A stretch of DNA of 64,000 bases. Source: Clostridia bacterium (GTDB lineage Bacteria; Bacillota; Clostridia; UMGS1883). The stretch lies in contig JAZUOX010000070.1 in the NCBI GenBank assembly GCA_045604905.1, positions 345-64,344 of the forward strand, given 5' to 3'. Below, in pieces: positions 1 through 64,000 of this stretch. Every line of letters starts with the position of its first letter. The first letter of the stretch is position 1. The notes below the pieces were generated by a model. That model was not told the DNA's origin. It saw only the letters and a program-made list of their open reading frames with translations, and searched no databases. A program made the position numbers and the translations under genes.

Positions 1-237
1 GAAATCATCGGTGGTAGCCAGAGAGAAGAAAGACTTGAACTTCTGGAAGAAAGAATGGCAGAACTCGGTCTTGATCCTAAGGATTACTGGTGGTATCTTG
101 ATCTCCGTCGTTACGGTAGTGCAAAGCATGCAGGCTTCGGTCTTGGTTTTGAGAGAGCTCTTATGTATATTACCGGTATTCAGAACATCCGTGATGCCCT
201 GAGCTTCCCCAGAACTACCGGCTCTGCAGAATTTTAA
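1..237 (+). CDS. asnS: Asparaginyl-tRNA synthetase, 3' end (partial)
   Basis: Frame reads [11 protein letters not shown]...[22 protein letters not shown]...[10 protein letters not shown], the class II motif 3 and C-terminus typical of AsnRS. Confidence 0.95.
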
Positions 238-253
238 TCAAAGGGGTATCCGC

Positions 254-1066
254 ATGAAAACTTTGTTATATTCTCTTGCAATTGTTCTTGTATTATTCTT
301 TGTTGCAACAAAATTCGGGCCTATCCCCTGTATTCTCCTTGCATTGGCACTGATAGGCTTTATTCTCTGGAATAAGCGAATAGTATTAAAGACTTATCTT
401 GCATCACAGGCATACTTTATAAAAGGTGATAAAGAAAAAGCTTACCGCCTTTATCAGTCCGCATATAACTCAGGTATGATGTCTCAGGGTGGGAAGATAT
501 CTTTCGCCGGATTTTGCCTTTATACAGGCAAACTGGATAAGTGTGATATGCTTCTTAATTCTGTTATCAATTCTTCTCTTTCCACTGATACAGACCGTTC
601 TAACGCCAGACACTATCTGGCAATTCTCACTTGGAAAAGCGGAGACCTCGACGGTGCAATAGAGCTAATGGAAGAGGTTCATAAGGAAACCCGTTCTACC
701 GGCACATATGGGTCATTGGGAGCTTTTTACATTGAAAAATCCAAGCGTGACAGTTGTTACCACACATATCTTGACTTTATGCTTGAAGCATATGATTACA
801 ACGATACAGACAAGACAATCTCAGATAACCTTGGCGAACTTTATCTGCTTCTTGGCGAATATGTAAAAGCCGAAGAAATTTATACCAAGCTTTTCAAGAT
901 TGCTCAGACAAGCCCTGTTCCCCACTATCACTATGCATTAGTCCTTAAGAATCTCGGCAAAACAGATGAAGCCAAGGAGTATCTTGAAAAAGCTCTTACC
1001 TGTAATTTTGCCCGTACACTTACAGTTTCCCGTGATATAATTAAGGAAGAGCTTGAAAGTTTATAA
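254..1066 (+). CDS. Membrane-anchored tetratricopeptide-repeat protein
   Basis: Two N-terminal hydrophobic helices followed by TPR-like helices (NLGELYLLLGEYVKAEEIY, HYALVLKNLGKTDEAKEYL). Confidence 0.8.
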   Translation: MKTLLYSLAIVLVLFFVATKFGPIPCILLALALIGFILWNKRIVLKTYLASQAYFIKGDKEKAYRLYQSAYNSGMMSQGGKISFAGFCLYTGKLDKCDMLLNSVINSSLSTDTDRSNARHYLAILTWKSGDLDGAIELMEEVHKETRSTGTYGSLGAFYIEKSKRDSCYHTYLDFMLEAYDYNDTDKTISDNLGELYLLLGEYVKAEEIYTKLFKIAQTSPVPHYHYALVLKNLGKTDEAKEYLEKALTCNFARTLTVSRDIIKEELESL

Positions 1067-1078
1067 TATTAACACGCC

Positions 1079-1112
1079 AAAAGTCACATTCTTTTATGGA
1101 ATGTGACTTTTT
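1079..1112 (+). terminator. Intrinsic terminator
   Basis: AAAAGTCACATTC-loop-GAATGTGACTTTT stem with T tract. Confidence 0.8.
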
Positions 1113-1205
1113 ACTAATCAAAGAGCGTGACATCAGTACAGACACAGCCTGCTTTTTTGCTTGACTACTCACTTTTTTTATGCTATTATATACAAGGTGG
1201 TTATT

Positions 1206-1721
1206 TTGGATAACAAGTTTATGAAAATTGCCCTTGTAGAAGCGAATATTGCCGCACAACAGGGAGAAATGCCTGTGGGAGCCGTTGTTGTAAAAGACGG
1301 TGAGATTATCGGTGTCGGATATAATATCCGTAATAAGCAGTGCGACCCTACTCTCCATGCGGAAATTGTTGCAATCCGCCAGGCTTGTGAAAAGATTTCT
1401 GACTGGAGGCTTACGGATTGTGACCTTTATGTCACTCTTGAGCCTTGCGTAATGTGCAGCGGTGCAATTATAAACTCCCGTATGCGTAGCGTGTATTTTG
1501 GTGCCTATGACCCCGAATACGGTGGTGCCGGTGGCAGAATAGATTTGTTTTCCAAAGCATACTTTGGCAGTAATACCTCAGTTTATGGCGGTATTATGGA
1601 AGAAGAGTGCACTACCATGCTGAAAGATTTCTTTGCTGAGCTTCGCAAAGACAAGAAGAAGCAACTTAATATTCGGAGATGTACCCAAGTGGTTGAAGGG
1701 TCCGCACTCGAAATGCGGTAG
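1206..1721 (+). CDS. tadA: tRNA adenosine(34) deaminase
   Basis: GEMPVGAV, HAE, LYVTLEPCVMC motifs; probable TTG start at 1206 after AAGGTGG; stop codon lies inside the downstream tRNA. Confidence 0.92.
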   Translation: MDNKFMKIALVEANIAAQQGEMPVGAVVVKDGEIIGVGYNIRNKQCDPTLHAEIVAIRQACEKISDWRLTDCDLYVTLEPCVMCSGAIINSRMRSVYFGAYDPEYGGAGGRIDLFSKAYFGSNTSVYGGIMEEECTTMLKDFFAELRKDKKKQLNIRRCTQVVEGSALEMR

Positions 1722-1767
1722 GTCGGCACAAACCGGCGCCAGAGTTCAAATCTCTGCATCTCCGCCA
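1675..1767 (+). tRNA. tRNA-Ser(CGA)
   Basis: Acceptor GGAGATG/CATCTCC-G-CCA, anticodon arm CCGCA-CT CGA AA-TGCGG, long variable arm, T-arm GTTCAAATC. Confidence 0.97.
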
Positions 1768-1804
1768 AAAAACGACTACATACAAAGTGTGTAGTCGTTT
1801 TTTT
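1767..1804. terminator. Bidirectional intrinsic terminator after the tRNA
   Basis: AAAAAACGACTACA...TGTAGTCGTTTTTT. Confidence 0.85.
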
Positions 1805-1814
1805 GTTACATTGA

Positions 1815-2168
1815 TTAAAAGAGATTCGAACTATTTTGGTTATATACACTTTTCCTTAAACACCAGGATTTTTTGTTACATTCGGGACATTTTAAACTTC
1901 TGGTACGCAGTGTGTGTGCACCCATAATATATGCTTTGAAAGTCGGTTTAAAAGTATGTCCGCATTTTCTACATTCATATATACCTGTTTCATAGTCTAT
2001 TTTAGATGCGTAGAGAACTGCAATCAGAACTAATACAGAAGAAACTGCTATAAGTGCTATTGCAGTGGTAAGATTTATAATTTTCTCTTCTGCAAGAACG
2101 CTACTTGTTACAAGCAATGATATACTTAAAATTACACCAACCGCAGCCAATACTATTTTATTCTTCAT
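1815..2168 (-). CDS. Small membrane protein with C-terminal zinc ribbon
   Basis: Two TM helices then CRKCG...CPEC; ATG overlaps the upstream stop (ATGA). Confidence 0.75.
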   Translation of the reverse strand: MKNKIVLAAVGVILSISLLVTSSVLAEEKIINLTTAIALIAVSSVLVLIAVLYASKIDYETGIYECRKCGHTFKPTFKAYIMGAHTLRTRSLKCPECNKKSWCLRKSVYNQNSSNLF

Positions 2169-2611
2169 TTCTCTACCTCGTAGGGCCAGTCGATAATTCC
2201 GCCAAATTCTTTTACATTGGTGTAACCAAGTTTTGCAAGGCTTTCTGCTGCGATTTTGCTCCGTCTGCCTGACCTGCAATATACAAGAATTAACTTGTCC
2301 TTATCGGGGATCAGCTCGATTGCCTTGTTTTCAATTTCTGTATATGGAATCAGGATTGCATTTGGAATGTGTCCCTCGTCAAACTCATCCTGTTCTCTTG
2401 TGTCTAAAATGATATGTTCTTCGCCTGAGTCCATTATTCTTTTCGCCTCTTGGGGCGTAATTTGTTCGTACATTGTTTTTTCTCCTTTTTCTGCGACGAT
2501 TATTGATGTCGGTCCGTCTGCACCGCCTATAATTCCGATACTTGTAGCATCTCCGCAGGCGGTGAGAAGTATACAAAATAAAATTGATATGATACATAGT
2601 GCTTTCTTCAT
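2165..2611 (-). CDS. Rhodanese-like domain lipoprotein
   Basis: Lipobox LTAC, ILDTRE..EF..GHIPNA, VYCRSGRRS, GGIIDW. Confidence 0.9.
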   Translation of the reverse strand: MKKALCIISILFCILLTACGDATSIGIIGGADGPTSIIVAEKGEKTMYEQITPQEAKRIMDSGEEHIILDTREQDEFDEGHIPNAILIPYTEIENKAIELIPDKDKLILVYCRSGRRSKIAAESLAKLGYTNVKEFGGIIDWPYEVEK

Positions 2612-2615
2612 CACA

Positions 2616-3353
2616 TTAACCCTCAATCTTTTCCATTACTTGACTGAATACTTCGCCGATATTTTCCCGTATAACCAAATCGGCATTACTGTCATAATCT
2701 GTTTCGGATTTATTTATCATAACGATATATTTCCCTCTGAAATATCTTACAAAAGATGCGGCAGGATACACTGCAAGAGAAGTTCCGCCAACTATCAGCA
2801 TATCGGCACTTTCTATATAATGCACCGCAGATTCTGCAACTCCATCATAAAGGCTTTCACCATAAAGAACAACCTTCGGCTTCATAATGCCACTGCATTC
2901 GCACCTCGGCACATTCTTGTCTTTGATTTCCGACAAAACTTTATCTGTATCACCCTTTTTACCGCAGGAAACACAAGTAAACTTTTCCGCAGTTCCGTGG
3001 AGTTCAATAACGTTCTTGCTGCCTGCCCTTTGATGCAGATTGTCAATGTTTTGCGTTATCACCGCTTTAAGTTTGCCCATATTTTCAAGCTTTGCCAATG
3101 CTTGATGGGCACTATTCGGCTCTACCTCAATAATAAAATACTTTCTGTAAAAGTCATAAAAGGTTTCGGTATTCTGAAAAAAGAATTCGTGGCTGAGTAT
3201 TACTTCCGGAGGAACTCCGTATTCCTTTACGGTGTTATAAAGTCCGTCTTGACTTCGATAGTCTTTTACACCGCTTTCGGTAGATACACCTGCACCGCCA
3301 AAGAAGACAATACTACTGCATTCTTTTATCATTTCTGCAAATTTATCTGTCAT
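2616..3353 (-). CDS. cobB: NAD-dependent protein deacylase (sirtuin)
   Basis: GAGVSTESG, TQNIDNLHQRAG, ELHG, GTSLAVYPAA. Confidence 0.95.
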   Translation of the reverse strand: MTDKFAEMIKECSSIVFFGGAGVSTESGVKDYRSQDGLYNTVKEYGVPPEVILSHEFFFQNTETFYDFYRKYFIIEVEPNSAHQALAKLENMGKLKAVITQNIDNLHQRAGSKNVIELHGTAEKFTCVSCGKKGDTDKVLSEIKDKNVPRCECSGIMKPKVVLYGESLYDGVAESAVHYIESADMLIVGGTSLAVYPAASFVRYFRGKYIVMINKSETDYDSNADLVIRENIGEVFSQVMEKIEG

Positions 3354-3375
3354 TGTTTTTCGCCTCGCTTTTTAA

Positions 3376-3675
3376 TCAAATACTGTATTTTTCTAAATCT
3401 ATTCTTCCGTCCGGTTCAAAAACAACGCCTTCGGCTTCAAGCAATCTTCTTTGAATTTTTTCTCCTCCGAATGCAAATCCCGGTGCAACTTTACCATCTC
3501 GGTTTACAACTCTGTGGCAAGGGACGGCTAAATTATCGGGGTTTACGTGCAGGGCGTATCCTACAACCCTTGCCCATCTTGGATTTCCTGCAAGCACCGC
3601 CACATGGCCGTAGGTTGCAACCTTTCCTTCAGGGATACTTTTAACAATCTCATATATTTTTTCAAATGTATTCAT
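3376..3675 (-). CDS. MGMT/Ogt family alkylated-DNA binding/methyltransferase
   Basis: IPEGKVATYG, ARVVG, PCHRVV motifs. Confidence 0.9.
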   Translation of the reverse strand: MNTFEKIYEIVKSIPEGKVATYGHVAVLAGNPRWARVVGYALHVNPDNLAVPCHRVVNRDGKVAPGFAFGGEKIQRRLLEAEGVVFEPDGRIDLEKYSI

Positions 3676-3689
3676 AGTCTCACCATATA

Positions 3690-4316
3690 TCAGAAAAGCT
3701 GTCCCGGAAGCTTGAGCTTCTCCTTTGGTGGAAACTGCTTGTCAAACTCTTCTGCTTCCGCCTCGTCGACAAAGTATCCCTGTGGCGGTGCATACTCGCC
3801 TGTTATATTCTTTAAAAATCCGGGGATAAGTTCTTTACAAAGGAAAAAAGATGCATCTTCCCCTTCAGGCAGTCCGTGATAACGTATACCGAACTTGCTT
3901 GCATAGTCAAATCCGCTTTTCCCGTAAAAGTTAATATTTCCTTCAAAGCACAATGCTCCAAATCCAAGTTCGGTCGCTTTCTCGATTGAATAATCAAGCA
4001 GAATCTTGCCGTAACCCTTTCTTTTAAGCTCGTTTACGATGCATATTGGTCCCATGGTCAGAATCGGTATATCACGTCCGTCATCTGCCTTTATAACAGC
4101 TTTCATAAACATATTCTGTCCGATGATTTCTACGTCCTTTTCCATAACGAAATCAAGTTCGGGAATGAATGCATCGTCACTGCGAAGCTGGTTGATAACA
4201 TAGTGCTCAAGGCACCCCGGACGGTATACATTCCAGAATGATTCTCTGATAAGATTCTCAACCGTTCTGTGATCTTCTTCTTTTTCTAAACGAATAATAT
4301 AATCTTTTTCAACCAT
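3690..4316 (-). CDS. GNAT N-acetyltransferase (YhbS-like)
   Basis: GPICI...KRKGYGKILL acetyl-CoA motif, FYGKSGF. Confidence 0.85.
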   Translation of the reverse strand: MVEKDYIIRLEKEEDHRTVENLIRESFWNVYRPGCLEHYVINQLRSDDAFIPELDFVMEKDVEIIGQNMFMKAVIKADDGRDIPILTMGPICIVNELKRKGYGKILLDYSIEKATELGFGALCFEGNINFYGKSGFDYASKFGIRYHGLPEGEDASFFLCKELIPGFLKNITGEYAPPQGYFVDEAEAEEFDKQFPPKEKLKLPGQLF

Positions 4317-4906
4317 TATTTTTTCTCCTTATATTCAAATAATCCGTGGTTATTACAATAATAGTAAAGTTTACCGCCATACATTTTGGGGAATCTGGCA
4401 GACGCATCCTGTTCGGGATAGAGCTTTACAGTGAGCACTCTGTCAAATCTTACATAAGAAACAAAACCTATGTAATGTTCCTTGGTCATTTCGTGATTAA
4501 GTTCTATATAAAAATCGTCCTCAATGTCAGAAATTTTTATAAAATGCTCATCGTCAGGAACATTCACCTTTAAAGGATCAATTTGTTTACCGCAGCATAC
4601 AACCTGACTGTTTCCTGTTCCTTGCATAAAACTCCCGCAATCGGGACATATATAAAATTTCGCTCGTTTCATATTACCTGCCTCCGCTTTATTTGTTTCT
4701 AAATCCCCTGACAAAATGGTTTTTTCACTAACGCCAAGAATTTCTGCCAATGCTGACAAAGTTGACACATCAGGGAAACCGCGCCCTGTTTCCCACTTTG
4801 AAACTGTTTTCGGCACAACACCAAGAATTTCTGCAACCTGTTTTTGTGTCATTCCCTTTGATTTTCTTAAATCATAAAGGAGCTTTCCGTTTTTGATTAA
4901 ATCCAT
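4316..4906 (-). CDS. XRE HTH regulator fused to a desulfoferrodoxin-like domain
   Basis: N-terminal MTQKQVA..VSKWETG HTH; C-terminal FYICPDCG..VCCG, HEM..EHYI, YCNNHGL. Confidence 0.85.
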   Translation of the reverse strand: MDLIKNGKLLYDLRKSKGMTQKQVAEILGVVPKTVSKWETGRGFPDVSTLSALAEILGVSEKTILSGDLETNKAEAGNMKRAKFYICPDCGSFMQGTGNSQVVCCGKQIDPLKVNVPDDEHFIKISDIEDDFYIELNHEMTKEHYIGFVSYVRFDRVLTVKLYPEQDASARFPKMYGGKLYYYCNNHGLFEYKEKK

Positions 4907-5003
4907 AACACATACCTCCGTGATTTAAGTATATAGCAGTAATATAAACTAAGCAATCCACTATCCGTACACATTCCATATCAACAAAACAAATTGGAAG
5001 TTG

Positions 5004-5606
5004 TTAGTTGAGAATACACCAAACGAATAACGGCACATAACAACTTGTCAAAACTAATCTTTGCCAAAGACCTCCATACTGCAAAACTGTATTTGAAAAC
5101 TTTTCTTTCTCTCCCATAACAAAGAAACAAAAGAACACAAATGCCACAACAAAGTATAAAAGTGAGATTGCTCCTATAAAAAACTCCAAGATTTGCAACT
5201 GCAACAATGCTAAAAGCAATGGCACAACAAGTAAAGCCATAAAACCAATAGCAGAAGAACCGCCATGAATTTTTGTTATTATATCCTCTTCTTGCCTATT
5301 TTCATTAAGTGGGCATACACCTGATATGATTTCACACCCAATTCCATATATCGCAAGCAAAACCCATATTGCCATTGCTAAACCGCAATTATGCTCCAAA
5401 TATAATGCATGCGGAGCAATGCAGAAAACAATACCTGATATGATGCACCAGATGTTGTATATCCACTTCACAGGACTCTGACGTGAGCCAAGGACAGAAA
5501 GTGCCATTTCTTTATGAATATAATTCGGATAGAAATGTGCAAGAACCAACGGCAGTAGATTATCTATTAAAAGTGTTATAGCCCATATAAAAATCAATGT
5601 TTTCAT
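5004..5606 (-). CDS. DUF998-like multi-pass membrane protein
   Basis: Hydrophobic helices, ALSVLGS, IHG, GLWQRL motifs; AT-rich. Confidence 0.6.
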   Translation of the reverse strand: MKTLIFIWAITLLIDNLLPLVLAHFYPNYIHKEMALSVLGSRQSPVKWIYNIWCIISGIVFCIAPHALYLEHNCGLAMAIWVLLAIYGIGCEIISGVCPLNENRQEEDIITKIHGGSSAIGFMALLVVPLLLALLQLQILEFFIGAISLLYFVVAFVFFCFFVMGEKEKFSNTVLQYGGLWQRLVLTSCYVPLFVWCILN

Positions 5607-5670
5607 TTTAATTCTTCATTCCTACAAATTCTTATCTGTTTGGTGTGCAAACAATAAACTCTTATAAAAA

Positions 5671-6087
5671 TTATGATTTTTTCCTAATTATCCAATAGGA
5701 AATCCAATAAATTACCACAAGCAGAAGCACAGCGTAAGCAATCCATTTTGCCGCTTCGTGCATATTAAAAAGCGACAGAATTATTACTGCTGTAGCTAAA
5801 AGCAGAGTATATATGGAAATTGTAGCGCTTTTTGCTTTGTTCTGTATAGCTATATTTCTTTCATCTGTTTCGATAATTTCCTGTTTTCTGATTGTATCTT
5901 CATTTTTGGTAATCATAAAATAATTTCTGACACGGACAATCCCCATTACAATTATTGCAAAACCAAAGCTTGAAATAAAATCATTATCTGCTTTAAATGC
6001 AAATGTTCCTGCAATCATTATTACCCCAAGTGCTATATAAATAGCAGCAATATATAATCTTGTTTTAAGTTTCTTTTTGTAATCCAT
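5671..6087 (-). CDS. DUF2178-like membrane protein
   Basis: DERNIAI motif between TM pairs; cotranscribed with a small XRE gene. Confidence 0.7.
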   Translation of the reverse strand: MDYKKKLKTRLYIAAIYIALGVIMIAGTFAFKADNDFISSFGFAIIVMGIVRVRNYFMITKNEDTIRKQEIIETDERNIAIQNKAKSATISIYTLLLATAVIILSLFNMHEAAKWIAYAVLLLVVIYWISYWIIRKKS

Positions 6088-6089
6088 AC

Positions 6090-6287
6090 TCAAGCCTCCT
6101 CAAAAATAAAAACATCTTCAATATTCATATCAAAATATTTCGATATCCTGTGTGCAAGTTGAAGAGATGCGTTATATTTCCCGTTTTCCAAAGAAATGAT
6201 TGTCTGACGGGTTACTCCCACTGCACCTGCCAAATCATCTTGTGTTACTTTATTCGTCTTTCTTAGTTCCCTTATTCTGTTATCCAA
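6090..6287 (-). CDS. XRE-family HTH transcriptional regulator
   Basis: [34 protein letters not shown]. Confidence 0.92.
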
Positions 6288-6422
6288 ACAATCACCTCCA
6301 AATAGTAAAGCTTGCTTTACATTTTTATTTTACTATATATCTTTCAAAATGTCAAGTGTGTTTTACATTTTATAATTTTCAGCAAAAAAAGCGCGGACTG
6401 CACTGCAATCCGCGCCTCTTTA

Positions 6423-6650
6423 TCAATACTTCTTTTCTCCCGAAAGAATCATCATTTTATCGAGATTTGTTTCAATCTGGGGTTTTACTACCTGTGATTC
6501 CCAATCCTCAGGCTTAAATTCTTCCATTGAAATGGAAATAGCTTCAGGTGGACATCCCCAGTATTTAACGAAAATTTCGTTGATTTCATCAACTACTTTT
6601 TTCTTGATTTCCTCATCCTTGGGATAAGCTTTAATTGCGATGTACGGCAT
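6423..6650 (-). CDS. 4-oxalocrotonate tautomerase family protein
   Basis: N-terminal Pro after Met, 75 aa, tautomerase-like pattern; terminator at ~6385-6421. Confidence 0.75.
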   Translation of the reverse strand: MPYIAIKAYPKDEEIKKKVVDEINEIFVKYWGCPPEAISISMEEFKPEDWESQVVKPQIETNLDKMMILSGEKKY

Positions 6651-6662
6651 AAAAACACTCCT

Positions 6663-7154
6663 TTAATTATTTATACTTACTTCAGACATAGCCTGAAGAG
6701 TTTCACCGGTTAATCTGTATATAGTCCAGTCACTAAGAGGCTTTGCACCTAAGGACAGATAAAAATCAATGCTTGGTTTGTTCCAGTCAAGGCAACACCA
6801 TTCAAGCCTGCCACAGCCGCGCTCTACCGTTATACATGCAAGCTCCCTAAGCAGTGCTTTTCCATAGCCTTTTCCCCTGTATTCGGGAAGGACAAATAAA
6901 TCCTCAAGATATATTCCTGCTCTGCCTAAAAATGTGGAAAAATTGTGAAAAAACAGTGCAAAACCGACCTCTTTCCCATCTTCTACCGCAAAAATGACCT
7001 CTGCCTTTTTCTTTTCAAAAATCCACTCCCGAAGAAGTTCTTCTGTCGCTACAACCTCGGAAGACAGGTTTTCATATTCTGCAAGACTTTTTATAAAAAA
7101 CAGTATTTTCCCTGCATCTTCCTCATTTGCAAAACGTATAGAAAAATCACCCAT
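6663..7154 (-). CDS. GNAT diamine/spermidine N-acetyltransferase-like protein
   Basis: FFHNFSTFLG..GIYLEDLFV.PEYRGKGYG, RLEW.CLDWN. Confidence 0.9.
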   Translation of the reverse strand: MGDFSIRFANEEDAGKILFFIKSLAEYENLSSEVVATEELLREWIFEKKKAEVIFAVEDGKEVGFALFFHNFSTFLGRAGIYLEDLFVLPEYRGKGYGKALLRELACITVERGCGRLEWCCLDWNKPSIDFYLSLGAKPLSDWTIYRLTGETLQAMSEVSINN

Positions 7155-7276
7155 TATTCTCACCAACTTTCTGACATATTCATTTTAACATATATCAAAA
7201 AAGATTTCAATCCATTATTCCTTTTATTGACACAGATTACCTGATATTATATAATATCTGAAAAGGCGGTGGTAAA

Positions 7277-8935
7277 ATGAACTGCAGTTTCAGACAGATT
7301 TCATCTATGGAAAAGGCACGCAGCACCGATAAATCAAAATATAACGAGATAATGAAAAAAACTGTTATGCAAGGTGAGCGTGTAAGCTATCAGATTATTA
7401 TTGATTACGACGATAAAACCTTTGTTAAGGTTGAAGCTGATTCACCTTTTAGCGAAAACCTTCGACTTTTCAGGATAAAAGAGGCGATAATGGACACGCC
7501 TGTCACGGTAAATGTTGACGGTGAGGATTATATTACTACTGAGCCCGGTATTATGCCGGAAATACTTATTCCCATGGAGGAAAGTAACTTTTGCATTATG
7601 TGCTGTAAAAACAGAGAGTCTGTCCGTGTGAGAATTGATGTGCCGGAAGACTTCTCTCCGGGAGTGTACAAGGTTAACCTTAACATCCACCACTTCCCCA
7701 TTACTTCGGTACAGCCTGAATTTACTTATGTATGTACAAAAACAATGGAAATAGAGGTAGTTCCCCATAAAGTCCCTGAGCAAAAGCTTATTTACACAAG
7801 GTGGTTTTATACAGACTGCATTGCAGATGCACACAATGTAAAAATCTATTCCGAGGCGCATTGGGATATGATTGAAAAATATATGCTTGTGGCACGGGAC
7901 AGCGGTATCAATATGATTCTTGTTCCTGTGCACACTCCACCACTGGATACGGGAATCGGCACACAAAGACCCTGTGTACAGCTTGTTGATATTGAAAAAA
8001 ACGGAGATAACTATTCATTTGATTTTTCAAAGTTTCACCGTTTTATTACCCTTGCACAAAAATGCAAAATAGAATATTTTGAAATTGCACATTTGTTTTC
8101 ACAGTGGGGAGCAAAATGCGCCCCTAACATTATGGTAACGGAAAACGGAAAAACAGGCTATATGTTCGGCTGGCACGTTCCGTCGGATTCTGAAATGTAT
8201 ATTTCATTTTTAAAGCAGTATGTAGGTGCAATTTCAAATGAGCTTAAGGCTATGGGAATTTCCGAAAAGACGTATTTTCACATTTCGGATGAGCCAAGCG
8301 AAAAAAATCTTGAAGCTTATGCATTTGCAAAGAATATAATAAAACCGCTGATTGGAAACAGCAAAACCTTTGACGCACTTTCCCACTTTGAGTTTTATGA
8401 AAAAGGACTTGTTGAATGTCCCGTAACTGCGGTTAATACCATTGACGATTTTCTCGGGCACAATATTGAAAACCAGTGGGTGTACTATTGTTGTGCACCG
8501 CAGGTGGGATTTCTTAATTCTCTTATGGCGATGCCACTTTACCGCATCAGGGTAATAGGTTTCCTTATGTACAAGTACAATATTAAGGGATTTTTGCACT
8601 GGGGATTTAATTTCTATAACTCCTGGCTTTCAATGTACCCAATAAATCCTTATATTACAACATCTGCTGACGGATGCTTCCCCTCCGGTGACGGAGCTAT
8701 TGTGTATCCCGGAAAAAACACTGTCTACTCCTCAATTCGTGGCGAGGCCATGTTCGAGGCTATTCAGGATATGGACATCTGTTTTGCACTTGAGGAAAAA
8801 ATCGGACGAAATGCCGTTATGAAGATGATTGACGATTCCGCAGGAATGGATATGCATTTTAACAGGTATCCTAAAGGCGGAGCTTTTCTTGAAAATTTAA
8901 GAGAAGAAATGATAAAAAAAATTAACGAAAGGTGA
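7277..8935 (+). CDS. DUF4091 / GH123-like glycoside hydrolase
   Basis: HISDEP, WVYYC, GFLHWGFN, GDGAIVYP, SIRGE..FEAIQD motifs. Confidence 0.75.
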   Translation: MNCSFRQISSMEKARSTDKSKYNEIMKKTVMQGERVSYQIIIDYDDKTFVKVEADSPFSENLRLFRIKEAIMDTPVTVNVDGEDYITTEPGIMPEILIPMEESNFCIMCCKNRESVRVRIDVPEDFSPGVYKVNLNIHHFPITSVQPEFTYVCTKTMEIEVVPHKVPEQKLIYTRWFYTDCIADAHNVKIYSEAHWDMIEKYMLVARDSGINMILVPVHTPPLDTGIGTQRPCVQLVDIEKNGDNYSFDFSKFHRFITLAQKCKIEYFEIAHLFSQWGAKCAPNIMVTENGKTGYMFGWHVPSDSEMYISFLKQYVGAISNELKAMGISEKTYFHISDEPSEKNLEAYAFAKNIIKPLIGNSKTFDALSHFEFYEKGLVECPVTAVNTIDDFLGHNIENQWVYYCCAPQVGFLNSLMAMPLYRIRVIGFLMYKYNIKGFLHWGFNFYNSWLSMYPINPYITTSADGCFPSGDGAIVYPGKNTVYSSIRGEAMFEAIQDMDICFALEEKIGRNAVMKMIDDSAGMDMHFNRYPKGGAFLENLREEMIKKINER

Positions 8936-8939
8936 TTTT

Positions 8940-9458
8940 ATGGAATTCACAAAGCTTATCTGTGAAAGATATTCTGTGCGGAAATATGAAAACAAGCATC
9001 TTCCCAAGGATGTAATTGACAAAATCCTTGCGGCAGGACACATTGCACCAACGGGTTGTAATTTTCAACCACAGCGAATTCTTGTGCTGAACACCGATGA
9101 AAGTATAGCAAAACTTAAAAATTGTACAAGATGCCATTTTGATGCGCCCTGTGCAATGCTTATTTGCTACTCAAAGGATGAAACCTGGACACGCCCTTAT
9201 GACGGTGCACTTTCAGCACCGGTGGATGCTGCCATTGTAACAACACATCTTATGCTTGCGGCACATAATGAAGACGTGGGAAGTTGCTGGGTAATGCATT
9301 TCAATCCCGAAAAAATGAAAGAAGCTTTCAATATTCCCGAAAATGTAGTGCCTTTGGCACTTTTAACAATGGGTTATCCTGCAGAGGATTCCGTTCCTCA
9401 TAATTTCCATTCAACATTCAGACCGATTGAAGATGTAGTTTTCTACGACAGCTTCTGA
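8940..9458 (+). CDS. Nitroreductase family protein
   Basis: RYSVRKY, APTGCNFQP, MLAA....GSCW, MGYP. Confidence 0.92.
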   Translation: MEFTKLICERYSVRKYENKHLPKDVIDKILAAGHIAPTGCNFQPQRILVLNTDESIAKLKNCTRCHFDAPCAMLICYSKDETWTRPYDGALSAPVDAAIVTTHLMLAAHNEDVGSCWVMHFNPEKMKEAFNIPENVVPLALLTMGYPAEDSVPHNFHSTFRPIEDVVFYDSF

Positions 9459-9461
9459 TGT

Positions 9462-9500
9462 AAAGAAGGCGCAACACAAAACTGTGTTACGCCTTCTTTT
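9462..9500. terminator. Bidirectional terminator
   Basis: AAAGAAGGCG..AACAC-loop-GTGTT..CGCCTTCTTT between convergent genes. Confidence 0.75.
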
Positions 9501-10395
9501 AATGATGATGGTGATGATGATGGTGTCCACAGGAATGATGCTGTTCAGGTTTACATTCTTTTTCGTGGCAGTGCTCATCAGTTCTTTCGAGTTCCAGAGT
9601 TGCGTGGCTTATGCCGTGCTCTTTAAGCTCTTCCCTTACAAGCTCTTTAATTTTATGACTGTCACCTTCTGCAACAACATGCATAGTTGCAAAATTACTC
9701 TGTCCATCCATACTCCAGATATGAATATGATGCACTTCGCATACACCGTCAATTTTTTCAATATGTTGCTTAATCTCCACGATATTTATTCCGCGGGGAG
9801 TTTTTTCAAGGAAAAGATCCAGTGCTTCTTTTAAATTTCTTACGGCATTTATCAGAATAAAGACTGCCACACCTATAGACATAACAGGGTCAATGATATA
9901 AAAATCCGTAAAATGCATCACTACTGCACCTACAAGAACAACAATCCAGCCGAGAGCATCTTCAAGCATATGAAGGTTAACGGCTTTCTGATTCATCGAG
10001 CCTGCTTCACGAGTAAAAAATGCGGCACATATGTTTACAACTACGCCGATAACGGCAAAAATAATCATACCACTGTAATTAATCTCAACAGGGTTAATAA
10101 TTCTTTCGATTGCGTTATATATGACCGCTACAGAGCCGAACAGAAGAATTAAAGTAGTTATAACACTTCCCGTTACGGAATATCTCCCATAACCGTAGGT
10201 GTAGTTTTCATCGGGCTTATGCTTACTTTTCCTTTCAAGGAAGTATGAAACCCCGATGCTTGCGGCATCACCTATGTCGTGCACCGCATCGGAAAGTATT
10301 GCTACGCTTCCCGTGAAAATTCCTCCGATAAATTCAAATGCGGAAAATGCGATATTAAGTATAAATGCAATTAAAATATTTCTTTCTGTTTTCAT
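9499..10395 (-). CDS. czcD: Cation diffusion facilitator (CzcD-like Zn/Co/Cd exporter)
   Basis: SVAILSDAVHD, NLHMLED, HHIHIWS, poly-His tail. Confidence 0.88.
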   Translation of the reverse strand: MKTERNILIAFILNIAFSAFEFIGGIFTGSVAILSDAVHDIGDAASIGVSYFLERKSKHKPDENYTYGYGRYSVTGSVITTLILLFGSVAVIYNAIERIINPVEINYSGMIIFAVIGVVVNICAAFFTREAGSMNQKAVNLHMLEDALGWIVVLVGAVVMHFTDFYIIDPVMSIGVAVFILINAVRNLKEALDLFLEKTPRGINIVEIKQHIEKIDGVCEVHHIHIWSMDGQSNFATMHVVAEGDSHKIKELVREELKEHGISHATLELERTDEHCHEKECKPEQHHSCGHHHHHHHH

Positions 10396-10442
10396 AGTGC
10401 CTCCATTGACTTTTCTTTAATATAATAATATAATAAACATGC

Positions 10443-10457
10443 TGAACATTTTGTTCA
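10443..10457. promoter_or_regulatory. Palindromic operator, probable TetR site
   Basis: TGAACA-TTT-TGTTCA between divergent czcD and tetR; further TGTTCA half-sites nearby. Confidence 0.5.
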
Positions 10458-10552
10458 ATACCAGTATACTTGTTCAATTATTTGAATTCAACATATAATT
10501 TCACCTACATGTTCATTACCGAACATTTTTCAGTTTTTGTACGGAGGTTATT

Positions 10553-11107
10553 ATGGACAGACGTCAGAAAAAAACACGCGATGCCATATTCAGTGCATTT
10601 ATAACACTACTATCTAAAAAAGATTTCAATCACATTACTGTAGCAGAAATTATTGATGATGCCAATGTCGGTCGCGCTACCTTTTACGCCCATTTTGAAA
10701 CTAAGGATTTTCTTTTAAAAGAATTGTGTGAAGAGCTTTTTGACCATATATTTGAGTCTGATTCGGGAACAGATATGCATAAGCATATTTTTGACTGCGA
10801 TGCTCCTGACTCTGTATTTTTGCACCTGCTTCAGCACATCAAAAATAATGACAACAACATTGCAGAGCTTCTTTCCAGCAGGAACAACGAACTGTTTTTA
10901 GGCTATTTCAAAGATAATCTGAAAAAGCTTGTCGACAATCAGATTTCCTTATTTAAATTAAAAAAGCCTGCGGATTTACCACCTGATTTCTGGACAAATC
11001 ACATCTCTTCCACTTTTGTTGAAACTGTAAGATGGTGGGGTAATCATAAAATGAAAGAATCCCCTGAAGTTATCAATGAATTTTTTCTCAAAGCTATATC
11101 ATTATAA
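10553..11107 (+). CDS. TetR/AcrR family regulator
   Basis: DRRQKKTR..ITVAEII..ANVGRATFYAHF. Confidence 0.92.
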   Translation: MDRRQKKTRDAIFSAFITLLSKKDFNHITVAEIIDDANVGRATFYAHFETKDFLLKELCEELFDHIFESDSGTDMHKHIFDCDAPDSVFLHLLQHIKNNDNNIAELLSSRNNELFLGYFKDNLKKLVDNQISLFKLKKPADLPPDFWTNHISSTFVETVRWWGNHKMKESPEVINEFFLKAISL

Positions 11108-11149
11108 CAGACAGGATGGGTAAAATGAGTTTTTACCCCTCCTGTCTGT

Positions 11150-11794
11150 TTACTTTCTTTTTTTGTAATCTCTGTCTATTTCATCTTTCCAGGATGCTCC
11201 GAGAGGAGCACAGGCACGCACTGCAAATACGGCATCGGAAACTGCATTATAAACGCAGGCTGTTCCCTGTTTATCTGCGTGGTAGTTTACTGCTCTGTCT
11301 TCTGATATCCCGAAGCCCTTTGCAGTTTCTACTGCATCAATATTTGCCGCTACGAAAATAAATTCCCAACCGTATTTTGCTTTCTGGCGTTCTATCAATG
11401 CCTTTACTTCATCGTTTGTAAATCTGTGGCTTGCATTTTCCATCCCATCTGTTGTAATGACAAACATTGTGTGATCGGGTACATCTTCAGGGCGTGCGTA
11501 CTTATGAATGTTTCCAACATGCTTTATTGCACCGCCTATTGCATCAAGAAGTGCAGTACAGCCTCTTACATAGTAATCACTCTCTGTCATGGGACGGATA
11601 TCTTCGAGCTTTACCCTGTCGTGGATAACCTCGCTTACATTGTCAAAAAGAACTGTTGACACATAGCACTTTCCGTCAAGCTTTTTCTGTTTTTCTATCA
11701 TTGCGTTAAATCCGCCGATAGTGTCTTTTTCAAGTCCTGCCATTGAGCCGCTTCTGTCGAGAATAAATACGATTTCTGTTGTGTTGTTTTTCAT
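11150..11794 (-). CDS. von Willebrand factor A domain protein
   Basis: MIDAS DRSGSM, TALLDAIG, ITTDGMENAS. Confidence 0.9.
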   Translation of the reverse strand: MKNNTTEIVFILDRSGSMAGLEKDTIGGFNAMIEKQKKLDGKCYVSTVLFDNVSEVIHDRVKLEDIRPMTESDYYVRGCTALLDAIGGAIKHVGNIHKYARPEDVPDHTMFVITTDGMENASHRFTNDEVKALIERQKAKYGWEFIFVAANIDAVETAKGFGISEDRAVNYHADKQGTACVYNAVSDAVFAVRACAPLGASWKDEIDRDYKKRK

Positions 11795-11899
11795 AATATA
11801 AACCTCCAAAAAAATAATGTGATTGCTTGGTTTCTTTACCTTACAATCACATTATAATCGGTTTTTTAATTAAAATGGTCGCCTGACGGGAGACTTTTA

Positions 11900-12916
11900 T
11901 CAGCATCCAAGAAGCACCTGATCAAATTCAAATAAAGCCTCGTTTATTTCAAATATATCGTAAATTCCTCGGCGGATGAAATAGCGGATAATCTTATCAA
12001 AAGTAAAGCTGCGTGACAGCGTTAACCCAGCTGTTGCAAGAAGCTCCTGAGTTTCATCAAGACTAAGCCGGAGTGCTATTGCAAATGCTACCGCTGTTTG
12101 TTTTGACGGTTTATATGTATCGGGATTACATTTGATTTTAGAAAAAGTCTTTTTATCTACATTTGCCTTTTTATAACATTCTACATCTGTCATTCCGCGC
12201 GCGTCAATCAGTTCGAAAAGTTTAAACGCGAAAGTTTTTTCCATTCTCTGCATATAATCTTGCAGCGATTCATCCTCGTAATCCTTGGATGAGTCTATGC
12301 TTGTCATCGTTTCGCACGGATTCATTCTTTTTGGCATTGACATCTTCAAACGAGGCACAGCATTCGCCTGAGGTGCTGTCGCGCAGGCAAAGGCAACATC
12401 TTCGCTGATAAAGTCGCTTATTTCACGAAAAAGCTCTCTGCTGAATTCATAAGAATTACGGTCATATACGCACAGATAAATTGTCATTTCATGATTTAAT
12501 AGAAATTCTTTAATCACAGAAATAGCAAACTTAAGCACTTTATCCTTAGGATATCCGTATGCTCCGGAAGATATCAGAGGAAATGCTATTGAGTTAATAT
12601 TATACTCTGACGCAAGCTTCAGCGATTCTGTGTAGCAGGATTTAAGTATTATACTTTCGCCATGCAATCCGCCTTGCCATACAGGGCCGTAGGTGTGTAT
12701 AATATAACTTGCATACAGATTATATCCTTTTGTAATCTTTGCTGTACCAAGCCCCAGAGGAGCTATTTTTGCACACTCTGCCGAAAGCCCGGGGCCTGCA
12801 GCTTTATGCACTGCCAGGTCAACACCGCTGTATCCGATCATCTTTTCATTAGTTGTATTTACAATAGCGTCAACCTGCATTTTTGTTATGTCTTGCCTTA
12901 CTATTTTAAGGGGCAT
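11900..12916 (-). CDS. Macro-domain protein (ADP-ribose binding) fused to a C-terminal HTH-like domain
   Basis: DITKMQVDAIVN, GVD.AVH.AAG, IIHT.GP.W, AFPLISSG.YGYP; C-terminal YKKANVDKKTFSKI. Confidence 0.9.
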   Translation of the reverse strand: MPLKIVRQDITKMQVDAIVNTTNEKMIGYSGVDLAVHKAAGPGLSAECAKIAPLGLGTAKITKGYNLYASYIIHTYGPVWQGGLHGESIILKSCYTESLKLASEYNINSIAFPLISSGAYGYPKDKVLKFAISVIKEFLLNHEMTIYLCVYDRNSYEFSRELFREISDFISEDVAFACATAPQANAVPRLKMSMPKRMNPCETMTSIDSSKDYEDESLQDYMQRMEKTFAFKLFELIDARGMTDVECYKKANVDKKTFSKIKCNPDTYKPSKQTAVAFAIALRLSLDETQELLATAGLTLSRSFTFDKIIRYFIRRGIYDIFEINEALFEFDQVLLGC

Positions 12917-13035
12917 AATTTTTCACCTCTGCATTTTTTTCTCTTACTGCATTTTCATACGTTGATGTCCCTATGCGTATTGCCGCAAATAAAACTAAAA
13001 GGCACAGTATAATTATAAGAAATTTTTTCATTTTT

Positions 13036-13590
13036 TCACCTCAAATTTATACTTTTGAGAGTTTTACGTCTGTTCTGCCAATCAGGACACACATGGGCAA
13101 GCTCTTCATAAAATTTTGCCGAATGGTTTGCCTCAATAAAATGTGTGAATTCGTGCAATACTACATACTCCACACATTCAAAAGGAGCATACATAAGATT
13201 TGTATTAAAAGTAAGTATCCCCTCGTTGCTTCGGCAATTTCCCCATTGGGAAATCATTTTACGGAACTTTATTACAGGATAATCTACGTTTTTATTTTCA
13301 AAATACGGATACACTTTTTTACAAAGCAAGTTTATAACTGTTTTTATCTCACTTTCTTTAAAATATTGTGTAAGAGGTTTTTTCTCCATATTTTCAAACT
13401 TTTCAATAGCCTTAAATATAAAATCGCTTTTACTTATTATGAAATTTTCTATCTTTTCTGCTTGTACAAATCTGTTTGCACTGATAAACACACTTCCGTC
13501 TGACTTTATGCGCAGATTAATGTTTTTTACTGACTTGCGAATAAGGGTATATTCAATTTCTTTTCCGGTAATTATAATTTTTTTAGTCAT
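13036..13590 (-). CDS. YgjP/DUF45-like zinc metallopeptidase
   Basis: WGNC, YVVLHEFTH...NHS..FY. Confidence 0.88.
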   Translation of the reverse strand: MTKKIIITGKEIEYTLIRKSVKNINLRIKSDGSVFISANRFVQAEKIENFIISKSDFIFKAIEKFENMEKKPLTQYFKESEIKTVINLLCKKVYPYFENKNVDYPVIKFRKMISQWGNCRSNEGILTFNTNLMYAPFECVEYVVLHEFTHFIEANHSAKFYEELAHVCPDWQNRRKTLKSINLR

Positions 13591-13654
13591 AGTTTTTTCT
13601 TTCAATTGCTTTTATTTATGTTTAGTAGTATAATAACCCATAGGTGGTGATATT

Positions 13655-14521
13655 ATGTTTTCGCTTGAAATTGATTTTCTCCGTATGCTTGAGGGTATCC
13701 GGAGTGGATTTTTGGACAAAGTCTTTGAATTTATCACAATGCTCGGAGAAGAAACACTTCTCATCATACTGATGGCAATTATCTACTTTATGTATGACAA
13801 ATCACTTGCCAAAAAGTTGTTTTTTATAACGGCAATGTCTCTGTCACTTAACTGCATAGTTAAAAATTCAGTTAAGCGTCCACGCCCGTTTACACGGGGG
13901 ATTTCCTGTGTGAGAAAGGAAACTGCAACGGGGTATTCTTTCCCCAGCGGTCACACGCAAACTTTTTCCACTTGGTCAAATGCTCTGGCAGTTAACATTA
14001 AAAAGAAATGGTTTTTATGTCTTACGCTCTCTCTATCTTTCCTGGTAGGATTTTCAAGACTGTACCTTGGCGCTCACTATCCCAGTGATGTGATAGCAGG
14101 ACTTGTCTTTGGTTTTCTGTTTGCATTTTTGGGAAATGCGCTTTATGACAAAGTAAAAAACAAGAGTGTTCTTTACATTTCAGCACTTCTTATTCTGACA
14201 CCCTTTGTCGCCTTTTTCATAATAAAGCCCGATGCGCTTTATGAAGATTTTTTTAAGCTTTATGGAATGATAGCAGGCTTTGTTCTTGCAGTTATCTTTG
14301 AAGAAAAAGCTGTAAACCTTGAAAAAGCCTCAACCGCCAAAAATATTCTGAGGGTTGTAATATGCGTAGTGCTTGCAGTAATAATTAAAGAAATTCTCAA
14401 AGCATTATTTATTACAGATATTTTGAGGTTGTCACTTTTTCTTGATGCTGTGAGGTATTTTTTACTGGTATTTCTTATTATGGGTGTTTGCCCATGGGTT
14501 TTCAAAAAAATCAATATGTGA
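13655..14521 (+). CDS. PAP2 family membrane phosphatase
   Basis: K...RPRP, SFPSGH, SRLYLGAHYPSD. Confidence 0.93.
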   Translation: MFSLEIDFLRMLEGIRSGFLDKVFEFITMLGEETLLIILMAIIYFMYDKSLAKKLFFITAMSLSLNCIVKNSVKRPRPFTRGISCVRKETATGYSFPSGHTQTFSTWSNALAVNIKKKWFLCLTLSLSFLVGFSRLYLGAHYPSDVIAGLVFGFLFAFLGNALYDKVKNKSVLYISALLILTPFVAFFIIKPDALYEDFFKLYGMIAGFVLAVIFEEKAVNLEKASTAKNILRVVICVVLAVIIKEILKALFITDILRLSLFLDAVRYFLLVFLIMGVCPWVFKKINM

Positions 14522-14543
14522 GGACAGCATTGCTGTCCTCTTT

Positions 14544-15872
14544 TTAATAGTTATATTTTTTACGCAATACCACCACAAACAATATTGATACTGCTGCTGA
14601 CAGTGCTTCTGCAACGACAACAGAAATCCAAATACCATCTAACCCCCATATTACGGGGAAAGCAAGTACACATATAACCTGAAAAACAGTTGTACGCAAA
14701 AAGGCAATCACCGCAGATACGGGGCCATTATTAAGGGCTGTAAAAAATGAGGAGCCAAAAATGGCAAGTCCCGAAAACAGAAATGACAAAGCGTACTCCC
14801 GAAATCCGTGAAGTGTCATCTCATACAATTCTTTATCATAGCCTGCAAAAAGCTTTGCCAGAGGTACTGAAAGCACTTCTGATAAACATAACATGATAAC
14901 CGATGTCACAATGTTGATTGCAATTATTTTTTTGCGCAGATTTTTCATTTCAGCATAGTTTTGCGCCCCGTAATGATATCCAACAACAGGCGCAGAGCCG
15001 TTTGCAAATCCGAAAAATATTCCGATAAATATAAAGCACACATACATCATTATACTGTATGCAGCAACACCGTCTTCCCCTGCATATTTAAGAAGCTGCG
15101 TATTATACAGAAGTCCTACCATTGAGCTTGTTACACCACTTACAAATTCAGAAGCACCGTTTGATGTGGCTTTAAGTGTAGCCTTAGTGTCAAACTGAGT
15201 TTTTCCAAGCCTTAGTTTGCTGGTATTTTTGCGGAAAAAGTAAAAAAGTGGAACTACACCGCCCACAATCTGGCTTGCTGCAGTTGCCCATGCCGCACCG
15301 GCTAAATCCCACTTGAATACCGCCACAAAAAGTGCGTCCAGTACCATATTAGTGCAACCTGCAAAAACGGTCACCCAAAGACCGAGCTTGGGTCTTTCCG
15401 CAGTTACGAAAAATATCTGAAAAAGAAACTGCAGATTCCACAGCGGCATCGATATAAGAAGTATATTTCAGTACATCACTGCCTGGTCAAGCAGTTTCCC
15501 ATCAGCTCCGAGCATGGACATAAGTGGTCTCAGTAAAAAGAATCCCAGTATTGAAAAAAACACTCCTACAAAAAAGGAAATATATACGAAAAGCGAAAAC
15601 AGGCTATTTGCTTTTTCAGTTCTCCCCTCTCCCATAGTTTTTGCAACAAGGGCGCTTCCTCCTGCACCGAAAAGGTATCCGAAAGTTGCTAAGATATTAA
15701 GTATCGGAAAAACAAAATTTATTGCCGCAAGGGCAGTTTTACCAACGTAATTACTTACAAAAAGTCCGTCTACAACTCCGTAAAGGGATGTAAATACCAT
15801 CATTACCATAGCAGGAAAAGTAAATTTTAAAAGCCTTGCGTATGTAAAATGGTCTGACAACTGAATTTTCAT
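14544..15872 (-). pseudogene. MATE efflux transporter interrupted by one in-frame TGA (15468-15470)
   Basis: MKIQLSDHF...QAVMY*NILLISMPLWNLQ: both ORF halves are in the same frame and together give a full-length MATE. Confidence 0.85.
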
Positions 15873-16915
15873 TCTAATACTATATCCTCCATAATCCCGC
15901 CAAGAGCCGCTGCCATTGAATAAAAGCCGAAATCTGTGGGATGACAACCGTCAACCGTGCCCTCTCCGCCACAAAGGGAACAAAGCTCTCTTCCCGTCAA
16001 CAGATACACATTTTCATCTCCGCTGTCCAGCGCATTCCGGTAAGTTGTGCTGATAATCTGAAGCCTTTCTTCCTCTTCGGGAGTAAGATTATATTTTGGT
16101 CTTGACATCATTATTATGGGAAGATTCGGATGCGCCTCACGAATAGCCTTGAACATTTTTTCGTGAGTATTTCTGAGATGCTCAACAGTAGGTGCATTGT
16201 GGTCGTAGTCATATACAAACATTGACATGTCAAGATTTTTAATGTAGTCAATCATTTCGTCCTCAGCTTTTGCATTGCCTGAAAATCCAAGGTTTATATA
16301 ATCATAATTAAACCGTCTTGAAATGACATTCTGATATATTCTTCCGGGACGGGATGAGCATCCTCCCTGAGTGATTGAAGAGCCGTAGTACACAATCGGT
16401 TTCTTGTTTCTGTAAGGCTTCGGCTCCTCTACTGTAGAATCATCTGAAAGCCCGATATACAGATTATTAACATCATTATATGACGGGAAGTTAATTGTAA
16501 TATCCCTCATTTTTCTGTCGGGGAAGGTAAGTATGCTTTCATAACCACCCTTATCCTCCATAGGTGGTCGGTAAGTACCGACATAATTATTTCCGTCATA
16601 CAAATCAAATCCCGAGCTTCCTGTAAGTGCAAAATGTGCACCTTGGTACAGCTCGCCCATTTCCGCATGAATCGCTATAAACTCACTATCAGTTCTGAAA
16701 CGCACTCTTCCGCCTGCGGTATGTGTGTGAAGTCCGTATATTGCCATATTCACAGATTTGGCAGTAGCTTCAGGCATACGGCGGTATTTGCCGTTTTCTT
16801 TGAAGACACCGTAAACTTTGAACGGCTCATCCTCAATATCATAAAACTTAACGTCATCACGGTCTATCTCTGTCTGTATAGCAAAGTTTTTATCAATTAA
16901 CGAAATATCTCTCAT
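15869..16915 (-). CDS. SGNH/GDSL hydrolase with N-terminal GxDLY domain
   Basis: GFDLY, YGSSITQG, NLGFSGN, DGCHP. Confidence 0.9.
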   Translation of the reverse strand: MRDISLIDKNFAIQTEIDRDDVKFYDIEDEPFKVYGVFKENGKYRRMPEATAKSVNMAIYGLHTHTAGGRVRFRTDSEFIAIHAEMGELYQGAHFALTGSSGFDLYDGNNYVGTYRPPMEDKGGYESILTFPDRKMRDITINFPSYNDVNNLYIGLSDDSTVEEPKPYRNKKPIVYYGSSITQGGCSSRPGRIYQNVISRRFNYDYINLGFSGNAKAEDEMIDYIKNLDMSMFVYDYDHNAPTVEHLRNTHEKMFKAIREAHPNLPIIMMSRPKYNLTPEEEERLQIISTTYRNALDSGDENVYLLTGRELCSLCGGEGTVDGCHPTDFGFYSMAAALGGIMEDIVLE

Positions 16916-18198
16916 AATAATTCTCCTTTATCTACTACTACCGCTACACCGTCGGGAATTGCCGTTATTGTTGCATCTTCTTTACCAAGAATCTCTTTTG
17001 CTTTAATAATTGCATCTTCTATTGAATGAGCAGGTATCATATGCATTTCCCTGACCGTTTCGTCAGGCATTTCTGATATGTAAATTACACTTGCGTGTAT
17101 AAGAACACGGAGCATTATCTGTGTCTGCCACTGATCGGGAACAGTTTCAGTCCTGTCACGGGAAAGGAAAATGCTCATAGTTTTATTAATATCCGCTTCA
17201 TCAGCAAGCTGATGGTAGAAATGGTCACCGCCTATGCCGTCCCCGGATGCAGAAAGCATTATAACAACACCGCCTTTTTTAACGGTTGCTTCTGCGGCAG
17301 TCATACCCTTAACCGCCTGATACATATTCTGGTCAAGAGGGTAGCCGCCATTGGTGGAAATAACAATATCTGCAAGCACCGCCTTTGCACCGCACTGAGA
17401 TGAAAGGAAGTCTGTGCCTTTTTTATGTGCTGTTTCCACATCACCTGCCGTAGCAAAAATAACCTCTTTGTCGGCATTAAGTACAACATTCACTATAAAA
17501 GCAAGTTTTGCTTTCTTTGCCGCCCACAGCATATCTTCGTGAACAGGATTATCCTTAAGAATACCGGTTCTGGCATTATTATGTGCAATAAATTCAGAGC
17601 AGTGATTTGCAAGAACCGTCTTTCTTCCTGCAACACCGGGAAGAACGCTTTTTCTGCCACCTGAAAAGCCTGCAAAAAAGTGGGGCTCAATAAATCCCTC
17701 TGCCACAAGAAGGTCTGCCTCATAAGCAATAGAATTTATTTCACAAGTACCGCCCGAGGGAAGCGTGCCGATGTTTACAAGCTTCTCCCTCTCGTCACAA
17801 TCATGAATGTATATTTTCTCATTCTTCACGATTTCTTCACCGAATTTACTTACCAGCTCTCCCTTTGTAGTTCCTCTGTGGCAGCCTGTTGCAATAAGAA
17901 TTGTGATGTCCGCATCAGGATTACCTTTTCTTATTTCACGGAGCATAATTGGCATAATAATTTTGCTGGGAACAGGGCGTGTATGGTCACTTGCAATGAC
18001 AACAACCTTGTTTTTGCCTTTAGAAAGCTCTGAAAGCTTGGACGAGCCTACGGGATTTGCAATTGCATTTTCAACGAGCTCAATCTCGCCACATTCGGGC
18101 ACATATTCTTCAATCGAGGAAGTAAGTATGCCAACAAGCTCATCCCCGAATGTATAACTTACTTTTTCTTTTCCGTAAGGAAATTCTATTGTTCTCAT
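16912..18198 (-). CDS. larA: Nickel-dependent lactate racemase family (LarA)
   Basis: DHTRP, ATGCHR, EPHFFAGFSGGRKS, YQAVKG. Confidence 0.9.
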   Translation of the reverse strand: MRTIEFPYGKEKVSYTFGDELVGILTSSIEEYVPECGEIELVENAIANPVGSSKLSELSKGKNKVVVIASDHTRPVPSKIIMPIMLREIRKGNPDADITILIATGCHRGTTKGELVSKFGEEIVKNEKIYIHDCDEREKLVNIGTLPSGGTCEINSIAYEADLLVAEGFIEPHFFAGFSGGRKSVLPGVAGRKTVLANHCSEFIAHNNARTGILKDNPVHEDMLWAAKKAKLAFIVNVVLNADKEVIFATAGDVETAHKKGTDFLSSQCGAKAVLADIVISTNGGYPLDQNMYQAVKGMTAAEATVKKGGVVIMLSASGDGIGGDHFYHQLADEADINKTMSIFLSRDRTETVPDQWQTQIMLRVLIHASVIYISEMPDETVREMHMIPAHSIEDAIIKAKEILGKEDATITAIPDGVAVVVDKGELL

Positions 18199-18722
18199 AT
18201 TTTTTCCTCTTTCTTCAATACTTTCAGCAATAATGGTATAAGCACAAGCTGTATTACTATTCCGGGAACAGCGTCAACAAATCCGCCTGCAATAAAAGCA
18301 CCAACGCCAAAGCTTTTTCCGCCTATACCTAGAAGTCCCGCTTTTGTAATTCCCCATACGATACGGCCTGCGAGCATTGCCGTTACCAGGCATATGTAGG
18401 TATATCCCATTGAGGGATTTTTCTTTATTCTGTACATGTATCCTGCTACAAAACCGTAGGTTGCAAGCTCCAGCGCCATCCATATGGCATTGGGATAAAT
18501 TGGTGGCATTGATGATATTAAGCTTTTAAACAGCGGTATCATAAGCCCTGTAATAAAACCGTACCACGGTCCGCATATAAACCCGCAAAGAAGCACAGGA
18601 ATATGCATCGGCAGAAGCGAGTCTCCGATTTCTTTTATTTGCGAAATAAAAAAAGGTAAAACTATTCCAATTGTCAGAAACATTGCCGATAGAACAGTGT
18701 TTTTTAACTTTGCATTTCTCAT
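18195..18722 (-). CDS. ECF transporter S component
   Basis: LLPMHIPVLLCG, MALELATYG, PGIVIQLVLIP. Confidence 0.85.
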   Translation of the reverse strand: MRNAKLKNTVLSAMFLTIGIVLPFFISQIKEIGDSLLPMHIPVLLCGFICGPWYGFITGLMIPLFKSLISSMPPIYPNAIWMALELATYGFVAGYMYRIKKNPSMGYTYICLVTAMLAGRIVWGITKAGLLGIGGKSFGVGAFIAGGFVDAVPGIVIQLVLIPLLLKVLKKEEKI

Positions 18723-18724
18723 AT

Positions 18725-19105
18725 TCAGTTAAAAAAAGTGCCGTTTTTAAGGGCTTCAAGCATAATTTTTGCACTGTTTCCGTTTGTTGCAAGGGGGATT
18801 TTCTGCACGTCACAAAGTCTTAAAAGAGCAGACACATCAGGCTCGTGAGGCTGTGCCGTAAGCGGATCGCGAAGGAAGATTATAAGGTCAAGCTCCCCGT
18901 TTGCGAGCATTGCGCCAATCTGTTGGTCGCCGCCGAGGGGGCCGCTTTTAAGACGGCATATATCAAGTTTGGTTTCGCCCATAATCATAGTGCCAGTTGT
19001 ACCTGTTGCAAAAAGCTCATGCTCTGCAAGTATATCCTTATAAACCTTTGCTATATCAATTATTTCCTGCTTTTTCTTATCATGTGCTATCAATGCAATT
19101 TTCAT
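18725..19105 (-). CDS. mgsA: Methylglyoxal synthase
   Basis: [33 protein letters not shown]. Confidence 0.96.
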
Positions 19106-19174
19106 TAGTAAAACCTCCAAACATTATCTCAATTTTATTATATATTATTAAAACTAAAAAAGCAACAGGAACTG

Positions 19175-19849
19175 TTAATTTTCCTGTTGCCTTTTTTCCA
19201 TTCTGCGCCAATTTATAAAGCCGTAAATATCATTTACAAGGAAAGCCACAAAACACGCCAGTACAGAAACGTATTTTACATCTTTAAATGATGCCAGAAG
19301 CCATAGAACGATAAGTACAATATCATTTGCCGCATACGCAACTGCATAGTAGGGGCTGCGCCTTGATGTAAGATACACAGCAACAAAGCTTGTTGTGACA
19401 GAAAGCGTGCTGACAGCAAGATTTGCAGTATTAAAATACTTCAAAACAAAATAGAATACCGCTGTTACCGCTACCGCCAGCGACCACATAACTACATGAT
19501 CTTTTGCTGTGATTTTTCTTACCTCAACCTCGCTTTTATTTCCTTTATAGGGATGTTTAATCCACTCCACAAGTGCAATTATCGCCATAGGGAGTGTCAT
19601 CCCTGCGTAGGTTGCCACTTCCCCGTAATATCTGCAAGCATAGGATATGACACCGTAAAGCAGGCTGAATACTATTATCAGAACCTGCCCGAAGGGATTA
19701 CCCTTTGCACAGTAAATCAGCGAGGTTACACCGATAAGTGACGATATTAAATTAAGATAGCTTCCTCTGTCAAAAAAGAGAAATGACAAAGTGATAAGAA
19801 GCACCGACCCCGCCCATATTCCTTTTTCCGTTTTTGAAAAATAGTTCAT
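19175..19849 (-). CDS. pnuC: PnuC-family nicotinamide riboside/vitamin transporter
   Basis: Multi-TM protein, AKGNP.GQ, YYGE, NDIVLIVLW, YGFINW. Confidence 0.8.
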   Translation of the reverse strand: MNYFSKTEKGIWAGSVLLITLSFLFFDRGSYLNLISSLIGVTSLIYCAKGNPFGQVLIIVFSLLYGVISYACRYYGEVATYAGMTLPMAIIALVEWIKHPYKGNKSEVEVRKITAKDHVVMWSLAVAVTAVFYFVLKYFNTANLAVSTLSVTTSFVAVYLTSRRSPYYAVAYAANDIVLIVLWLLASFKDVKYVSVLACFVAFLVNDIYGFINWRRMEKRQQEN

Positions 19850-19861
19850 AATATCCTCCTC

Positions 19862-20038
19862 AAAAGAAGCGTGCCGCTTCACCCGTATCGCACCCCCATA
19901 ATAGTGCAAACACAGTTTCCTGCGTCATAATTTCACGCAAATTCCTATACAACAAAAAAGCGTGCCGCTTCACCCTGCATTGCGTCCCAACAAAATTCAA
20001 TTCTGCCAAATGTTGCTCGCGGTTAAATTACGCAATTC
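19862..20038. repeat. Two tandem copies (R1, R2) of a dispersed ~90-bp hairpin repeat
   Basis: AAAA(G)AAGCGTGCCGCTTCACCC...ACGCAA(A)TTC, related to copies at 26268, 37263, 37360 and 62835. Confidence 0.85.
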
Positions 20039-20144
20039 ACTCAAAAAAGCATCCGTAAAGTATATCTTCTAAGACCTAACGATATACGAACGAATGCTTT
20101 TGCATTTCCTACCCGGTGGCAGTAAATATTTATTTAACGGCTAT

Positions 20145-20173
20145 ATTCTAACACCATTTTACTCAAAAGTCAA
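20145..20173 (-). promoter_or_regulatory. sigmaA promoter for the pnuC leader
   Basis: TTGACT-17bp-TAGAAT with extended TG. Confidence 0.7.
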
Positions 20174-20833
20174 TTCTTTAAGTTGAAAATGATTTTTATT
20201 AAATTCTATAAGCCCCTCATCACGCATTTTTGAAAGCTCATTTGACATTGCACTTCTGTCAACAGAAAGATAATCTGCAAGCTGCTGACGGTTAAAAGGG
20301 ATTTCAAATGCAGAAGAATTATGTTTTTGTGCTTCTTCAGATAAATACGATAGGAGCTTTTCCCTTGTTGTACGCTGTGCCATGTGGCCTAGTTTCTGCA
20401 CAAGACGTCGGTTTTTTTCGCTTATTATAAAAATAAGATTTTGTACAACCATACAGTGAAATCTGCAGGTATTGGAGCAGGATGTCAGCATCTTTTTAAC
20501 CCCGAAAAATATTACAAAGCTATCCTCTACTGAAACAACATCGTTAAGCACCGGTGCATCCTGTCTTGCATTATATGCTTCTCCAAACATTTCCCCCGGC
20601 TCAATTACATTTATTATACTTCTGTTACCCCAGTAATCGTCACGCTGAATATGGAGTTTCCCCGATATAAGCACGCTGACGCAGTCTATATTTTCGCCCT
20701 GACGGAAAACGTATTCGCCTTTTTTATATGTCTTTACTTCCGCCTGAAGACAGTTAATAAGGGATGATATATCCTCTTCCCCTATGCCGGAAAAGAGTTT
20801 TGTTCTTTTTAAAGCAGGAATATAATTTTTCAT
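20159..20833 (-). CDS. Crp/Fnr family regulator (HcpR-like)
   Basis: cNMP-binding fold (GEMFGE), HTH RQQLADYLSVDRSAMSNELSKM. Confidence 0.92.
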   Translation of the reverse strand: MKNYIPALKRTKLFSGIGEEDISSLINCLQAEVKTYKKGEYVFRQGENIDCVSVLISGKLHIQRDDYWGNRSIINVIEPGEMFGEAYNARQDAPVLNDVVSVEDSFVIFFGVKKMLTSCSNTCRFHCMVVQNLIFIISEKNRRLVQKLGHMAQRTTREKLLSYLSEEAQKHNSSAFEIPFNRQQLADYLSVDRSAMSNELSKMRDEGLIEFNKNHFQLKELTFE

Positions 20834-20848
20834 AAAAATCTCCCTTTC

Positions 20849-20862
20849 GTTGTAAAAACAAC
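20849..20862. promoter_or_regulatory. Palindrome, candidate Crp/Fnr site
   Basis: GTTGT-AAAA-ACAAC between the regulator and its divergent Fe-S gene. Confidence 0.45.
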
Positions 20863-20921
20863 ATACTTGTTGTCTTTATTGTATTATAATAACTTTAGAA
20901 AGTCAATAGGAGGATGAATAA

Positions 20922-21614
20922 ATGATAAGAAGAATAATTAAAATAGATGAAGAAAAATGTAATGGTTGCGGCCTTTGCGCAAAAGCGTGCCACGAGAGTG
21001 CAATCGGTATGGTAAACGGCAAGGCAAAGCTACTTCGTGAGGATTATTGTGACGGGCTTGGTGATTGTCTTCCCGCTTGCCCTACGGGCGCGATAACATT
21101 TGAAGAGCGCGAGGCACCGGCTTATGACGAAGGTGCTGTAAAAAGAGCACAGGCTGAAAAATCATCACTTCCCTGCGGTTGCCCCGGCACGAATTCCAAA
21201 GTTATAGAAAGAGAGCCTATTCATATAGCGGAAAACGAAATAAAACCTGTCAGCCGACTTTCACAGTGGCCTGTACAGATTAAGCTTGTTCCTGCGAATG
21301 CCCCGTATTTTAACGGAGCTAACCTACTTGTTGCGGCAGACTGTACGGCATATGCTTATGCAAATTTCCATAACGATTTTATAAAAAATAAAATCACTCT
21401 TATCGGATGCCCAAAGCTTGACAGTGTTGACTACTCAGAAAAGCTTACACAGATTATTGAAAATAACGATATTAAAAGTGTAACTGTTGTCCGTATGGAA
21501 GTACCTTGTTGCGGAGGAATTGAAAACGCAGTAAAAACTGCACTGATGCAAAGCGGAAAGTTTATTCCCTGGAGTGTTGTGACAATCAGCACCGATGGAA
21601 AAGTTCTTGATTAA
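20922..21614 (+). CDS. 4Fe-4S dicluster protein
   Basis: CNGCGLC..AC, CDGLGDCLPACP, CGCPG, MEVPCC. Confidence 0.9.
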   Translation: MIRRIIKIDEEKCNGCGLCAKACHESAIGMVNGKAKLLREDYCDGLGDCLPACPTGAITFEEREAPAYDEGAVKRAQAEKSSLPCGCPGTNSKVIEREPIHIAENEIKPVSRLSQWPVQIKLVPANAPYFNGANLLVAADCTAYAYANFHNDFIKNKITLIGCPKLDSVDYSEKLTQIIENNDIKSVTVVRMEVPCCGGIENAVKTALMQSGKFIPWSVVTISTDGKVLD

Positions 21615-21654
21615 AATCCAATAATGGTATATACTACTTACAGAGGTGATTTTT

Positions 21655-21858
21655 ATGGCAATACGCTTGAATGAAAATGCAGAAGTTGTAAAAAATATAA
21701 AAGAAGGTCTTAAGGCTAAAGGCGGCTACTGTCCCTGTAAATTAGGAAAGCTTGAAGAAAACAAGTGTATGTGCGAAGAATTCAAAGCACAGATAGCAGA
21801 CCCTGATTTTGAGGGTTACTGTCATTGTATGCTTTATTATAAATCTAAGGAGGCGTAA
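21655..21858 (+). CDS. Ferredoxin-thioredoxin reductase catalytic subunit-like protein
   Basis: YCPC...CMC...CHC pattern; adjacent to trxA. Confidence 0.85.
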   Translation: MAIRLNENAEVVKNIKEGLKAKGGYCPCKLGKLEENKCMCEEFKAQIADPDFEGYCHCMLYYKSKEA

Positions 21859-21861
21859 AAT

Positions 21862-22170
21862 ATGTCAGTTGTAAAAATAAACAAAACTAATTTTGAAGAA
21901 CTCGTTTTAAAAAGCGAAAAAACAGTCCTGATTGACTTCTACGCAGACTGGTGCGGTCCCTGTAAAATGGTTGCACCCATTGTAGAAGAAATTTCGGAAG
22001 AGTATCCCGATGTAGTTGTAGGCAAAATCAATGTAGATGATGAAATGGAGCTTGCAGTGAAATTCGGCATACAGAGTATACCTGCATTGTTTGTACTTAA
22101 GGACGGAAAAATCAAGGACAGTGCAATAGGTTATAAACCTAAAGAGGTACTTTTAGAGATGTTAAAATGA
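21862..22170 (+). CDS. trxA: Thioredoxin
   Basis: WCGPC active site. Confidence 0.97.
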   Translation: MSVVKINKTNFEELVLKSEKTVLIDFYADWCGPCKMVAPIVEEISEEYPDVVVGKINVDDEMELAVKFGIQSIPALFVLKDGKIKDSAIGYKPKEVLLEMLK

Positions 22171-22200
22171 AAGAAGCTTGCCGCTTGGCAAGCTTCTTTC
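22169..22200. terminator. Bidirectional terminator
   Basis: GAAAGAAGCTTGCC-GCTT-GGCAAGCTTCTTTC. Confidence 0.85.
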
Positions 22201-22210
22201 ATTTTAACAT

Positions 22211-22813
22211 CTATTTGGAATATTTACATCCGCAATAATTCTGCCTGTACAAATCATATGTCCGTGAAAGTTCGCAGGAGCGCTTGTACCCCTCTTCCTT
22301 TTTAAAGTCGGAGCACAGGTAATTTACACCGTACTCTTCTCCTAGTTCAAGCCCTATGCTGTTAAGCCACTGTGCATTTTTATGAGGACTTATGGAAAGA
22401 GTAGTTGTAACATAGTCAAAGCCGTGTTCTTTAGCATAAGAAACGGATTTGTCAAGTCTGAGTTTGTAGCATTTATAGCACCTTGCACCGCCCTCCGGAA
22501 GCTCTTCCATACCTTTAGCGATTGCTTCGAATTCTTCACTATCATACTGAGGTGCGATAGTATCAATCCCGTCAAGCTTCATTTCAGTTACAAGCCTTTT
22601 AAGCTCCTCAAGTCTGAAAACGAACTCGCTTTCAGGGGAAATATTCGGATTATAGAAAAAGAGGGTTATGTCAAATATTTCGCTGATTTTCTCAAGCACT
22701 GCACTGGAACAGGGCGCACAACAGGCGTGAAGAAGAAGTGTAGGCTTTCTTCCGCTTTCCGATATTTTCTTTAATTCATCGTCATATATTTTTTTGTAAT
22801 TAACTTTGTTCAT
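22211..22813 (-). CDS. queH: Epoxyqueuosine reductase
   Basis: LLHACCAPCS, FYNPNI, RC..CY..RL, TTTLSISPHK, YRQNYCGC. Confidence 0.93.
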   Translation of the reverse strand: MNKVNYKKIYDDELKKISESGRKPTLLLHACCAPCSSAVLEKISEIFDITLFFYNPNISPESEFVFRLEELKRLVTEMKLDGIDTIAPQYDSEEFEAIAKGMEELPEGGARCYKCYKLRLDKSVSYAKEHGFDYVTTTLSISPHKNAQWLNSIGLELGEEYGVNYLCSDFKKEEGYKRSCELSRTYDLYRQNYCGCKYSK

Positions 22814-22817
22814 ACTA

Positions 22818-23486
22818 TCACCTTTTATATTGACGCAAAATCTGCTTTTGTTCATCTGTTATTCTGTAACTTTCAATAGCTTTCTGAATGGTTTTATTAT
22901 GCACCCAAAGAGGCAATTTGTTTTCTGTTATATAGGGAAATACACTCTCCCACTTTTTTGCAAGAGCTGTGGCAAAATACCACGCCTGCATCATTTTAAT
23001 ATAGTATTCTCCGCTTACCACCGATGCAACCATTTGGGGGTATTTATCCGTAAAAAGATCATCAAGAAAATACACCATCAGCATTTCCATCCCGAAGCGA
23101 ATTGTATAGATATGTTCTGAACTGATCCATTTTTCAATATACGGCATTAATTTATCTGTATTCTTCTTAAAGCATTTTAGTCTGAGGCCGTCACATGTCG
23201 CCCAATTATCTATATATGGCAGAAACTTTTCAATTTCTTTGATGCACAAATCAAAATCTTTTATTTCTGCTATAAAAAAAGCGTGTAGATTGTTTTCCTC
23301 ATAATATTTATGGGGAAGTTTTTTTATAAACTCAGCCTGTTCTTTGCTACCGAAATATTCTTTTGCAATTTTCTTTAAAACAGGCACTCTTACACCGATT
23401 ACTGAATCGGGATTAACTGTCGGCATCAGTTTTTCGTGAAATGCTTTATATTTTAAGTCCTGATGTGATAAAAGTATTTCTTTCAT
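22818..23486 (-). CDS. DNA alkylation repair protein (AlkD-like)
   Basis: IGVRVP, YIDNWATCD, YYIKMMQAWYFATAL. Confidence 0.88.
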   Translation of the reverse strand: MKEILLSHQDLKYKAFHEKLMPTVNPDSVIGVRVPVLKKIAKEYFGSKEQAEFIKKLPHKYYEENNLHAFFIAEIKDFDLCIKEIEKFLPYIDNWATCDGLRLKCFKKNTDKLMPYIEKWISSEHIYTIRFGMEMLMVYFLDDLFTDKYPQMVASVVSGEYYIKMMQAWYFATALAKKWESVFPYITENKLPLWVHNKTIQKAIESYRITDEQKQILRQYKR

Positions 23487-23549
23487 ATAATCACCACTTC
23501 AAGTATAACACAAAGAGGCTGCCAATGGCAACCTCTTTATATTTACTGA

Positions 23550-23708
23550 TTATTTACCGCAACAGTTTCCCTTATCTTTACTGCTGCAAGTGCAGCCGTA
23601 GGGACAACCGATGCATTTTTTACCGCTTTTCTTAGATTTATAAATGTACAGCACAGCTGTACCTACTATTAATACCAATGCGGTAACAATAATGATGTCT
23701 GTAATCAT
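23550..23708 (-). CDS. FeoB-associated Cys-rich membrane protein (52 aa, absent from the ORF track)
   Basis: MITDIIIVTALVLIVGTAVLYIYKSKKSGKKCIGCPYGCTCSS...CCGK; AGGAG RBS; directly downstream of feoB. Confidence 0.85.
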   Translation of the reverse strand: MITDIIIVTALVLIVGTAVLYIYKSKKSGKKCIGCPYGCTCSSKDKGNCCGK

Positions 23709-23723
23709 TATATCAGCTCCTTA

Positions 23724-25700
23724 TTATTTCTTTCCTTTAAGGGCATATTCTTCTTTAAGCTTTTTATCTGCGTTGATGCACAGATATACACAGATTGCAG
23801 CGATAACGGCAATTACAATAATTCCGGGAACAAATCCTGCACCAACTGTACCTGTTGATATAAGAGAACCTATCTGATATGCAAGAAATCCTACTGTAAA
23901 GCCTACACTAAGCTGTAAACCAATACCTGCAAAGAGCCACTTTTTACTATTAAGTTCTGCATTCATTGCACCGATAGCTGCAAAGCAAGGCGGTGTAAAA
24001 AGGTTAAACATCATATAGCTGAGAGCAGCAATTGCTCCGACACCCGTAGTTGCTTCAAACACGGTGCCGCTTACCTCTTCAATATTTGAAATAGCAAACA
24101 ATGTTGCAAGTGTTCCTACAACGTTTTCCTTTGCAATAAAGCCTGTAACCGCACAGGCAACAAGTTTCCATGATGCAAGACCAACGATGGGAACAAGAAT
24201 CCAGTCGATAGGTCCGCAGATTGTTGCAAGAATTGAATCACTGCCATTTTCCAGAGCCGGTTTAAAGCCAATTGTGAATGAACCCATAATAGTAACTACC
24301 ACATTACATATAAGGATAATTGTACCTGCCTTTACTATGTAAGCCCAGCCACGTCCACACATGGACTTAACGGCTCTCCAGAGTGAGGGAACTTTATATT
24401 CGGGAAGTTCAATAATAAAGAATGATTTTCTGTTTTTATATCCTGTTATTTTGTTAATGAGAAGTGCACAAAGGAGAATAATTACGATACCTGCAAAGTA
24501 CATCGCAGTACCAATCCATGCGTGATTTTTGAAAAATGCACCCACAAAGAGTGAAATTACGGGTAATTTTGCACCGCAGGGCATAAAGGGTGCAATCATT
24601 GCGGTAGCTCTGCGTTCACGCTCATTACGGATAGTACGGCAAGCCATAACACCGGGAATTGCACAACCTGTACCGATAACAAAGGGAATGACTGATTTGC
24701 CTGAAAGACCAACCTTTTTGAAAATGGGGTCAAGAACAACAGTTGCACGAGCCATGTAACCGCAGTCCTCTAAAAGAGCAATCATAAAGTACATAACCAT
24801 TACAAGAGGCAGGAATCCGACAACGGCACCTACACCATCGATAATGGCACTTGATACAAGCGACTTAAGAATTTCACTGTTTGAGCCTGCCATCCAGCCC
24901 TCAACAACACCGCCGAAAACTTCGATACCTGCAACAAGCCAGTCTGCAATCATCGGACCGAGCCAAGCCTGGGAAACCCAGAACACTAACCACATTATTA
25001 CTGCAAAAAGAGGAATACCAAGCCATTTGTTGGTAATAATTGCATCAATTTTATCTTGCTTGTTCTTTTCGTTAGTTTTAACTTTTCTCTTTTCTACATT
25101 CTTAACAACGCTGTTAACGAAAGCGAACCTGTCTCTGTCTGCTTTTTCGACTGCTGCTTTGTCTGCAAGATTGATATTGCACTGTATGTAAGGTGCAGTC
25201 TGCTCTTTACCTTTAAGTGCTGTAGCAGCCTCTACAACCTCTTTAAGACCTTCTGCAGATGTGGAAACCGTATCTATTACAGGACAGCCAAGCTTTTCTG
25301 AAAGTGCCTTTGTATCAATCTCTGTCTGCTTCTTTTCGTTGATATCTGCTTTGTTAAGCGCAACAACCACCGGCACACCAAGTTCAAGAAGCTGTGTTGT
25401 AAAAAACAGGCTTCTGCTTAAGTTTGTTGCATCCACAATGTTTATGATAGCATCGGGGTTTTCATTTTTTACATAAGCACTTGTAATGCTTTCCTCAGAT
25501 GTAAACGGTGACATTGAATATGCACCCGGAAGGTCAACTGCAATCAGTTCCTCTTCCTGATAAAAGCTCTTTTTAATAGGAGCTTCTTTCTTTTCCACTG
25601 TTACGCCTGCCCAGTTACCAACCTTTTCATTACGACCGGTGAGAGCGTTATACATAGTGGTTTTACCGCTGTTAGGGTTACCCGCTAAGGCAATTCTCAT
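23724..25700 (-). CDS. feoB: Ferrous iron transporter B
   Basis: GNPNSGKT, GNWAGVTVE, DLPGAY, NKAD GTPase motifs plus TM domain. Confidence 0.97.
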   Translation of the reverse strand: MRIALAGNPNSGKTTMYNALTGRNEKVGNWAGVTVEKKEAPIKKSFYQEEELIAVDLPGAYSMSPFTSEESITSAYVKNENPDAIINIVDATNLSRSLFFTTQLLELGVPVVVALNKADINEKKQTEIDTKALSEKLGCPVIDTVSTSAEGLKEVVEAATALKGKEQTAPYIQCNINLADKAAVEKADRDRFAFVNSVVKNVEKRKVKTNEKNKQDKIDAIITNKWLGIPLFAVIMWLVFWVSQAWLGPMIADWLVAGIEVFGGVVEGWMAGSNSEILKSLVSSAIIDGVGAVVGFLPLVMVMYFMIALLEDCGYMARATVVLDPIFKKVGLSGKSVIPFVIGTGCAIPGVMACRTIRNERERRATAMIAPFMPCGAKLPVISLFVGAFFKNHAWIGTAMYFAGIVIILLCALLINKITGYKNRKSFFIIELPEYKVPSLWRAVKSMCGRGWAYIVKAGTIILICNVVVTIMGSFTIGFKPALENGSDSILATICGPIDWILVPIVGLASWKLVACAVTGFIAKENVVGTLATLFAISNIEEVSGTVFEATTGVGAIAALSYMMFNLFTPPCFAAIGAMNAELNSKKWLFAGIGLQLSVGFTVGFLAYQIGSLISTGTVGAGFVPGIIVIAVIAAICVYLCINADKKLKEEYALKGKK

Positions 25701-25744
25701 AACAATTCCTCCTCGAAAACATGTTTAAAAAAATAATCAACCAA

Positions 25745-25760
25745 GTTAGTCATTGCTAAC
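25745..25760. promoter_or_regulatory. DtxR/MntR-type metal repressor box
   Basis: GTTAGTCATTGCTAAC between feoA and feoB. Confidence 0.65.
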
Positions 25761-25802
25761 TCCAAAGCAAAAAGTAATCAGCAGATTACTTCCCGACTTT
25801 TT

Positions 25803-26018
25803 TCAGAAAACAATAATTGCCTCTGCAAGCTCGTTATCAATGTTATAGCGTCCGTCCTTAATGGAAACCACGCAGCCACCCTTAAGGTGTGAGATTACCG
25901 TTATCGGCTCACCGCTGTAACAACCAAGTGAAAACAGAAACGCATCAAGCTCTTCGTCGTCAGTCTCAATCCGCTGAACAATATATTCTTTTCCTTCTTC
26001 TGCAGATTTTAAGTTCAT
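25803..26018 (-). CDS. feoA: Ferrous iron transport protein A
   Basis: SH3-like FeoA pattern (FLFSLGCYSGEPITVI), upstream of feoB. Confidence 0.9.
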   Translation of the reverse strand: MNLKSAEEGKEYIVQRIETDDEELDAFLFSLGCYSGEPITVISHLKGGCVVSIKDGRYNIDNELAEAIIVF

Positions 26019-26044
26019 ACGCATCTCCCGATTTCGTTTTCTTG

Positions 26045-26131
26045 GTTAGCTTTAGCTAACTAAGATTCATAAAAAATGAATTAGCCTTTGCTAACCGTAG
26101 TTATTTTAGCATTAAAAAAGGAGGTTGTCAA
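26045..26131 (-). promoter_or_regulatory. feo promoter with two DtxR/MntR-type boxes
   Basis: TTGACA(26131-26126)-17-TAAAAT(26108-26103); boxes GTTAGCTTTAGCTAAC at 26045-26060 and ATTAGCCTTTGCTAAC at 26080-26095. Confidence 0.75.
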
Positions 26132-26267
26132 TACTTTTTTTGGATTTTTTTTGCATTTTTTAATGACTGATTTTAATGTTGCCACCTCATCCGAGTTTTG
26201 CTAAGCAAGGCATACCTTCCCTTGTACAGGTAAGACTTATCTTTTAAATAACAAAGTTTTAGAAATC

Positions 26268-26357
26268 AAAAAAGAAGTGTGTCGCTTTACCTATGTTACG
26301 TCCTGACAAAATTCAATTCTGCCAAATATTGTTCGCGATCAGATTACGCAAATTCCT
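26268..26357. repeat. Copy R3 of the dispersed ~90-bp repeat
   Basis: Shares CAAAATTCAATTCTGCCAAAT and ATTACGCAA with R2. Confidence 0.8.
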
Positions 26358-26366
26358 GCAATACAA

Positions 26367-26398
26367 AAAGAGATTCGCTCGAAAGAGCGAATCTCTTT
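26367..26398 (-). terminator. Terminator of surface-protein paralog A
   Basis: AAAGAGATTCGCTC-GAAA-GAGCGAATCTCTTT. Confidence 0.9.
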
Positions 26399-26417
26399 AA
26401 TGGATTTTGCTTAATTA

Positions 26418-29400
26418 TCAGTCGTGAAGTTCTGCGTTAGCATATGCAATAGGTGTAATACCGTCTGCTTTTACTACGAAAAGCTTAACCTGATCGTAAG
26501 CAGCTGTCACCTTGGGGTTTTCTGTACTAAGGTTATTTACAACACCATTTTCTTCGTTGTAACGGTCACCTGTACCTGTCTTTGAATCCCAAGCTTCTGT
26601 TTCAGCAAAGTCAACAATACTTGTATCCACTAACTTACCACCAAGATACTTAGCAACAACGAGCTTTTCATCGCCTGCTGCACCTTCAATCCAAGCACCG
26701 TTGAGGCAATCTGCTGTACCGAGTGTAAGAGTTCTGATTGCTACGGGAGCAACAAGTCTTGTAAATGTCTTTGACTCTGCAATGCCGTTAGCAGTTGCTG
26801 TAACTGTCATTGTTACTTCCTTCGGTGATGTAACGTTGATAGCGGTTACAGTATCATTGCCAATCTTCCATGTGATTGCCGGACCGTCTGTTACATATGT
26901 ATAGCCTGCGGGATTTGAAGGCTTGAGTGCACCGTTATCAAGGTCTCTGTCGAAGAGTGTGCCTGAAATCCACCAAGACTTACCAATTGTCATAGCAGGA
27001 AGTGCACAGTTTGTAAGAACAGGCTTGTTATAAGCAGAAGCATAGTCGAAGAGTGCTGCATTAAGAGCTGCATTTACCTCTACTGCGTTCTGGTCAACAT
27101 ATTTGCTGAGTGAAATGTTATCAACCCAGATTTCGCCTGTACTGCTAAGCTCAAGTGAGTAACCGCGGATTGCGCTACCACCGTTAGCAGGAAGCTTCAT
27201 ATTAGCCTGAAGAATGGGAAGCTCGTTAAGAAGCTGACCATCAATGTAGATATACATTGTCTGTGAAAGTACGTTGTGGTCAACCATTACGTTAACCCAT
27301 TCGCCCTCACCCTTTTCGATAACGCTCTGAGGCATATCGAAGTAAAGTGCCTTGTTTGCATCAACTGCTGTGTTATTTCCATTTAAGTAAGCAACAGTAG
27401 AGTTAACCTGAACCTTGCCTGTGTTGTAGTTAAGGTAAATGTTTATACCGTTTGAACCGGCAATAGTCTTGAAGCTGATAGCACCTGAACTGCCGGCAGC
27501 ACCGTTGTGGGTATACTTAACGTCAGCCTTAAGAATTACTCTGTCCGTACAGGTTGCACCGTCAATACTAACGATAGAACCTGTTGCTTTGTGTCCTGTT
27601 CCTTCATTCTTAAGGTGAAGAACACTGCCGTGTGAAGCATCTTCATCTGCTACGATTTCAGCACTGCCTGTTGAAGTATCTGTTGAGAAGTCAATAGCCT
27701 TAATGAGAGTTGTTCCATCTGCAACTGTAACAGGTATTGTAACAGTAGCTTCTGCTTCGCCTGCAGAGATAGTAGCCGTCATATTAACAACTACATTTTC
27801 GCCTATAGAAGCAAGCTTTACTAATGTACCATCATTTGCAATGTAAGCTGTATTGCTTGATGCCCAGTCAACATTAACACCATATGTAGCAGGATCATAA
27901 TCTGCATAGCCGTTGTCAAGGTCAAGAACTGCACCTACTGCAGAGACTGTGCCAATGTTTGATTCTTCAACAAGAGTCTTGAAGAAGCTAACCTTTTCAG
28001 CATCTGGAAGTGTTGTAAGAACATCACTAGCAGGTCTTGTGATATAAAGCTTAATATCATCAGTATGGAAGAAGTTTACAGGTGTTGTAGGAGCAGTTGT
28101 ACTGTCCATATTGCTACGTCCTGTGAACTGGAATTTTGCTGATGTGATAGTTGCAGGAACTGCACTCTTTGTTTTATGAGTACCTACAAGCTTATCGTCA
28201 ATGTAGCACTTTACAGAGTAGCCTGTTGCTGATTCTGCATTTGCGTAGATTTCAAACTTGATTTTATACCATGTGTTAGCTGTGATGTTCTTATCGGCTC
28301 TTGCTGCGGATGGACCGTAGTAACCATCGCTGCCAAGATCATAGTCGTTATCATAAAGATACTGGTTGTAGTAAATGAATTCCGCCATTTCGTTACCGTT
28401 AAGGAGAAGTCCCCAGTTAGCAAGACCTGTTTTTACAGGAACTCTTACCTTAGCTTCGAAAACGAGTGTTTCGCCTGCTGCAAGAGCAGTGGGGTAAGAT
28501 GCGAATGTGTACTGGGGAGATGTACCGCTAGGCTGATAAGCACTGGCACAGATGCTGTAGTAGTTGTTACCATCTGCATCTTCGCCAACGTCCATTCTTT
28601 CCCAAGACTGGATTGAAGATGTCCAGCCTGTTGCACCAACAAAGCTTGTGCCGGGTGTAAGAGACTCTGCATCAGCAACCTCTGATACAAATGACTGTGT
28701 AAGGGGAAGTACATTTACAGTGTAGTTTACTACTACATCTTCTGCACCTTCTACAGAAAGGGTACCTGTAACAGTAGCCGTTGCAGCCTCAAACATAGGA
28801 CGCTTTATAGTACCGTCTTCTGCGACAACAGCGGGGTTAGTAGATGTCCATGCGATGCTAACACCGTCTATAAGCTCTTCAGCGGGAGCAAACTTAAGGT
28901 TTGTTGTAAGTGCTGCGAAGTTGCCACCATTTGCAACATATTCTGCTTCAAGATACTGTGAGTAGTATGCTGACTTTTCTGCAGGTGTTGCGTTAGCGAG
29001 AACAGTTTCTGCAGGAACAGACTGATATTCAACCCAGTTATCAAGTGTGTAGTTACCTGTTGCACTGTCAGATGCGTCTACGATTGTAATGTTTGTAATA
29101 ACAACCTTTGCTACATCGTCTACTGTGCAACCTGTCTCAAACTTACCAACTGCAAAAAGGTTGTTTGTTGCATTCAGGACACCGTTACCCCAGAAGTCAC
29201 CTGTCATAGGGTCATACTTGATTTCAACATTGTTCTTTCTGTATGCGCCCATCCAGTAGCCGCCCCAACCGCTTGAAGCAAGTCTTGAAACAGTCTGGCC
29301 TGCGATTGAGCCAACCTTAGTGCCTTCTGCGTTGTACTTAACAGCATCAATACGGATATCAATACCTGTTGCAACATTTGAAACAGAAGCTGAATCAAAT

Positions 29401-29921
29401 CTGATTGTGTAGATTTCATCAGATGTGGGAGCCTTGGGTGCATGATAAAGCCATACACGACCGCTGCCGTCTGTGTGGTTCACAGAGAACACACCGTCAG
29501 CAACAGCACTTCCACCGTTGTTTGCAGAGCCTATGTACCATTCGGGATAGTTTACAAATGTGTGTTTGTTTGAAGCTGTAGCTGTAGTAGCTTCTGCTAT
29601 AGCGAAATCTTCACTATAGAGTACATTAGTTGTCTGTGCCTTTACTGTTACTTCAACAGCTTCACCGCCATTGATTGTAAGTGATACAGTTGCATCCTCG
29701 AAAAGGGGACGCTTTACAGTACCGTCTGTTGCGATAACATCTGTGTTTGAAGAAGATGTAATCGTATTTTCGCCAAGCACAAGATTGCTTGTAACGAAAT
29801 TTGCAGGCTGACCATTAGCGATAGCTGAAAAGTCAACCGCTGTTCCCTCTGCCATAACTGTGAATGAGCACATTGAGAGTACCATTAACACAGAAAGGCA
29901 AAGTGCCATGAGTTTTTTCAT
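26418..29921 (-). CDS. Large secreted surface protein, paralog A (1167 aa; Ig-like and LamG/ConA-like modules); no promoter found in the current orientation
   Basis: Sec signal peptide; repeated W.S+N..V...DGT..RP Ig-like motifs alternating with beta-sandwich domains (Y.YIDG); strong codon bias; AGGAGG RBS. Confidence 0.85.
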   Translation of the reverse strand: MKKLMALCLSVLMVLSMCSFTVMAEGTAVDFSAIANGQPANFVTSNLVLGENTITSSSNTDVIATDGTVKRPLFEDATVSLTINGGEAVEVTVKAQTTNVLYSEDFAIAEATTATASNKHTFVNYPEWYIGSANNGGSAVADGVFSVNHTDGSGRVWLYHAPKAPTSDEIYTIRFDSASVSNVATGIDIRIDAVKYNAEGTKVGSIAGQTVSRLASSGWGGYWMGAYRKNNVEIKYDPMTGDFWGNGVLNATNNLFAVGKFETGCTVDDVAKVVITNITIVDASDSATGNYTLDNWVEYQSVPAETVLANATPAEKSAYYSQYLEAEYVANGGNFAALTTNLKFAPAEELIDGVSIAWTSTNPAVVAEDGTIKRPMFEAATATVTGTLSVEGAEDVVVNYTVNVLPLTQSFVSEVADAESLTPGTSFVGATGWTSSIQSWERMDVGEDADGNNYYSICASAYQPSGTSPQYTFASYPTALAAGETLVFEAKVRVPVKTGLANWGLLLNGNEMAEFIYYNQYLYDNDYDLGSDGYYGPSAARADKNITANTWYKIKFEIYANAESATGYSVKCYIDDKLVGTHKTKSAVPATITSAKFQFTGRSNMDSTTAPTTPVNFFHTDDIKLYITRPASDVLTTLPDAEKVSFFKTLVEESNIGTVSAVGAVLDLDNGYADYDPATYGVNVDWASSNTAYIANDGTLVKLASIGENVVVNMTATISAGEAEATVTIPVTVADGTTLIKAIDFSTDTSTGSAEIVADEDASHGSVLHLKNEGTGHKATGSIVSIDGATCTDRVILKADVKYTHNGAAGSSGAISFKTIAGSNGINIYLNYNTGKVQVNSTVAYLNGNNTAVDANKALYFDMPQSVIEKGEGEWVNVMVDHNVLSQTMYIYIDGQLLNELPILQANMKLPANGGSAIRGYSLELSSTGEIWVDNISLSKYVDQNAVEVNAALNAALFDYASAYNKPVLTNCALPAMTIGKSWWISGTLFDRDLDNGALKPSNPAGYTYVTDGPAITWKIGNDTVTAINVTSPKEVTMTVTATANGIAESKTFTRLVAPVAIRTLTLGTADCLNGAWIEGAAGDEKLVVAKYLGGKLVDTSIVDFAETEAWDSKTGTGDRYNEENGVVNNLSTENPKVTAAYDQVKLFVVKADGITPIAYANAELHD

Positions 29922-29998
29922 AGTGTTTTCCTCCTAAAAAATATTTTTATATTTAATTAATTTAATTTCGGTAATAATATTAATAGGAAGAAACTCCA

Positions 29999-30026
29999 CT
30001 ACCACATAATTTGAATTATGTGGTAG
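29999..30026. repeat. Left recombination site (IRL), dif-like 11-6-11
   Basis: CTACCACATAA-TTTGAA-TTATGTGGTAG with perfect arms. Confidence 0.92.
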
Positions 30027-30088
30027 AAACAGATTGACTTTTGAAAAAAGTATGATTTACTTATACAAAAAGGGAAGGAAATATATTT

Positions 30089-30928
30089 ATGAATAAAATA
30101 ACTGATAATTTAGTGCAAAATTTCTGCCAAAAACTTTTTTGCGAGGAAAAATCAACTGTTACAATTGAAAAATATGTGCGTGATGTTCGAGCCTTTCAGA
30201 AATGGTTATCCGGTAAACCGGTAAAAAAAGAAACAGTTATTGTATATAAAAACTATCTCACGGAAAATTATGCCCCGAAAAGTGTAAACTCAATGTTATC
30301 ATCGCTTAACAGTTTCTTTGATTTTTTGAACTGGAATGATTGTCGTGTCAAAACGCTGAAAATCCAGCGACAGATTTTTGCGGACAAAGAAAAAGAACTT
30401 ACCAAAAAAGAGTATGGCAAGCTCCTTTCTGCAGCACTTGAAAATGGAAATCATAAAATGTATCTTCTTATGCAGACAATTTGTTCAACAGGCATCAGAG
30501 TGTCAGAACTTAAATATATTACAGTAGGGGCAGTAAAAGCGCGCAGGGCAATAATCAACTGTAAAGGAAAAATGCGTGTTGTTATTCTTCCCGAGCAACT
30601 GTGCAAAATACTTGTGCAATATATTAAGAAAGAAAGACTCATAAAAGGAAGTGTTTTTGTTACAAAAAGCGGAAATCCTCTTGATCGGTCAAATATCTGG
30701 AAAATGTTAAAAACTTTGTGCGAAAGTGCCGGTGTGTCAAAGGAAAAAGTTTTCCCTCACAATTTCAGGCATCTTTTTGCAAGGACGTTTTATTCAATGC
30801 AGAAAGATATTGTCCGCCTTGCGGATATTTTAGGACATTCCAGCATTAATACTACTAGGATTTATACTATTGAATCCGGTGCAGAACACAGGAAACAGCT
30901 TCAAATGCTTGGTCTTTTACGGTGCTAA
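30089..30928 (+). CDS. Tyrosine recombinase (XerC/D-like invertase)
   Basis: Catalytic residues present: TGIRVSEL (R), KGK (K), HNFRH (HxxR), LGHSS (H), TRIYT (Y); SAM-like N-terminus. Confidence 0.95.
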   Translation: MNKITDNLVQNFCQKLFCEEKSTVTIEKYVRDVRAFQKWLSGKPVKKETVIVYKNYLTENYAPKSVNSMLSSLNSFFDFLNWNDCRVKTLKIQRQIFADKEKELTKKEYGKLLSAALENGNHKMYLLMQTICSTGIRVSELKYITVGAVKARRAIINCKGKMRVVILPEQLCKILVQYIKKERLIKGSVFVTKSGNPLDRSNIWKMLKTLCESAGVSKEKVFPHNFRHLFARTFYSMQKDIVRLADILGHSSINTTRIYTIESGAEHRKQLQMLGLLRC

Positions 30929-30989
30929 CCATTTTTAAAAAACGGACAAAATTTATTTAATACTTTTGTTAAAAATATACATCAAAGTA

Positions 30990-31018
30990 TTGACAAATCC
31001 GAAAAATAGAGGTATACT
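30990..31018 (+). promoter_or_regulatory. Strong sigmaA promoter inside the invertible segment, pointing outward through IRR
   Basis: TTGACA(30990-30995)-17bp-TATACT(31013-31018) with an AT-rich upstream region. Confidence 0.85.
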
Positions 31019-31048
31019 TGGATTGTATAATTATAGGTAGGAGTATCA

Positions 31049-31076
31049 CTACCACATAATTCAAATTATGTGGGAG
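31049..31076. repeat. Right recombination site (IRR), inverted relative to IRL
   Basis: CTACCACATAA-TTCAAA-TTATGTGGGAG; spacer TTCAAA is the reverse complement of TTTGAA. Confidence 0.92.
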
Positions 31077-31160
31077 GGGAGTTTCTTCTTTCCACATTTG
31101 CACTTTGAAAATTTAATTAAATTAATTATATATAAATATTTTATTTAGGAGGAAAACACT

Positions 31161-34100
31161 ATGAAAAAACTCATGGCACTTTGCCTTTCTGTGTTAATGG
31201 TACTTTCAATGTGCTCATTCACAGTTATGGCAGAGGGAACAGCGGTTGACTTTTCAGCAATTGCTAACGGTCAGCCTGCAAATTTCGTTACAGGCAATCT
31301 CGTGCTTGGCGAAAATACGATTACATCTTCTAATGAAGCAGTAATCGCTCTTGATGGTACTGTAAAGCGTCCCCTTTTCGAGGATGCTACTGTATCACTC
31401 ACAATCAACGGCGGTGAAGCTGTTGAAGTAACAGTAAAGGCAAAGACAACTAAGGTTCTTTACGCTAATGACTTTAGCTCAGCAGTAGGCAGTGAATGGA
31501 AGCTTAATGCTGTAGGCACAAATGTTCCTTCTGCAGTTGCAGACGGAAAGCTTAATGTTGTTATCGGTGCTACAACAAGTGGACGTACTAACATCACATA
31601 CTCAATGCCTTCAACTATTGATTACACCAAGCCTGTAAGCGTTAAGTTTGATGTTGACAATTTCACAGACCTTGCTTTTTCAGGTGCAGACATCAGACTT
31701 AACGGTGGTGTTTACAACGCTGACGGAACAATCTATAAGGCTTTTCCCTCCGGAATGTTTGCAAGAGTTAATACTACAAGCGGATTTTCAAGCAGCTACT
31801 TTACAGCAGGTAAGAGCATTGATTTCAAGTACGACCCGTTGACAGGTCAGGTATGGACACTTGCAACAGGTGCGCTTTCAGCAAATACACTTGTAGATTT
31901 TGCAATGTCTCAGGGAACAATCCCCGAAGGCGGGGCTGTACTTCCCGAGGGAGGCTATGTTAAAATCACATCTCTCTACTTCACCAATGCAACAGACGAT
32001 TGTACAGCTACATTTGATGTAGATGACTTTATTGTATATCAGGAAGTTTCCGATGAAGAAGCTCTTGCTAACGCAACACCTGCAGAACTTTTGGCTCACT
32101 ATTCATATCTTCTTGATGAAGAGTATGTTGAAAATGGTGGAAACCTTGATGCACTTACAACTAACCTTAAGTTTACTTCCGACGCGGCTCTTCCCGGAGG
32201 TGTAAGCCTTACATGGACATCTACAAATGCTGCTATTGCTTCTGATGGTACTGTTAAGCGTCCCATACTTGAGGCTGCAACAGCTACAATCACAGGTACA
32301 CTCGTTTGTGGTGAAGAAAGCATTTCCAAATCATACAATGCAACAATTCTTCCCCTTACAATTGCAGGACAGAGCGAGATCGTTGATTTCGATAGCTACG
32401 GTCTTGCAAATGGCGAAACTGTTTCAGCTACCGGTTGGAAAGTGGATAGTGCAACCGTAACAAACGTTGTTGAAAACGGCAATAGCTATGGACAGCTCAA
32501 TTCAATTGCAGGCTATAAAGAACAAGCAGCTGTTTATACTTTCCAGAATGCTCCCACAACAACTGAACGGTATTATGTAATGAGCTTTAAGTATAAGAAT
32601 ATAAGCCTTCCCGCTACAGTTATGAATATCGGTTTGAGGCTTAACGGAAAATACATCGGAGCCTTTGCTCAAAGAGCTGCTGCATCACAGTTCCACGCTA
32701 TTAAATGGAGTGGTTCATTAAGTGGTGGTGTTAACGGTGGTGGTGTATTTTATGGCAGCAATGCCTCTTTCTTTACATTACCCAGTGGATTTGTTGAAAT
32801 GAAAATAGTTGTCGATACAGTTGAAGAAATGGTTCATTACTATGTTGGAAATAGCGAAACTCCGGTTGCATCGACAGGCTATGTAGACTATAAAGACAAT
32901 GGAATTGCCGTAGGTACAAGCTTTAATAACATCACATCAGCACAGCTTTATTTCTCAGCGCGTGCAACTGAGAAGATACCTGCTACAGTTGCCATAGATG
33001 ACGTTAAGTTCTATGCACCTCAGTCGATTGAAAGCGTTCTTCCTACACTTTCAGATGCAGAAAAGGTTAATTACTTCAAAAACCTTGTTCAGAATTCTGA
33101 AATCGGCACAATCAAAAGAGTTGGTGATAAGCTTACTCTCGCTACAACTTTTGCAGAAGCTGATCCTGCTGCATCCGGTGTTGCAATTAACTGGAAATCA
33201 GATAAAGCAGAATACGTTTCAAACGACGGCACATTGATTAAACTTGCTCCCATTGCTTCAAACCTTACAGCTAATGTAACAGCTACAATCACAGCAGGCA
33301 GTGTAAGCGATACAGTTTCATTTGCTGTTCCCGTTGCAGATGGAACAACTCTCATTAAGGCTATCGATTTCTCAGACGCTACTACCGTAACAGGCAGTGC
33401 TGAAATCGTGACAGATGAAGATGCTGCACACGGTAGTGTTATTCACCTTAAAAATGAAGGAACAGGTCACAAAGCAACAGGTTCAATCACATCTCTTAAC
33501 GGTGCAGATGTGTTTGACAGAGTTATTCTTACCGGTGATGTTAAGTATTCACACAACGATGGCACAAGTTCTTACGGTGGTATCAGTTTCAAGACAATTG
33601 CCGGTTCGAACGGTATAAACGTTTACTTCAACTACAATACAAACAAAATCCAAGTATGGACAACTATAGCAGAAGTCAATGCGAGTGGTACCAGTGTTTC
33701 TGTTGCGAACGGTGGTATACTGTACTTCGATATGCCTCAGAGCGTTATCGAAAAGGGTGAAGGCGAATGGGTTAACGTAATGGTTGACCACAACGTACTT
33801 TCACAGACAATGTACATCTATATTGATGGTCAGCTTATTAACGAGCTTCCCATTCTTCAGGCTAATATGAAGCTTCCTGATAACGGTGGCGCTGCAATCC
33901 GAGGTTACTCACTTGAGCTTAGCAGCACAGGCGAAATCTGGGCTGATAATATTTCTTTCAGAAAATACAATGACCAAAACGCAGCAGAAGTAAATGCGGC
34001 TCTTAATGCAGCACTCTTTGACTTCGCATCAACTTATAATAAGCCCGTTCTTACAAACGGCGCACTTCCCGCAATGACAATTGGTAAGTCTTGGTGGATT

Positions 34101-34649
34101 TCAGGCACACTCTTCAACAGAGACCTTGATAACGGTGCACTCAAGCCTTCAAATCCCGCAGGCTACACATATGTAACAGACGGCCCTGCAATCACATGGA
34201 AGATTGGCAATGATACTGTAACCGCTATTAACGTTACATCACCGAAGGAAGTAACAATGACAGTTACAGCAACAGCTAACGGCATTACAGAGTCAAAGAC
34301 CTTCACAAGACTTGTTGCTCCCGTAGCAATCCGCGACCTCGCTCTTGGTACAGCTGATTGCCTCAACGGTGCATGGATTGAAGGTGCAACAGGTAATGAA
34401 AAGTTCATCGTAGCTACATACCTCGATGAAAAACTCGTATCTGTTGACCTTATAGACTTTACTGAAACAGAAGCTTGGGATTCAAAGACAGGTACAGGCG
34501 ATCGCTACAACGAAACGATCGGTGTTGTAAATAACCTTAGTACAGAAAACCCCAAGGTGACAGCTGCTTACGATCAGATTAAGATTTTCGTAGTTGATGC
34601 AGACGGCATCACACCTCTTGCATATGCTAACGCAGATCTTCACGACTGA
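31161..34649 (+). CDS. Large secreted surface protein, paralog B (1162 aa); predicted ON in the current orientation
   Basis: First ~95 aa and last ~300 aa nearly identical to paralog A; central domains differ. Confidence 0.85.
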   Translation: MKKLMALCLSVLMVLSMCSFTVMAEGTAVDFSAIANGQPANFVTGNLVLGENTITSSNEAVIALDGTVKRPLFEDATVSLTINGGEAVEVTVKAKTTKVLYANDFSSAVGSEWKLNAVGTNVPSAVADGKLNVVIGATTSGRTNITYSMPSTIDYTKPVSVKFDVDNFTDLAFSGADIRLNGGVYNADGTIYKAFPSGMFARVNTTSGFSSSYFTAGKSIDFKYDPLTGQVWTLATGALSANTLVDFAMSQGTIPEGGAVLPEGGYVKITSLYFTNATDDCTATFDVDDFIVYQEVSDEEALANATPAELLAHYSYLLDEEYVENGGNLDALTTNLKFTSDAALPGGVSLTWTSTNAAIASDGTVKRPILEAATATITGTLVCGEESISKSYNATILPLTIAGQSEIVDFDSYGLANGETVSATGWKVDSATVTNVVENGNSYGQLNSIAGYKEQAAVYTFQNAPTTTERYYVMSFKYKNISLPATVMNIGLRLNGKYIGAFAQRAAASQFHAIKWSGSLSGGVNGGGVFYGSNASFFTLPSGFVEMKIVVDTVEEMVHYYVGNSETPVASTGYVDYKDNGIAVGTSFNNITSAQLYFSARATEKIPATVAIDDVKFYAPQSIESVLPTLSDAEKVNYFKNLVQNSEIGTIKRVGDKLTLATTFAEADPAASGVAINWKSDKAEYVSNDGTLIKLAPIASNLTANVTATITAGSVSDTVSFAVPVADGTTLIKAIDFSDATTVTGSAEIVTDEDAAHGSVIHLKNEGTGHKATGSITSLNGADVFDRVILTGDVKYSHNDGTSSYGGISFKTIAGSNGINVYFNYNTNKIQVWTTIAEVNASGTSVSVANGGILYFDMPQSVIEKGEGEWVNVMVDHNVLSQTMYIYIDGQLINELPILQANMKLPDNGGAAIRGYSLELSSTGEIWADNISFRKYNDQNAAEVNAALNAALFDFASTYNKPVLTNGALPAMTIGKSWWISGTLFNRDLDNGALKPSNPAGYTYVTDGPAITWKIGNDTVTAINVTSPKEVTMTVTATANGITESKTFTRLVAPVAIRDLALGTADCLNGAWIEGATGNEKFIVATYLDEKLVSVDLIDFTETEAWDSKTGTGDRYNETIGVVNNLSTENPKVTAAYDQIKIFVVDADGITPLAYANADLHD

Positions 34650-34668
34650 TAATTAAGCAAAATCCATT

Positions 34669-34700
34669 AAAGAGATTCGCCCGATCGGGCGAATCTCTTT
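34669..34700 (+). terminator. Terminator of paralog B
   Basis: AAAGAGATTCGCCC-GATC-GGGCGAATCTCTTT, homologous to the paralog A terminator. Confidence 0.9.
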
Positions 34701-34776
34701 TGTCATACTGAAACTTTCAAATGCAATAACAAACGGGGCGAATTTTACAAAAACGTAAAAACACCCCGTTTAAATA

Positions 34777-36180
34777 TTATCTCAGATATTCATCTATTGC
34801 TTTTGCCGCTGTTTTACCTGCCCCCATTGCGGAAATTACCGTTGCGGCACCAGTTACAGCATCACCGCCTGCATACACACCTTTGCGTGATGTAAGCCCG
34901 TATTCATTCACTACGATACCGCCCTTTTTATTAACCTCAAGCCCGTCAGTTGTAGACTTAATAAGAGGATTTGGTGATGTACCGATTGACATAATCACCG
35001 TATCAACCGAAATTTCAAACTCACTGCCCTTTATTTCTACAGGTCTGCGCCTGCCTCTTTCATCAGGCTCGCCAAGTTCCATTTTCACGCACTTCATACT
35101 CTTTACAAAGCCGTTCCTTTCATCACGGGGGTTATCGGGGTTGTTATATCCGATAATTTCCACAGGTGATGTAAGAAATCTGAACTCTACCCCCTCTTCC
35201 ACAGCGTGCTCAACCTCCTCGCGTCTTGCCGGAAGCTCATCCATTGAGCGACGATATACAACATATACCTTTTCCGCGCCAAGACGAAGTGCTGTTCTCG
35301 CAGCATCCATAGCAACATTACCGCCACCAACTACTGCCACTTTGCCGCCTCTCATAATAGGGGTATCGGGGGATTGCCCATAAGCTTTCATAAGATTGCT
35401 TCTTGTAAGATATTCATTTGCAGAATATACACCTTTAAGCGCTTCTCCCGGAATATTCATAAAAACGGGAAGACCTGCTCCCGAACCGATAAATACAGCC
35501 TCAAAACCCATATCAAAAAGTTCATCCACTGAGAGAGTTTTTCCAATGACAACATTAGTCTGTATATCAACTCCGAGAGCCTGCAATGACTGAACCTCTT
35601 TTTTAACGATTGCTTTCGGCAGTCTGAATTCCGGAATACCATACACAAGCACACCGCCTGCAGTGTGAAGAGCTTCAAACACAGTTACGCTGTAGCCCTT
35701 TTTCGCAAGGTCACCTGCACAGGTAAGCCCCGACGGTCCTGAGCCGACAACGGCTACTTTGTGCCCGTTACTTTCAGGTTTTTCGGGAGGAGCTGTCACA
35801 AAGGCATTGTGCCAGTCTGCCACAAATCTTTCAAGTCTTCCGATACCTACGGATTCGCCCTTTATACCGCGGACGCACTTTGCCTCACACTGGTTTTCCT
35901 GAGGACACACCCTGCCGCACACTGCAGGAAGAGACGAGGATTTCGTTATAATCTGATAGGCAGCTTCAAAATCGCCCTCTTTTATTTTTCCGATAAATTC
36001 TGGAATGTGAATATTAACAGGGCAGCCTGTTACACAGGGCATATTTTTACAGTTAAGGCAACGCATCGCCTCCGCCACTGCTACATCTTCGCTATATCCA
36101 AGTGCAACCTCCCGGAAATTGCATGCTCTCGCGGATGGATCCTGCACAGGCATTTCGTTTCTTTTGGATAAATCTGCCAT
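34777..36180 (-). CDS. nfnB: NfnB/SudA-like large subunit (often annotated NADPH-dependent glutamate synthase)
   Basis: RCLNC..PC..GCP, CGRVCPQE, GSGPSG, GGGNVAMD, GGDAVTG; paired with an NfnA-like gene. Confidence 0.88.
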   Translation of the reverse strand: MADLSKRNEMPVQDPSARACNFREVALGYSEDVAVAEAMRCLNCKNMPCVTGCPVNIHIPEFIGKIKEGDFEAAYQIITKSSSLPAVCGRVCPQENQCEAKCVRGIKGESVGIGRLERFVADWHNAFVTAPPEKPESNGHKVAVVGSGPSGLTCAGDLAKKGYSVTVFEALHTAGGVLVYGIPEFRLPKAIVKKEVQSLQALGVDIQTNVVIGKTLSVDELFDMGFEAVFIGSGAGLPVFMNIPGEALKGVYSANEYLTRSNLMKAYGQSPDTPIMRGGKVAVVGGGNVAMDAARTALRLGAEKVYVVYRRSMDELPARREEVEHAVEEGVEFRFLTSPVEIIGYNNPDNPRDERNGFVKSMKCVKMELGEPDERGRRRPVEIKGSEFEISVDTVIMSIGTSPNPLIKSTTDGLEVNKKGGIVVNEYGLTSRKGVYAGGDAVTGAATVISAMGAGKTAAKAIDEYLR

Positions 36181-37034
36181 CACTGCACCTCCTTATTATA
36201 GAGATTGCAGGTGTTTTCGTATGCGTGGTGCTCAAAATCGGCATACATTCTGCCTCTTGACATTGCCTCGTCAAAATCAACCTCGTACCCGTTAAAATCC
36301 GGGCCGTCAACACAAGCAAACTTTATAACTTTTTCACCGTTTCGGTTAAGAGTAAGCCTACATCCGCCACACATACCGGTGCCGTCAATCATAATAGGAT
36401 TCATGGAAACCGTAACAGGCACACCGTAAGGTTTTGCTGCGAGTGTAACAAACTTCATCATAATAAGAGGACCGATAGTGATAATCATATCAAACTTTTC
36501 CCCGTCCTCGAGCATCTTTTTGAGAGGAATTGTTACATTACCTTCCTCTCCATAACTACCGTCGTCTGTCATAACAAAAAGGCGGTCAGAACACTCACGG
36601 AATTCGTCCTCGAGAATAACTATGTCTTTATTTCTGAAACCGATTATTGATGTAACCTCTGCGCCCATCTCGTGAAGCTTCTCGGCAATGGGCATAGCAA
36701 TAGCACAGCCTACGCCACCACCGACGATACATACTTTTTTAAGCCCGTCAAGGTGTGTCGCAGTACCGAGAGGCCCTACAAAATCCTCAATAAAATCGCC
36801 TTCGTTTTTCTCTGCAAGCTTTCTTGTTGTCGAGCCTACAATCTGGAAAATGATTCTGACGCTGCCCTTGTCCGAATCTGTTCCGGCAACAGTGAGGGGT
36901 ATCCTCTCTCCATCTTCATCAACTCTGAGAATGATGAATTGCCCCGGCTCGGCTTTTTTTGCAACAAGGGGTGCTTCTATATTAAGTTCCGTTACAGAAG
37001 GGTTGTGCACCTTCTTTGATAAAATCTTGTACAT
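36180..37034 (-). CDS. nfnA: NfnA/SudB-like FAD/NAD-binding 2Fe-2S subunit
   Basis: GQFIILR..GERIPLT, GGGVG, MIDGTGMCGGCR, ACVDGPDF. Confidence 0.9.
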   Translation of the reverse strand: MYKILSKKVHNPSVTELNIEAPLVAKKAEPGQFIILRVDEDGERIPLTVAGTDSDKGSVRIIFQIVGSTTRKLAEKNEGDFIEDFVGPLGTATHLDGLKKVCIVGGGVGCAIAMPIAEKLHEMGAEVTSIIGFRNKDIVILEDEFRECSDRLFVMTDDGSYGEEGNVTIPLKKMLEDGEKFDMIITIGPLIMMKFVTLAAKPYGVPVTVSMNPIMIDGTGMCGGCRLTLNRNGEKVIKFACVDGPDFNGYEVDFDEAMSRGRMYADFEHHAYENTCNLYNKEVQ

Positions 37035-37066
37035 TTTAATGACTCCAATTTAATAGGTATTTATTT

Positions 37067-37095
37067 ATTATACATCATATCTCTTTGAAAATCAA
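37067..37095 (-). promoter_or_regulatory. nfnAB promoter
   Basis: TTGATT-17-TATAAT. Confidence 0.6.
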
Positions 37096-37202
37096 TATAT
37101 CTGACGACAAAAACAGTGCATAAAATCAATAATTATGCGGTTTTGATTAATATTTGAGTCAAGTAATCATCCCTCAATGTAACCGTTTGGTTACTTGATT
37201 AT

Positions 37203-37231
37203 ATTATAATATATGATACAAGATTTGTCAA
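37203..37231 (-). promoter_or_regulatory. Perfect-consensus sigmaA promoter upstream of a hairpin (candidate sRNA or leader)
   Basis: TTGACA-17-TATAAT. Confidence 0.7.
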
Positions 37232-37262
37232 CATCAAACTCAGCTCAATTTATATTCCATAT

Positions 37263-37448
37263 AAAAGCAGGCTGAGCCTGCATTCATATCGCACTCTCAG
37301 TTTGTGCAAACATATATTCATGCGTCTTAATTTAACGCAAATTCCTATACGGTAGCAACAAAAAAGAAGCGTGCCGCTTCACCCATGTTGCGCACATACA
37401 AAGTGCAAACATAGTTTCACGCATATTAATTTACGCAAATTCCTATAC
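37263..37448. repeat. Two tandem copies (R4, R5) of the dispersed ~90-bp repeat
   Basis: GCAGGC-TGA-GCCTGC...ACGCAAATTCCTATAC, then GAAGCG-TGC-CGCTTC...ACGCAAATTCCTATAC. Confidence 0.85.
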
Positions 37449-37452
37449 AGCA

Positions 37453-37484
37453 AAAAATCCTCCCGAGTTTTCGGGAGGATTTTT
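37453..37484 (-). terminator. Terminator of paralog C
   Basis: AAAAATCCTCCCGA-GTTT-TCGGGAGGATTTTT. Confidence 0.9.
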
Positions 37485-37497
37485 AATTATTCAGTGA

Positions 37498-40400
37498 TTA
37501 CCAGTCAAGCATACCGTCTCTGAACGCTACGGGAACAATGCCGCCTTCATTCATTACGAAAATCTTAACTTCTTCGATTACATCGCTTGTACCGGGATGA
37601 GCAACGCCTGTACCGCGGAGGATACCTGTTGCAGGATCGTAAGACTTAGAGTTTGTCTCGTTGATTTCTTTATTTGCAAGTTCTGCAAGGTCGAAAATCT
37701 GCACCCAATCAGTCTTTCTGTTTTCAAGGTATGTTACAATGATAACCTTTTCGTTACCTGTTGCACCATCAAGCCATACACCGTTAAGGCAAGAAGCTGT
37801 ACCCTGTGCAAGACCACGGATTGCTACTGGAGCAACCTTTCTTTCAACTGTGAAAGATTCTGTGATGCCGTTTGCTTCAGCAGTAACTGTGAAGTCAACA
37901 ACACCTACCTTGTCAACATTGATTGCAGTAACTTCTTCACCGTCAATTGCGTATGTAAGAGTGGGACCGTCTGTTACAAACTTATATGTTGAAGCGTTTT
38001 CAGGCTTGATTGAGAATGTTGACTTAGTTGTGCCGTCACCATTATCAGTAACTGTTTCGTTAACATCTCTCTTGTATCTGTCGCTTGCAATCCAGCTCTT
38101 ACCGATTGTCATAGCGGGAAGCTCGCAGTTTGTAAGAACTGTTCTGTATTCTTCTGATGCGTAAAGAACAAGTGCTGCGTTAAGAGCTGCATTTACTTCA
38201 ACTGCATCTGTGTTAGCGTATTTCTTAAGAGATACGTTGTCAACCCACATTTCACCTGCAAGGCTAAGCTCGATTGAGTAGCCACGAATTGCACTACCGC
38301 CGTTTCCGCCAAGATCCATATTAGCCTGAAGAACAGGAACGGGATTTACAACTTCACCGTCAAGATATACCTGATATGTCTGTGAAACTGCGTTGTGGTC
38401 AACTGTAAGTCTAACCCATTCGCCTTCGCCCTTTTCAAGAACGCTTGCGGGCATAGGATAGCTTACTGTCTTATACTTGTTTACATTAAGACCTGTTGCA
38501 GCACCGTTAGCTTCTGTCTTTGTTGTGATAAGAGAAACTGTACCTGCTTTGTAGTTAAGACCGACCTGGATACCGTTCTGTCCTGCATAAGTCTTAACAC
38601 TGAAGCCACCGTAAGAATTTTCTACATCACCGTGCACGTACTTAATGTCAGCGTCAAATACTACTCTGTCACCTCTGCCGCCACCTGTTATGTTTGAGAT
38701 AGTACCTGAAGCCTTGTGGCCTGTGCCTTCATGCTTAAGGTGGAGAGCCTTACCGGTGCCGTCTGCAATAATTTCTGCACTAGCGAGTGCACCTGCTTCA
38801 AGGTCATCAAAGTTAACTTCCTTAACAAGCACTATACCGTCTGTAAGAGTAACATCTACAGAAGCTGTAGCTTCTTCAAGACCTGCCGCGATTGTAGCTG
38901 TCATAGTAACAGTCTTTGTTGTGCCGATTGGTGCAAGAGTCTTAACTACACCATTCTCTCCGATATATGCATCGTCGCTTGTTCCCCATGTGATATTTAC
39001 ACCAAGAGAACCAAGGTCGTAACCTGCATAAGAATCAGCAAGACCAAGGTTCTGACCTGCTGTCACATTTGCAGGAATTTCTGTAGCTTCTATAAGTTCC
39101 TTAAAGAAGTTAATCTTACCTGCGTCGTCAAGAGTAGCAAGAACTGAATCTATTGACTGTGTTGTGTAAACCTGAACATCGTCTGTATCGAAGAAGTATA
39201 CAGGTGTTGTAGGCTCAGTTTTGCTGTCCATATTGCTACGACCCTTAAGGTAGAAGCTTGCAGATGTGATTTCTTCAGGAACAGCATTAGCTGTAGAATG
39301 TGTACCTACAAGCTGGCCATCAAGGTAACACTTTACTGTCCAACCTTTTGTTGCAGCTGCATCTTCAGTAATTTCAAATTTTATGTTATACCAGGTATTA
39401 GCTGCGATATTCTTATCAGTTCTTGCCGCACCTGCACCGTAGTAATCATCATTACCGAGGTCATAGTCGTTATCGTAAAGATACTGGTTATAGTAAATGA
39501 ACTCAGCCATTTCCTTACCATTAAGCTGAAGTCCCCAGTTAGCAGTACCGCCCTTTACGGGAACTCTTACCTTAGCGTCAAATACAAGTGTGTCGCCCTC
39601 ACCTACTGCGGGAACAGCCTTGAATGTGTATTTGGGGAAAGAACCGCTAGGCTCATAAGAACTTGCACAAATGCTGAAGTACTTATTGCCGTCAGCGTCT
39701 TCCTTAACTTCCATAGCTTCCCAATCCTTGATTTCTGCAGGTGTCCAGCCGTCTGCACCAACAAAGCTGCCTACTTCAAGGTTTTCTGCATCAAGAACTT
39801 CTGTTGCAGATGTCATTGAAAGAGGAAGAACGTTAACAGTATATTCCTTAACGATGTCTTCTGCACCTTCAACTGAAACTGTACCTGTAAGTGTAACAGT
39901 CTTAGTTTCGAAGAAAGGACGTGTAACTGTACCGTCAAGTGCGATAACAGCTTCGTCACTTGATTCCCATGTGATAGAAGCGCCTGCTATAAGGTCTTCT
40001 TCAGCTGTAAGCTTAAGGTTTGTTGTAAGAGCCGCAAAATCGCCACCGTTTGCAACGTAATCTTCTTCAAGATACTGTGCATAGTAAAGTGCCTGCTGTG
40101 CAGGTGTTGCAGATGCAAGAACATCTTCTGCAGCAACATCCTGATATACTGCGAAGTTATCAATGCTGTATGTACCTGTAGCAGCATCTGAAGCGTCTAC
40201 AAAGCAGAAAGATGTAATAGCAACCTTTGCTACATCATCAGCTGTATATCCTTCTTTAATTGTAGCGTTATCAGTGATAAGGTTTTTGGCTGCGAGAACA
40301 CCGTTACCCCAGAATTCACCTGTCATAGGATCATACTTAATTGTAACGCCTGCCTTCTTGTAGCCGCCCATCCAGTAGCCACCCCAACCGGCTGCAGCAA

Positions 40401-41034
40401 GTCTTGCAACTGTACCACCGCTGTTAATGCTACCAACGATTGTGCCTTCTGCATCGTAAAGAGAACCACCTAAACGGATATCAATACCAACTGCAACGTC
40501 AGCAACTTCTGTTGAATCAAACTGAATTGTAACAGGCTCATCTGTTACGGGAGCAGGAACTGCAGCATAAAGCCATACGCGGCCTTCACCGTCAGTATGG
40601 TTTGCTACCATTCTACCATCTGCAACTGTAACATTGTTATTTGCAGAGCCAATGTACCATTCGCTGTAATCAGCAAATGTGTGCTTATTAGAAGCCTCAG
40701 CAACAGGTTCATTATCAATTGCGAAGTCTTCTGCATAAAGAGCCTCAACTGTCTGAGCCTTTACTGTTACTTCAATAGCTTCACCGCCATCGATTGTGAT
40801 CTGTACTGCAGCATCCTCGAAAAGGGGACGTGTAACAGTACCGTCAAGAGCGATAACATTTTCATCAGAAGATGTTATTGCATAACCACCGAGATCAAGA
40901 TCATCAGTTACAAAGTTTACCGGCTGACCGTTTGCAATTTCTGCAAAGTCAACCGTACTCTCTGCCATTACAGAAAATGAGCACATTGAAAGCGCCATTA
41001 ACATTGCAAGGCAGATTGCCATGAGTTTTCTCAT
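37498..41034 (-). CDS. Large secreted surface protein, paralog C (1178 aa)
   Basis: Start MRKLMAICL after AGGAGG; colinear with A and B; central domains match A (WYIGSANN, GWGGYWMG, EMAEFIYYNQYLYDNDYDLG). Confidence 0.85.
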   Translation of the reverse strand: MRKLMAICLAMLMALSMCSFSVMAESTVDFAEIANGQPVNFVTDDLDLGGYAITSSDENVIALDGTVTRPLFEDAAVQITIDGGEAIEVTVKAQTVEALYAEDFAIDNEPVAEASNKHTFADYSEWYIGSANNNVTVADGRMVANHTDGEGRVWLYAAVPAPVTDEPVTIQFDSTEVADVAVGIDIRLGGSLYDAEGTIVGSINSGGTVARLAAAGWGGYWMGGYKKAGVTIKYDPMTGEFWGNGVLAAKNLITDNATIKEGYTADDVAKVAITSFCFVDASDAATGTYSIDNFAVYQDVAAEDVLASATPAQQALYYAQYLEEDYVANGGDFAALTTNLKLTAEEDLIAGASITWESSDEAVIALDGTVTRPFFETKTVTLTGTVSVEGAEDIVKEYTVNVLPLSMTSATEVLDAENLEVGSFVGADGWTPAEIKDWEAMEVKEDADGNKYFSICASSYEPSGSFPKYTFKAVPAVGEGDTLVFDAKVRVPVKGGTANWGLQLNGKEMAEFIYYNQYLYDNDYDLGNDDYYGAGAARTDKNIAANTWYNIKFEITEDAAATKGWTVKCYLDGQLVGTHSTANAVPEEITSASFYLKGRSNMDSKTEPTTPVYFFDTDDVQVYTTQSIDSVLATLDDAGKINFFKELIEATEIPANVTAGQNLGLADSYAGYDLGSLGVNITWGTSDDAYIGENGVVKTLAPIGTTKTVTMTATIAAGLEEATASVDVTLTDGIVLVKEVNFDDLEAGALASAEIIADGTGKALHLKHEGTGHKASGTISNITGGGRGDRVVFDADIKYVHGDVENSYGGFSVKTYAGQNGIQVGLNYKAGTVSLITTKTEANGAATGLNVNKYKTVSYPMPASVLEKGEGEWVRLTVDHNAVSQTYQVYLDGEVVNPVPVLQANMDLGGNGGSAIRGYSIELSLAGEMWVDNVSLKKYANTDAVEVNAALNAALVLYASEEYRTVLTNCELPAMTIGKSWIASDRYKRDVNETVTDNGDGTTKSTFSIKPENASTYKFVTDGPTLTYAIDGEEVTAINVDKVGVVDFTVTAEANGITESFTVERKVAPVAIRGLAQGTASCLNGVWLDGATGNEKVIIVTYLENRKTDWVQIFDLAELANKEINETNSKSYDPATGILRGTGVAHPGTSDVIEEVKIFVMNEGGIVPVAFRDGMLDW

Positions 41035-41121
41035 AGTATTTTCCTCCTTTAAAAAAATGTATTTTGTTATGCTGTGCCAAAATTTGTCATTTTCATCAAC
41101 AGCACAAACGTTCACGTAATT

Positions 41122-41150
41122 ATTTTACTACAACATCACTAAAAAGTCAA
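41122..41150 (-). promoter_or_regulatory. Dedicated promoter of paralog C
   Basis: TTGACT-17-TAAAAT; no recombination site nearby. Confidence 0.7.
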
Positions 41151-41195
41151 TAAAAGTTGTCACATAATTTTAATAAAATTGAAATTATTGTAACA

Positions 41196-41230
41196 AGAAA
41201 AAACCAACGCAAATTGCGTTGGTTTTTTCT
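41196..41230 (-). terminator. Terminator of the SLH operon
   Basis: AGAAAAAACCAACGCA-AAT-TGCGTTGGTTTTTTCT. Confidence 0.88.
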
Positions 41231-41245
41231 CGTTAGTCTTTTAAC

Positions 41246-44020
41246 TTATTTAAGAACTATAAGCACATCACAAAGATGCTGTCTCTGACGGAAGCCGTAA
41301 ATCATAATGCTGCCGTCACCGATATCTATATTACCTGTCTTGTCTACATTACCTATCGTCGGAATTCTGAGTCTGTCTCCCTTTACGATTTCACCTGTTC
41401 TGGTATCGAAAACGGTTACATAAGAGGATGAAGATAATGTTTCAACATAATACTCACCGTTTGCCATAATGCCGATTGAGCCATCTGTTCCGGAAATAGG
41501 ATATCCGACAACATGTGCCCATGTAGCATTTGCATAGTCTGTTGCAGCATAAGGCGCTACGCCCTTACGAATCTGAGTTTCAGCACGCAATGGAGACATA
41601 ACAAGGTTTGCATTTGTGACTTCCTGCTTTTCGTTATCAAACGAAATCTGGAACACATCACCGGGCTTAACATTTGAAAACACATTGAAATTCTCTTTAT
41701 CGGCATTTGCGTCGTTGAATTTCTTTATAGCAGATTCAAATACGCCTGAAGTATGTTCACGGAAAGTCCAGACATTATTCTTCCAGAAGCCCGTAACCTG
41801 ATATCTTTCTTCACCGAATTCGTCAACTACCATTTTCGAGCTTTGAACGGTAAAAGTTCTGTCATCGAAAGATGTTGCTGTCTGGCAACAAACCATAGCA
41901 CCCACTGCCCAGTTCTGGTCGGCATCATAAATAGTTGCCTGAAGACCTACAATGGAAAACTTTCCATAGGGAATAACTCTGATTTTTGTTTCATCCGATG
42001 TTGAAGTCACACCGGGTTCTTCAATAAGGAATATTTTTGTATTCTTATCGATTATATACTTACCGGCAAGGTTTTTACTTGAGTATCCGGAGTAAGTAGA
42101 CATACTTCCGGTAGAAATCTTATTGAACTTTGTTTCGTCAAATCCGTTGGGTGCTTCTGCCTCAGTAATATTAGTATTGTCATACTCAATCTTTGTAAAT
42201 TCACCCTTGGAATTGATTTTAATTCTGATAAGCTGGGGAATGAAACTACCTGTTGTACTGCTATAAAGGTCTTTACTGTTTATTACTGCATTTCCGTCAT
42301 TCTCATATGTGCCACTTGAGTCAACAACAGTAAATTTCTTTGCTGCTTTTACTACCACGCAGTCGCCCTGCTCGTTAACGATTTTTACAGCCGCTTTAAC
42401 TCCTTGCAGCTTAACACTGGAATCCTGTCCTACATCAAGCAGGTAAGCATATTCTTCACGGCTCTGCGTTTCAAGGAAAAATGCAGCTTCGCCCATTATA
42501 TTGACATAAACATCATACTTACCACCTGTAACAGGTTCCTTAAGGCTTGTTGTCGGGTCACTCATAGCTGCAAGGTAGAACTTGCCCACCATATAGCTGC
42601 TTTCTCCTGCAGTAACGGTCATTTTTCCGTTTTCATCTTTTTCTACGGAGTCGATAACCATACTTGTTTTAACATCGGACATATAAATAAGAAGCTTTGT
42701 AAAGTCTTTTGACTGATATACGGATATAAGACAGTCATTCTTAATGTCTGCAAGTTCAATTTCTTCACCGGCAGTATTGTAAAAATGCACAACCTTATAC
42801 TTGTCATAAAGTATCGGCTCACCGTAGTTGCTGTAAAATGAACCGGAAAGCGTATCAACTGTCTTTACCAGATAGTCATAGAAAGTTTCTGCAATAACGG
42901 TTTCATATTCAAAGTCTCCATCAGCATCGATAAGTGTAAGCTTACCTGTGGGGATTTTAAGAGTATCGGTCACAAAGTCAATATATGCAGAACCATTATA
43001 GATGAAGTCTGCATAAACGCTGACCTTAGCTTCCTCAAGTTTTCCTTTTTCATTTTTATAAACAACATTCAGTTTTGAAAATTTGGATGAATCTGTTTCA
43101 AGGTCGTACGCATCTATCACAAGAATGTTATTTCTACCCTCGTTTTCACACACATAATACGCCTTATTGTTTTCACTGGGTTTATAGTATGCAATTACGT
43201 TCCGTCCGATAAGTCCGGTGAATTTTTCATCAAGACCTATCATCTTAACATCATTTACAATCGCATTACCGAGAACTGCTGTTGTTTTTCCTTTAAGTGA
43301 TGTCTGTCCGTTGTCAGTCATAATGCCCTTAACCTTAACAATGCCGTGATATGATGTAAGAAGAGTATTGCTTCTGCTGTTTGAATATACAACACGCTCT
43401 GAGTTAACACCAATCATATCCGGAACTTTCACATCAAGAGCTGCCTCAGCAAGCATAACTGCATCATAAACTGTAAGGTCGCGGTTATAGTCTGCTGCAC
43501 CCTTTCTGAGAAGGCCAAGGTCTATTGCCTTTTTAAGATAGCCCTGATAATAACCACCGCTTGCTGCTGCAAGCTCTTTGTATCCCAGTGCTGCCACTAC
43601 AACCTTTATTGCTTGCGAATAAGTAACCTTCTGCTCGGGTTTGAATTCAACTTCATTAACGCCCACCATCAGGCCCATTTTCTTAAGTGCAATAATCTGG
43701 ATCGCATTTGTTGTAAGCTCTTTTACATCTATGTAAGGATTTTCAACGAATGCTGCATCGTAAAGTGTATTTCCGAGAAGCTTTGCAACGATACCTGCAA
43801 ATTCTCCTCTTGAGAGAGTTTCGTCAACTTTTTTATCCATATCAGGGAAAACACCGAGGTCGACAACCATCTCACGCTTGCTTTCAAAGGAGGCAAGCTC
43901 TGACTCTGTGTAAAGAGGTGCTTCCACAGCAGATTCCTCTGCAGAGCCGATTATTAAGTTTAACTGTGTAAACAGCAACACAAGTGCCGTTATGACAGCT
44001 ATGAAACGCTTGGTTTTCAT
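41246..44020 (-). CDS. S-layer-like protein with N-terminal SLH domains
   Basis: Signal peptide; LSRGEFA, YIDV, GLMVG..EFKPEQKVTYSQAIKVVVAALG SLH-type motifs. Confidence 0.8.
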   Translation of the reverse strand: MKTKRFIAVITALVLLFTQLNLIIGSAEESAVEAPLYTESELASFESKREMVVDLGVFPDMDKKVDETLSRGEFAGIVAKLLGNTLYDAAFVENPYIDVKELTTNAIQIIALKKMGLMVGVNEVEFKPEQKVTYSQAIKVVVAALGYKELAAASGGYYQGYLKKAIDLGLLRKGAADYNRDLTVYDAVMLAEAALDVKVPDMIGVNSERVVYSNSRSNTLLTSYHGIVKVKGIMTDNGQTSLKGKTTAVLGNAIVNDVKMIGLDEKFTGLIGRNVIAYYKPSENNKAYYVCENEGRNNILVIDAYDLETDSSKFSKLNVVYKNEKGKLEEAKVSVYADFIYNGSAYIDFVTDTLKIPTGKLTLIDADGDFEYETVIAETFYDYLVKTVDTLSGSFYSNYGEPILYDKYKVVHFYNTAGEEIELADIKNDCLISVYQSKDFTKLLIYMSDVKTSMVIDSVEKDENGKMTVTAGESSYMVGKFYLAAMSDPTTSLKEPVTGGKYDVYVNIMGEAAFFLETQSREEYAYLLDVGQDSSVKLQGVKAAVKIVNEQGDCVVVKAAKKFTVVDSSGTYENDGNAVINSKDLYSSTTGSFIPQLIRIKINSKGEFTKIEYDNTNITEAEAPNGFDETKFNKISTGSMSTYSGYSSKNLAGKYIIDKNTKIFLIEEPGVTSTSDETKIRVIPYGKFSIVGLQATIYDADQNWAVGAMVCCQTATSFDDRTFTVQSSKMVVDEFGEERYQVTGFWKNNVWTFREHTSGVFESAIKKFNDANADKENFNVFSNVKPGDVFQISFDNEKQEVTNANLVMSPLRAETQIRKGVAPYAATDYANATWAHVVGYPISGTDGSIGIMANGEYYVETLSSSSYVTVFDTRTGEIVKGDRLRIPTIGNVDKTGNIDIGDGSIMIYGFRQRQHLCDVLIVLK

Positions 44021-44045
44021 ATTTTTCACCCTTGCCATTCCTTTC

Positions 44046-45851
44046 TTATTTAATAATTATCTCATATATGATTTTTGCAGCCTGGGCTCTTGTAAGTGTT
44101 CCTGCCGGTCTGAACGTGCCGTCCTCAAAACCGTTTAACACATTTGAGCTTTCAAGAGTTGCAACTGCTTCAATTGCATACTCAGATACCGCTGTACTGT
44201 CAGCAAAGCCGAGAGAATCTGACTTTGTAACAGTCTTTTTCATTACGTTGCAAAGTCTGTAAGCCATAACTGCCGCATCCTGACGGCTGAGTCTTGCCGC
44301 GGGTTTGAATGTATTGTTGTCGTAACCTGCCACAATACCCCTTGAAACTGCGGTACCAATGTAAGCATTTGACCATCTGCCTGCCTCAACATCACTGAAT
44401 GATGCGGGAATGTCTGCGTTATAAAAACCACCTGCAAGAACAAGCATTTTTACAAACTGTTCTCTTGTAACAAGATCATTCGGAGCAAATTTGCCTTTGC
44501 CGTCACCTTCAAGAATTCCGATTTCAGCCAGAGTCTGAACTGCTTTGTATGCCCAATGTTCTTCTGCTACATCGTTAAATTTCTGTACCATTTCTTCCTT
44601 GGGAAGAGTGCTTTCTACAAGGTCTGTTGAAACGGAAGTATATGTGGGGTCGCTTCTATCAGCGCTACTGTTTGATCCGCCGGAAGCGCCACCGCCACCG
44701 CCTCCGCCGCCTCCGCCGCCTCCGCCACCGGAGCTGCCGGGCTTTTTGCCGGTTTCTTTAAGATGTTCAATTACATCCTCATAAGCTTTCACAACTTCAC
44801 TCTGAACCTGGAAATTTCTCTGAACAAAGGCTTTGTTGATTTCTAATGCTTTATATGTGTCACATTTTTCTTCGTAGTCTGCAAACTCTATACCAAGATA
44901 TTCACCGTATTTTTCAAGAATATCTGAAACACCGCTGTTTGAGCACTTATTGAGGACTACAATACCCATGCTCTGCTTAAACACTCTTCTTGTGTCAAGC
45001 ATTGAACGTGGAACATATTCGCTGTTTTCTTTACCTTCTTTAACTATATTAAAGAATATTTTTGCAACTTCTTTTTTGCTGTTTTTGTAATCGCTGTCAT
45101 TGATGTCAACTCCGAGAACATCTGCATTATCTTCAAGGATTTTGATAATTTCATCAGCTGAAGCAGCTGCATACATTTCACGGAAGATATTGATTGCAGA
45201 GAATGTATCCTGAATCTTATACATTTCCCCTGCGCTGTAACCTTCGGGATAATCATCAGTCTTGATATATTCAAAAAGGCTGTTGATTACATCTTTATTG
45301 TCTTCGTAATCACCTGCAACATCCACACCAATAAGAAGTTCCTTTTCGCGGATGAGAGGCTCAACTGTATCTGCAGTTGCATTGTTAAATGCAGGAATTG
45401 TAACTGTGTTTATTGAGTTTACATTTTCAAAGTAAATAAGTTCTGAATCCTTTGAAACTGACTTCATGTAACCGCCACCTGCTGCAGATACGACATAGTA
45501 GCCTGCAGTAAGGTCTGCAAGGTTGAATTCAACGCTGAAATTACCTTCAAGGTCTGCAGTTACATTCTTTATTTTCTTTATTCTGTCTACGCCGAGAGCA
45601 AACTGTGGTTCGGGATGAAGACGGTCTTCAACATCCGCCATTCCTGTAATAGTTTCCTCAGGGGCATAAATAACTATTGAAACATTCTGCGCATAAGATG
45701 CAGGTGTAACACCTTTTATTGAAATATTTTCATTATCGTAGTCTATTAAAGTTGTTATCTCAAAATCCGCTGCCTGTACACTTGCAGTGAAAACATTGAG
45801 TGAGAATATAAACACAAGACAAACGATAATACTCAGTATTCGTTTATTCAT
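44046..45851 (-). CDS. Secreted protein with poly-Gly linker and three C-terminal SLH domains
   Basis: FNDV..HWA..GILEG..FAPND.VTREQF; FKP..LSRQDAA; FRP..LTRAQAAKII. Confidence 0.92.
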   Translation of the reverse strand: MNKRILSIIVCLVFIFSLNVFTASVQAADFEITTLIDYDNENISIKGVTPASYAQNVSIVIYAPEETITGMADVEDRLHPEPQFALGVDRIKKIKNVTADLEGNFSVEFNLADLTAGYYVVSAAGGGYMKSVSKDSELIYFENVNSINTVTIPAFNNATADTVEPLIREKELLIGVDVAGDYEDNKDVINSLFEYIKTDDYPEGYSAGEMYKIQDTFSAINIFREMYAAASADEIIKILEDNADVLGVDINDSDYKNSKKEVAKIFFNIVKEGKENSEYVPRSMLDTRRVFKQSMGIVVLNKCSNSGVSDILEKYGEYLGIEFADYEEKCDTYKALEINKAFVQRNFQVQSEVVKAYEDVIEHLKETGKKPGSSGGGGGGGGGGGGGGASGGSNSSADRSDPTYTSVSTDLVESTLPKEEMVQKFNDVAEEHWAYKAVQTLAEIGILEGDGKGKFAPNDLVTREQFVKMLVLAGGFYNADIPASFSDVEAGRWSNAYIGTAVSRGIVAGYDNNTFKPAARLSRQDAAVMAYRLCNVMKKTVTKSDSLGFADSTAVSEYAIEAVATLESSNVLNGFEDGTFRPAGTLTRAQAAKIIYEIIIK

Positions 45852-45857
45852 CGTTGC

Positions 45858-48788
45858 TTATCTCCTTTCTTCTGCTGTGGGAGGAGTAGTCTTTCTAACT
45901 ATAGGAGTTGCTCCAACCATTTCATCCGGAACTTTTACATCAATAGATTTGATGTACGCCTCTGTGCTGACACCACTTAACTTGAAGTCAACGCCAAGAA
46001 CAAACATATTTCCAAGGTTTATATCATCAAAATGAATTGTCTTTGTCACAAACTGACCTGAATTCTTTCTTTCAATAAAAACCTCACGCTCTGTAAGCTT
46101 GCCATAGCCGCCTACATTGTTGTCCCATGTATTATAAGTAATCTTTATGGGAGTTGTTCCTTCGTCAAGGAAAGTTATTGTAATATCAGCAGGTGTATTA
46201 TCAGCTTCAACATAGTCTGCCTTAACATTAACATTCATCTGATTGTTACGGGGAATTCTGAATCCCTGAATTTCACCGTTTTCATCCTTGTCTGCAATGA
46301 TGTAATGGTCAAAACCGTTGTAGCCGAAGGTATCGCAGGTTTCAGATATATCATACTGTCCACCGTCAAGAGGTGTGCCGAATACTATGTCGGAAACGTC
46401 CATCCAAGCAATTTCTACGTGGGAGTTATCGTCTGACTGATGACCAATAATAACCATTGTATCGTCCATTGAGAACTGAGGATGAATATGACCGGGGTTA
46501 TCCTTAAGGGGGAATCTGCCGAGGAAGTAGTCAGCGCCTGTGTATGTATCTATAAGATAAACGTCTGACCATCCGCGTCCGTACTGGGAGTCACCTACAA
46601 GCCAACGGTCTGAAGTATTGGAGAGCATAGCGTGGTTAATTGACGCACCGCTGTCGCCACCACCGTTCTTTCTTGTGTAATCATAGCTTACGGGGATATA
46701 GTGCTTGTCAGTACCGTCAGGACGAACCATTACCGCACCTGCAACGCCGACACCACGCTTAACACCATCCATTGTACCAACGTTCTTAACCGCCATTATC
46801 CACTCACCGTTGTTACTCCACGCTTCGTGAACAAGTGATTCACCGCTGTAATACATATCACCGAGAAGGTCATTATCCCATCGGTATGGCTTCTGGGGAA
46901 TTGCATTGTAATACTCGTCTGTGTCCATATCAACCGCCCATACACGGTCGTACTGAGGGGTGCCGTTGGGATGGTACCACTCATGAGCGAAGAATGCAAG
47001 GTTATCATATACGGGGTTTATACAAACGTGGTTAGGATAGTACCAGTTTGAAATGAAGCCCCACCAGTGGTCGATATCCCATTCTTTTTCGTCAATCTTA
47101 TAAATCGGGATACGGCTGTAGTAGTTGGGGTCAAAGTCGCCCTTTGTATCACGCCATTCGTAGCTTATGCGGGTTTCTGCATTGTTAACCTGCATCATAC
47201 CGGGCTGACGTGTCTGCCATTCGGGAATACGTCCCATAATTTCGTAAGTAAATTCGTCTGTCTTTATGTCAACACCGTCAAGGGGAACCTTGACAATGTT
47301 CCAGTCCTTATCTGTGTACCAGAGGTTGTTTTTCGGGGTAATCATAAAGAGGTAATCCTTAAGAAGTTTGCCCACGAATTTCGCCTTCTGTGTATCAAGC
47401 TCAATCAGATAAAGATTCATATTATTGTCACGGAAGGCAATGTAACGATTATCTGTACTCATACAGTTCTGTGTGTAGTACTCCTTAAGAGCATTCTGAC
47501 CAAAGAAGTCAATTTCATAGTATTCACGGCGTGAATGTTCGTTTATAAGCTTACGGATTTCAAGTGTAAACACATTTTCAAGGAGCCAGTTGTTAAGCGC
47601 CTTGTCATTTGCATTAAGAAGGGTTTCCTCTGTGTAAACGCCTGCATCAAACAGCTTACCGAAAGCACTCTCCCCAGTGTTAAGGTTTGAGATGGAGAAC
47701 ACATTCTGTGCAAGTGTTACGAAAACGTCCACATTACCGTCTTTTTCAGGCTGGAAAATCATTGAGCCGGCATTGATAAGTCCATATTCTTTACCAAGTC
47801 TGATGCAGTCTGTTTCAAGGTTGTCACCGCTTACGCCGATAAGGCGTAAATATGCGGCAATCATTTCCTTCTGCTTTATATTCTCCCCTGCACCAAGAGT
47901 GTTTCCGTCACGCTTTATAAGACCGAGCTTTTCAGCATAGCCTATGTAGGGAGCTGCCTCTGCACTTACGTCTGTGAACTTTGTCTTGCGGTTTTCAGAA
48001 AGAGCAGTTTCCTCAAGTGCATAAGACTTCATCATCTGCACATAGAATTCTTCACGGGTAAGCTTTCTTTCAAGCTGAGGCTCAAAGGTTTCACCCTCGC
48101 CATAACCGTCAAACATCTGAAGGTAGTTAAGTGAATTTGCCTTCTGTGCATTGAATACACCAAAGTCTTCATCAGCACCTGCAGTTTTTGAAAGGTTACG
48201 AACTTCTATGCGTGAGAATGTGTTGTAAGCATTTGATACAAGACGGAAGTCTGTACCGTAGTCAAGGGATTGTGTGAAGCAAGCATCATCAACATAAAGA
48301 GTAGCTCTGTGCCAGCCGCCCTCTGTCTTCTGACTGTTTTCATCAAGACCGAGCTTAAGGATTGAAGCTCTCACAACCTCACCCTGAGTTTTGGTTGTAT
48401 ATTCTACGTGGAAGTAACCGCCTCCGCCGTAGTCCCAGTAGTCAATTATAAATGCGAATACGCTGTCGTCTTTATCAGCAAAACCGGGTTCAAATGTAAA
48501 GTAGAATTTATTTTCAACATACACCTGACGTCCGGGAATGCCGTTAAACTCAACCTGTTCACTGTAAAGCTCATCATATCTTCCTGCAGTCTGTCCGTCA
48601 ATAAATGACATCTTGTTAGTCTGCGGAATTGGCGAAAATATAACTGAAGCATTGTTCGGGTCGCATGGGTCAACCTTTACGTACATTTCCTGAGTGGTTG
48701 TGTAGTAATCTGCCGCACTTGCACCAATACTGCATACTGCTATGCACAGCGCAAGGCACATTACTATACTAAACAGTTTTTTACGCAT
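45858..48788 (-). CDS. Secreted multidomain protein: CBM-like, SLH-like, oligogalacturonate-lyase (PL22)-like propeller, CBM-like
   Basis: H.CINP..FAHE..DRVW..E..VHEAW..HA..GD..HIHPQFS pattern resembling Ogl; LTREEF/FTDV SLH-like motifs. Confidence 0.7.
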   Translation of the reverse strand: MRKKLFSIVMCLALCIAVCSIGASAADYYTTTQEMYVKVDPCDPNNASVIFSPIPQTNKMSFIDGQTAGRYDELYSEQVEFNGIPGRQVYVENKFYFTFEPGFADKDDSVFAFIIDYWDYGGGGYFHVEYTTKTQGEVVRASILKLGLDENSQKTEGGWHRATLYVDDACFTQSLDYGTDFRLVSNAYNTFSRIEVRNLSKTAGADEDFGVFNAQKANSLNYLQMFDGYGEGETFEPQLERKLTREEFYVQMMKSYALEETALSENRKTKFTDVSAEAAPYIGYAEKLGLIKRDGNTLGAGENIKQKEMIAAYLRLIGVSGDNLETDCIRLGKEYGLINAGSMIFQPEKDGNVDVFVTLAQNVFSISNLNTGESAFGKLFDAGVYTEETLLNANDKALNNWLLENVFTLEIRKLINEHSRREYYEIDFFGQNALKEYYTQNCMSTDNRYIAFRDNNMNLYLIELDTQKAKFVGKLLKDYLFMITPKNNLWYTDKDWNIVKVPLDGVDIKTDEFTYEIMGRIPEWQTRQPGMMQVNNAETRISYEWRDTKGDFDPNYYSRIPIYKIDEKEWDIDHWWGFISNWYYPNHVCINPVYDNLAFFAHEWYHPNGTPQYDRVWAVDMDTDEYYNAIPQKPYRWDNDLLGDMYYSGESLVHEAWSNNGEWIMAVKNVGTMDGVKRGVGVAGAVMVRPDGTDKHYIPVSYDYTRKNGGGDSGASINHAMLSNTSDRWLVGDSQYGRGWSDVYLIDTYTGADYFLGRFPLKDNPGHIHPQFSMDDTMVIIGHQSDDNSHVEIAWMDVSDIVFGTPLDGGQYDISETCDTFGYNGFDHYIIADKDENGEIQGFRIPRNNQMNVNVKADYVEADNTPADITITFLDEGTTPIKITYNTWDNNVGGYGKLTEREVFIERKNSGQFVTKTIHFDDINLGNMFVLGVDFKLSGVSTEAYIKSIDVKVPDEMVGATPIVRKTTPPTAEERR

Positions 48789-48822
48789 AAATTTACCTCC
48801 TTTTCAGATTTTCTGCCAGTAA

Positions 48823-50415
48823 TTATTCGGGGATATATGCACGAACGGAATGAACGTAAAATTCATTGCCGCTTGATGTACCGATTGTAAAGTCAGCGTT
48901 TGCAATCTGACTTGCAGCCATAGAGTTAGTAAATGAAGCGTCGGGGAGTTCAAACCTTACTCTCTGCCACTTGCCTGTATCGGTAGCAGGTACTATGATG
49001 GGAGCATTTCCGTCATAGTTGTATGAGAATACAATATTCTCTTCTGGAGTTTCTGTATAGTATTCAACCTCAACAGTAACAGTTGAAGAATCTGTAATAG
49101 CCTTAGTTGTTACGTCACATTCGAGGTTAGTTCCTGAGGATACCTTAACTGCACCCTTGCCGTCAAGCTGAACTTTTTCGATACCGTCAGCCTTATCGTT
49201 GAATTTAACACCATTATTTATGTAACCGCCCAGAACTCTGCCTGTTGCTTCCTTCATAAGCTCGTTATACTGGCTTGTAGGAAGAACTGAAAGGCTGTAA
49301 ATTTTAAGGCCCTTACCGCCTGATGCGAAAATTCTGAGCTTACAGTAGCTGTTACCCGATGTCGTTGCAAGCTCACCAAAGTTACAGTTAGTTACACGGT
49401 AAGCAATCGTTTTCCACTGCTTTGTGTTACCAAGTGTACCGGCTGACGCACCTGTATAAAGACCGTTAGCATCCTGACCAATACGGCAATAGTCCATAAT
49501 GATACTCTTGTTGCTGTAGCCCATGTCGTCATCAAAATATGTCATAATGAATGTAAGGTCAGGCTGGTCTGCAAGCTCCGCTGCGTATTCGGGAGAAAAC
49601 TTAAACGGAATTCTTGTTACGATGTCACGTCCGCCATAGCCGTCCATTGAGGGGTTAACTGTTGCTCTGCAGGCAAGACCGTCTGCCTCTGAAGCACCTG
49701 TAAAGCCGTAGTAAGAAGTACTCTTTTCATTACAGAAAAGAAGTCCGCCGCTTTCAATGATGTTATCACCGTCAAGAATAACAGTGGGGATATTCTTTGT
49801 CATAAGATCAATAGCGATTGCCTGTGCCGATTCAACACCTTCATCGTCAACTGCCTTAACTGAGTAGTTTGTCTCCACGCCACGTTCCTGATTTGTAACA
49901 GTGAAGCTATTGTCAGATGTGTTACCGAGAAGTATGCCCATGTTATAAACATTGTAAGAGGTTACACCGTTGTAGTCGTCGTCACCGTCGTTCCATTCAA
50001 GGTCAACTGTTGTAAGTGTCTGGTCGGGAGATGTAATCTCTGTTGCGGAAACAGGTGCACCGTTTTCAAGAGGAGTACGAAGTTCTTCCCCATCCCACAC
50101 ATAGTACGAAAGAGTAGAATCTGCACTTTTATCAGCAATTTCAACCTCAATCTGTTCAGATGCTCCCTGTGCGAGTGTATATGTATCGCTTGCAGCAATA
50201 GCAGTTATTTCATCATCTTCATTTGTATAAACAGCGATAACCTTAACATCTGCCTCGTCTGAAGTGTTGTTTGTAACAAACACTTTTACGCAGTCTGTCA
50301 GATAATCATCCGTTCTTTCAATCAGAACTTTTTCCACAGCGGCAAAAGCAGACATCGAAACCATTGACACTGCCATAACTATTACCAGTAATGCTGCTCC
50401 TATTTTCTTTAACAT
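48823..50415 (-). CDS. Secreted protein with FN3 and two CBM-like beta-sandwich domains
   Basis: Signal peptide; VDLEW..GVTSYNVY..YSVKAVD..GVES (FN3); NT..WK/GKWQ..F..DA.F modules. Confidence 0.7.
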   Translation of the reverse strand: MLKKIGAALLVIVMAVSMVSMSAFAAVEKVLIERTDDYLTDCVKVFVTNNTSDEADVKVIAVYTNEDDEITAIAASDTYTLAQGASEQIEVEIADKSADSTLSYYVWDGEELRTPLENGAPVSATEITSPDQTLTTVDLEWNDGDDDYNGVTSYNVYNMGILLGNTSDNSFTVTNQERGVETNYSVKAVDDEGVESAQAIAIDLMTKNIPTVILDGDNIIESGGLLFCNEKSTSYYGFTGASEADGLACRATVNPSMDGYGGRDIVTRIPFKFSPEYAAELADQPDLTFIMTYFDDDMGYSNKSIIMDYCRIGQDANGLYTGASAGTLGNTKQWKTIAYRVTNCNFGELATTSGNSYCKLRIFASGGKGLKIYSLSVLPTSQYNELMKEATGRVLGGYINNGVKFNDKADGIEKVQLDGKGAVKVSSGTNLECDVTTKAITDSSTVTVEVEYYTETPEENIVFSYNYDGNAPIIVPATDTGKWQRVRFELPDASFTNSMAASQIANADFTIGTSSGNEFYVHSVRAYIPE

Positions 50416-50768
50416 AACAATTCCTCCTTATTGGATATATAAAAATTTATAATTATAATCAACTTATTGAGGTCAGCAGTTTCTTCAAAAACTACACCTA
50501 CCCACTATAACTATACATCTAATATGATAACATATGTTTTAATATATAACAATACGTTTTTAGACTAAAATTATATGTTTTTAGACATTTTTAACGTTTC
50601 GAGCACTCTTATAATATAATTTTAACATAAAATCGCGTAAATTCAAATGGAAATATCCCTTTTGTTATATGTAAATTTTCCCTATTTCAGTATATTTTTT
50701 TAATTCCAATGCTGTCCCTTGTTGCACTACACAATTTACCCCAACTATTGAAAAATTTGAGGCAAAAA

Positions 50769-50800
50769 AATTTGACGCAGGATTTTTCCTGCGTCAAATT
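50769..50800 (-). terminator. Terminator of the ABC operon
   Basis: AATTTGACGCAGGA-TTTT-TCCTGCGTCAAATT. Confidence 0.88.
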
Positions 50801-50814
50801 ATATTTATTTTTTA

Positions 50815-52542
50815 TTATCTTGCGTTGTATGAATCAAAAGCTTCCTGCTTCATCTGAATCATCTTGTCAAGTCCCATATCTTTAAGAGTCTGTACATAAG
50901 AATCAAACTCTGAAAGCGGTCTTGTGCCCTTAACAAACTTGATGTATTCCTGCTGAACGTATGCAGTAATATCTACATAAAGCTTTGAATATTCCTGAGC
51001 GTATTCGTCTGCAACACCTGTGTTAGGAACATAGTGGTCGAATACGTTGGTATCGCACCAAACTTCCCAAGCTGCGTGCTGCTGAGGACGCATTGCGTAC
51101 TGTTCAAGATATCTGGGGTCCTGACGGTACTGTCCGCCGCCACCTGCGCCGCCTGCCTGAGCATACTTAGCAAACGCTTCCTGCATTGTAAGAGTCGGGT
51201 TAGCTGTAATTTCTTCTGTGTACTTAGGATACTTGCTTGTTTCCATCTTGTAAGAACCATCTTCGTTCTTAATGTAACCACCAAACGCATCTGTTGCTCT
51301 GTGCTCTGTTTCTACCCATTCGTAAGAAACACCTTCGATACCGAAGTTAAAGAGCATGTGGCCCTTTTCTGTGTAACCGTAGTTGAGCCACTTCATAGCA
51401 AGCTCAGGATCCTTACACTGTGATGAAATAGAAGCTACAGGATTGAAGCGCTGTGATGACTGACCAAATTCACTCTTGCTGCCGTCAAGTGTGGGGTAAG
51501 GCGCACCAATGAATATAGCATCCTTGTTGGGGTCGTCAGCAGTCTTAGCTTCAACGTTTGAAGAAAGTGTTCCGATACCGCCACCAAGTGCGTTCCATGT
51601 AGCACCTGCTTTACCGTTAAGAAGCTTTGCATTAATGTCTGTACCTGCAATTGTATCAAAGCTGCTGTCAAAGAGACCTTCCTTATACCACTTATTCATA
51701 GTAGTAAGATATTCTTTATAACCAGCTTCTGCAGGACCGAACTTAACTACGTTATTATCATGATAATAGTCATTGTTTATTCCATATGCGCCTGTAATGA
51801 AACCGCAGTAGAAGCCCTGACTTGACATAGAAAGAGGAGCTGTTGCACCCTTCTTCTCTTTGAAAGCTTTAAGCATTACATACCAGTCATCAACTGTCTT
51901 GGGGATTTCAAGACCGAGATCTTCAAGCCAGTCACCTCTTACGATGGGACCTGCTGTTGTGTTAAGTTCACGGTCAGGAGCAATTGTACCGAATGCAAAG
52001 TAGTGACCATTGTCAGTCTTTGCTTCCTTTGCAACTGAATCAGGATACTTCTCTAAAAGAGAGTAGTAATCGGGAGCCCAAGCTTCGAGCATATTGTTTC
52101 CTTCTTCATTAAGGGGAAGGATAACACCGTCAGCGATAGCAGCCTTAGAACCGCCTGTGTAGCTGTTCATATTCCAACCGATAATGTCGGGAAGATTACC
52201 ACTTGCAATCATAAGAGTAAACTTTTCAGAAGCATTTGTAAGAGAGGGGTGTATGTATTCAACCTTTACACCTGTCTGCTTCTCAAGCTCTTTAGCAAAG
52301 GGGAGTTCGCCATAGTTTGTAGGAGCTGACTTCTGTACAGCTGCTGTTGTTGCTCTCCAATAAGTTAGTGTTACGTCTTCTGCGCCTTCAATGGGATATG
52401 TTGAGCCATACTTAGATGACTTAATATCAAATTCCGCATTGTTTGTAGCGCTCTTCTTACCACAACCAGTGAATACGCTGAATGCAAGAATTACAGCAAG
52501 GCTGAGAACAAGAAGTTTTTTGAGTAATTTGATGTTCTTCAT
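50815..52542 (-). CDS. Carbohydrate ABC transporter solute-binding lipoprotein (LplA-like)
   Basis: Lipobox FTGC, LMIASGNLPDI, VRGDWLEDLGLEIPKT. Confidence 0.92.
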   Translation of the reverse strand: MKNIKLLKKLLVLSLAVILAFSVFTGCGKKSATNNAEFDIKSSKYGSTYPIEGAEDVTLTYWRATTAAVQKSAPTNYGELPFAKELEKQTGVKVEYIHPSLTNASEKFTLMIASGNLPDIIGWNMNSYTGGSKAAIADGVILPLNEEGNNMLEAWAPDYYSLLEKYPDSVAKEAKTDNGHYFAFGTIAPDRELNTTAGPIVRGDWLEDLGLEIPKTVDDWYVMLKAFKEKKGATAPLSMSSQGFYCGFITGAYGINNDYYHDNNVVKFGPAEAGYKEYLTTMNKWYKEGLFDSSFDTIAGTDINAKLLNGKAGATWNALGGGIGTLSSNVEAKTADDPNKDAIFIGAPYPTLDGSKSEFGQSSQRFNPVASISSQCKDPELAMKWLNYGYTEKGHMLFNFGIEGVSYEWVETEHRATDAFGGYIKNEDGSYKMETSKYPKYTEEITANPTLTMQEAFAKYAQAGGAGGGGQYRQDPRYLEQYAMRPQQHAAWEVWCDTNVFDHYVPNTGVADEYAQEYSKLYVDITAYVQQEYIKFVKGTRPLSEFDSYVQTLKDMGLDKMIQMKQEAFDSYNAR

Positions 52543-52574
52543 TTTCTTTCTTCCTTTCTTTTTTTTGTTTTATG

Positions 52575-53459
52575 TTATCCTTTAACTGCACCGATCATTA
52601 CGCCCTTAGCAAAGTATTTCTGCAAGAAGGGATATACGCAAAGAATCGGAACAGTGGAAACCACAATTATTGCATACTTCAAAGTTTCACTTACAGCCGC
52701 AGACTCTTCACCAAGACCGATGTCACCTACCATAGCAGTTGTATCGTTCTTGATAACAGTGTTACGAAGGAAAAGCTGCAACGGATACTTTTCAGCATCC
52801 TCAATGTAGATAGAAGCACCGAACCATGAATTCCAGTGACCTACAAGGTAGTAAAGAACTATAACTGCAAGAGTCGCCTTTGAAAGAGGAACCATTATCT
52901 GAGAAAGAATTCTGAAATGACCTGCACCGTCAATTCTTGCTGCCTCATACAAACTTTCGGGAATTGCATTAAAGGCTGTTCTTAAAACTATCATATTATA
53001 TGTACCAATAGCACCGGGAAGTATCAAAGCCCAGAAGGTATTATAAATACCGAGGTGCTGTACAACCAAGTATGAAGGAACAAGGCCACCGCCAAAGTAC
53101 ATAGTAACAAGAATAAGCTTCATCATAATTCCCTTAAGAAGGAATTCTTTTCTAGTAAGAACATATGCTGCAAATGTAGTCATAAGCATATTGACAATCA
53201 ATGACACAACACAGATGTAGATAGTATTACCAAAGCATCTGAAAAGCTGACCGTCTTCAAAGACAAGCTTAAATGCATCAACATTCGCTCTTAAAGGAAG
53301 TAAAAGCACACCTGTATGAGCCTGAAGGTCACTACCGTTACTGAAAGCTGCCATAAACACATGCCAAAGAGGATAAAGTGTTACTACACAAAGGAGTGAA
53401 AGCACAATTACATTCACAACCTGGAAAATTTTTACGCCTGTTGAATCTTTAATTTTCAT
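52575..53459 (-). CDS. Carbohydrate ABC transporter permease (LplC-like)
   Basis: EAARIDGAG EAA motif, YPFLQKYFAKG. Confidence 0.95.
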   Translation of the reverse strand: MKIKDSTGVKIFQVVNVIVLSLLCVVTLYPLWHVFMAAFSNGSDLQAHTGVLLLPLRANVDAFKLVFEDGQLFRCFGNTIYICVVSLIVNMLMTTFAAYVLTRKEFLLKGIMMKLILVTMYFGGGLVPSYLVVQHLGIYNTFWALILPGAIGTYNMIVLRTAFNAIPESLYEAARIDGAGHFRILSQIMVPLSKATLAVIVLYYLVGHWNSWFGASIYIEDAEKYPLQLFLRNTVIKNDTTAMVGDIGLGEESAAVSETLKYAIIVVSTVPILCVYPFLQKYFAKGVMIGAVKG

Positions 53460-53478
53460 AGTTTATTATCCTCCTTTC

Positions 53479-54432
53479 TTAGAACAATGATGTGCCGCTA
53501 AGCTTATCGCTGACTTTATTTGTTATAACAATCAAAATAATGTTGATTACTGAGTTAAACAGACCAACCGCGGTACTGAGACCAAAGTTATTATCAACAA
53601 GACCGATTCTGTATGTATATGTAGAAATAACGTCAGCTGATTCATAAATACCCGGGTTGTAAAGAAGAAGTATCTTCTCGTATCCTACAGAAAGCATTGC
53701 GCCCATCTTCATAATAAAGAGAATTATGATTGTGGGAAGAATTCCGGGGATTGTTACATGCCATGTCTGTGCAAGCTTTCCCGCACCGTCAATTTCAGCA
53801 GCTTCATAAAGTTCCTGGTCAACGGAGCTGAGTGCTGCAAGATAAATAATTGAGTTCCAGCCAATTTCCTGCCAGATACCTGATATTACGTATATAGGAA
53901 CGAACATATGCGATTTTGAAAGCATATCCAATCCGTCATAGCCGAAAACCTGCAACAACTCGTTAATCAAGCCGCCTTCACCAACAAACATACGCACCAT
54001 TGAGCATACAATAACTATTGAAATGAAGTGAGGCATATATGTAATAGTCTGAACTGTTTTAGCAAATTTCTTATTGCGCACTTCATTGATAAGAAGCGCA
54101 AGTATAATAGGTGCAGGAAAAGAGAAAATCAATGTACTTATACTGATTGTAAGAGTGTTTTTCATCTTTTCAAAGAAATAGGGGCTGCTGAGAAACTGCT
54201 GGAAGTTTCCAAAGCCAACCCATTCACTTCCACTCATTCCGAGGAAAGGTTTATAATTCTGGAAAGCGATAAGTGCGCCGTACATAGGCCAATAACAGAA
54301 AATAGCATAGAAAAGTATTACAGGGATAATCATAACATATAATTCCCAGTTACTACTTACAGTGTTTAACTTTTTCCGAAAGCCTGACTTTACGACTACA
54401 CCTCCCGTTACATTTTGGTTGTTTTTTTTCAT
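53479..54432 (-). CDS. Carbohydrate ABC transporter permease (LplB-like)
   Basis: YMPHFIS, ELYEAAEIDGAG, STAVGLFNS. Confidence 0.95.
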   Translation of the reverse strand: MKKNNQNVTGGVVVKSGFRKKLNTVSSNWELYVMIIPVILFYAIFCYWPMYGALIAFQNYKPFLGMSGSEWVGFGNFQQFLSSPYFFEKMKNTLTISISTLIFSFPAPIILALLINEVRNKKFAKTVQTITYMPHFISIVIVCSMVRMFVGEGGLINELLQVFGYDGLDMLSKSHMFVPIYVISGIWQEIGWNSIIYLAALSSVDQELYEAAEIDGAGKLAQTWHVTIPGILPTIIILFIMKMGAMLSVGYEKILLLYNPGIYESADVISTYTYRIGLVDNNFGLSTAVGLFNSVINIILIVITNKVSDKLSGTSLF

Positions 54433-54498
54433 AACACATCCCCTTCTGTCGTTATGTCCCATTTTACACGGTGACAAATAATATTATCATATGTTACT

Positions 54499-54527
54499 AT
54501 TATAGCCTCTTTTAACAAAATTGTCAA
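54499..54527 (-). promoter_or_regulatory. sigmaA promoter of the ABC operon
   Basis: TTGACA-17-TATAAT. Confidence 0.75.
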
Positions 54528-54668
54528 TATTTTTATGCAAATTGGCTTAAAATGTGAGATTTTGACTCGGCAAGAGCTGAAAACCCCTTTGTTAAGCGGT
54601 TTGCGGGTTTGTGCAATTTTACCATAAATGACAATTCTAAAATTTTTTCAAAATTATTTTGTGCCATT

Positions 54669-56756
54669 CTATTCGCCCAGCATATTCATAACAGCAACAC
54701 CTGCTGTAAGCACGATACCAACTCCGTGATCATCATCCACAATGGTGCCAAGGTCAAGATAGTATTTTTCTTCCTTGTTGCATCCTGATCCCATACATAC
54801 ACCGTAGACGATTCCGTCAGAATCAACACATTTTTCAGTAAGACCTTCCCACGCTTCAACAATGTCATCCTTTATGCTTTCATCGAGCCAACCGTATTTT
54901 ACCCCTCTTGCAAGTCCTGTGATAAACATTGCACTTCCGCTTGTTTCCACATAACTGTTATGATTATTTATTACCTGATGCCAGATTTTTTCATTTTTGT
55001 CACGGCAATTGAGAACGCCCTTGGCAAAGTTTTGAAAAATTTCAAGAATACGGTTATAGTCCTTGTGAGTTTTGGGCATAAGCATAAGAACTTCACTGAT
55101 TGCAACCATTACCCAGCCGTTGCCTCTTCCCCAGGGAACGCGGTTTGCAAATTCTTCAGGCGGAAAATAGATATGTGAATAGATATCCTGGTCGTGCATA
55201 TACATTCTTTCCCAGAAACCGATAATCTGTCTTGCCGCTTCGTCAAAATATTTTTCTTCTCCTGTAATCACGCCATAGCGTGCAAGAAAAGGAAGGCACA
55301 TATACATATCATCTGTCCACATTGTTTTTACTCTGTGGAAAGTGCCGTCCGGGAAACGGGGAACCTCTGTCATAAGACCGTATGCAAGGGCTTCAAGCAT
55401 ACCTTTCGCCTTTACATCACCTGTCATCATATAATACTCGGAAATAACAAGACCGTAGCTTCCGATTGCGTCAAGGTTGTTAAACTTACCTGCACCGCCC
55501 ATGTATTTTGACCATCCCAGTGCCTCTCTTTGATGTTTACCATAGTCCCGGTGTGCACATATTGTATCTATGCATGATGTAAAATAATCGTAAAACTCGG
55601 TTATTCCCAGCTTTGACGCAGCGTGACGCATACCCTCAAGACCGACCATAATGGCATAAAACCACTGTCCGTAGAAAGATGTAGTCATATACTGATAAAG
55701 ATATGTATTTTTCCTGTAGAAAAGCCAGTATACGGTTTTTCCGCACACAGAAACCATAGGTGTTCTGAAATCAAGATTATATTCGGGAACATAGGGATAT
55801 TCAATCGGGTCCGTATCTCTTCCGAAAGGTCCTGCCCATACCCACTGGAGGTCAGGAGTATCAGCACCCGTTACAAATTCAAGGCGGTTTTCGCCGTGAG
55901 TTGCCTTAAATCCCCATTTTCCGTTCTCGTTAAGGCTCTTTATAAGAAGCGTGGTAAATTCAGCAAAATCTGCTTCAAACTTACCGTTTGCTTTACCCTC
56001 ATAAATGAGTTCTTTATTCGCAAAAATTCTTATCGGGGAGCTATGCTCTATTAAAAGCTTGCCCTTTGCCTCTGTATATACATATGTAGCTCTGCCGTTT
56101 CCTTTGCAAAGCTCTATAAAGTCAAATTCCTTGACGTTTGTCTGCTTCGGCATTACGGGAAACACCCAGTCAATTGTTTCCATAGAAACTGACGGAGTTT
56201 CGTCCTTTTTATAAAGGCGGGAATAACGCATACACTCCATCCCGTTATATCCTTCACACTCAACGTAAGAGTATGTATTATATCCGTAGCCGTCAGCACC
56301 CATATGAAGTCCCGGCATAAGGTTACGGATTGCCACCTGAAAACTGTCTTCTTCTGCAGGAACCTTTACTATAACAAGGTTTTTCCCTTCTTTAAATGTA
56401 ACATCTGCTTCATAGGACATCTGTCCGCGGATTTCAACAGCTTTGACTTCTTTCTTTTCACCGTTAAAGTACACCTCACAGGACTTATTCTTCACAATAT
56501 TTATATGCATATCTTTTTCATAAATTCCATCCGCATAGTATGCCATAAACACATAGTCGCCAACCTGCGCATCAGGATAAATTTTTGAAAAATCTGTTCC
56601 TGAATTGTATATCATATGCAGATTTTCAAAAATTGTAAGGGGGCGGTATACAACAGCATCTTTTTTGCGAGTTACAAGCATCCTGTCATATATTCCACGG
56701 AGAATTTCCGCATTTGTGCTTTTTACATCTCTGATTGATTTTTCACAGTACTTCAT
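54669..56756 (-). CDS. GH105/GH88 unsaturated glycuronyl hydrolase with long N-terminal extension
   Basis: MWTDDMYM, WGRGNGW, WHQVI, ETSGSAM, HGVG motifs in the C-terminal half. Confidence 0.88.
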   Translation of the reverse strand: MKYCEKSIRDVKSTNAEILRGIYDRMLVTRKKDAVVYRPLTIFENLHMIYNSGTDFSKIYPDAQVGDYVFMAYYADGIYEKDMHINIVKNKSCEVYFNGEKKEVKAVEIRGQMSYEADVTFKEGKNLVIVKVPAEEDSFQVAIRNLMPGLHMGADGYGYNTYSYVECEGYNGMECMRYSRLYKKDETPSVSMETIDWVFPVMPKQTNVKEFDFIELCKGNGRATYVYTEAKGKLLIEHSSPIRIFANKELIYEGKANGKFEADFAEFTTLLIKSLNENGKWGFKATHGENRLEFVTGADTPDLQWVWAGPFGRDTDPIEYPYVPEYNLDFRTPMVSVCGKTVYWLFYRKNTYLYQYMTTSFYGQWFYAIMVGLEGMRHAASKLGITEFYDYFTSCIDTICAHRDYGKHQREALGWSKYMGGAGKFNNLDAIGSYGLVISEYYMMTGDVKAKGMLEALAYGLMTEVPRFPDGTFHRVKTMWTDDMYMCLPFLARYGVITGEEKYFDEAARQIIGFWERMYMHDQDIYSHIYFPPEEFANRVPWGRGNGWVMVAISEVLMLMPKTHKDYNRILEIFQNFAKGVLNCRDKNEKIWHQVINNHNSYVETSGSAMFITGLARGVKYGWLDESIKDDIVEAWEGLTEKCVDSDGIVYGVCMGSGCNKEEKYYLDLGTIVDDDHGVGIVLTAGVAVMNMLGE

Positions 56757-56772
56757 AAGGTTTACCTCCTGC

Positions 56773-59700
56773 TTACTTTTCTGTTACCGAAATATTTTTG
56801 ACCAAAAGGTCGGTTTCTTCACCCTTTATAGTGAAGTCCGTTCCCATTATTTTAAGGTTTTCTGCATTAATTCCGCTTAATGTTACGGTTGCAGTCTTGA
56901 TGCTTCCCGTGTTTGTGCGAGCAATATTTTCTGTATAGTTTACAATCTTGTTTTTACCGTTTACTTTCTCCCACTTTATGTAGTCTATAACGATATTATC
57001 TGTTCCATTATCTACATAGTCAAAAGTAATTTTCACATCAACTGTTTCCTTTTCAAAAGCAGTGATGTTTACATTCATATGATTACCATTTGCAATATTA
57101 TAAAATTTCTGATCGTTTACATTCTTTCTTGAAAGAAAGAAATCTGTATCTTCGTAGCTTGTAGTAGAACAAGTATCAGAAAGAATGATATCTTCACCGT
57201 CTGCTACACTGTTTATAATATCGGAAACATCCATCCAACCGAAACGGATTGTTGTAAGATCTTCGGAATAAAGTCCGAAAATGACCTTTGTTCCGTCATG
57301 GGAGAAGCAGGGATGTGTATGTCCCGGGTCTTTACCGTTCTGAGGAAGAGTAGCAAGAAGATATGACTTGCCTGTATAACAATCTATAAGCACAAGCTGT
57401 GTAACAGAGCCGTTATAGGCTGTATCAGACACTACAAAGCGGTCTGTAACAGTGCTTCCGGCAGAATGAAGATAATTGTAGTCATTGTTTACATATCTTC
57501 TGTCAGAACCGTCAAGTTTGAAAAGAGTAATACCGCCGGGAGTAGTCCTTGACGAATTTGCAAACATCATCAGTTCACCCGAATGCATCCATGCCTCATG
57601 ACTTACAGTTTCCGCAGGAACACTGTCATAGAGCATCTTTTGTTTGAACAGATTTACATATTCTCCCGTGTCACGGTCAAGAAGCCATATTCTTTCTGGG
57701 TTACCTTCACCATTGTCACCTGTACCCTCGTGAGCAAATGCCACAAAGTTTGAATAGGCAGGATTCGGATTAAGGTTCATATGGTCAGGTGCACAAATTT
57801 TTGTGTCGAATCCGTGTATGTACCTTAAATCCCACTCCCCTGTGTTTATATCCATTACGGGAATACGCTTCTTCTTTGTCACATCAAATTCTGTACTGTT
57901 GTTTTCTGTTATTTCGATGCTTAAATACGTTTCATTGTCATTCACCTGCAAAAGTCCTGCTGCACCGATATTCATATCAAGCGGAAGTGTTCCCACAACC
58001 TCTTTTTCGTAGTTTGACCTCATACGGACAATTTCTTTATTCTTTCTTACATAGAACACATTTCCGTATTTTGAAACCATTACAAGATTCTGTCCAAAAA
58101 GGGAATCTATGTATTTATATTTTTCCGATTCTATGTCAAATTCGTAAAGTCTGTACTGATTGTCATAGAAATAGAATTTTTCTCTGTTTTTAGCCCATAC
58201 AGGCATTGTATAGTAACTGCGTATTGCATGTTCTCCATTAAGGTCAATTGTGTAATAAGTTCTGTCTGTTTCTTCGTCTGTATGCTCAATGGGAGTTATA
58301 TTTCCGTTAAGCTTGTGAGGAAAAAAATACTTCTCGCGAATCGGAGACAGTTTTCCGTTTGAATCCAGGAAGAAGACTTTCAGCTTCGCACCGTCAATAG
58401 TTTCGGGTATTGTAAGAAACGGGAAGTTTACATTAATAATACCGTCGGTTGCTTCACCTTTTATAATTGCTATATCGTGAAGTTTATCATTGCTGTACAC
58501 GCCTGCAATAAAAGCAGAGCTTTCAAGAGTTATATCGTCTGTAAAATTATAAAGCTGAACATCTGCACTGAATTCATCTCCCGGATTAAGGTAACCCAGG
58601 TCAGTTAACTTTTCACCATCTTTGCTTATAGCAATATCTGCAGTCATACCCTGAGTGCTGTATGTTGCAAAATCGTCAATATACAGTTCTCCTTTAGGCA
58701 TTGACCTGAAAGGATTAGCGGAGAAATAAACAAGCTCTGTCGCTTTTAAAGAAGGATCTACACCCGATTCCACCATGAAGTTTAAAGGCGTAGGGGTCAC
58801 GCATTTATCATTTATAAATATATTAAAGGTTTTATTGAAAAGGTCTATTTCCATTTTCAGCTTAAACCATTCATCCGGAGATGCTAAGTTTGACGCAAGT
58901 GCAACTGACTTATTTGCACCTGCCAGAGGGTCATAGGACGACATACGCATACTGGTAGACGTTTTTGACGCATAAATGTGCATCTGCGCATAAGACTTGC
59001 TACCTGCAATACCTTCATACCTTCCGTAAATATTCAGATTGTAAATCTGCTGAATATCAATAGCCTTGCCGACTTTCATTCTTGTTTCAATTATGACATC
59101 ACGCTTGGATGCATCCGAATATCTGTAATAGAAAGAATTACTGTCGGTCACGCTAACCTCGGTATCTTTCACAGTGCGGAAGCCTACTACAGAATGATTA
59201 TTGCCTTCTTTCACATACTTTGAATCGAGCAGTCCATCCTTTTTCGGTGTCCAGTTAAGATACCAACCTCCATTTTCTGCAGTGGTTCTTTGCCCTACAA
59301 GGTCGGGATAATAGAAAGATTCCGACTCATACACTTTGTAATCTGTACCTTTTACAATAAATCTAAAGGTCTTTGTCTGTGAAAAGTCAGAACCGTCTTT
59401 CGTTACGGTAGCGTAAAGGATAGCTTCTTTATCCTCTTCGTTTCTTATAATTTCGCCCTCAGTGCCATTTATTACGAGGTTATCGCTGCCGCTTTCAAAA
59501 ATCACTTTCACGTCTTCATAGCCTTCAATCACAGCTCTTGAAAGGTCAAGATTCTGTGTCACTGCAAATTCTGATTCTGCCGAAAAATTCTCGTGAGAAA
59601 GAAGTGAATACACGTCAACAATTTCTTTTTCGTCAATATCGTCATACTTTGTTATGACGCACATATTGTCAATTCCGAGAGAATGTCCAACAACGTTTGT

Positions 59701-60600
59701 TCCAATGTTGAAATCCACTCTTTTAAGAGGTTCACAGGAAAATGCCGAATCAATCCCGTCTGCAGCAGTTACAAGAGCACCGTCTATATATAGCCACATT
59801 TTCTGCAAGTCTGTGTCAAATTCCCATTCAAAATTTACCCATCTGCGGAGAAGATTGTATTTTCCGAATGTACTTTCTGCGCCAAGGCTGCGTCCCGAGG
59901 GTCTTCCGCCGTAATACCTTACTTCCCCTACTGTGCCGTCTGCAAGAAAGTAAAAGCGCATCCATGCACGGTTTTCGCCAAACGCAAACTCATAGTCGTA
60001 CATTGCAGTCTGTCCCTCTTCAAAGTCCATATACACATCTGAACTTACGGAAATTCTGCCCGACGGTAAAATTCCGTTAAGAACATACTGAGGACGGTCT
60101 TTCCACATTTCGTTCCACATATAACAGTTTTTACTTCCGTCAGAAAGCGTTTCCACCTTGAATTTACTCGATGGATAGCTGGCGTTTCCCCAGCGGGTTT
60201 TCCAGTCTGTAAGGAAATTTGTCATAACGGAATTTTCATATTCACTGTAATCAAAGCTGTCGGAATAGTTAATATAGTAATTTTCCGGCATAACCGTAAA
60301 ATCAAATGATTTTTTGTTACCATCTGCTGTTGCGGTAAGTGTAACTTCCTGCGAATTATCTTCAGGTCTTGTAACTTTACCTGTGCTGTCTATAACAGAG
60401 GAATTACTGCTAGACCATATAACAGAAGTTCCGCCGACTGTTTCGGTAAGGGTCAGGTCTTTTGTAATGCACCTTCCTGCTTCTTCCGAAAGCATTTCAT
60501 AACTTATCTCTAAAACCGCTTCTGCCCCATAAGCAAAAGACGGCATCAGAGTTATAAGCATTGCCGATATTATAATTAAAGCTGTCAGGCGTTTTTTCAT
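56773..60600 (-). CDS. Secreted multidomain protein: Ig/LamG-like modules, PL22-like propeller, CBM-like domain
   Basis: WSSSNSSVIDSTGKVTRP Ig motif; HMNLNP..FAHEG..ERIW..ETVSHEAW..HTHPCFS. Confidence 0.72.
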   Translation of the reverse strand: MKKRLTALIIISAMLITLMPSFAYGAEAVLEISYEMLSEEAGRCITKDLTLTETVGGTSVIWSSSNSSVIDSTGKVTRPEDNSQEVTLTATADGNKKSFDFTVMPENYYINYSDSFDYSEYENSVMTNFLTDWKTRWGNASYPSSKFKVETLSDGSKNCYMWNEMWKDRPQYVLNGILPSGRISVSSDVYMDFEEGQTAMYDYEFAFGENRAWMRFYFLADGTVGEVRYYGGRPSGRSLGAESTFGKYNLLRRWVNFEWEFDTDLQKMWLYIDGALVTAADGIDSAFSCEPLKRVDFNIGTNVVGHSLGIDNMCVITKYDDIDEKEIVDVYSLLSHENFSAESEFAVTQNLDLSRAVIEGYEDVKVIFESGSDNLVINGTEGEIIRNEEDKEAILYATVTKDGSDFSQTKTFRFIVKGTDYKVYESESFYYPDLVGQRTTAENGGWYLNWTPKKDGLLDSKYVKEGNNHSVVGFRTVKDTEVSVTDSNSFYYRYSDASKRDVIIETRMKVGKAIDIQQIYNLNIYGRYEGIAGSKSYAQMHIYASKTSTSMRMSSYDPLAGANKSVALASNLASPDEWFKLKMEIDLFNKTFNIFINDKCVTPTPLNFMVESGVDPSLKATELVYFSANPFRSMPKGELYIDDFATYSTQGMTADIAISKDGEKLTDLGYLNPGDEFSADVQLYNFTDDITLESSAFIAGVYSNDKLHDIAIIKGEATDGIINVNFPFLTIPETIDGAKLKVFFLDSNGKLSPIREKYFFPHKLNGNITPIEHTDEETDRTYYTIDLNGEHAIRSYYTMPVWAKNREKFYFYDNQYRLYEFDIESEKYKYIDSLFGQNLVMVSKYGNVFYVRKNKEIVRMRSNYEKEVVGTLPLDMNIGAAGLLQVNDNETYLSIEITENNSTEFDVTKKKRIPVMDINTGEWDLRYIHGFDTKICAPDHMNLNPNPAYSNFVAFAHEGTGDNGEGNPERIWLLDRDTGEYVNLFKQKMLYDSVPAETVSHEAWMHSGELMMFANSSRTTPGGITLFKLDGSDRRYVNNDYNYLHSAGSTVTDRFVVSDTAYNGSVTQLVLIDCYTGKSYLLATLPQNGKDPGHTHPCFSHDGTKVIFGLYSEDLTTIRFGWMDVSDIINSVADGEDIILSDTCSTTSYEDTDFFLSRKNVNDQKFYNIANGNHMNVNITAFEKETVDVKITFDYVDNGTDNIVIDYIKWEKVNGKNKIVNYTENIARTNTGSIKTATVTLSGINAENLKIMGTDFTIKGEETDLLVKNISVTEK

Positions 60601-60773
60601 TGATTTATCCTCCGAAACAAATTGTACCCGATTATACAATATTCCAATTGTGATTATACATTATATTTATTTGCAAATCAAGATTTTTGACCGCTGTTTA
60701 ACAATGTTTTTTAACTCTACCACTTGTAATCTCTGCGTTTTGATGTTATATTGTTAAATAGGAAGTGATTTTT

Positions 60774-62192
60774 ATGAGAAAAACTAAAATTATATGCACA
60801 ATCGGCCCCGCCTGTAACAACGAAGAAACGTTGACAAAAATGTGCCAGGCAGGTATGAATGTTGCAAGACTTAACTTTTCACACGGAACACATGAGGACC
60901 ATAAGAAAAATATTGACCTTATAAAGTCAGTCCGTGAAAAGCTTAATCTCCCCATTGCGATACTCCTTGATACAAAGGGACCCGAATACAGAATCCGTAC
61001 TTTTAAAGACGGGAAAATTACTCTTAACGACGGTGATACCTTTACATTTACAACCGAGGAAATTATCGGGGATGAAACAAAGGTAAGCGTAAACTACAAG
61101 GGACTTATGGGCGACCTCGCGGTTGGTGATACCATCCTTGTAAATAACGGTCTTGTTGTTTTTGAGGTTAAGGAGCTTACGGATACAGAGGCACATTGCG
61201 CTGTTATCACCGGCGGTGAGCTTTCAAATCAGAAGAGTATGAGTTTCCCCAACAAAGTCCTTAACCAGACTTTCCTTTCCGAGCAGGATAAGAGCGATAT
61301 TCTTTTCGGTCTTGAAAATGATATTGACTACATTGCCGCATCTTTCGTTTCAACAGCACAGGATGTACTTGATATAAAGAATTTTATTGAGGAAAACGGT
61401 GGAAGCGACGTTGGTATTGTTGCCAAAATTGAAAACCGTTCCGGTGTTGACCATATTTATGAAATTTGCGAGCATTGCGAAGGTGTAATGATTGCCCGCG
61501 GTGACCTCGGTGTTGAAATTCCCTTTAAGGAGCTTCCCGCAGTGCAGAAAAAGCTCATCACAGTATGCCGTATGATGGGTAAACGAATTATTACCGCAAC
61601 GGAAATGCTTGAATCTATGATATACAATCCACGTCCCACACGTGCGGAAATTTCTGACGTGGCAAACGCAGTATATGACGGTACAAGTGCCGTTATGCTC
61701 TCAGGTGAAACCGCTGCAGGTAAATACCCTGTAAAGACAATACAGATTATGAGCGACATCTGTGAAGAAACGGAAAATAACATCCACTACAACAAGCGTT
61801 TTCACAGAGCCGATTTCGAAATAAGAAACAACCTTGACGCAATTTCACACTCTGCCTGCTCAATGGCTATCGGTGTAAATGCAAAGGCAATTGCAGTATG
61901 CTCACTTTCGGGGATGAGTGCAAGACTTGTATCAAGATTCCGCCCTGTTGTGGACATCATCGGTCTTACAACAAAGGAAAAGGTATGGCGTAAGCTGGCA
62001 CTTTCATGGGGCGTTACTCCCATTCTCTGTGACGAGTATCCCTCGCCCGAGGTTATGTTTTACAGTGCCACAAAGAAAACTGCCAAGCTGCTTAATCTTA
62101 AAGAAGGCGACAACATTATAATTGTCGGCGGCACGACAAGCGGGAAATCAGGACAGACAAACACAATCCGTCTTGAAAGAATATCACGATAA
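60774..62192 (+). CDS. pyk: Pyruvate kinase
   Basis: KTKIICTIGPA, ARLNFSHG, LDTKGPE, MIARGDLGVE, MLSGETA. Confidence 0.98.
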   Translation: MRKTKIICTIGPACNNEETLTKMCQAGMNVARLNFSHGTHEDHKKNIDLIKSVREKLNLPIAILLDTKGPEYRIRTFKDGKITLNDGDTFTFTTEEIIGDETKVSVNYKGLMGDLAVGDTILVNNGLVVFEVKELTDTEAHCAVITGGELSNQKSMSFPNKVLNQTFLSEQDKSDILFGLENDIDYIAASFVSTAQDVLDIKNFIEENGGSDVGIVAKIENRSGVDHIYEICEHCEGVMIARGDLGVEIPFKELPAVQKKLITVCRMMGKRIITATEMLESMIYNPRPTRAEISDVANAVYDGTSAVMLSGETAAGKYPVKTIQIMSDICEETENNIHYNKRFHRADFEIRNNLDAISHSACSMAIGVNAKAIAVCSLSGMSARLVSRFRPVVDIIGLTTKEKVWRKLALSWGVTPILCDEYPSPEVMFYSATKKTAKLLNLKEGDNIIIVGGTTSGKSGQTNTIRLERISR

Positions 62193-62204
62193 CATGGTGA
62201 CATT

Positions 62205-62765
62205 ATGAACGAAAGATACATAGTTTTTGACGTTGAAACGCCAAACAGTCATAACGACAGAATGAGTGCAATCGGTATAACAGTTGTGGAAAACGGTAAA
62301 ATTCTTGGTGGCTACTACCACCTGATCGACCCTGAAACTCATTTTGATGATTTTAATATTTATCTGACGGGGATTTCTCCCGATATGGTAAAGGGCAAGC
62401 CGAATTTTAAAGAGTTCTGGAACCTTGCAGAGCCGGTTATGTCAAGCGGCACTCTTGTTGCACACAATGCCCCTTTTGATATGGGCGTACTTGCAAAGTG
62501 TCTCCGTGATTACGGCATAGAATGGAAAGCAACCGTTCCCTACGCCTGCACAGTGCGTATTTCAAAAAAGGTTTTGCCAAATCTTCCAAATCATAAGTTA
62601 AACACACTTTCCGACTATCTTGGTCTTGAGCTTGATCACCACAATGCGGCAAGTGATTCAAATGCTGCTGCCTGTGTGCTTCTGCATTGTCAGAGTATAG
62701 GTGCTGATGTAAAAAGCTTCACTAAAAACTATGATTTGAAAAATATATGTACACTTAAAAAATAA
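62205..62765 (+). CDS. DEDDh 3'-5' exonuclease (DnaQ-like)
   Basis: FDVET, VAHNAPFD, HHNAASD. Confidence 0.92.
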   Translation: MNERYIVFDVETPNSHNDRMSAIGITVVENGKILGGYYHLIDPETHFDDFNIYLTGISPDMVKGKPNFKEFWNLAEPVMSSGTLVAHNAPFDMGVLAKCLRDYGIEWKATVPYACTVRISKKVLPNLPNHKLNTLSDYLGLELDHHNAASDSNAAACVLLHCQSIGADVKSFTKNYDLKNICTLKK

Positions 62766-62834
62766 TATTACATAACTGCCGTTTTTGTCTATATGATTTC
62801 AGACATAAATTATACGAAAAAAGACATTTCTTGC

Positions 62835-62920
62835 AAAGCAGCGTGACGCTGCACCCATGTCGCATACTTACTTTGCACAAAAAGTATTTAATGCGTCTTA
62901 ATTTCCTACAATTCCACACA
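62835..62920. repeat. Copy R6 (degenerate) of the dispersed ~90-bp repeat
   Basis: AAAGCAGCG-TGA-CGCTGCACCCATGTCGCA...TGCGTCTTAATTT. Confidence 0.7.
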
Positions 62921-62963
62921 TAGAAAAAAGCTGAACGATGTTGCTTCGTTCAGCTTTTTTCTA
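62921..62963. terminator. Bidirectional terminator
   Basis: TAGAAAAAAGCTGAACGA-loop-TCGTTCAGCTTTTTTCTA. Confidence 0.88.
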
Positions 62964-62975
62964 TGTCCCATTTTA

Positions 62976-63983
62976 TTATTCACCGTAGAATTCGCGTTTT
63001 GCATTTCCCAGTAACTCAATTTCTTCTAAAATTTCCTCTTCCCATTCTTTATGGGTCATTCTCCAGGGACAGCCTATATACATTTTAATGCTATCGCGGT
63101 AATCCTGCTCACTGTAATATTCAACGGTTGAACGGTCGTTTGTCTTGATGAAAATATTTGATGAAACAGGGGCAATAGGAAATCCTCTTTCAGCACATTT
63201 TTTCATTGTGTCAATGGCTAACTGTACAACGGGGTCTTCCTCGACATACTCAATGGAAAAGCCGTTTCGCTGCACAAAACGAGTGTTGTAATATTCTTGC
63301 ACCGCCTCGCTCTGCTCACTGATTTTTGTCCATTTTTCCTTCTTGAATTCATAATAATTTGACTCACCTACAAGGGTATCCTTATCCATATATTCATAAG
63401 GCTCCTCATAATGCATAAAGGGACATCCCCATATAAATACCTTTGAGCCTGCCTCTTTTACACATTCGGAAAGATATTTTATATCGTGGTGCCAGAGGTT
63501 TCCGCGACGAATGCACACAAATTCATACATTGGGTCGTCAGCGTGTTTGGGAGATTCTTCGTCCATACCGATATGAATGTACTCCGGCTTATCAAAAAGC
63601 TCATATGCATCAAATACAAGGTCGCGTACAACCTTGTAATATTCAGGTGTTGAAACCATTCTTTCGTAAATACCAAGCCATGCATCATGCACTGCGGAGA
63701 AATTGAGCTTAGGAATAATACGGAGTCCAAGGGATTTAAGGCGTGCTACTTCTCTTTTTGTTTCTTCTGCTGTCCATGCACCGGGAATAGCAATTTCGGG
63801 ATGCGAGGGATATACCACACCTTCCCCAAGGTCAAGCACGATTGTATCTATACCTTCTTTAATACATTTATCAACGATGTTATTCCATACCTCTCTGTCA
63901 AAATGAAGCGAGGTCTGTGCCTTGAGGTCACCCCACATATTTTCTCCAAGGTGAATAAGAATTGCAAATGATGGTGTTTTCAT
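62976..63983 (-). CDS. Putative TIM-barrel glycoside hydrolase (GH20-like)
   Basis: YPSHPE, IIPKLNF..HD.WL, IHIGMDEE (HxGxDE catalytic motif of the GH20-like fold). Confidence 0.6.
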   Translation of the reverse strand: MKTPSFAILIHLGENMWGDLKAQTSLHFDREVWNNIVDKCIKEGIDTIVLDLGEGVVYPSHPEIAIPGAWTAEETKREVARLKSLGLRIIPKLNFSAVHDAWLGIYERMVSTPEYYKVVRDLVFDAYELFDKPEYIHIGMDEESPKHADDPMYEFVCIRRGNLWHHDIKYLSECVKEAGSKVFIWGCPFMHYEEPYEYMDKDTLVGESNYYEFKKEKWTKISEQSEAVQEYYNTRFVQRNGFSIEYVEEDPVVQLAIDTMKKCAERGFPIAPVSSNIFIKTNDRSTVEYYSEQDYRDSIKMYIGCPWRMTHKEWEEEILEEIELLGNAKREFYGE

Positions 63984-64000
63984 AATAAATCTTCCTTTCA

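Follow-up and report, generated by a model that had tools for sequence, protein, structure and literature searches.

Organization of the locus

The window analyzed here is a stretch of 64,000 nucleotides of DNA from a Clostridia bacterium. From position 26366 to 34701 it consists of one big inverted repeat with matching terminator hairpins at its ends, the halves of which carry the oppositely oriented genes of two paralogous proteins, A and B, and the center of which carries a segment bounded by two 28-bp sites (Table 1).

Table 1. Features of the paralog cassette and its surroundings (window coordinates)
Feature	Position	Strand	Description
Terminator hairpin 3' of A	26367..26398	-	14-pair stem followed by a T run
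Paralog A	26418..29921	-	ORF, 1167 aa; secreted multi-domain beta-sandwich protein; predicted target when the segment is flipped
Outer flank "alpha"	29922..29998	-	5' leader of A with RBS; flank type conserved beside A orthologs (G014, G029, G035)
Left recombination site	29999..30026		CTACCACATAA-TTTGAA-TTATGTGGTAG; 11-6-11 palindrome; collinearity with relatives stops here
Tyrosine recombinase	30089..30928	+	279 aa, presumed invertase; Pfam PF00589 and PF02899
Putative outward promoter	30990..31018	+	TTGACA-17-TATACT; 11/12 consensus match; aims through the right site at B
Right recombination site	31049..31076		CTACCACATAA-TTCAAA-TTATGTGGGAG; collinearity with G014 and G029 restarts here
Outer flank "beta"	31077..31160	+	5' leader of B with RBS; same flank type at the recombinase-5' end in G014 and G029
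Paralog B	31161..34649	+	ORF, 1162 aa; faces the promoter in the assembly; Pfam aBig_2
Putative terminator hairpin 3' of B	34669..34700	+	Stem in repeat family D8; T-rich tail listed on the minus strand
Third paralog, C	37498..41034	-	Context, outside the switch; Pfam aBig_2

The two proteins are 57% identical (691 of 1205 aligned columns), with near-identical ends and a divergent center. At the nucleotide level, the inverted repeats comprise 217 nt at 95% and 137 nt at 86% identity at the 5' ends of the genes, and 710 and 252 nt at 90% at their 3' ends. The hairpin behind A is 88% identical to the one behind B (repeat family D8), and the latter, being a perfect palindrome, would form on either strand. 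It had been noted that paralogs of about 1165 aa start behind the same RBS some 80 bp outside each site; the start codons of A and B lie 77 bp from the left and 84 bp from the right site, respectively, both preceded by AGGAGGAAAACACTATG.

In A, Pfam recognizes aBig_2 in three stretches. Its N-terminus forms a signal-peptide-like helix (residues 2-23), its AlphaFold model is rich in beta structure (mean pLDDT 83), and Foldseek matches it to jelly rolls of the lectin, CBM and LamG types. Both proteins are presumably displayed on the cell surface. Since Pfam reports only aBig_2 in A, B and C, none of the three carries the SLH domains of an SLH-anchored S-layer protein; a neighboring gene on the minus strand (44046-45851) has three SLH stretches. 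The protein family had been thought uncharacterized and this holds, as only 27 proteins were found, all unnamed. NCBIfam gave no match for A or B, and Atlas matches were restricted to hypothetical Bacillota proteins with Ig/LamG/CBM-type families. Paralog C is 57% identical to A and 41% to B. It has a fixed promoter-like site of its own (TTGACT-17-TAAAAT, 41150-41122, 10/12), located after a hairpin at 41196-41230, so that the paralog family as a whole is not strictly under either/or control.

Recombinase, recombination sites and putative promoter

The segment had been noted to hold only an intact tyrosine recombinase gene and an outward promoter, and the sequence bears this out: a single ORF of at least 80 aa is present between the sites, followed by the promoter-like sequence. 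The encoded protein matches Phage_integrase (PF00589) with 96 bits against a cut-off of 27.1 and also has the N-terminal SAM-like domain PF02899; these tyrosine-recombinase domains are the only ones that Pfam finds, which sets the protein apart from the serine invertases Hin, Gin and Cin. In a HMMER alignment to the XerA structure 5hxy, the motifs GIRVSEL, GKMRVV, PHNFRH, LGHSS and TRIY align with their counterparts. The residues which we take to be catalytic in these motifs (R, K, H-x-x-R, H/W and the Y nucleophile) are represented by R, K, H-x-x-R, H and Y, all aligned with XerA residues, and the catalytic set is thus intact. The protein is Xer-like and matches PHROGs integrase families, but it falls outside the NCBIfam equivalogs XerD (139.2 bits against a cut-off of 329.6) and XerC (116.6 against 335.15), as well as the FimB/FimE-type models NF007370 (35.2 against 221) and NF007371 (25.0 against 222). 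It may nevertheless function like the FimB/E invertases. It is the sole member of its family in the assembly.

The reverse-complementary 6-bp spacers attributed to the two sites were found at the expected coordinates. Both sites are 11-6-11 palindromes, the inverted-repeat arms of 40 nt being 95% alike, and the segment is therefore bounded by inverted repeats, as invertons are. The right site has one mismatch in its outer arm (GGGAG). A degenerate 25-mer pattern of the site occurs twice in the window, once per strand, against 0.00 occurrences expected from 100 shuffles. A fuzzy search of the 2.16-Mb assembly returned no further site except one match with six mismatches on contig C4, which was taken as chance.

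TTGACA-17-TATACT is among the two top-scoring promoter-like sites between 26000 and 35000, a region in which 22 such sites were counted against 19.2 expected from shuffles, i.e., with no enrichment overall. The putative promoter is a consensus match; its position about 30 nt inside one site is kept in all five loci in which the recombinase gene lies inside the segment, and it can be aligned with the promoter of the short invertons described below. The prediction that A and B have no promoter outside the segment agrees with a consensus scan of both leaders, which gave no site of at least 9/12 aimed at A in 29922-29998 or at B in 31077-31160. A weak 9/12 site within the segment (30108-30080, minus strand) aims at A in the assembled orientation. 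For the recombinase gene itself, inspection of 30027-30088 by eye gave no convincing promoter candidate. No Rfam match was obtained in 25500-42000; the folded RNA of the B leader (31025-31175) has a z of -2.23 and a minimum-energy structure that does not contain the site palindrome, from which nothing is concluded.

Orientation of the segment in related species

The same layout is found in four other species of the genus (G014, G029, G034 and G035), which gives five recombinase-inside loci together with that of the window (G000). In all five, the recombinase ORF is intact at 279 aa (316 aa in G034 from the first listed start). This recombinase clade adjoins an aBig_2 paralog in all five species and lies between two of them in four.

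Relative to collinear orthologous flanks, the segment is inverted in G014, G029 and G035, with breakpoints inside the 28-bp sites. When the window is compared with G014 by blastn, the FeoB flank, A and the A leader are collinear up to 30025, 29632-31462 matches on the opposite strand, and collinearity restarts at 31049, the right flank (34777-37100) being collinear as well. In G029, collinearity extends to 30027 and restarts at 31050, and in G035 it extends to 30031; in both, the segment lies on the opposite strand. The leader at the promoter end is beta in G000 and G034; in G014, G029 and G035 it is alpha, and the A orthologs lie at this end of the segment. Both orientations are thus observed between species. 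Given the recombinase tree ((G000,G014),(G029,(G034,G035))), which has starred support, these states require at least two flips among five closely related species.

Two of these loci depart from the common arrangement. In G034, outside synteny and flank type are in conflict, which implies that the cassette also undergoes larger rearrangements. A second paralog is missing from G035, and there the element can act only as an ON/OFF switch. In addition, the 5' ends of the paralogs are homogenized within each species, the first 40 residues of both being identical in G029.

Within-species material was also searched. Among public sequencing runs, none contained this strain, the best run holding 0.15 of the sampled words, and Logan contigs of X1, X2, X4 and X5, at 88% likeness, held only fragments of relatives. 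Opposite-strand joints at 29042/31970, 29730/31348 and 29845/31402 were rejected as flips, as they join A-like and B-like repeats. A further joint, 30000/31097, was likewise rejected: it is ambiguous because it falls in the 40-nt inverted repeat, and it rests on one contig with 32 letters on the shorter side. A scan of metagenome contigs with the recombinase as query returned 19 loci. The same species was not among them, and the closest locus, L029, is a fragment.

A family of recombinases paired with short invertons

The recombinase belongs to a family of at least 8000 sequence clusters, all unnamed, in gut Clostridia. The site pair was found at 33 distinct loci (20 of 20 in one set and 16 of 21 in another, minus 3 duplicates), 28 of which are short promoter invertons of 207-274 bp with the same site arms as in the window. 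Most of these lie directly 3' of the recombinase gene, and those of L051 and L054 lie 165-475 bp beyond it. The promoter called by the search pattern points away from the recombinase gene at 8 loci and towards it at 17; the remaining 3 gave no call. In the orthologous pairs L006/L007 and L014/L013, the DNA is inverted exactly between the sites; the inversion is less clean in the pair L010/L017. L049 and L050 were dropped as an orthologous pair in opposite orientation because their downstream genes differ (a TetR regulator and an ADP-ribosyltransferase-domain protein, respectively).

Twenty different spacer pairs occur among the loci; within a locus they are exact reverse complements and never palindromic, a complementarity to be read with the caveat that the pair-finding script itself chose pairs by complementary spacers. 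At L069 the two sites have non-complementary spacers, and L070, L077 and L081 have one site each. Several relatives with the recombinase gene inside the segment lie on contigs of about 1 kb. Contigs broken by assembly at the sites could look like this, but as short contigs are usual there, no weight was placed on the observation. No description of this recombinase family or layout was found in the literature searched, though the inverton catalogues of PMC5903667 and PMC11602134 might list such loci.

Proposed mechanism and alternative explanations

As related species carry either orientation, the segment between the sites very probably inverts, with expression of either A or B as the result. 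In its full form, the proposal is that 30027-31048 is a site-specific invertible element whose tyrosine recombinase flips one promoter between A and B, and we consider this reading likely. The recombinase, presumably the catalyst of the inversion, would bind the conserved arms, the core of which is CCACATAA / TTATGTGG, and strand exchange would take place within the asymmetric 6-bp spacers; as these are in inverted orientation, the outcome of recombination would be inversion. In the assembled orientation, transcription from the promoter just 3' of the recombinase gene would cross the right site and enter B. Once the segment has flipped, this promoter, with the recombinase gene still before it, would read across the left site into A. 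A population would hence alternate between two secreted lectin/Ig-like proteins with common ends and different centers. That a self-encoded recombinase inverts a promoter segment of about 1.05 kb, as originally predicted, gains support from the flipped orientation in G014, G029 and G035 and from the short-inverton kin.

Another explanation of these orientations is that the segment flipped in the course of evolution and is now fixed, B being constitutive and A a silent reserve copy. One orientation alone has been assembled, the right site has an arm change, and a decayed relative exists (L029, of which the last 60 recombinase codons and one site remain), all of which would fit fixation. We nonetheless regard it as unlikely: the recombinase ORF is intact with all its catalytic residues, the same arm variant, CCCACATAA, is present in site pairs of relatives (L006, L007, L011 and L019), and at least two flips took place among the five species. 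Switching is presumably ongoing in this strain.

The segment might also flip while outside promoters for A, B or both make expression non-exclusive, inversion altering only its level. AT-rich leaders could hide weak promoters, and the 9/12 site inside the segment aims at A. Against this rather improbable reading, neither leader has a site of at least 9/12 aimed at its gene, and the leaders start directly at the sites and are kept as leaders in relatives. In the proposal favored here, neither A nor B would have another effective promoter than the one in the segment, which would make their expression either/or.

Inversion could in principle proceed by general homologous recombination between the long A/B inverted repeats, the recombinase being uninvolved, in a manner resembling the Campylobacter fetus sap system. 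Long and highly similar inverted repeats are indeed available, the 5' ends of the paralogs are homogenized (as in G029), and the G034 cassette seems rearranged on a larger scale. However, the breakpoints in three independent comparisons fall at 30025-30031 and 31049-31050 and not in the longer repeats 80-430 bp further out, the alpha and beta leaders remain with their genes, and the short invertons of the family, which have no long repeats, are yet inverted exactly between their sites. This route is therefore very improbable. Finally, that a small mobile or integrative element was inserted by chance between the paralogs, as the PHROGs integrase match and the Xer-like protein might suggest, is hardly credible in view of its single genome copy, the aBig_2 paralogs adjoining it in every species and flanking it on both sides in most, the promoter invertons that the wider family adjoins and the absence of other mobile-element genes among the surrounding ORFs checked.

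Origin and significance of the element

Compared with the short invertons, the layout in the window has the look of a derived form: the segment has come to contain the recombinase gene, and the OFF state has given way to a second target gene. We tentatively extend this, at somewhat less than even confidence, to the proposal that the window holds a derived, self-contained and symmetrical form of an apparently undescribed invertase-inverton family, with shared arms, per-locus spacers serving as an orthogonality code and an unbiased A/B cartridge. Every recombinase gene of the family would be paired with its own promoter inverton through the common arms, and a distinct 6-bp spacer at each locus of a genome would keep several switches from cross-recombining. 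With one site relocated to the opposite side of the recombinase gene, an ON/OFF switch would have become a portable cartridge of recombinase and promoter, which could then toggle two antigenically different surface proteins without built-in orientation bias.

If active, the element would provide an uncultured Clostridia lineage from animal guts with a compact two-state antigenic or adhesive switch for which one protein and two 28-bp sites are sufficient. Across gut Clostridia, a group whose phase variation has been mapped far less than that of Bacteroides, the recombinase family seems to operate promoter invertons. Conserved arms combined with locus-specific spacers, the presence of ON/OFF and toggle layouts in one family and small size make the element attractive in two ways: it could help to explain strain-level heterogeneity in gut communities, and it could supply orthogonal recombinase-site pairs.

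Comparison with known systems

The design principles of this element have precedents in Mycoplasma vpma/Xer1, Ureaplasma mba, Campylobacter fetus sap and Salmonella Hin. In this respect the original prediction overstated the novelty of the locus, since a single invertible promoter alternating opposed surface-protein genes and a recombinase within the flipped segment have both been described before.

In Mycoplasma agalactiae, the vpma family of surface-protein genes is served by one promoter, with sites in each 5' untranslated region, and the locus-encoded tyrosine recombinase Xer1 catalyzes site-specific inversions that bring a silent gene behind this promoter, according to the account cited (PMC2268961). 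The window shares with vpma, and with the related vsp of M. bovis and vsa/HvsR of M. pulmonis, one strong promoter-like site, recombination sites in the 5' leaders (77 and 84 bp 5' of the start codons) and a tyrosine recombinase at the locus, here between the sites. It differs in that vpma comprises six genes for unrelated lipoproteins with the recombinase gene beside the locus, whereas the present locus has two genes and a recombinase gene that moves together with the promoter. An either/or outcome between two adjacent surface-protein genes is reported for Ureaplasma parvum, in which inversion at short inverted repeats alternates neighboring genes (mba/UU376 and UU172/UU171; PMC3047005, PMC3599477). 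In this mollicute the inversion occurs within genes, so that chimeras are possible, and the genes of the candidate recombinases lie at other places in the genome.

The sapA locus of C. fetus, studied by Dworkin and Blaser in 1996, reportedly has a single promoter on an invertible segment between opposed homologs with conserved 5' ends. Inversion of sap is RecA-dependent, uses long conserved 5' regions around a segment of several kb and is not known to involve a dedicated recombinase; here, by contrast, the breakpoints are at 28-bp sites and the recombinase is on board.

Short regulatory segments 5' of a surface-protein gene are inverted by tyrosine recombinases in fimS of E. coli (FimB/FimE) and in cwpV of Clostridioides difficile (RecV), as these systems are presented in PMC6083910 and PMC2784873. 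Their layout is that of the short invertons of the present family, but they are ON/OFF switches. The H-segment of Salmonella, as outlined in PMC5903667, unites the hin recombinase gene and an outward promoter inside the flipping segment. The window likewise combines a recombinase gene with a promoter-like site in one segment; unlike the protein encoded there, which has tyrosine-recombinase domains only, Hin is a serine recombinase. The H-segment measures roughly 1 kb, and Hin turns one operon ON or OFF, the either/or outcome arising indirectly through a repressor.

Anatomy of the invertible locus

It is well supported that the locus is a real invertible promoter element, which is predicted to switch within this strain and to give either/or expression. 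The two sites with reverse-complementary spacers, the intact tyrosine recombinase, the promoter-like sequence within the segment and the ~1165-aa paralogs located ~80 bp outside the sites, as put forward in the original prediction, were all recovered (see table).

Features of the switch and of the third paralog (positions in the window)
Feature	Position	Strand	Description
Left site	29999-30026		CTACCACATAA-TTTGAA-TTATGTGGTAG
Right site	31049-31076		CTACCACATAA-TTCAAA-TTATGTGGGAG
Tyrosine recombinase	30089-30928		279 aa; sole ORF of at least 80 aa between the sites
Promoter-like TTGACA-17-TATACT	30990-31018		11 of 12 consensus positions
Paralog A	26418-29921	minus	1167 aa; start 77 bp outside left site
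Paralog B	31161-34649	plus	1162 aa; start 84 bp outside right site
Paralog C	37498-41034	minus	own promoter-like site (10 of 12 positions) behind a hairpin

Both 28-bp sites are 11-6-11 palindromes. No further copy of their pattern occurs in the window (0.00 expected from 100 shuffles), nor in the 2.16-Mb, 75-contig assembly except for one match with six mismatches on contig C4, which is regarded as chance. The promoter-like sequence has one of the two best scores between 26000 and 35000, a region which as a whole is not enriched in such sites (22 versus 19.2 expected). Paralogs A and B share an identical ribosome-binding site and are 57% identical, with nearly the same first ~100 and last ~420 residues around a divergent center. 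At the DNA level, positions 26366-34701 form a single inverted repeat bounded by matching terminator hairpins, with 5' ends 95% identical over 217 nt and 3' ends 90% identical over 710 and 252 nt.

The 17-23 nt flanking three of the four site arms are alike (29977-30026, 31027-31076 and 31049-31088), namely those of the outer leader of A (alpha), of the outer leader of B (beta) and of the inner promoter side, while the fourth, inside the segment at the recombinase-5' end, has no likeness to them. The similar flanks could belong to a longer binding region or be a vestige of the second site's origin. Upstream of the promoter-like site of C (41165-41185, minus strand), AAATTATGTG corresponds to part of a site arm plus the spacer edge and may be a chance occurrence or a relic half-site.

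The recombinase matches Pfam Phage_integrase and a SAM-like N-terminal domain, and its motifs carrying the catalytic R, K, H-x-x-R, H and Y align to the solved XerA (5hxy). Its scores are far under the curated thresholds of XerC, XerD and FimB/E-type invertases. No second member of its own family is present in the assembly, where the next tyrosine recombinase is 27% identical.

Orientation of the segment in related species

Of the 38 other species of the genus examined, four carry a close relative of the recombinase (75-86% identity), represented by genomes G014, G029, G034 and G035. In all four, the recombinase lies between two sites ~1.03-1.06 kb apart with the spacers TTTGCA and TGCAAA, and a TTGACA-17-TATAAT/TATACT promoter sequence is present ~30 nt inward of the site that follows the recombinase. 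Two types of outer leader were distinguished, alpha adjoining A and its orthologs and beta adjoining B. The segment's promoter end abuts beta in the window's own genome (G000) and G034, and alpha in G014, G029 and G035.

Pairwise blastn comparisons located the breakpoints. In the G014 comparison, collinearity covers the FeoB flank, A and the leader of A and stops at 30025, 29632-31462 matches the opposite strand, and collinearity resumes from 31049, including the right flank (34777-37100). Against G035, collinearity extends to 30031 and the segment matches the opposite strand, the 3' two-thirds of A having 93% nucleotide identity; against G029, it extends to 30027, followed again by the segment on the opposite strand. 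Relative to its orthologous surroundings, the segment thus occurs in either orientation, with breakpoints inside the 28-bp sites, as expected from the predicted inversion of ~1.05 kb. General recombination would have far longer coding repeats at its disposal, 80-430 bp further out; since the breakpoints fall inside the sites and not in these repeats, the alignments favor site-specific recombination.

The recombinase tree, ((G000,G014),(G029,(G034,G035))) with each of these forks starred, combined with the observed orientations, requires at least two flips among the five species. This tree excluded L005 (a duplicate of L024), the duplicates L044 and L045 and the partial or distant loci L059-L067, and it is rooted at the midpoint, along a very long branch to the outgroup. 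In G034, the outside synteny conflicts with the flank type, and larger cassette rearrangements therefore occur too. In G035, a genome listed with 7% contamination, no second paralog stands beside the segment and only a beta-leader remnant and a hairpin remain opposite the A ortholog (L024, 4800-5700), so that the element there is only ON/OFF-capable.

A large family of recombinase-associated invertons

Recombinase matches were obtained in 40 of the 61 genomes of the relatives sample (E <=1e-30), often in multicopy, and at least 8000 candidates of the protein collection pass 1e-40, none of them named. Related loci are labeled Clostridia, Oscillospiraceae, Congzhengia, Ructibacterium and Monoglobaceae, several originating from ruminant guts. 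Relatives of ~59-69% identity have the classical arrangement, in which a pair of sites bearing the same arms, spaced 207-274 bp, surrounds a conserved TTGACA-17-TATAAT promoter. This short inverton directly follows the recombinase gene on its 3' side in most loci and in L051 and L054 lies 165-475 bp further on. Site pairs whose spacers are complementary were present in 20 of 20 loci of a first set and 16 of 21 of a second, the other five having one site each (L059, at a contig end, L060, L061, L027 and the fragment L029). Removal of the duplicates L044, L045 and L048 left 33 loci, of which five have the recombinase inside and 28 are short invertons. Using the match at the conserved position where a short inverton had several, the promoter points away from the recombinase in eight of these 28, towards it in 17, and three had no pattern call.

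Inversion is also visible within this family. Among orthologous loci, L006 is collinear with L007 over 1-907, inverted over 888-1172 and collinear thereafter, i.e., inverted exactly between the sites; L014 and L013 show the same pattern, and L010 and L017 a less clean one. Behind ten short invertons, the genes encode a TetR-type regulator (six), an SPFH protein with zinc ribbons (two), an ADP-ribosyltransferase-domain protein (one) and a protein with no Pfam match (one). In L050 (7414-9198), the short-inverton promoter faces the gene of a 594-aa protein whose N-terminus is a coiled coil and which carries an ADP-ribosyltransferase exoenzyme domain (Pfam E = 1.7e-28). Several short invertons (L007/L048, L008, L009, L010, L025, L058 and L071) have a third site, identical in spacer, 33-40 bp from one of their two ends.

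Across the family, 20 different spacer pairs were found, never palindromic and exact reverse complements within each pair, as required by the script that picked them; one exception, L069, has two sites with unrelated spacers. In multicopy genomes, the site arms are constant while the 6-bp spacer differs per locus: among 14 resolved pairs from six genomes, none is reused within any genome. The loci compared were L008/L074/L075 (G012), L016/L071/L072 (G030), L012/L068 (G045), L009/L076 (G052), L020/L078 (G055) and L003/L080 (G034); L069, L070/L077/L081 (one site each), L073 (none) and L079 (contig end) gave no resolved pair. This pattern looks like a natural, spacer-based insulation between switches.

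Proposed origin of the toggle layout

Alignment from the recombinase stop codon to the distal site revealed that the promoter-to-site module is kept in recombinase-inside loci, which lack the proximal site and the ~150 nt behind it. These loci form one clade (100/100 support) among the short-inverton relatives. The toggle may thus derive from an ON/OFF inverton through loss of the proximal site and gain of a new site upstream of the recombinase, a direction which hangs on the root that the tree leaves unfixed. A second paralog would have taken the place of the OFF state. In the short form, one state would have the promoter firing antisense into the recombinase gene; in the toggle, the relative position of recombinase and promoter would be constant in both states, leaving the switch with no obvious built-in bias.

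The 5' ends of the flanking paralogs are nearly identical within species, as in the window (29751-29967 and 31115-31331, the 217-nt match) and in G029 (L023, 5910-9422 and 10673-13126), where the first 40 residues are identical. Orthologs from different species differ more than these within-species ends, whose likeness suggests concerted evolution via gene conversion.

Nature of the flanking proteins

The A/B family was deemed uncharacterized, and only 27 collection proteins share its C-terminal 427 residues, all of them unnamed and containing aBig_2. An AlphaFold model of A (24-sequence alignment; mean pLDDT 83.1, pTM 0.52) consists of beta-sandwich domains in series after an N-terminal, signal-peptide-like helix. 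Foldseek retrieved lectin-like, CBM, LamG and galectin-type jelly rolls from glycosidases and other carbohydrate binders, with the low TM scores expected of a multi-domain query, and the Atlas comparison agrees with this direction. On this evidence, A and B are secreted and probably glycan-binding or adhesive. A Pfam search of A, B and C gave neither an SLH nor any other wall-anchor domain, and the gene of an SLH protein lies 10 kb away; A and B are possibly held at the surface by a partner, and "surface protein" is to be read as a presumptive designation.

Since paralog C has its own promoter-like site, a cell would express C together with either A or B. It belongs to an envelope-type gene cluster (37498-48788, minus strand) which also encodes 930-aa and 976-aa proteins without Pfam match and this SLH protein, of 601 aa and with three SLH stretches. 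The latter might anchor the aBig_2 paralogs.

Search for the strain in public sequence data

Among public sequencing runs, the best match contained 0.15 of the sampled words, and contigs of four runs over 28000-33000 were fragments of relatives. One opposite-strand joint was found near the sites (30000/31097), in a single contig with 32 letters on the shorter side; since it falls inside a 40-nt inverted repeat, it is not taken as a flip. Scanning metagenome contigs with the recombinase returned 19 loci, none from the same species. One metagenome contig (L029, 5700-6500) retains just the final 60 codons of a close recombinase relative (88% identity); after them come one site, with spacer TTTGTA, and a 312-aa ORF that looks secreted. 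The switch there has apparently decayed and become locked.

Comparison with known systems

The literature searched yielded no account of the site motif, the toggle layout or invertons from this group. In Campylobacter fetus, sapA homologs share a single promoter, carried on an invertible segment between them. Functionally, the toggle comes closest to the mycoplasma single-promoter loci. The vpma genes of M. agalactiae have recombination sites in their 5' leaders, use one unique promoter and require the neighboring tyrosine recombinase Xer1 (PMC2268961). In Ureaplasma, inversion alternates two neighboring surface-protein genes (PMC3047005). Hin illustrates a recombinase encoded within its own invertible segment (PMC5903667). 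What is new here is the union of a tyrosine recombinase and a promoter in one cartridge of ~1 kb, flanked by two paralogs, in an uncultured lineage of Clostridia, along with the derivation that we infer for this cartridge, from a very large and apparently undescribed inverton family.

Follow-up and report, generated by a model that had tools for sequence, protein, structure and literature searches.

The analyzed window, i.e. the whole 64,000-nt stretch of DNA, which belongs to genome G000, contains three related genes, referred to as paralogs A, B and C. Paralog A (26418..29921, minus strand; an ORF of 1167 aa) and paralog B (31161..34649, plus strand; 1162 aa) flank a gene encoding a Xer-like tyrosine recombinase and an outward promoter, both enclosed by inverted core sites. 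The two paralogs lie head to head around a predicted invertible element of ~1.06 kb, composed of a core site, the recombinase gene, the outward promoter and the second core site. Paralog C (37498..41034, minus strand; 1178 aa) carries central domains 1 and 2 of types a on a backbone of its own.

Members of this family are predicted to be secreted proteins of ~1170 aa, in which conserved scaffold modules (signal peptide, helical linkers and small aBig_2 Ig domains) alternate with three ConA-like lectin jelly-roll domains. In A, the signal peptide is followed by three units of helical linker, aBig_2 Ig domain and ConA-like jelly-roll, then by a fourth Ig domain (Ig4) and a C-terminal beta domain; the scaffold of B is the same. 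The Pfam model aBig_2 (PF20578) matches three stretches of A (E 1.4e-25), and the scores of A, B and C (89.4, 77.5 and 91.3 bits, respectively) all exceed the cut-off of 27. An AlphaFold model was obtained for the whole A protein (pLDDT 83) and for its domain 2 (28044..28697, minus strand; pLDDT 89.6). The latter aligns with the accessory domain of BT_1020 (Z 16.2, rmsd 3.4, 183 aligned) and with the sialic-acid-binding lectin domain of the V. cholerae sialidase (Z 13.6), and one relative has a precomputed Laminin_G_3 match. As modelled, A domain 2 has a ConA-like lectin/glucanase jelly-roll fold, the match being at fold level and sugar binding putative. The best PDB match, both by profile (E 6.6e-7) and by Foldseek on the whole model, was the Geobacillus arabinanase AbnA. 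No catalytic domain was recognized in A, B or C by Pfam, NCBIfam, PDB-profile and Foldseek searches.

The left recombination site (29987..30026), with the palindromic core ACCACATAAT-TTGA-ATTATGTGGT, forms an inverted repeat (95%) with the right one (31049..31088), in which the core spacer is TCAA; since these spacers are complementary, the two sites are inverted. Between them lie the recombinase gene (30089..30928, plus strand) and the promoter TTGACA-17-TATACT (30990..31018, plus strand; 11/12 consensus matches), which now faces B. The recombinase matches Pfam Phage_integrase (2.8e-27) and an N-terminal SAM-like domain, and its matches to NCBIfam Xer models (1e-33 to 1e-43) are below the model cut-offs. 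The switch anatomy is conserved: core sites and promoter, the latter ~32 nt inside a core site, are kept in all five related loci. Its orientation is opposite between species, with the promoter directed towards B in the window and towards the A-slot gene in the other four loci. Only two copies of the core site occur in the assembled G000 genome (81% complete, 75 contigs), both at the A/B switch, and none was found at C or D in this assembly with up to 3 mismatches. Paralog C, as the preliminary description stated, has no recombination site and a promoter-like site of its own (41150-41122; 10/12 positions match). Among the sequencing runs searched, each of which held at most 13% of the region's words, run X2 gave one weak opposite-strand joint at 30000/31097 (side 32 nt). 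Neither the junctions of the G000 strain itself nor an inversion within a population were seen in these runs, and 0 of the rows are on record as RNA. We infer from this arrangement that promoter inversion leads to either/or expression of A or B.

Matching ends of paralogs A and B

The ends of A and B match as inverted repeats. On the 5′ side these are 29751-29967/31115-31331 (217 nt, 95%) and 29617-29753/31326-31462 (137 nt, 86%); the A 5′ arm (29616..29967, minus strand), appearing homogenized with that of B, comprises the RBS, signal peptide and Ig1. On the 3′ side they are 26639-27348/33719-34428 (710 nt, 90%) and 26366-26617/34450-34701 (252 nt, 90%), the latter taking in both hairpin terminators (26367-26398 and 34669-34700 in A and B, respectively). 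The A 3′ arm (26366..27348, minus strand) contains the end of domain 3, Ig4, the C-terminal domain and the terminator, and its counterpart is the 3′ arm and terminator of B (33719..34701, plus strand).

In sliding 100-nt windows, A/B DNA identity is 84-99% at about -55..+290, with 75% in the last window, which reaches into domain 1. Over nt 2570-3500 most windows show 83-98%, apart from nt 3183-3283, where identity is down to 69-77%. The preliminary description called these ends near-identical. They are indeed alike in DNA (84-99%), but not near-identical in the strict sense, as the longest exact run is 58 nt and dS between the arms is 0.27-0.48 (dN is low, 0.03-0.16). Given this dS, any homogenization of the A/B arms is not very recent.

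Of 39 genomes from a single genus of uncultured, Oscillospiraceae-like gut Clostridia, five were found to have the A/B/C family; the relatives of G000 compared here are G014, G047, G052 and G054. In all four genomes having both slots, 5′ arms of ~350-400 nt, belonging to oppositely oriented homologues, surround the promoter segment, and their homology stops ~400 nt from the core site. Within-genome 5′ arm dS is 0.00-0.45, and G054 carries an exact inverted repeat of 357 nt. In the DNA tree of segment S1, the 5′ arms of G054 are identical, those of G052 are sisters (100/99), and those of G000 fall in one clade (93/94) with the G047 A-slot gene and the G054 pair; the two arms of G014 are not sisters. 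The arms therefore group together rather than by slot in three of the four genomes, which supports the earlier proposal that the inverted arms are homogenized, here for the 5′ arms within genomes. The preliminary description also suggested that the switch would alter binding or antigenicity with export and anchoring unchanged. Constant anchoring is not general: the B-slot genes of G054 and G052 encode 817-823 aa and have a different 3′ end. The A/B arm likeness could also go back to a single older duplication, the centre having been replaced afterwards.

Central domains across paralogs and genomes

Sliding-window identity along A and B is mosaic, not uniform. Over nt 290-850 and 1150-1840 it is 27-57% (27-50% in the domain cores), while A/C identity across the same intervals is 60-85%. 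In the proteins, A domains 1 (29028..29615, minus strand; type a) and 2 (type a) are like those of C (59% and 67% identity, respectively) and unlike those of B (31% and 27%), just as first described. A triplet test of A, B and C (727 AB, 601 AC and 262 BC informative sites) placed the best two-breakpoint segment at A nt 306-1884, within which the AB share is 0.29 vs 0.78 outside (chi2 322); none of 200 permutations reached this value, the largest giving 21.1. A-B dS in segments S1-S8 is 0.28, 1.98, 0.70, 2.74, 0.90, 0.46, 0.27 and 0.48, i.e. ~2-2.7 in domains 1 and 2. Between A and C it is 0.73-1.31 in all eight segments, centre included, and a single exact run of at least 20 nt is found, which is 20 nt long.

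Domain 1 of B (31464..32036, plus strand; type b) shares 80-83% aa identity with the A-slot genes of G052 and G047, and 71-74% with the C-backbone proteins P0004 and P0005; type-b domain 1 is thus found on both A-type and C-type backbones in other genomes (71-83% aa). An exact run of 134 nt is common to B domain 1 and the G047 gene. The B 3′ third nests within the A-slot gene clade in its segment tree. These observations fit the suggestion that B carries imported domains. Domain 2 of B (32361..33014, plus strand) is of a unique type, with at most 37% aa identity to any of the other 23 proteins compared and a cluster of its own among 30 proteins. The junctions of this domain have no independent support from other assemblies.

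The A centre is 96-100% identical to its positional orthologue in G014, and it is the positional orthologue of the A-slot genes of both G014 and G054. The A and G014 genes share an exact run of 740 nt (A nt 253-992) and 94-100% identity to about nt 1440; along the gene, identity falls off patchily (100, 98, 87, 99, 85, 50%). Domain 1, which lies within the exact run, is 100% identical in aa (dS 0.00), and domain 2 is 96-97% identical to that of the G014 and G047 genes. The dS values in S1-S8 are 0.33, 0.00, 0.02, 0.12, 0.40, 0.99, 1.34 and 0.49; those in S2-S4 (0.00-0.12) are far below the genomic background between G000 and G014 (0.51-1.09; feoB 0.51, gltA 0.86, a 284-aa gene 1.05, recombinase 1.09). 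The flanking 5.6 kb of these two genomes show 86% DNA identity.

A different junction is found in G047. Identity of its gene to A is 90-98% over nt 1-240, drops to 31-51% in domain 1 and is back at 78-100% (for the most part >90%) between nt 870 and nt 3500; G047 domain 1 is 82-100% identical to B domain 1. By contrast, the recombinases of G000 and G047 differ at dS 1.38, and flanking DNA is 83-85% identical. Logan contigs from two studies (X1 record 5, X2 record 10) likewise join a B-type domain 1 to an A-type Ig2/domain 2, the joint falling at the domain 1/linker boundary. Paralog C has positional orthologues in G014 and G054, and close C-type genes occur elsewhere in G047 and G052 (63-92% aa); C orthologues form a separate clade in every segment tree.

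Per-domain trees, inferred for 24 relatives, are incongruent, AU p values ranging between 1.7e-4 and 6.5e-56 (22-24 rows; all trees were "quick", and the AU groups had been picked with the other segments' trees in view). Domain 1 rejects the grouping of A with the G047 gene (p 6.5e-56) and that of A, B and the G047 and G054 genes (p 8.9e-7). The latter grouping is also rejected by domain 2 (p 1.7e-4), as is the domain-1 type-b clade (p 4.6e-6), and data from domain 3 to the C-terminus reject the group of A and the G014 and G047 genes (p 1.1e-34). Clustering of 30 proteins at ≥55% aa identity per segment gave 1, 8, 2, 7, 6, 8, 4 and 6 clusters in S1-S8, respectively. The 26 complete proteins display 14 combinations of domain 1, domain 2 and C-terminus types. 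All four combinations of domain 1 types c and f with domain 2 types a and b were found, and so were all four of domain 1 types a and b with C-terminus types a and b. By these clusters, domain types assort independently in the 30 proteins. Together with the tree conflict, this upholds the earlier claim that exposed domains are shuffled while the scaffold is kept.

Origin of the mosaic

We consider it highly probable that the A/B/C mosaic has two recombinational sources, namely homogenization of the arms and cassette exchange of domains 1 and 2. Gene conversion or crossing-over would keep the inverted 5′ arms (RBS, signal peptide, Ig1) alike in each genome, and in G000 the 3′ ~1 kb of A and B would be kept alike as well. 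Domains 1 and 2 would be swapped independently of each other, with the conserved linker/Ig modules anchoring the homologous recombination, and some of these exchanges would be recent and between species. A would then be the positional orthologue of the relatives' A-slot genes, with a domain 1-Ig2-domain 2 block derived from a very recent exchange with the G014 lineage; in B, a type-b domain 1 and a private domain 2 would be joined to A-like ends; and C would be an old, separately promoted gene whose recombination substrate is no longer common with A or B.

An assembly or binning artefact, in which the alike ends or the cross-species identical block represent collapsed repeats or chimeric short-read metagenome contigs, seems quite improbable. 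Admittedly, all genomes are metagenome-assembled, so some cross-species near-identity could reflect mis-binning or cross-assembly; the other sources are short Logan/ENA contigs, two relatives look like products of one project, and the G047 copy comes from a 9-kb contig in a bin that is 7% contaminated. The 740-nt exact run is also unusual between genomes otherwise 86% identical. However, exact runs of at most 58 nt (A/B) and 20 nt (A/C) preclude mutual collapse of A, B and C at large k, identity to G014 decays in patches without a sharp edge, and the recombinase on the G047 contig is very unlike that of G000 (dS 1.38). Moreover, each A junction recurs in another assembly: domain 1a-Ig2-domain 2a in G014 and domain 2a-3′ part in G047. 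Domain 1b-Ig2-domain 2a is likewise present in G047, and contigs from two additional studies have it too.

The preliminary description offered A as a chimera of B ends and a C centre. A recent origin of this kind within the G000 genome is very hard to reconcile with the old and uniform A-C divergence (dS 0.73-1.31 in all eight segments; a sole exact run of 20 nt), with the 96-100% identity of the A centre to its G014 orthologue, or with the separate C clade in each segment tree. It would account for the C-type domains 1 and 2 of A (59% and 67% aa), the A/C identity peak of 81-85% near A nt 1446-1546, and a ~16-nt patch in A domain 2 (28362..28377, minus strand; A nt 1545-1560), the only C-like one seen in A, in which six consecutive A-specific differences all equal C-type genes. 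This patch, noticed post hoc, is a weak hint of micro-conversion. C itself is an older full-length paralog with its own backbone. Least credible of all is divergence without recombination, in which purifying selection on export and anchoring keeps the ends and diversifying selection drives the exposed domains: scaffold modules are conserved in all 30 relatives (one cluster in S1, two in S3) and arm dN is only 0.03-0.16, but the similar arms include the non-coding 5′ leader and terminator, all four domain-type combinations occur, dS to another species drops to 0.00-0.12 against a background of 0.5-1.1, and, because dS follows the same mosaic (0.27-0.48 vs 2-2.7) and per-domain trees are in strong conflict, the pattern reflects recombination rather than selection alone.

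The head-to-head layout turns every module that A and B have in common, namely the 5′ arm, the Ig2 and Ig3 linkers and the 3′ arm, into an inverted repeat. The locus might therefore act as a nested "domain shufflon", in which crossovers in shared modules invert the intervening DNA and recombine lectin domains, although we regard this as unlikely. If so, a crossover in the 5′ arm would flip the promoter, one in Ig2 would reciprocally swap domain 1 between A and B, and one in Ig3 would swap domains 1 and 2 jointly, so that one clone could produce combinatorial lectin proteins without information loss, besides the either/or promoter switch. The b-a allele of G047 and of contigs from two other studies is exactly what a crossover in Ig2 would yield if an A-like gene recombined with a B-like one.

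From the fold and context we infer that an exposed lectin-like protein changes its ligand or antigen specificity through cassette exchange. The defined module boundaries and natural domain types may be of use in finding ligands of aBig_2/jelly-roll proteins, candidates being host or dietary glycans, other cells, and phage. The data point to loci of this kind as hot spots for gene flow among gut Clostridia.

Comparison with known systems

CwpV of Clostridioides difficile is governed by an ON/OFF switch on one gene, with RecV encoded elsewhere, and reportedly confers phase-variable phage resistance. CwpV is a phase-variable cell-surface protein, for which the tyrosine recombinase RecV flips a short DNA switch, with one conserved end and a functional domain that occurs in several antigenically distinct types between strains (PMC3080850). 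The A/B locus is similar in being a predicted Clostridia surface-protein system with a tyrosine recombinase switch, one conserved end and a variable functional domain. It differs in that the invertible element itself contains both recombinase and promoter and separates two alternative genes, and in that the variable parts are lectin-like jelly-rolls assorting independently at two positions.

In the Vpma system of Mycoplasma agalactiae and Vsp of M. bovis, Xer1 is encoded in the locus and inversion moves a unique promoter between alternative surface-protein genes, which share a conserved 5′ UTR and signal peptide and encode mature proteins built of unique and shared blocks (PMC2268961). The A/B locus is alike in its Xer-like recombinase, its promoter between alternative surface-protein genes and its conserved 5′ ends. 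In Vpma, a site is present in the 5′ UTR of each member, and it is whole genes that are brought to a fixed promoter. The G000 assembly has only two sites and lacks one at C and D, which do not belong to the system, and it would be the promoter that flips. The Vpma products are repeat-bearing lipoproteins, whereas A and B consist of lectin-like modules.

The sapA homologues of Campylobacter fetus are oppositely oriented surface-protein genes with a conserved 5′ region, expressed either/or from a single promoter on an invertible segment between them; inversion there relies on RecA and the conserved 5′ regions, and is not known to involve a dedicated recombinase. A and B, too, are homologues in opposite orientation on either side of a promoter segment, and their 5′ region is conserved, but their locus has a dedicated tyrosine recombinase and short palindromic core sites, and their long 5′ homology lies outside the sites.

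Binding modules of Finegoldia magna protein PAB and of pneumococcal PspA/PspC pass from gene to gene and from species to species by exchange at conserved junctions, as do the modules of the A/B/C family. Here, in contrast, A and B form a pair on the two sides of a predicted invertible promoter, their modules are ConA-like jelly-rolls that alternate with aBig_2 Ig domains, and the genus, of gut Clostridia, is uncultured. The Ig linker modules of A, B and C match aBig_2 (PF20578), as in AbnA, but the searches recognized no catalytic domain in these three. Each layer of the locus has precedents, and it does not represent a new category; what one locus of an uncultured gut anaerobe would bring together are three layers of surface variation: an either/or promoter switch driven by a recombinase, arms beside the switch that evolve in concert, and two lectin-like domains exchanged like cassettes, with conserved Ig/linker junctions as the points of exchange, even across species ~15% diverged.

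Domain architecture and setting of paralogues A, B and C

Paralogue A (26418-29921, minus strand) and paralogue B (31161-34649, plus strand) are open reading frames of 1167 and 1162 aa, respectively, placed head to head around an invertible element, while paralogue C (37498-41034, minus strand) encodes 1178 aa counted from an MRKL start. All three proteins begin with a signal peptide, and Pfam recognises in them only aBig_2 (the "atrophied bacterial Ig domain"). In a PDB profile search the match was likewise confined to the aBig_2 region (AbnA), and Laminin G matches (E ~0.8) were not significant. No NCBIfam family was assigned to A or B.

The AlphaFold model of A (pLDDT 83, built on a 21-sequence alignment) comprises a signal helix, Ig1, a beta-sandwich domain 1 (residues ~128-301), a helical linker with Ig2, domain 2 (~409-628), a helical linker with Ig3, domain 3 (~737-941), a helix with Ig4 and a C-terminal beta domain. 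Comparison of the modules with hhalign related Ig1, Ig2 and Ig3 to one another (probability 98-99%) and domains 2 and 3 weakly (66%), and gave no significant relation between domains 1 and 2. Modelled alone, domain 2 (pLDDT 89.6) is a concanavalin-A-like jelly-roll, whose best structural match was a BT_1020 sialidase accessory domain (Z 16.2, rmsd 3.4, 183 residues) and whose next was the sialic-acid-binding lectin domain of the V. cholerae sialidase (Z 13.6), with further matches to alginate lyases, GH16 glucanases, calreticulin and accessory domains of Akkermansia sialidases. Foldseek with the whole model yielded just generic jelly-roll matches of low TM, and no catalytic domain was recognised in A, B or C by Pfam, NCBIfam, PDB profile or whole-model Foldseek searches.

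The adjacent region (41246-60639) resembles a cluster for the Gram-positive cell surface and glycan utilisation. Its genes specify three proteins that match SLH domains (one strongly, at E 3.4e-38, and two below the Pfam gathering score), the solute-binding protein and two permeases of an ABC sugar transporter, a GH88 unsaturated glucuronyl hydrolase and a further aBig_2 protein (56773-60639). From the predicted fold and this neighbourhood, A, B and C may be exposed glycan-binding or adhesive proteins. The same genome (G000) also carries paralogue D (1164 aa; contig C6, L021:2364-5858), 41% identical to A across residues 1-743, and more distant aBig_2 members of 1070-1474 aa, namely the 56773-60639 protein and others on contigs C1, C33, C49 and C75.

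Mosaic similarity of the paralogues

A repeat search recovered the inverted A/B arms where the preliminary description had placed them. The 5′ ends carry inverted repeats of 217 nt (95% identity) and 137 nt (86%), and the 3′ ends carry repeats of 710 nt and 252 nt (90% each), with twin hairpin terminators included. In 100-nt windows, A/B identity is 84-99% from -55 to +290, falling to 75% only where the final window extends into domain 1, and mostly 83-98% over nt 2570-3500, with 69-77% at nt 3183-3283. The arms are similar, but not strictly near-identical as had been stated, the longest exact A/B run being 58 nt. Over domains 1 and 2, A/B identity is 27-57% (27-50% in the domain cores) as against 60-85% for A/C. 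Max-chi-square analysis of 1590 informative sites placed breakpoints at A nt 306 and 1884 (chi2 322), a value reached in none of 200 permutations (largest permuted value 21.1).

For further comparison the alignment was divided into eight segments (S1-S8) at A residues 102, 298, 408, 626, 733, 941 and 1057. Synonymous divergence (dS) between A and B is 0.28 in S1 (signal peptide and Ig1) and 0.27-0.48 in S6-S8, and rises to 1.98 and 2.74 in domains 1 and 2, respectively; between A and C it is 0.73-1.31 across all eight segments. The non-coding leader and the terminator belong to the similar A/B arms. Because synonymous divergence follows the mosaic and these non-coding sequences lie within the arms, the A/B/C pattern is the product of recombination and not of selection alone. 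Exact A/B runs of at least 20 nt number six in nt 1-285 and 14 in nt 2197-3432, with one in Ig2, whereas A/C and B/C share one run each, of 20-21 nt; A and B therefore keep a mutual substrate for homologous exchange, while C does not. GC and GC3 are uniform across the segments (41-46% GC), and base composition thus gives no hint of a foreign origin.

Domain exchange among relatives

Homologues were found in five of 39 genomes of the genus (E <= 1e-40), whereas the 16 genomes searched from two other families of the order had none (E <= 1e-30); in both sets incomplete MAGs may hide copies. Twelve further relatives came from short ENA/Logan contigs by two protein searches, giving 30 proteins in total, all from metagenome assemblies. 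JGI metagenome contigs yielded no relative with B as query and one partial gene (L042) with the family alignment, with no core recombination site upstream of it. GTDB genome contigs returned the same MAGs and nothing further, and tblastn of A against phages and plasmids gave no match.

Single-linkage clustering at 55% aa identity or more gave 1, 8, 2, 7, 6, 8, 4 and 6 clusters for S1-S8, i.e. scaffold segments of one or two types and many types of jelly-roll domain. The A-slot gene of G047 (the gene at the position of A in this related MAG) is 97, 30, 93, 96, 83, 93, 91 and 95% identical to A over S1-S8; only domain 1 differs, and this domain is 83% identical to domain 1 of B. Two relatives (P0004 and P0005) join a C-type backbone to a B-type domain 1 and an A/C-type domain 2, and in five others (P0006 to P0010) different domain 1 types accompany two additional domain 2 types. 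The 26 complete proteins combine domain 1, domain 2 and C-terminus in 14 ways, including all four of domain 1 types c and f with domain 2 types a and b, and all four of domain 1 types a and b with C-terminus types a and b.

The segment trees conflict. AU tests, based on quick trees and on groups picked from other segments' trees already inspected, rejected clades obtained from one segment when these were tested with the data of a different one: {A, G047} (p 6.5e-56) and {A, B, G047, G054} (p 8.9e-7; 22 rows, omitting the G014 gene, which is identical to A in domain 1) on domain 1 data, the type-b clade (p 4.6e-6) and {A, B, G047, G054} (p 1.7e-4) on domain 2 data, and {A, G014, G047} on domain 3-to-C-terminus data (p 1.1e-34).

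Exchange is also visible against the divergence of the species. On either side of the locus, DNA identity to G000 is 86% in G014, 83-85% in G047, 76-80% in G052 and 80% in G054, and the background dS between G000 and G014 is 0.51-1.09. A and the G014 A-slot gene share an exact run of 740 nt (A nt 253-992); identity is 94-100% to nt ~1440, 87-99% to nt ~1850 and then 47-82%, with dS of 0.00, 0.02 and 0.12 in S2-S4. Between A and the G047 gene dS is 0.10-0.19 in S3, S4 and S6-S8 and 0.36 in S5; the recombinases next to these two genes differ by a dS of 1.38. Logan contigs from two further animal gut metagenome studies join a B-type domain 1 to A-type Ig2 and domain 2 at the domain 1/linker boundary (A nt ~879-945; run X1 record 5 and run X2 record 10). 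The placeable breakpoints lie at the Ig1/domain 1 (nt ~245-300) and domain 1/linker (nt ~870-950) borders. The region is partly present in 19 of 24 listed sequencing runs, with a best share of its words of 0.13; in four runs examined, B domain 2 (~32548-33400) had zero cover, which is uninformative on absence.

These sequence comparisons identify A as the A-slot orthologue, with recent exchange of its centre with the G014 lineage and of the remainder with the G047 lineage. Within the clade of A-slot genes the 3′ third of B takes an internal position, (G054,(B,(A,G047))), supported at 95-98; B combines A-like ends with a type-b domain 1 common to other backbones and a domain 2 that has no close counterpart in the 30 proteins and whose junctions are known from the G000 assembly alone. 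The proposal that C had recently donated the centre of A was not borne out, C being an older paralogue with its own backbone and orthologues. Six consecutive C-type differences at A nt 1545-1560, a post hoc observation, are the only, weak sign of exchange between A and C.

The putative switch, its arms and known systems

Between A and B lies a gene for a 279-aa tyrosine recombinase (Pfam Phage_integrase, 2.8e-27; Xer-like, below NCBIfam cut-offs), adjoined by a consensus-matching promoter, TTGACA-17-TATACT (30990-31018). A pair of 40-nt inverted repeats (29987-30026 and 31049-31088) flanks the two; each repeat has a palindromic core, and the spacers at the centre of the cores, TTGA and TCAA, complement each other. 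The assembled G000 genome has no further copy of the core site, at D and the other aBig_2 members included; C has its own promoter-like site and no core site. A weak promoter-like match (9/12; 30080-30108, minus strand) within the invertible element, near the left site, points towards A and overlaps the recombinase start, and is probably a chance occurrence in AT-rich DNA.

The locus is present in all five family-bearing genomes, and sites, recombinase and promoter are kept in 5/5 loci (the window, L020, L033, L034 and L035), with TTGC/GCAA spacers in the other four. The promoter always lies ~32 nt inside one site and is directed outward, towards B in the window and towards the A-slot gene in the other four loci. 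The element is inverted relative to feoB between G000 and G014, and the comparison shows inversion during evolution, between species rather than within a population. An opposite-strand joint in run X2 (30000/31097), with just 32 nt on one side and a related strain as source, is at most a hint of inversion.

The 5′ arms are homologous for ~400 nt outside the sites in all four two-slot genomes, ending at the Ig1/domain 1 border; in G054 they form a 357-nt exact inverted repeat. In the S1 DNA tree the G054 arms are identical, those of G052 are sisters (100/99) and those of G000 fall in one clade (93/94) with the G047 A-slot gene and the G054 pair; the G014 arms do not group together.

Gene order is C-type gene, gltA pair, B-slot gene, recombinase, A-slot gene and feoB in G014; feoB, A-slot gene, recombinase, B-slot gene, C-type gene and SLH protein in G052; and the same in G054, with the gltA pair in place of feoB. 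In G000 and G014 the gltA-like pair separates B from C, but in G054 (L033) it is located upstream of the A-slot gene, so that either the A-switch-B unit or the gltA pair has moved as a block. G047 has an A-slot gene and recombinase and no B-slot gene beyond the right site, and its switch would act on one side alone, turning the A-slot gene ON or OFF; unrelated DNA follows the right core site (L035, G047:C28, 4786-5672). In another gut metagenome (X1 record 1) the 3′ end of a family gene is followed after 90 nt by the 5′ arm of another, i.e. two members stand in tandem, not head to head, in that organism.

The A-slot gene type is kept in three of five genomes (G000, G014 and G054), and the B-slot gene varies strongly by species: it encodes 1162 aa in G000 and, with a different set of domain types, 1201 aa in G014. 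Its counterparts in G054 and G052 (L033:9673-12126 and L034:9207-11678) are shorter (817-823 aa); domain 2 and Ig3 are missing from them and their 3′ end is D-like, a structure consistent with loss of one [jelly-roll + Ig] module via recombination between internal Ig repeats. A match of the G054 B-slot protein to a "mosaic adhesive trimer" model (E 0.033) was disregarded.

For comparison we considered the C. fetus sap locus and module-shuffled surface proteins. The locus was further compared with CwpV/RecV of C. difficile (PMC3080850) and Vpma/Xer1 of M. agalactiae (PMC2268961). The text of PMC11892184 contains none of the terms bidirectional, divergent, toggle, "either orientation" and "both flanking". 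In the CC-licensed PMC and bioRxiv literature no description of this protein family or locus type was found. The locus unites features of CwpV/RecV, Vpma/Xer1, sap and module-shuffled proteins in a new arrangement, with a new protein family.
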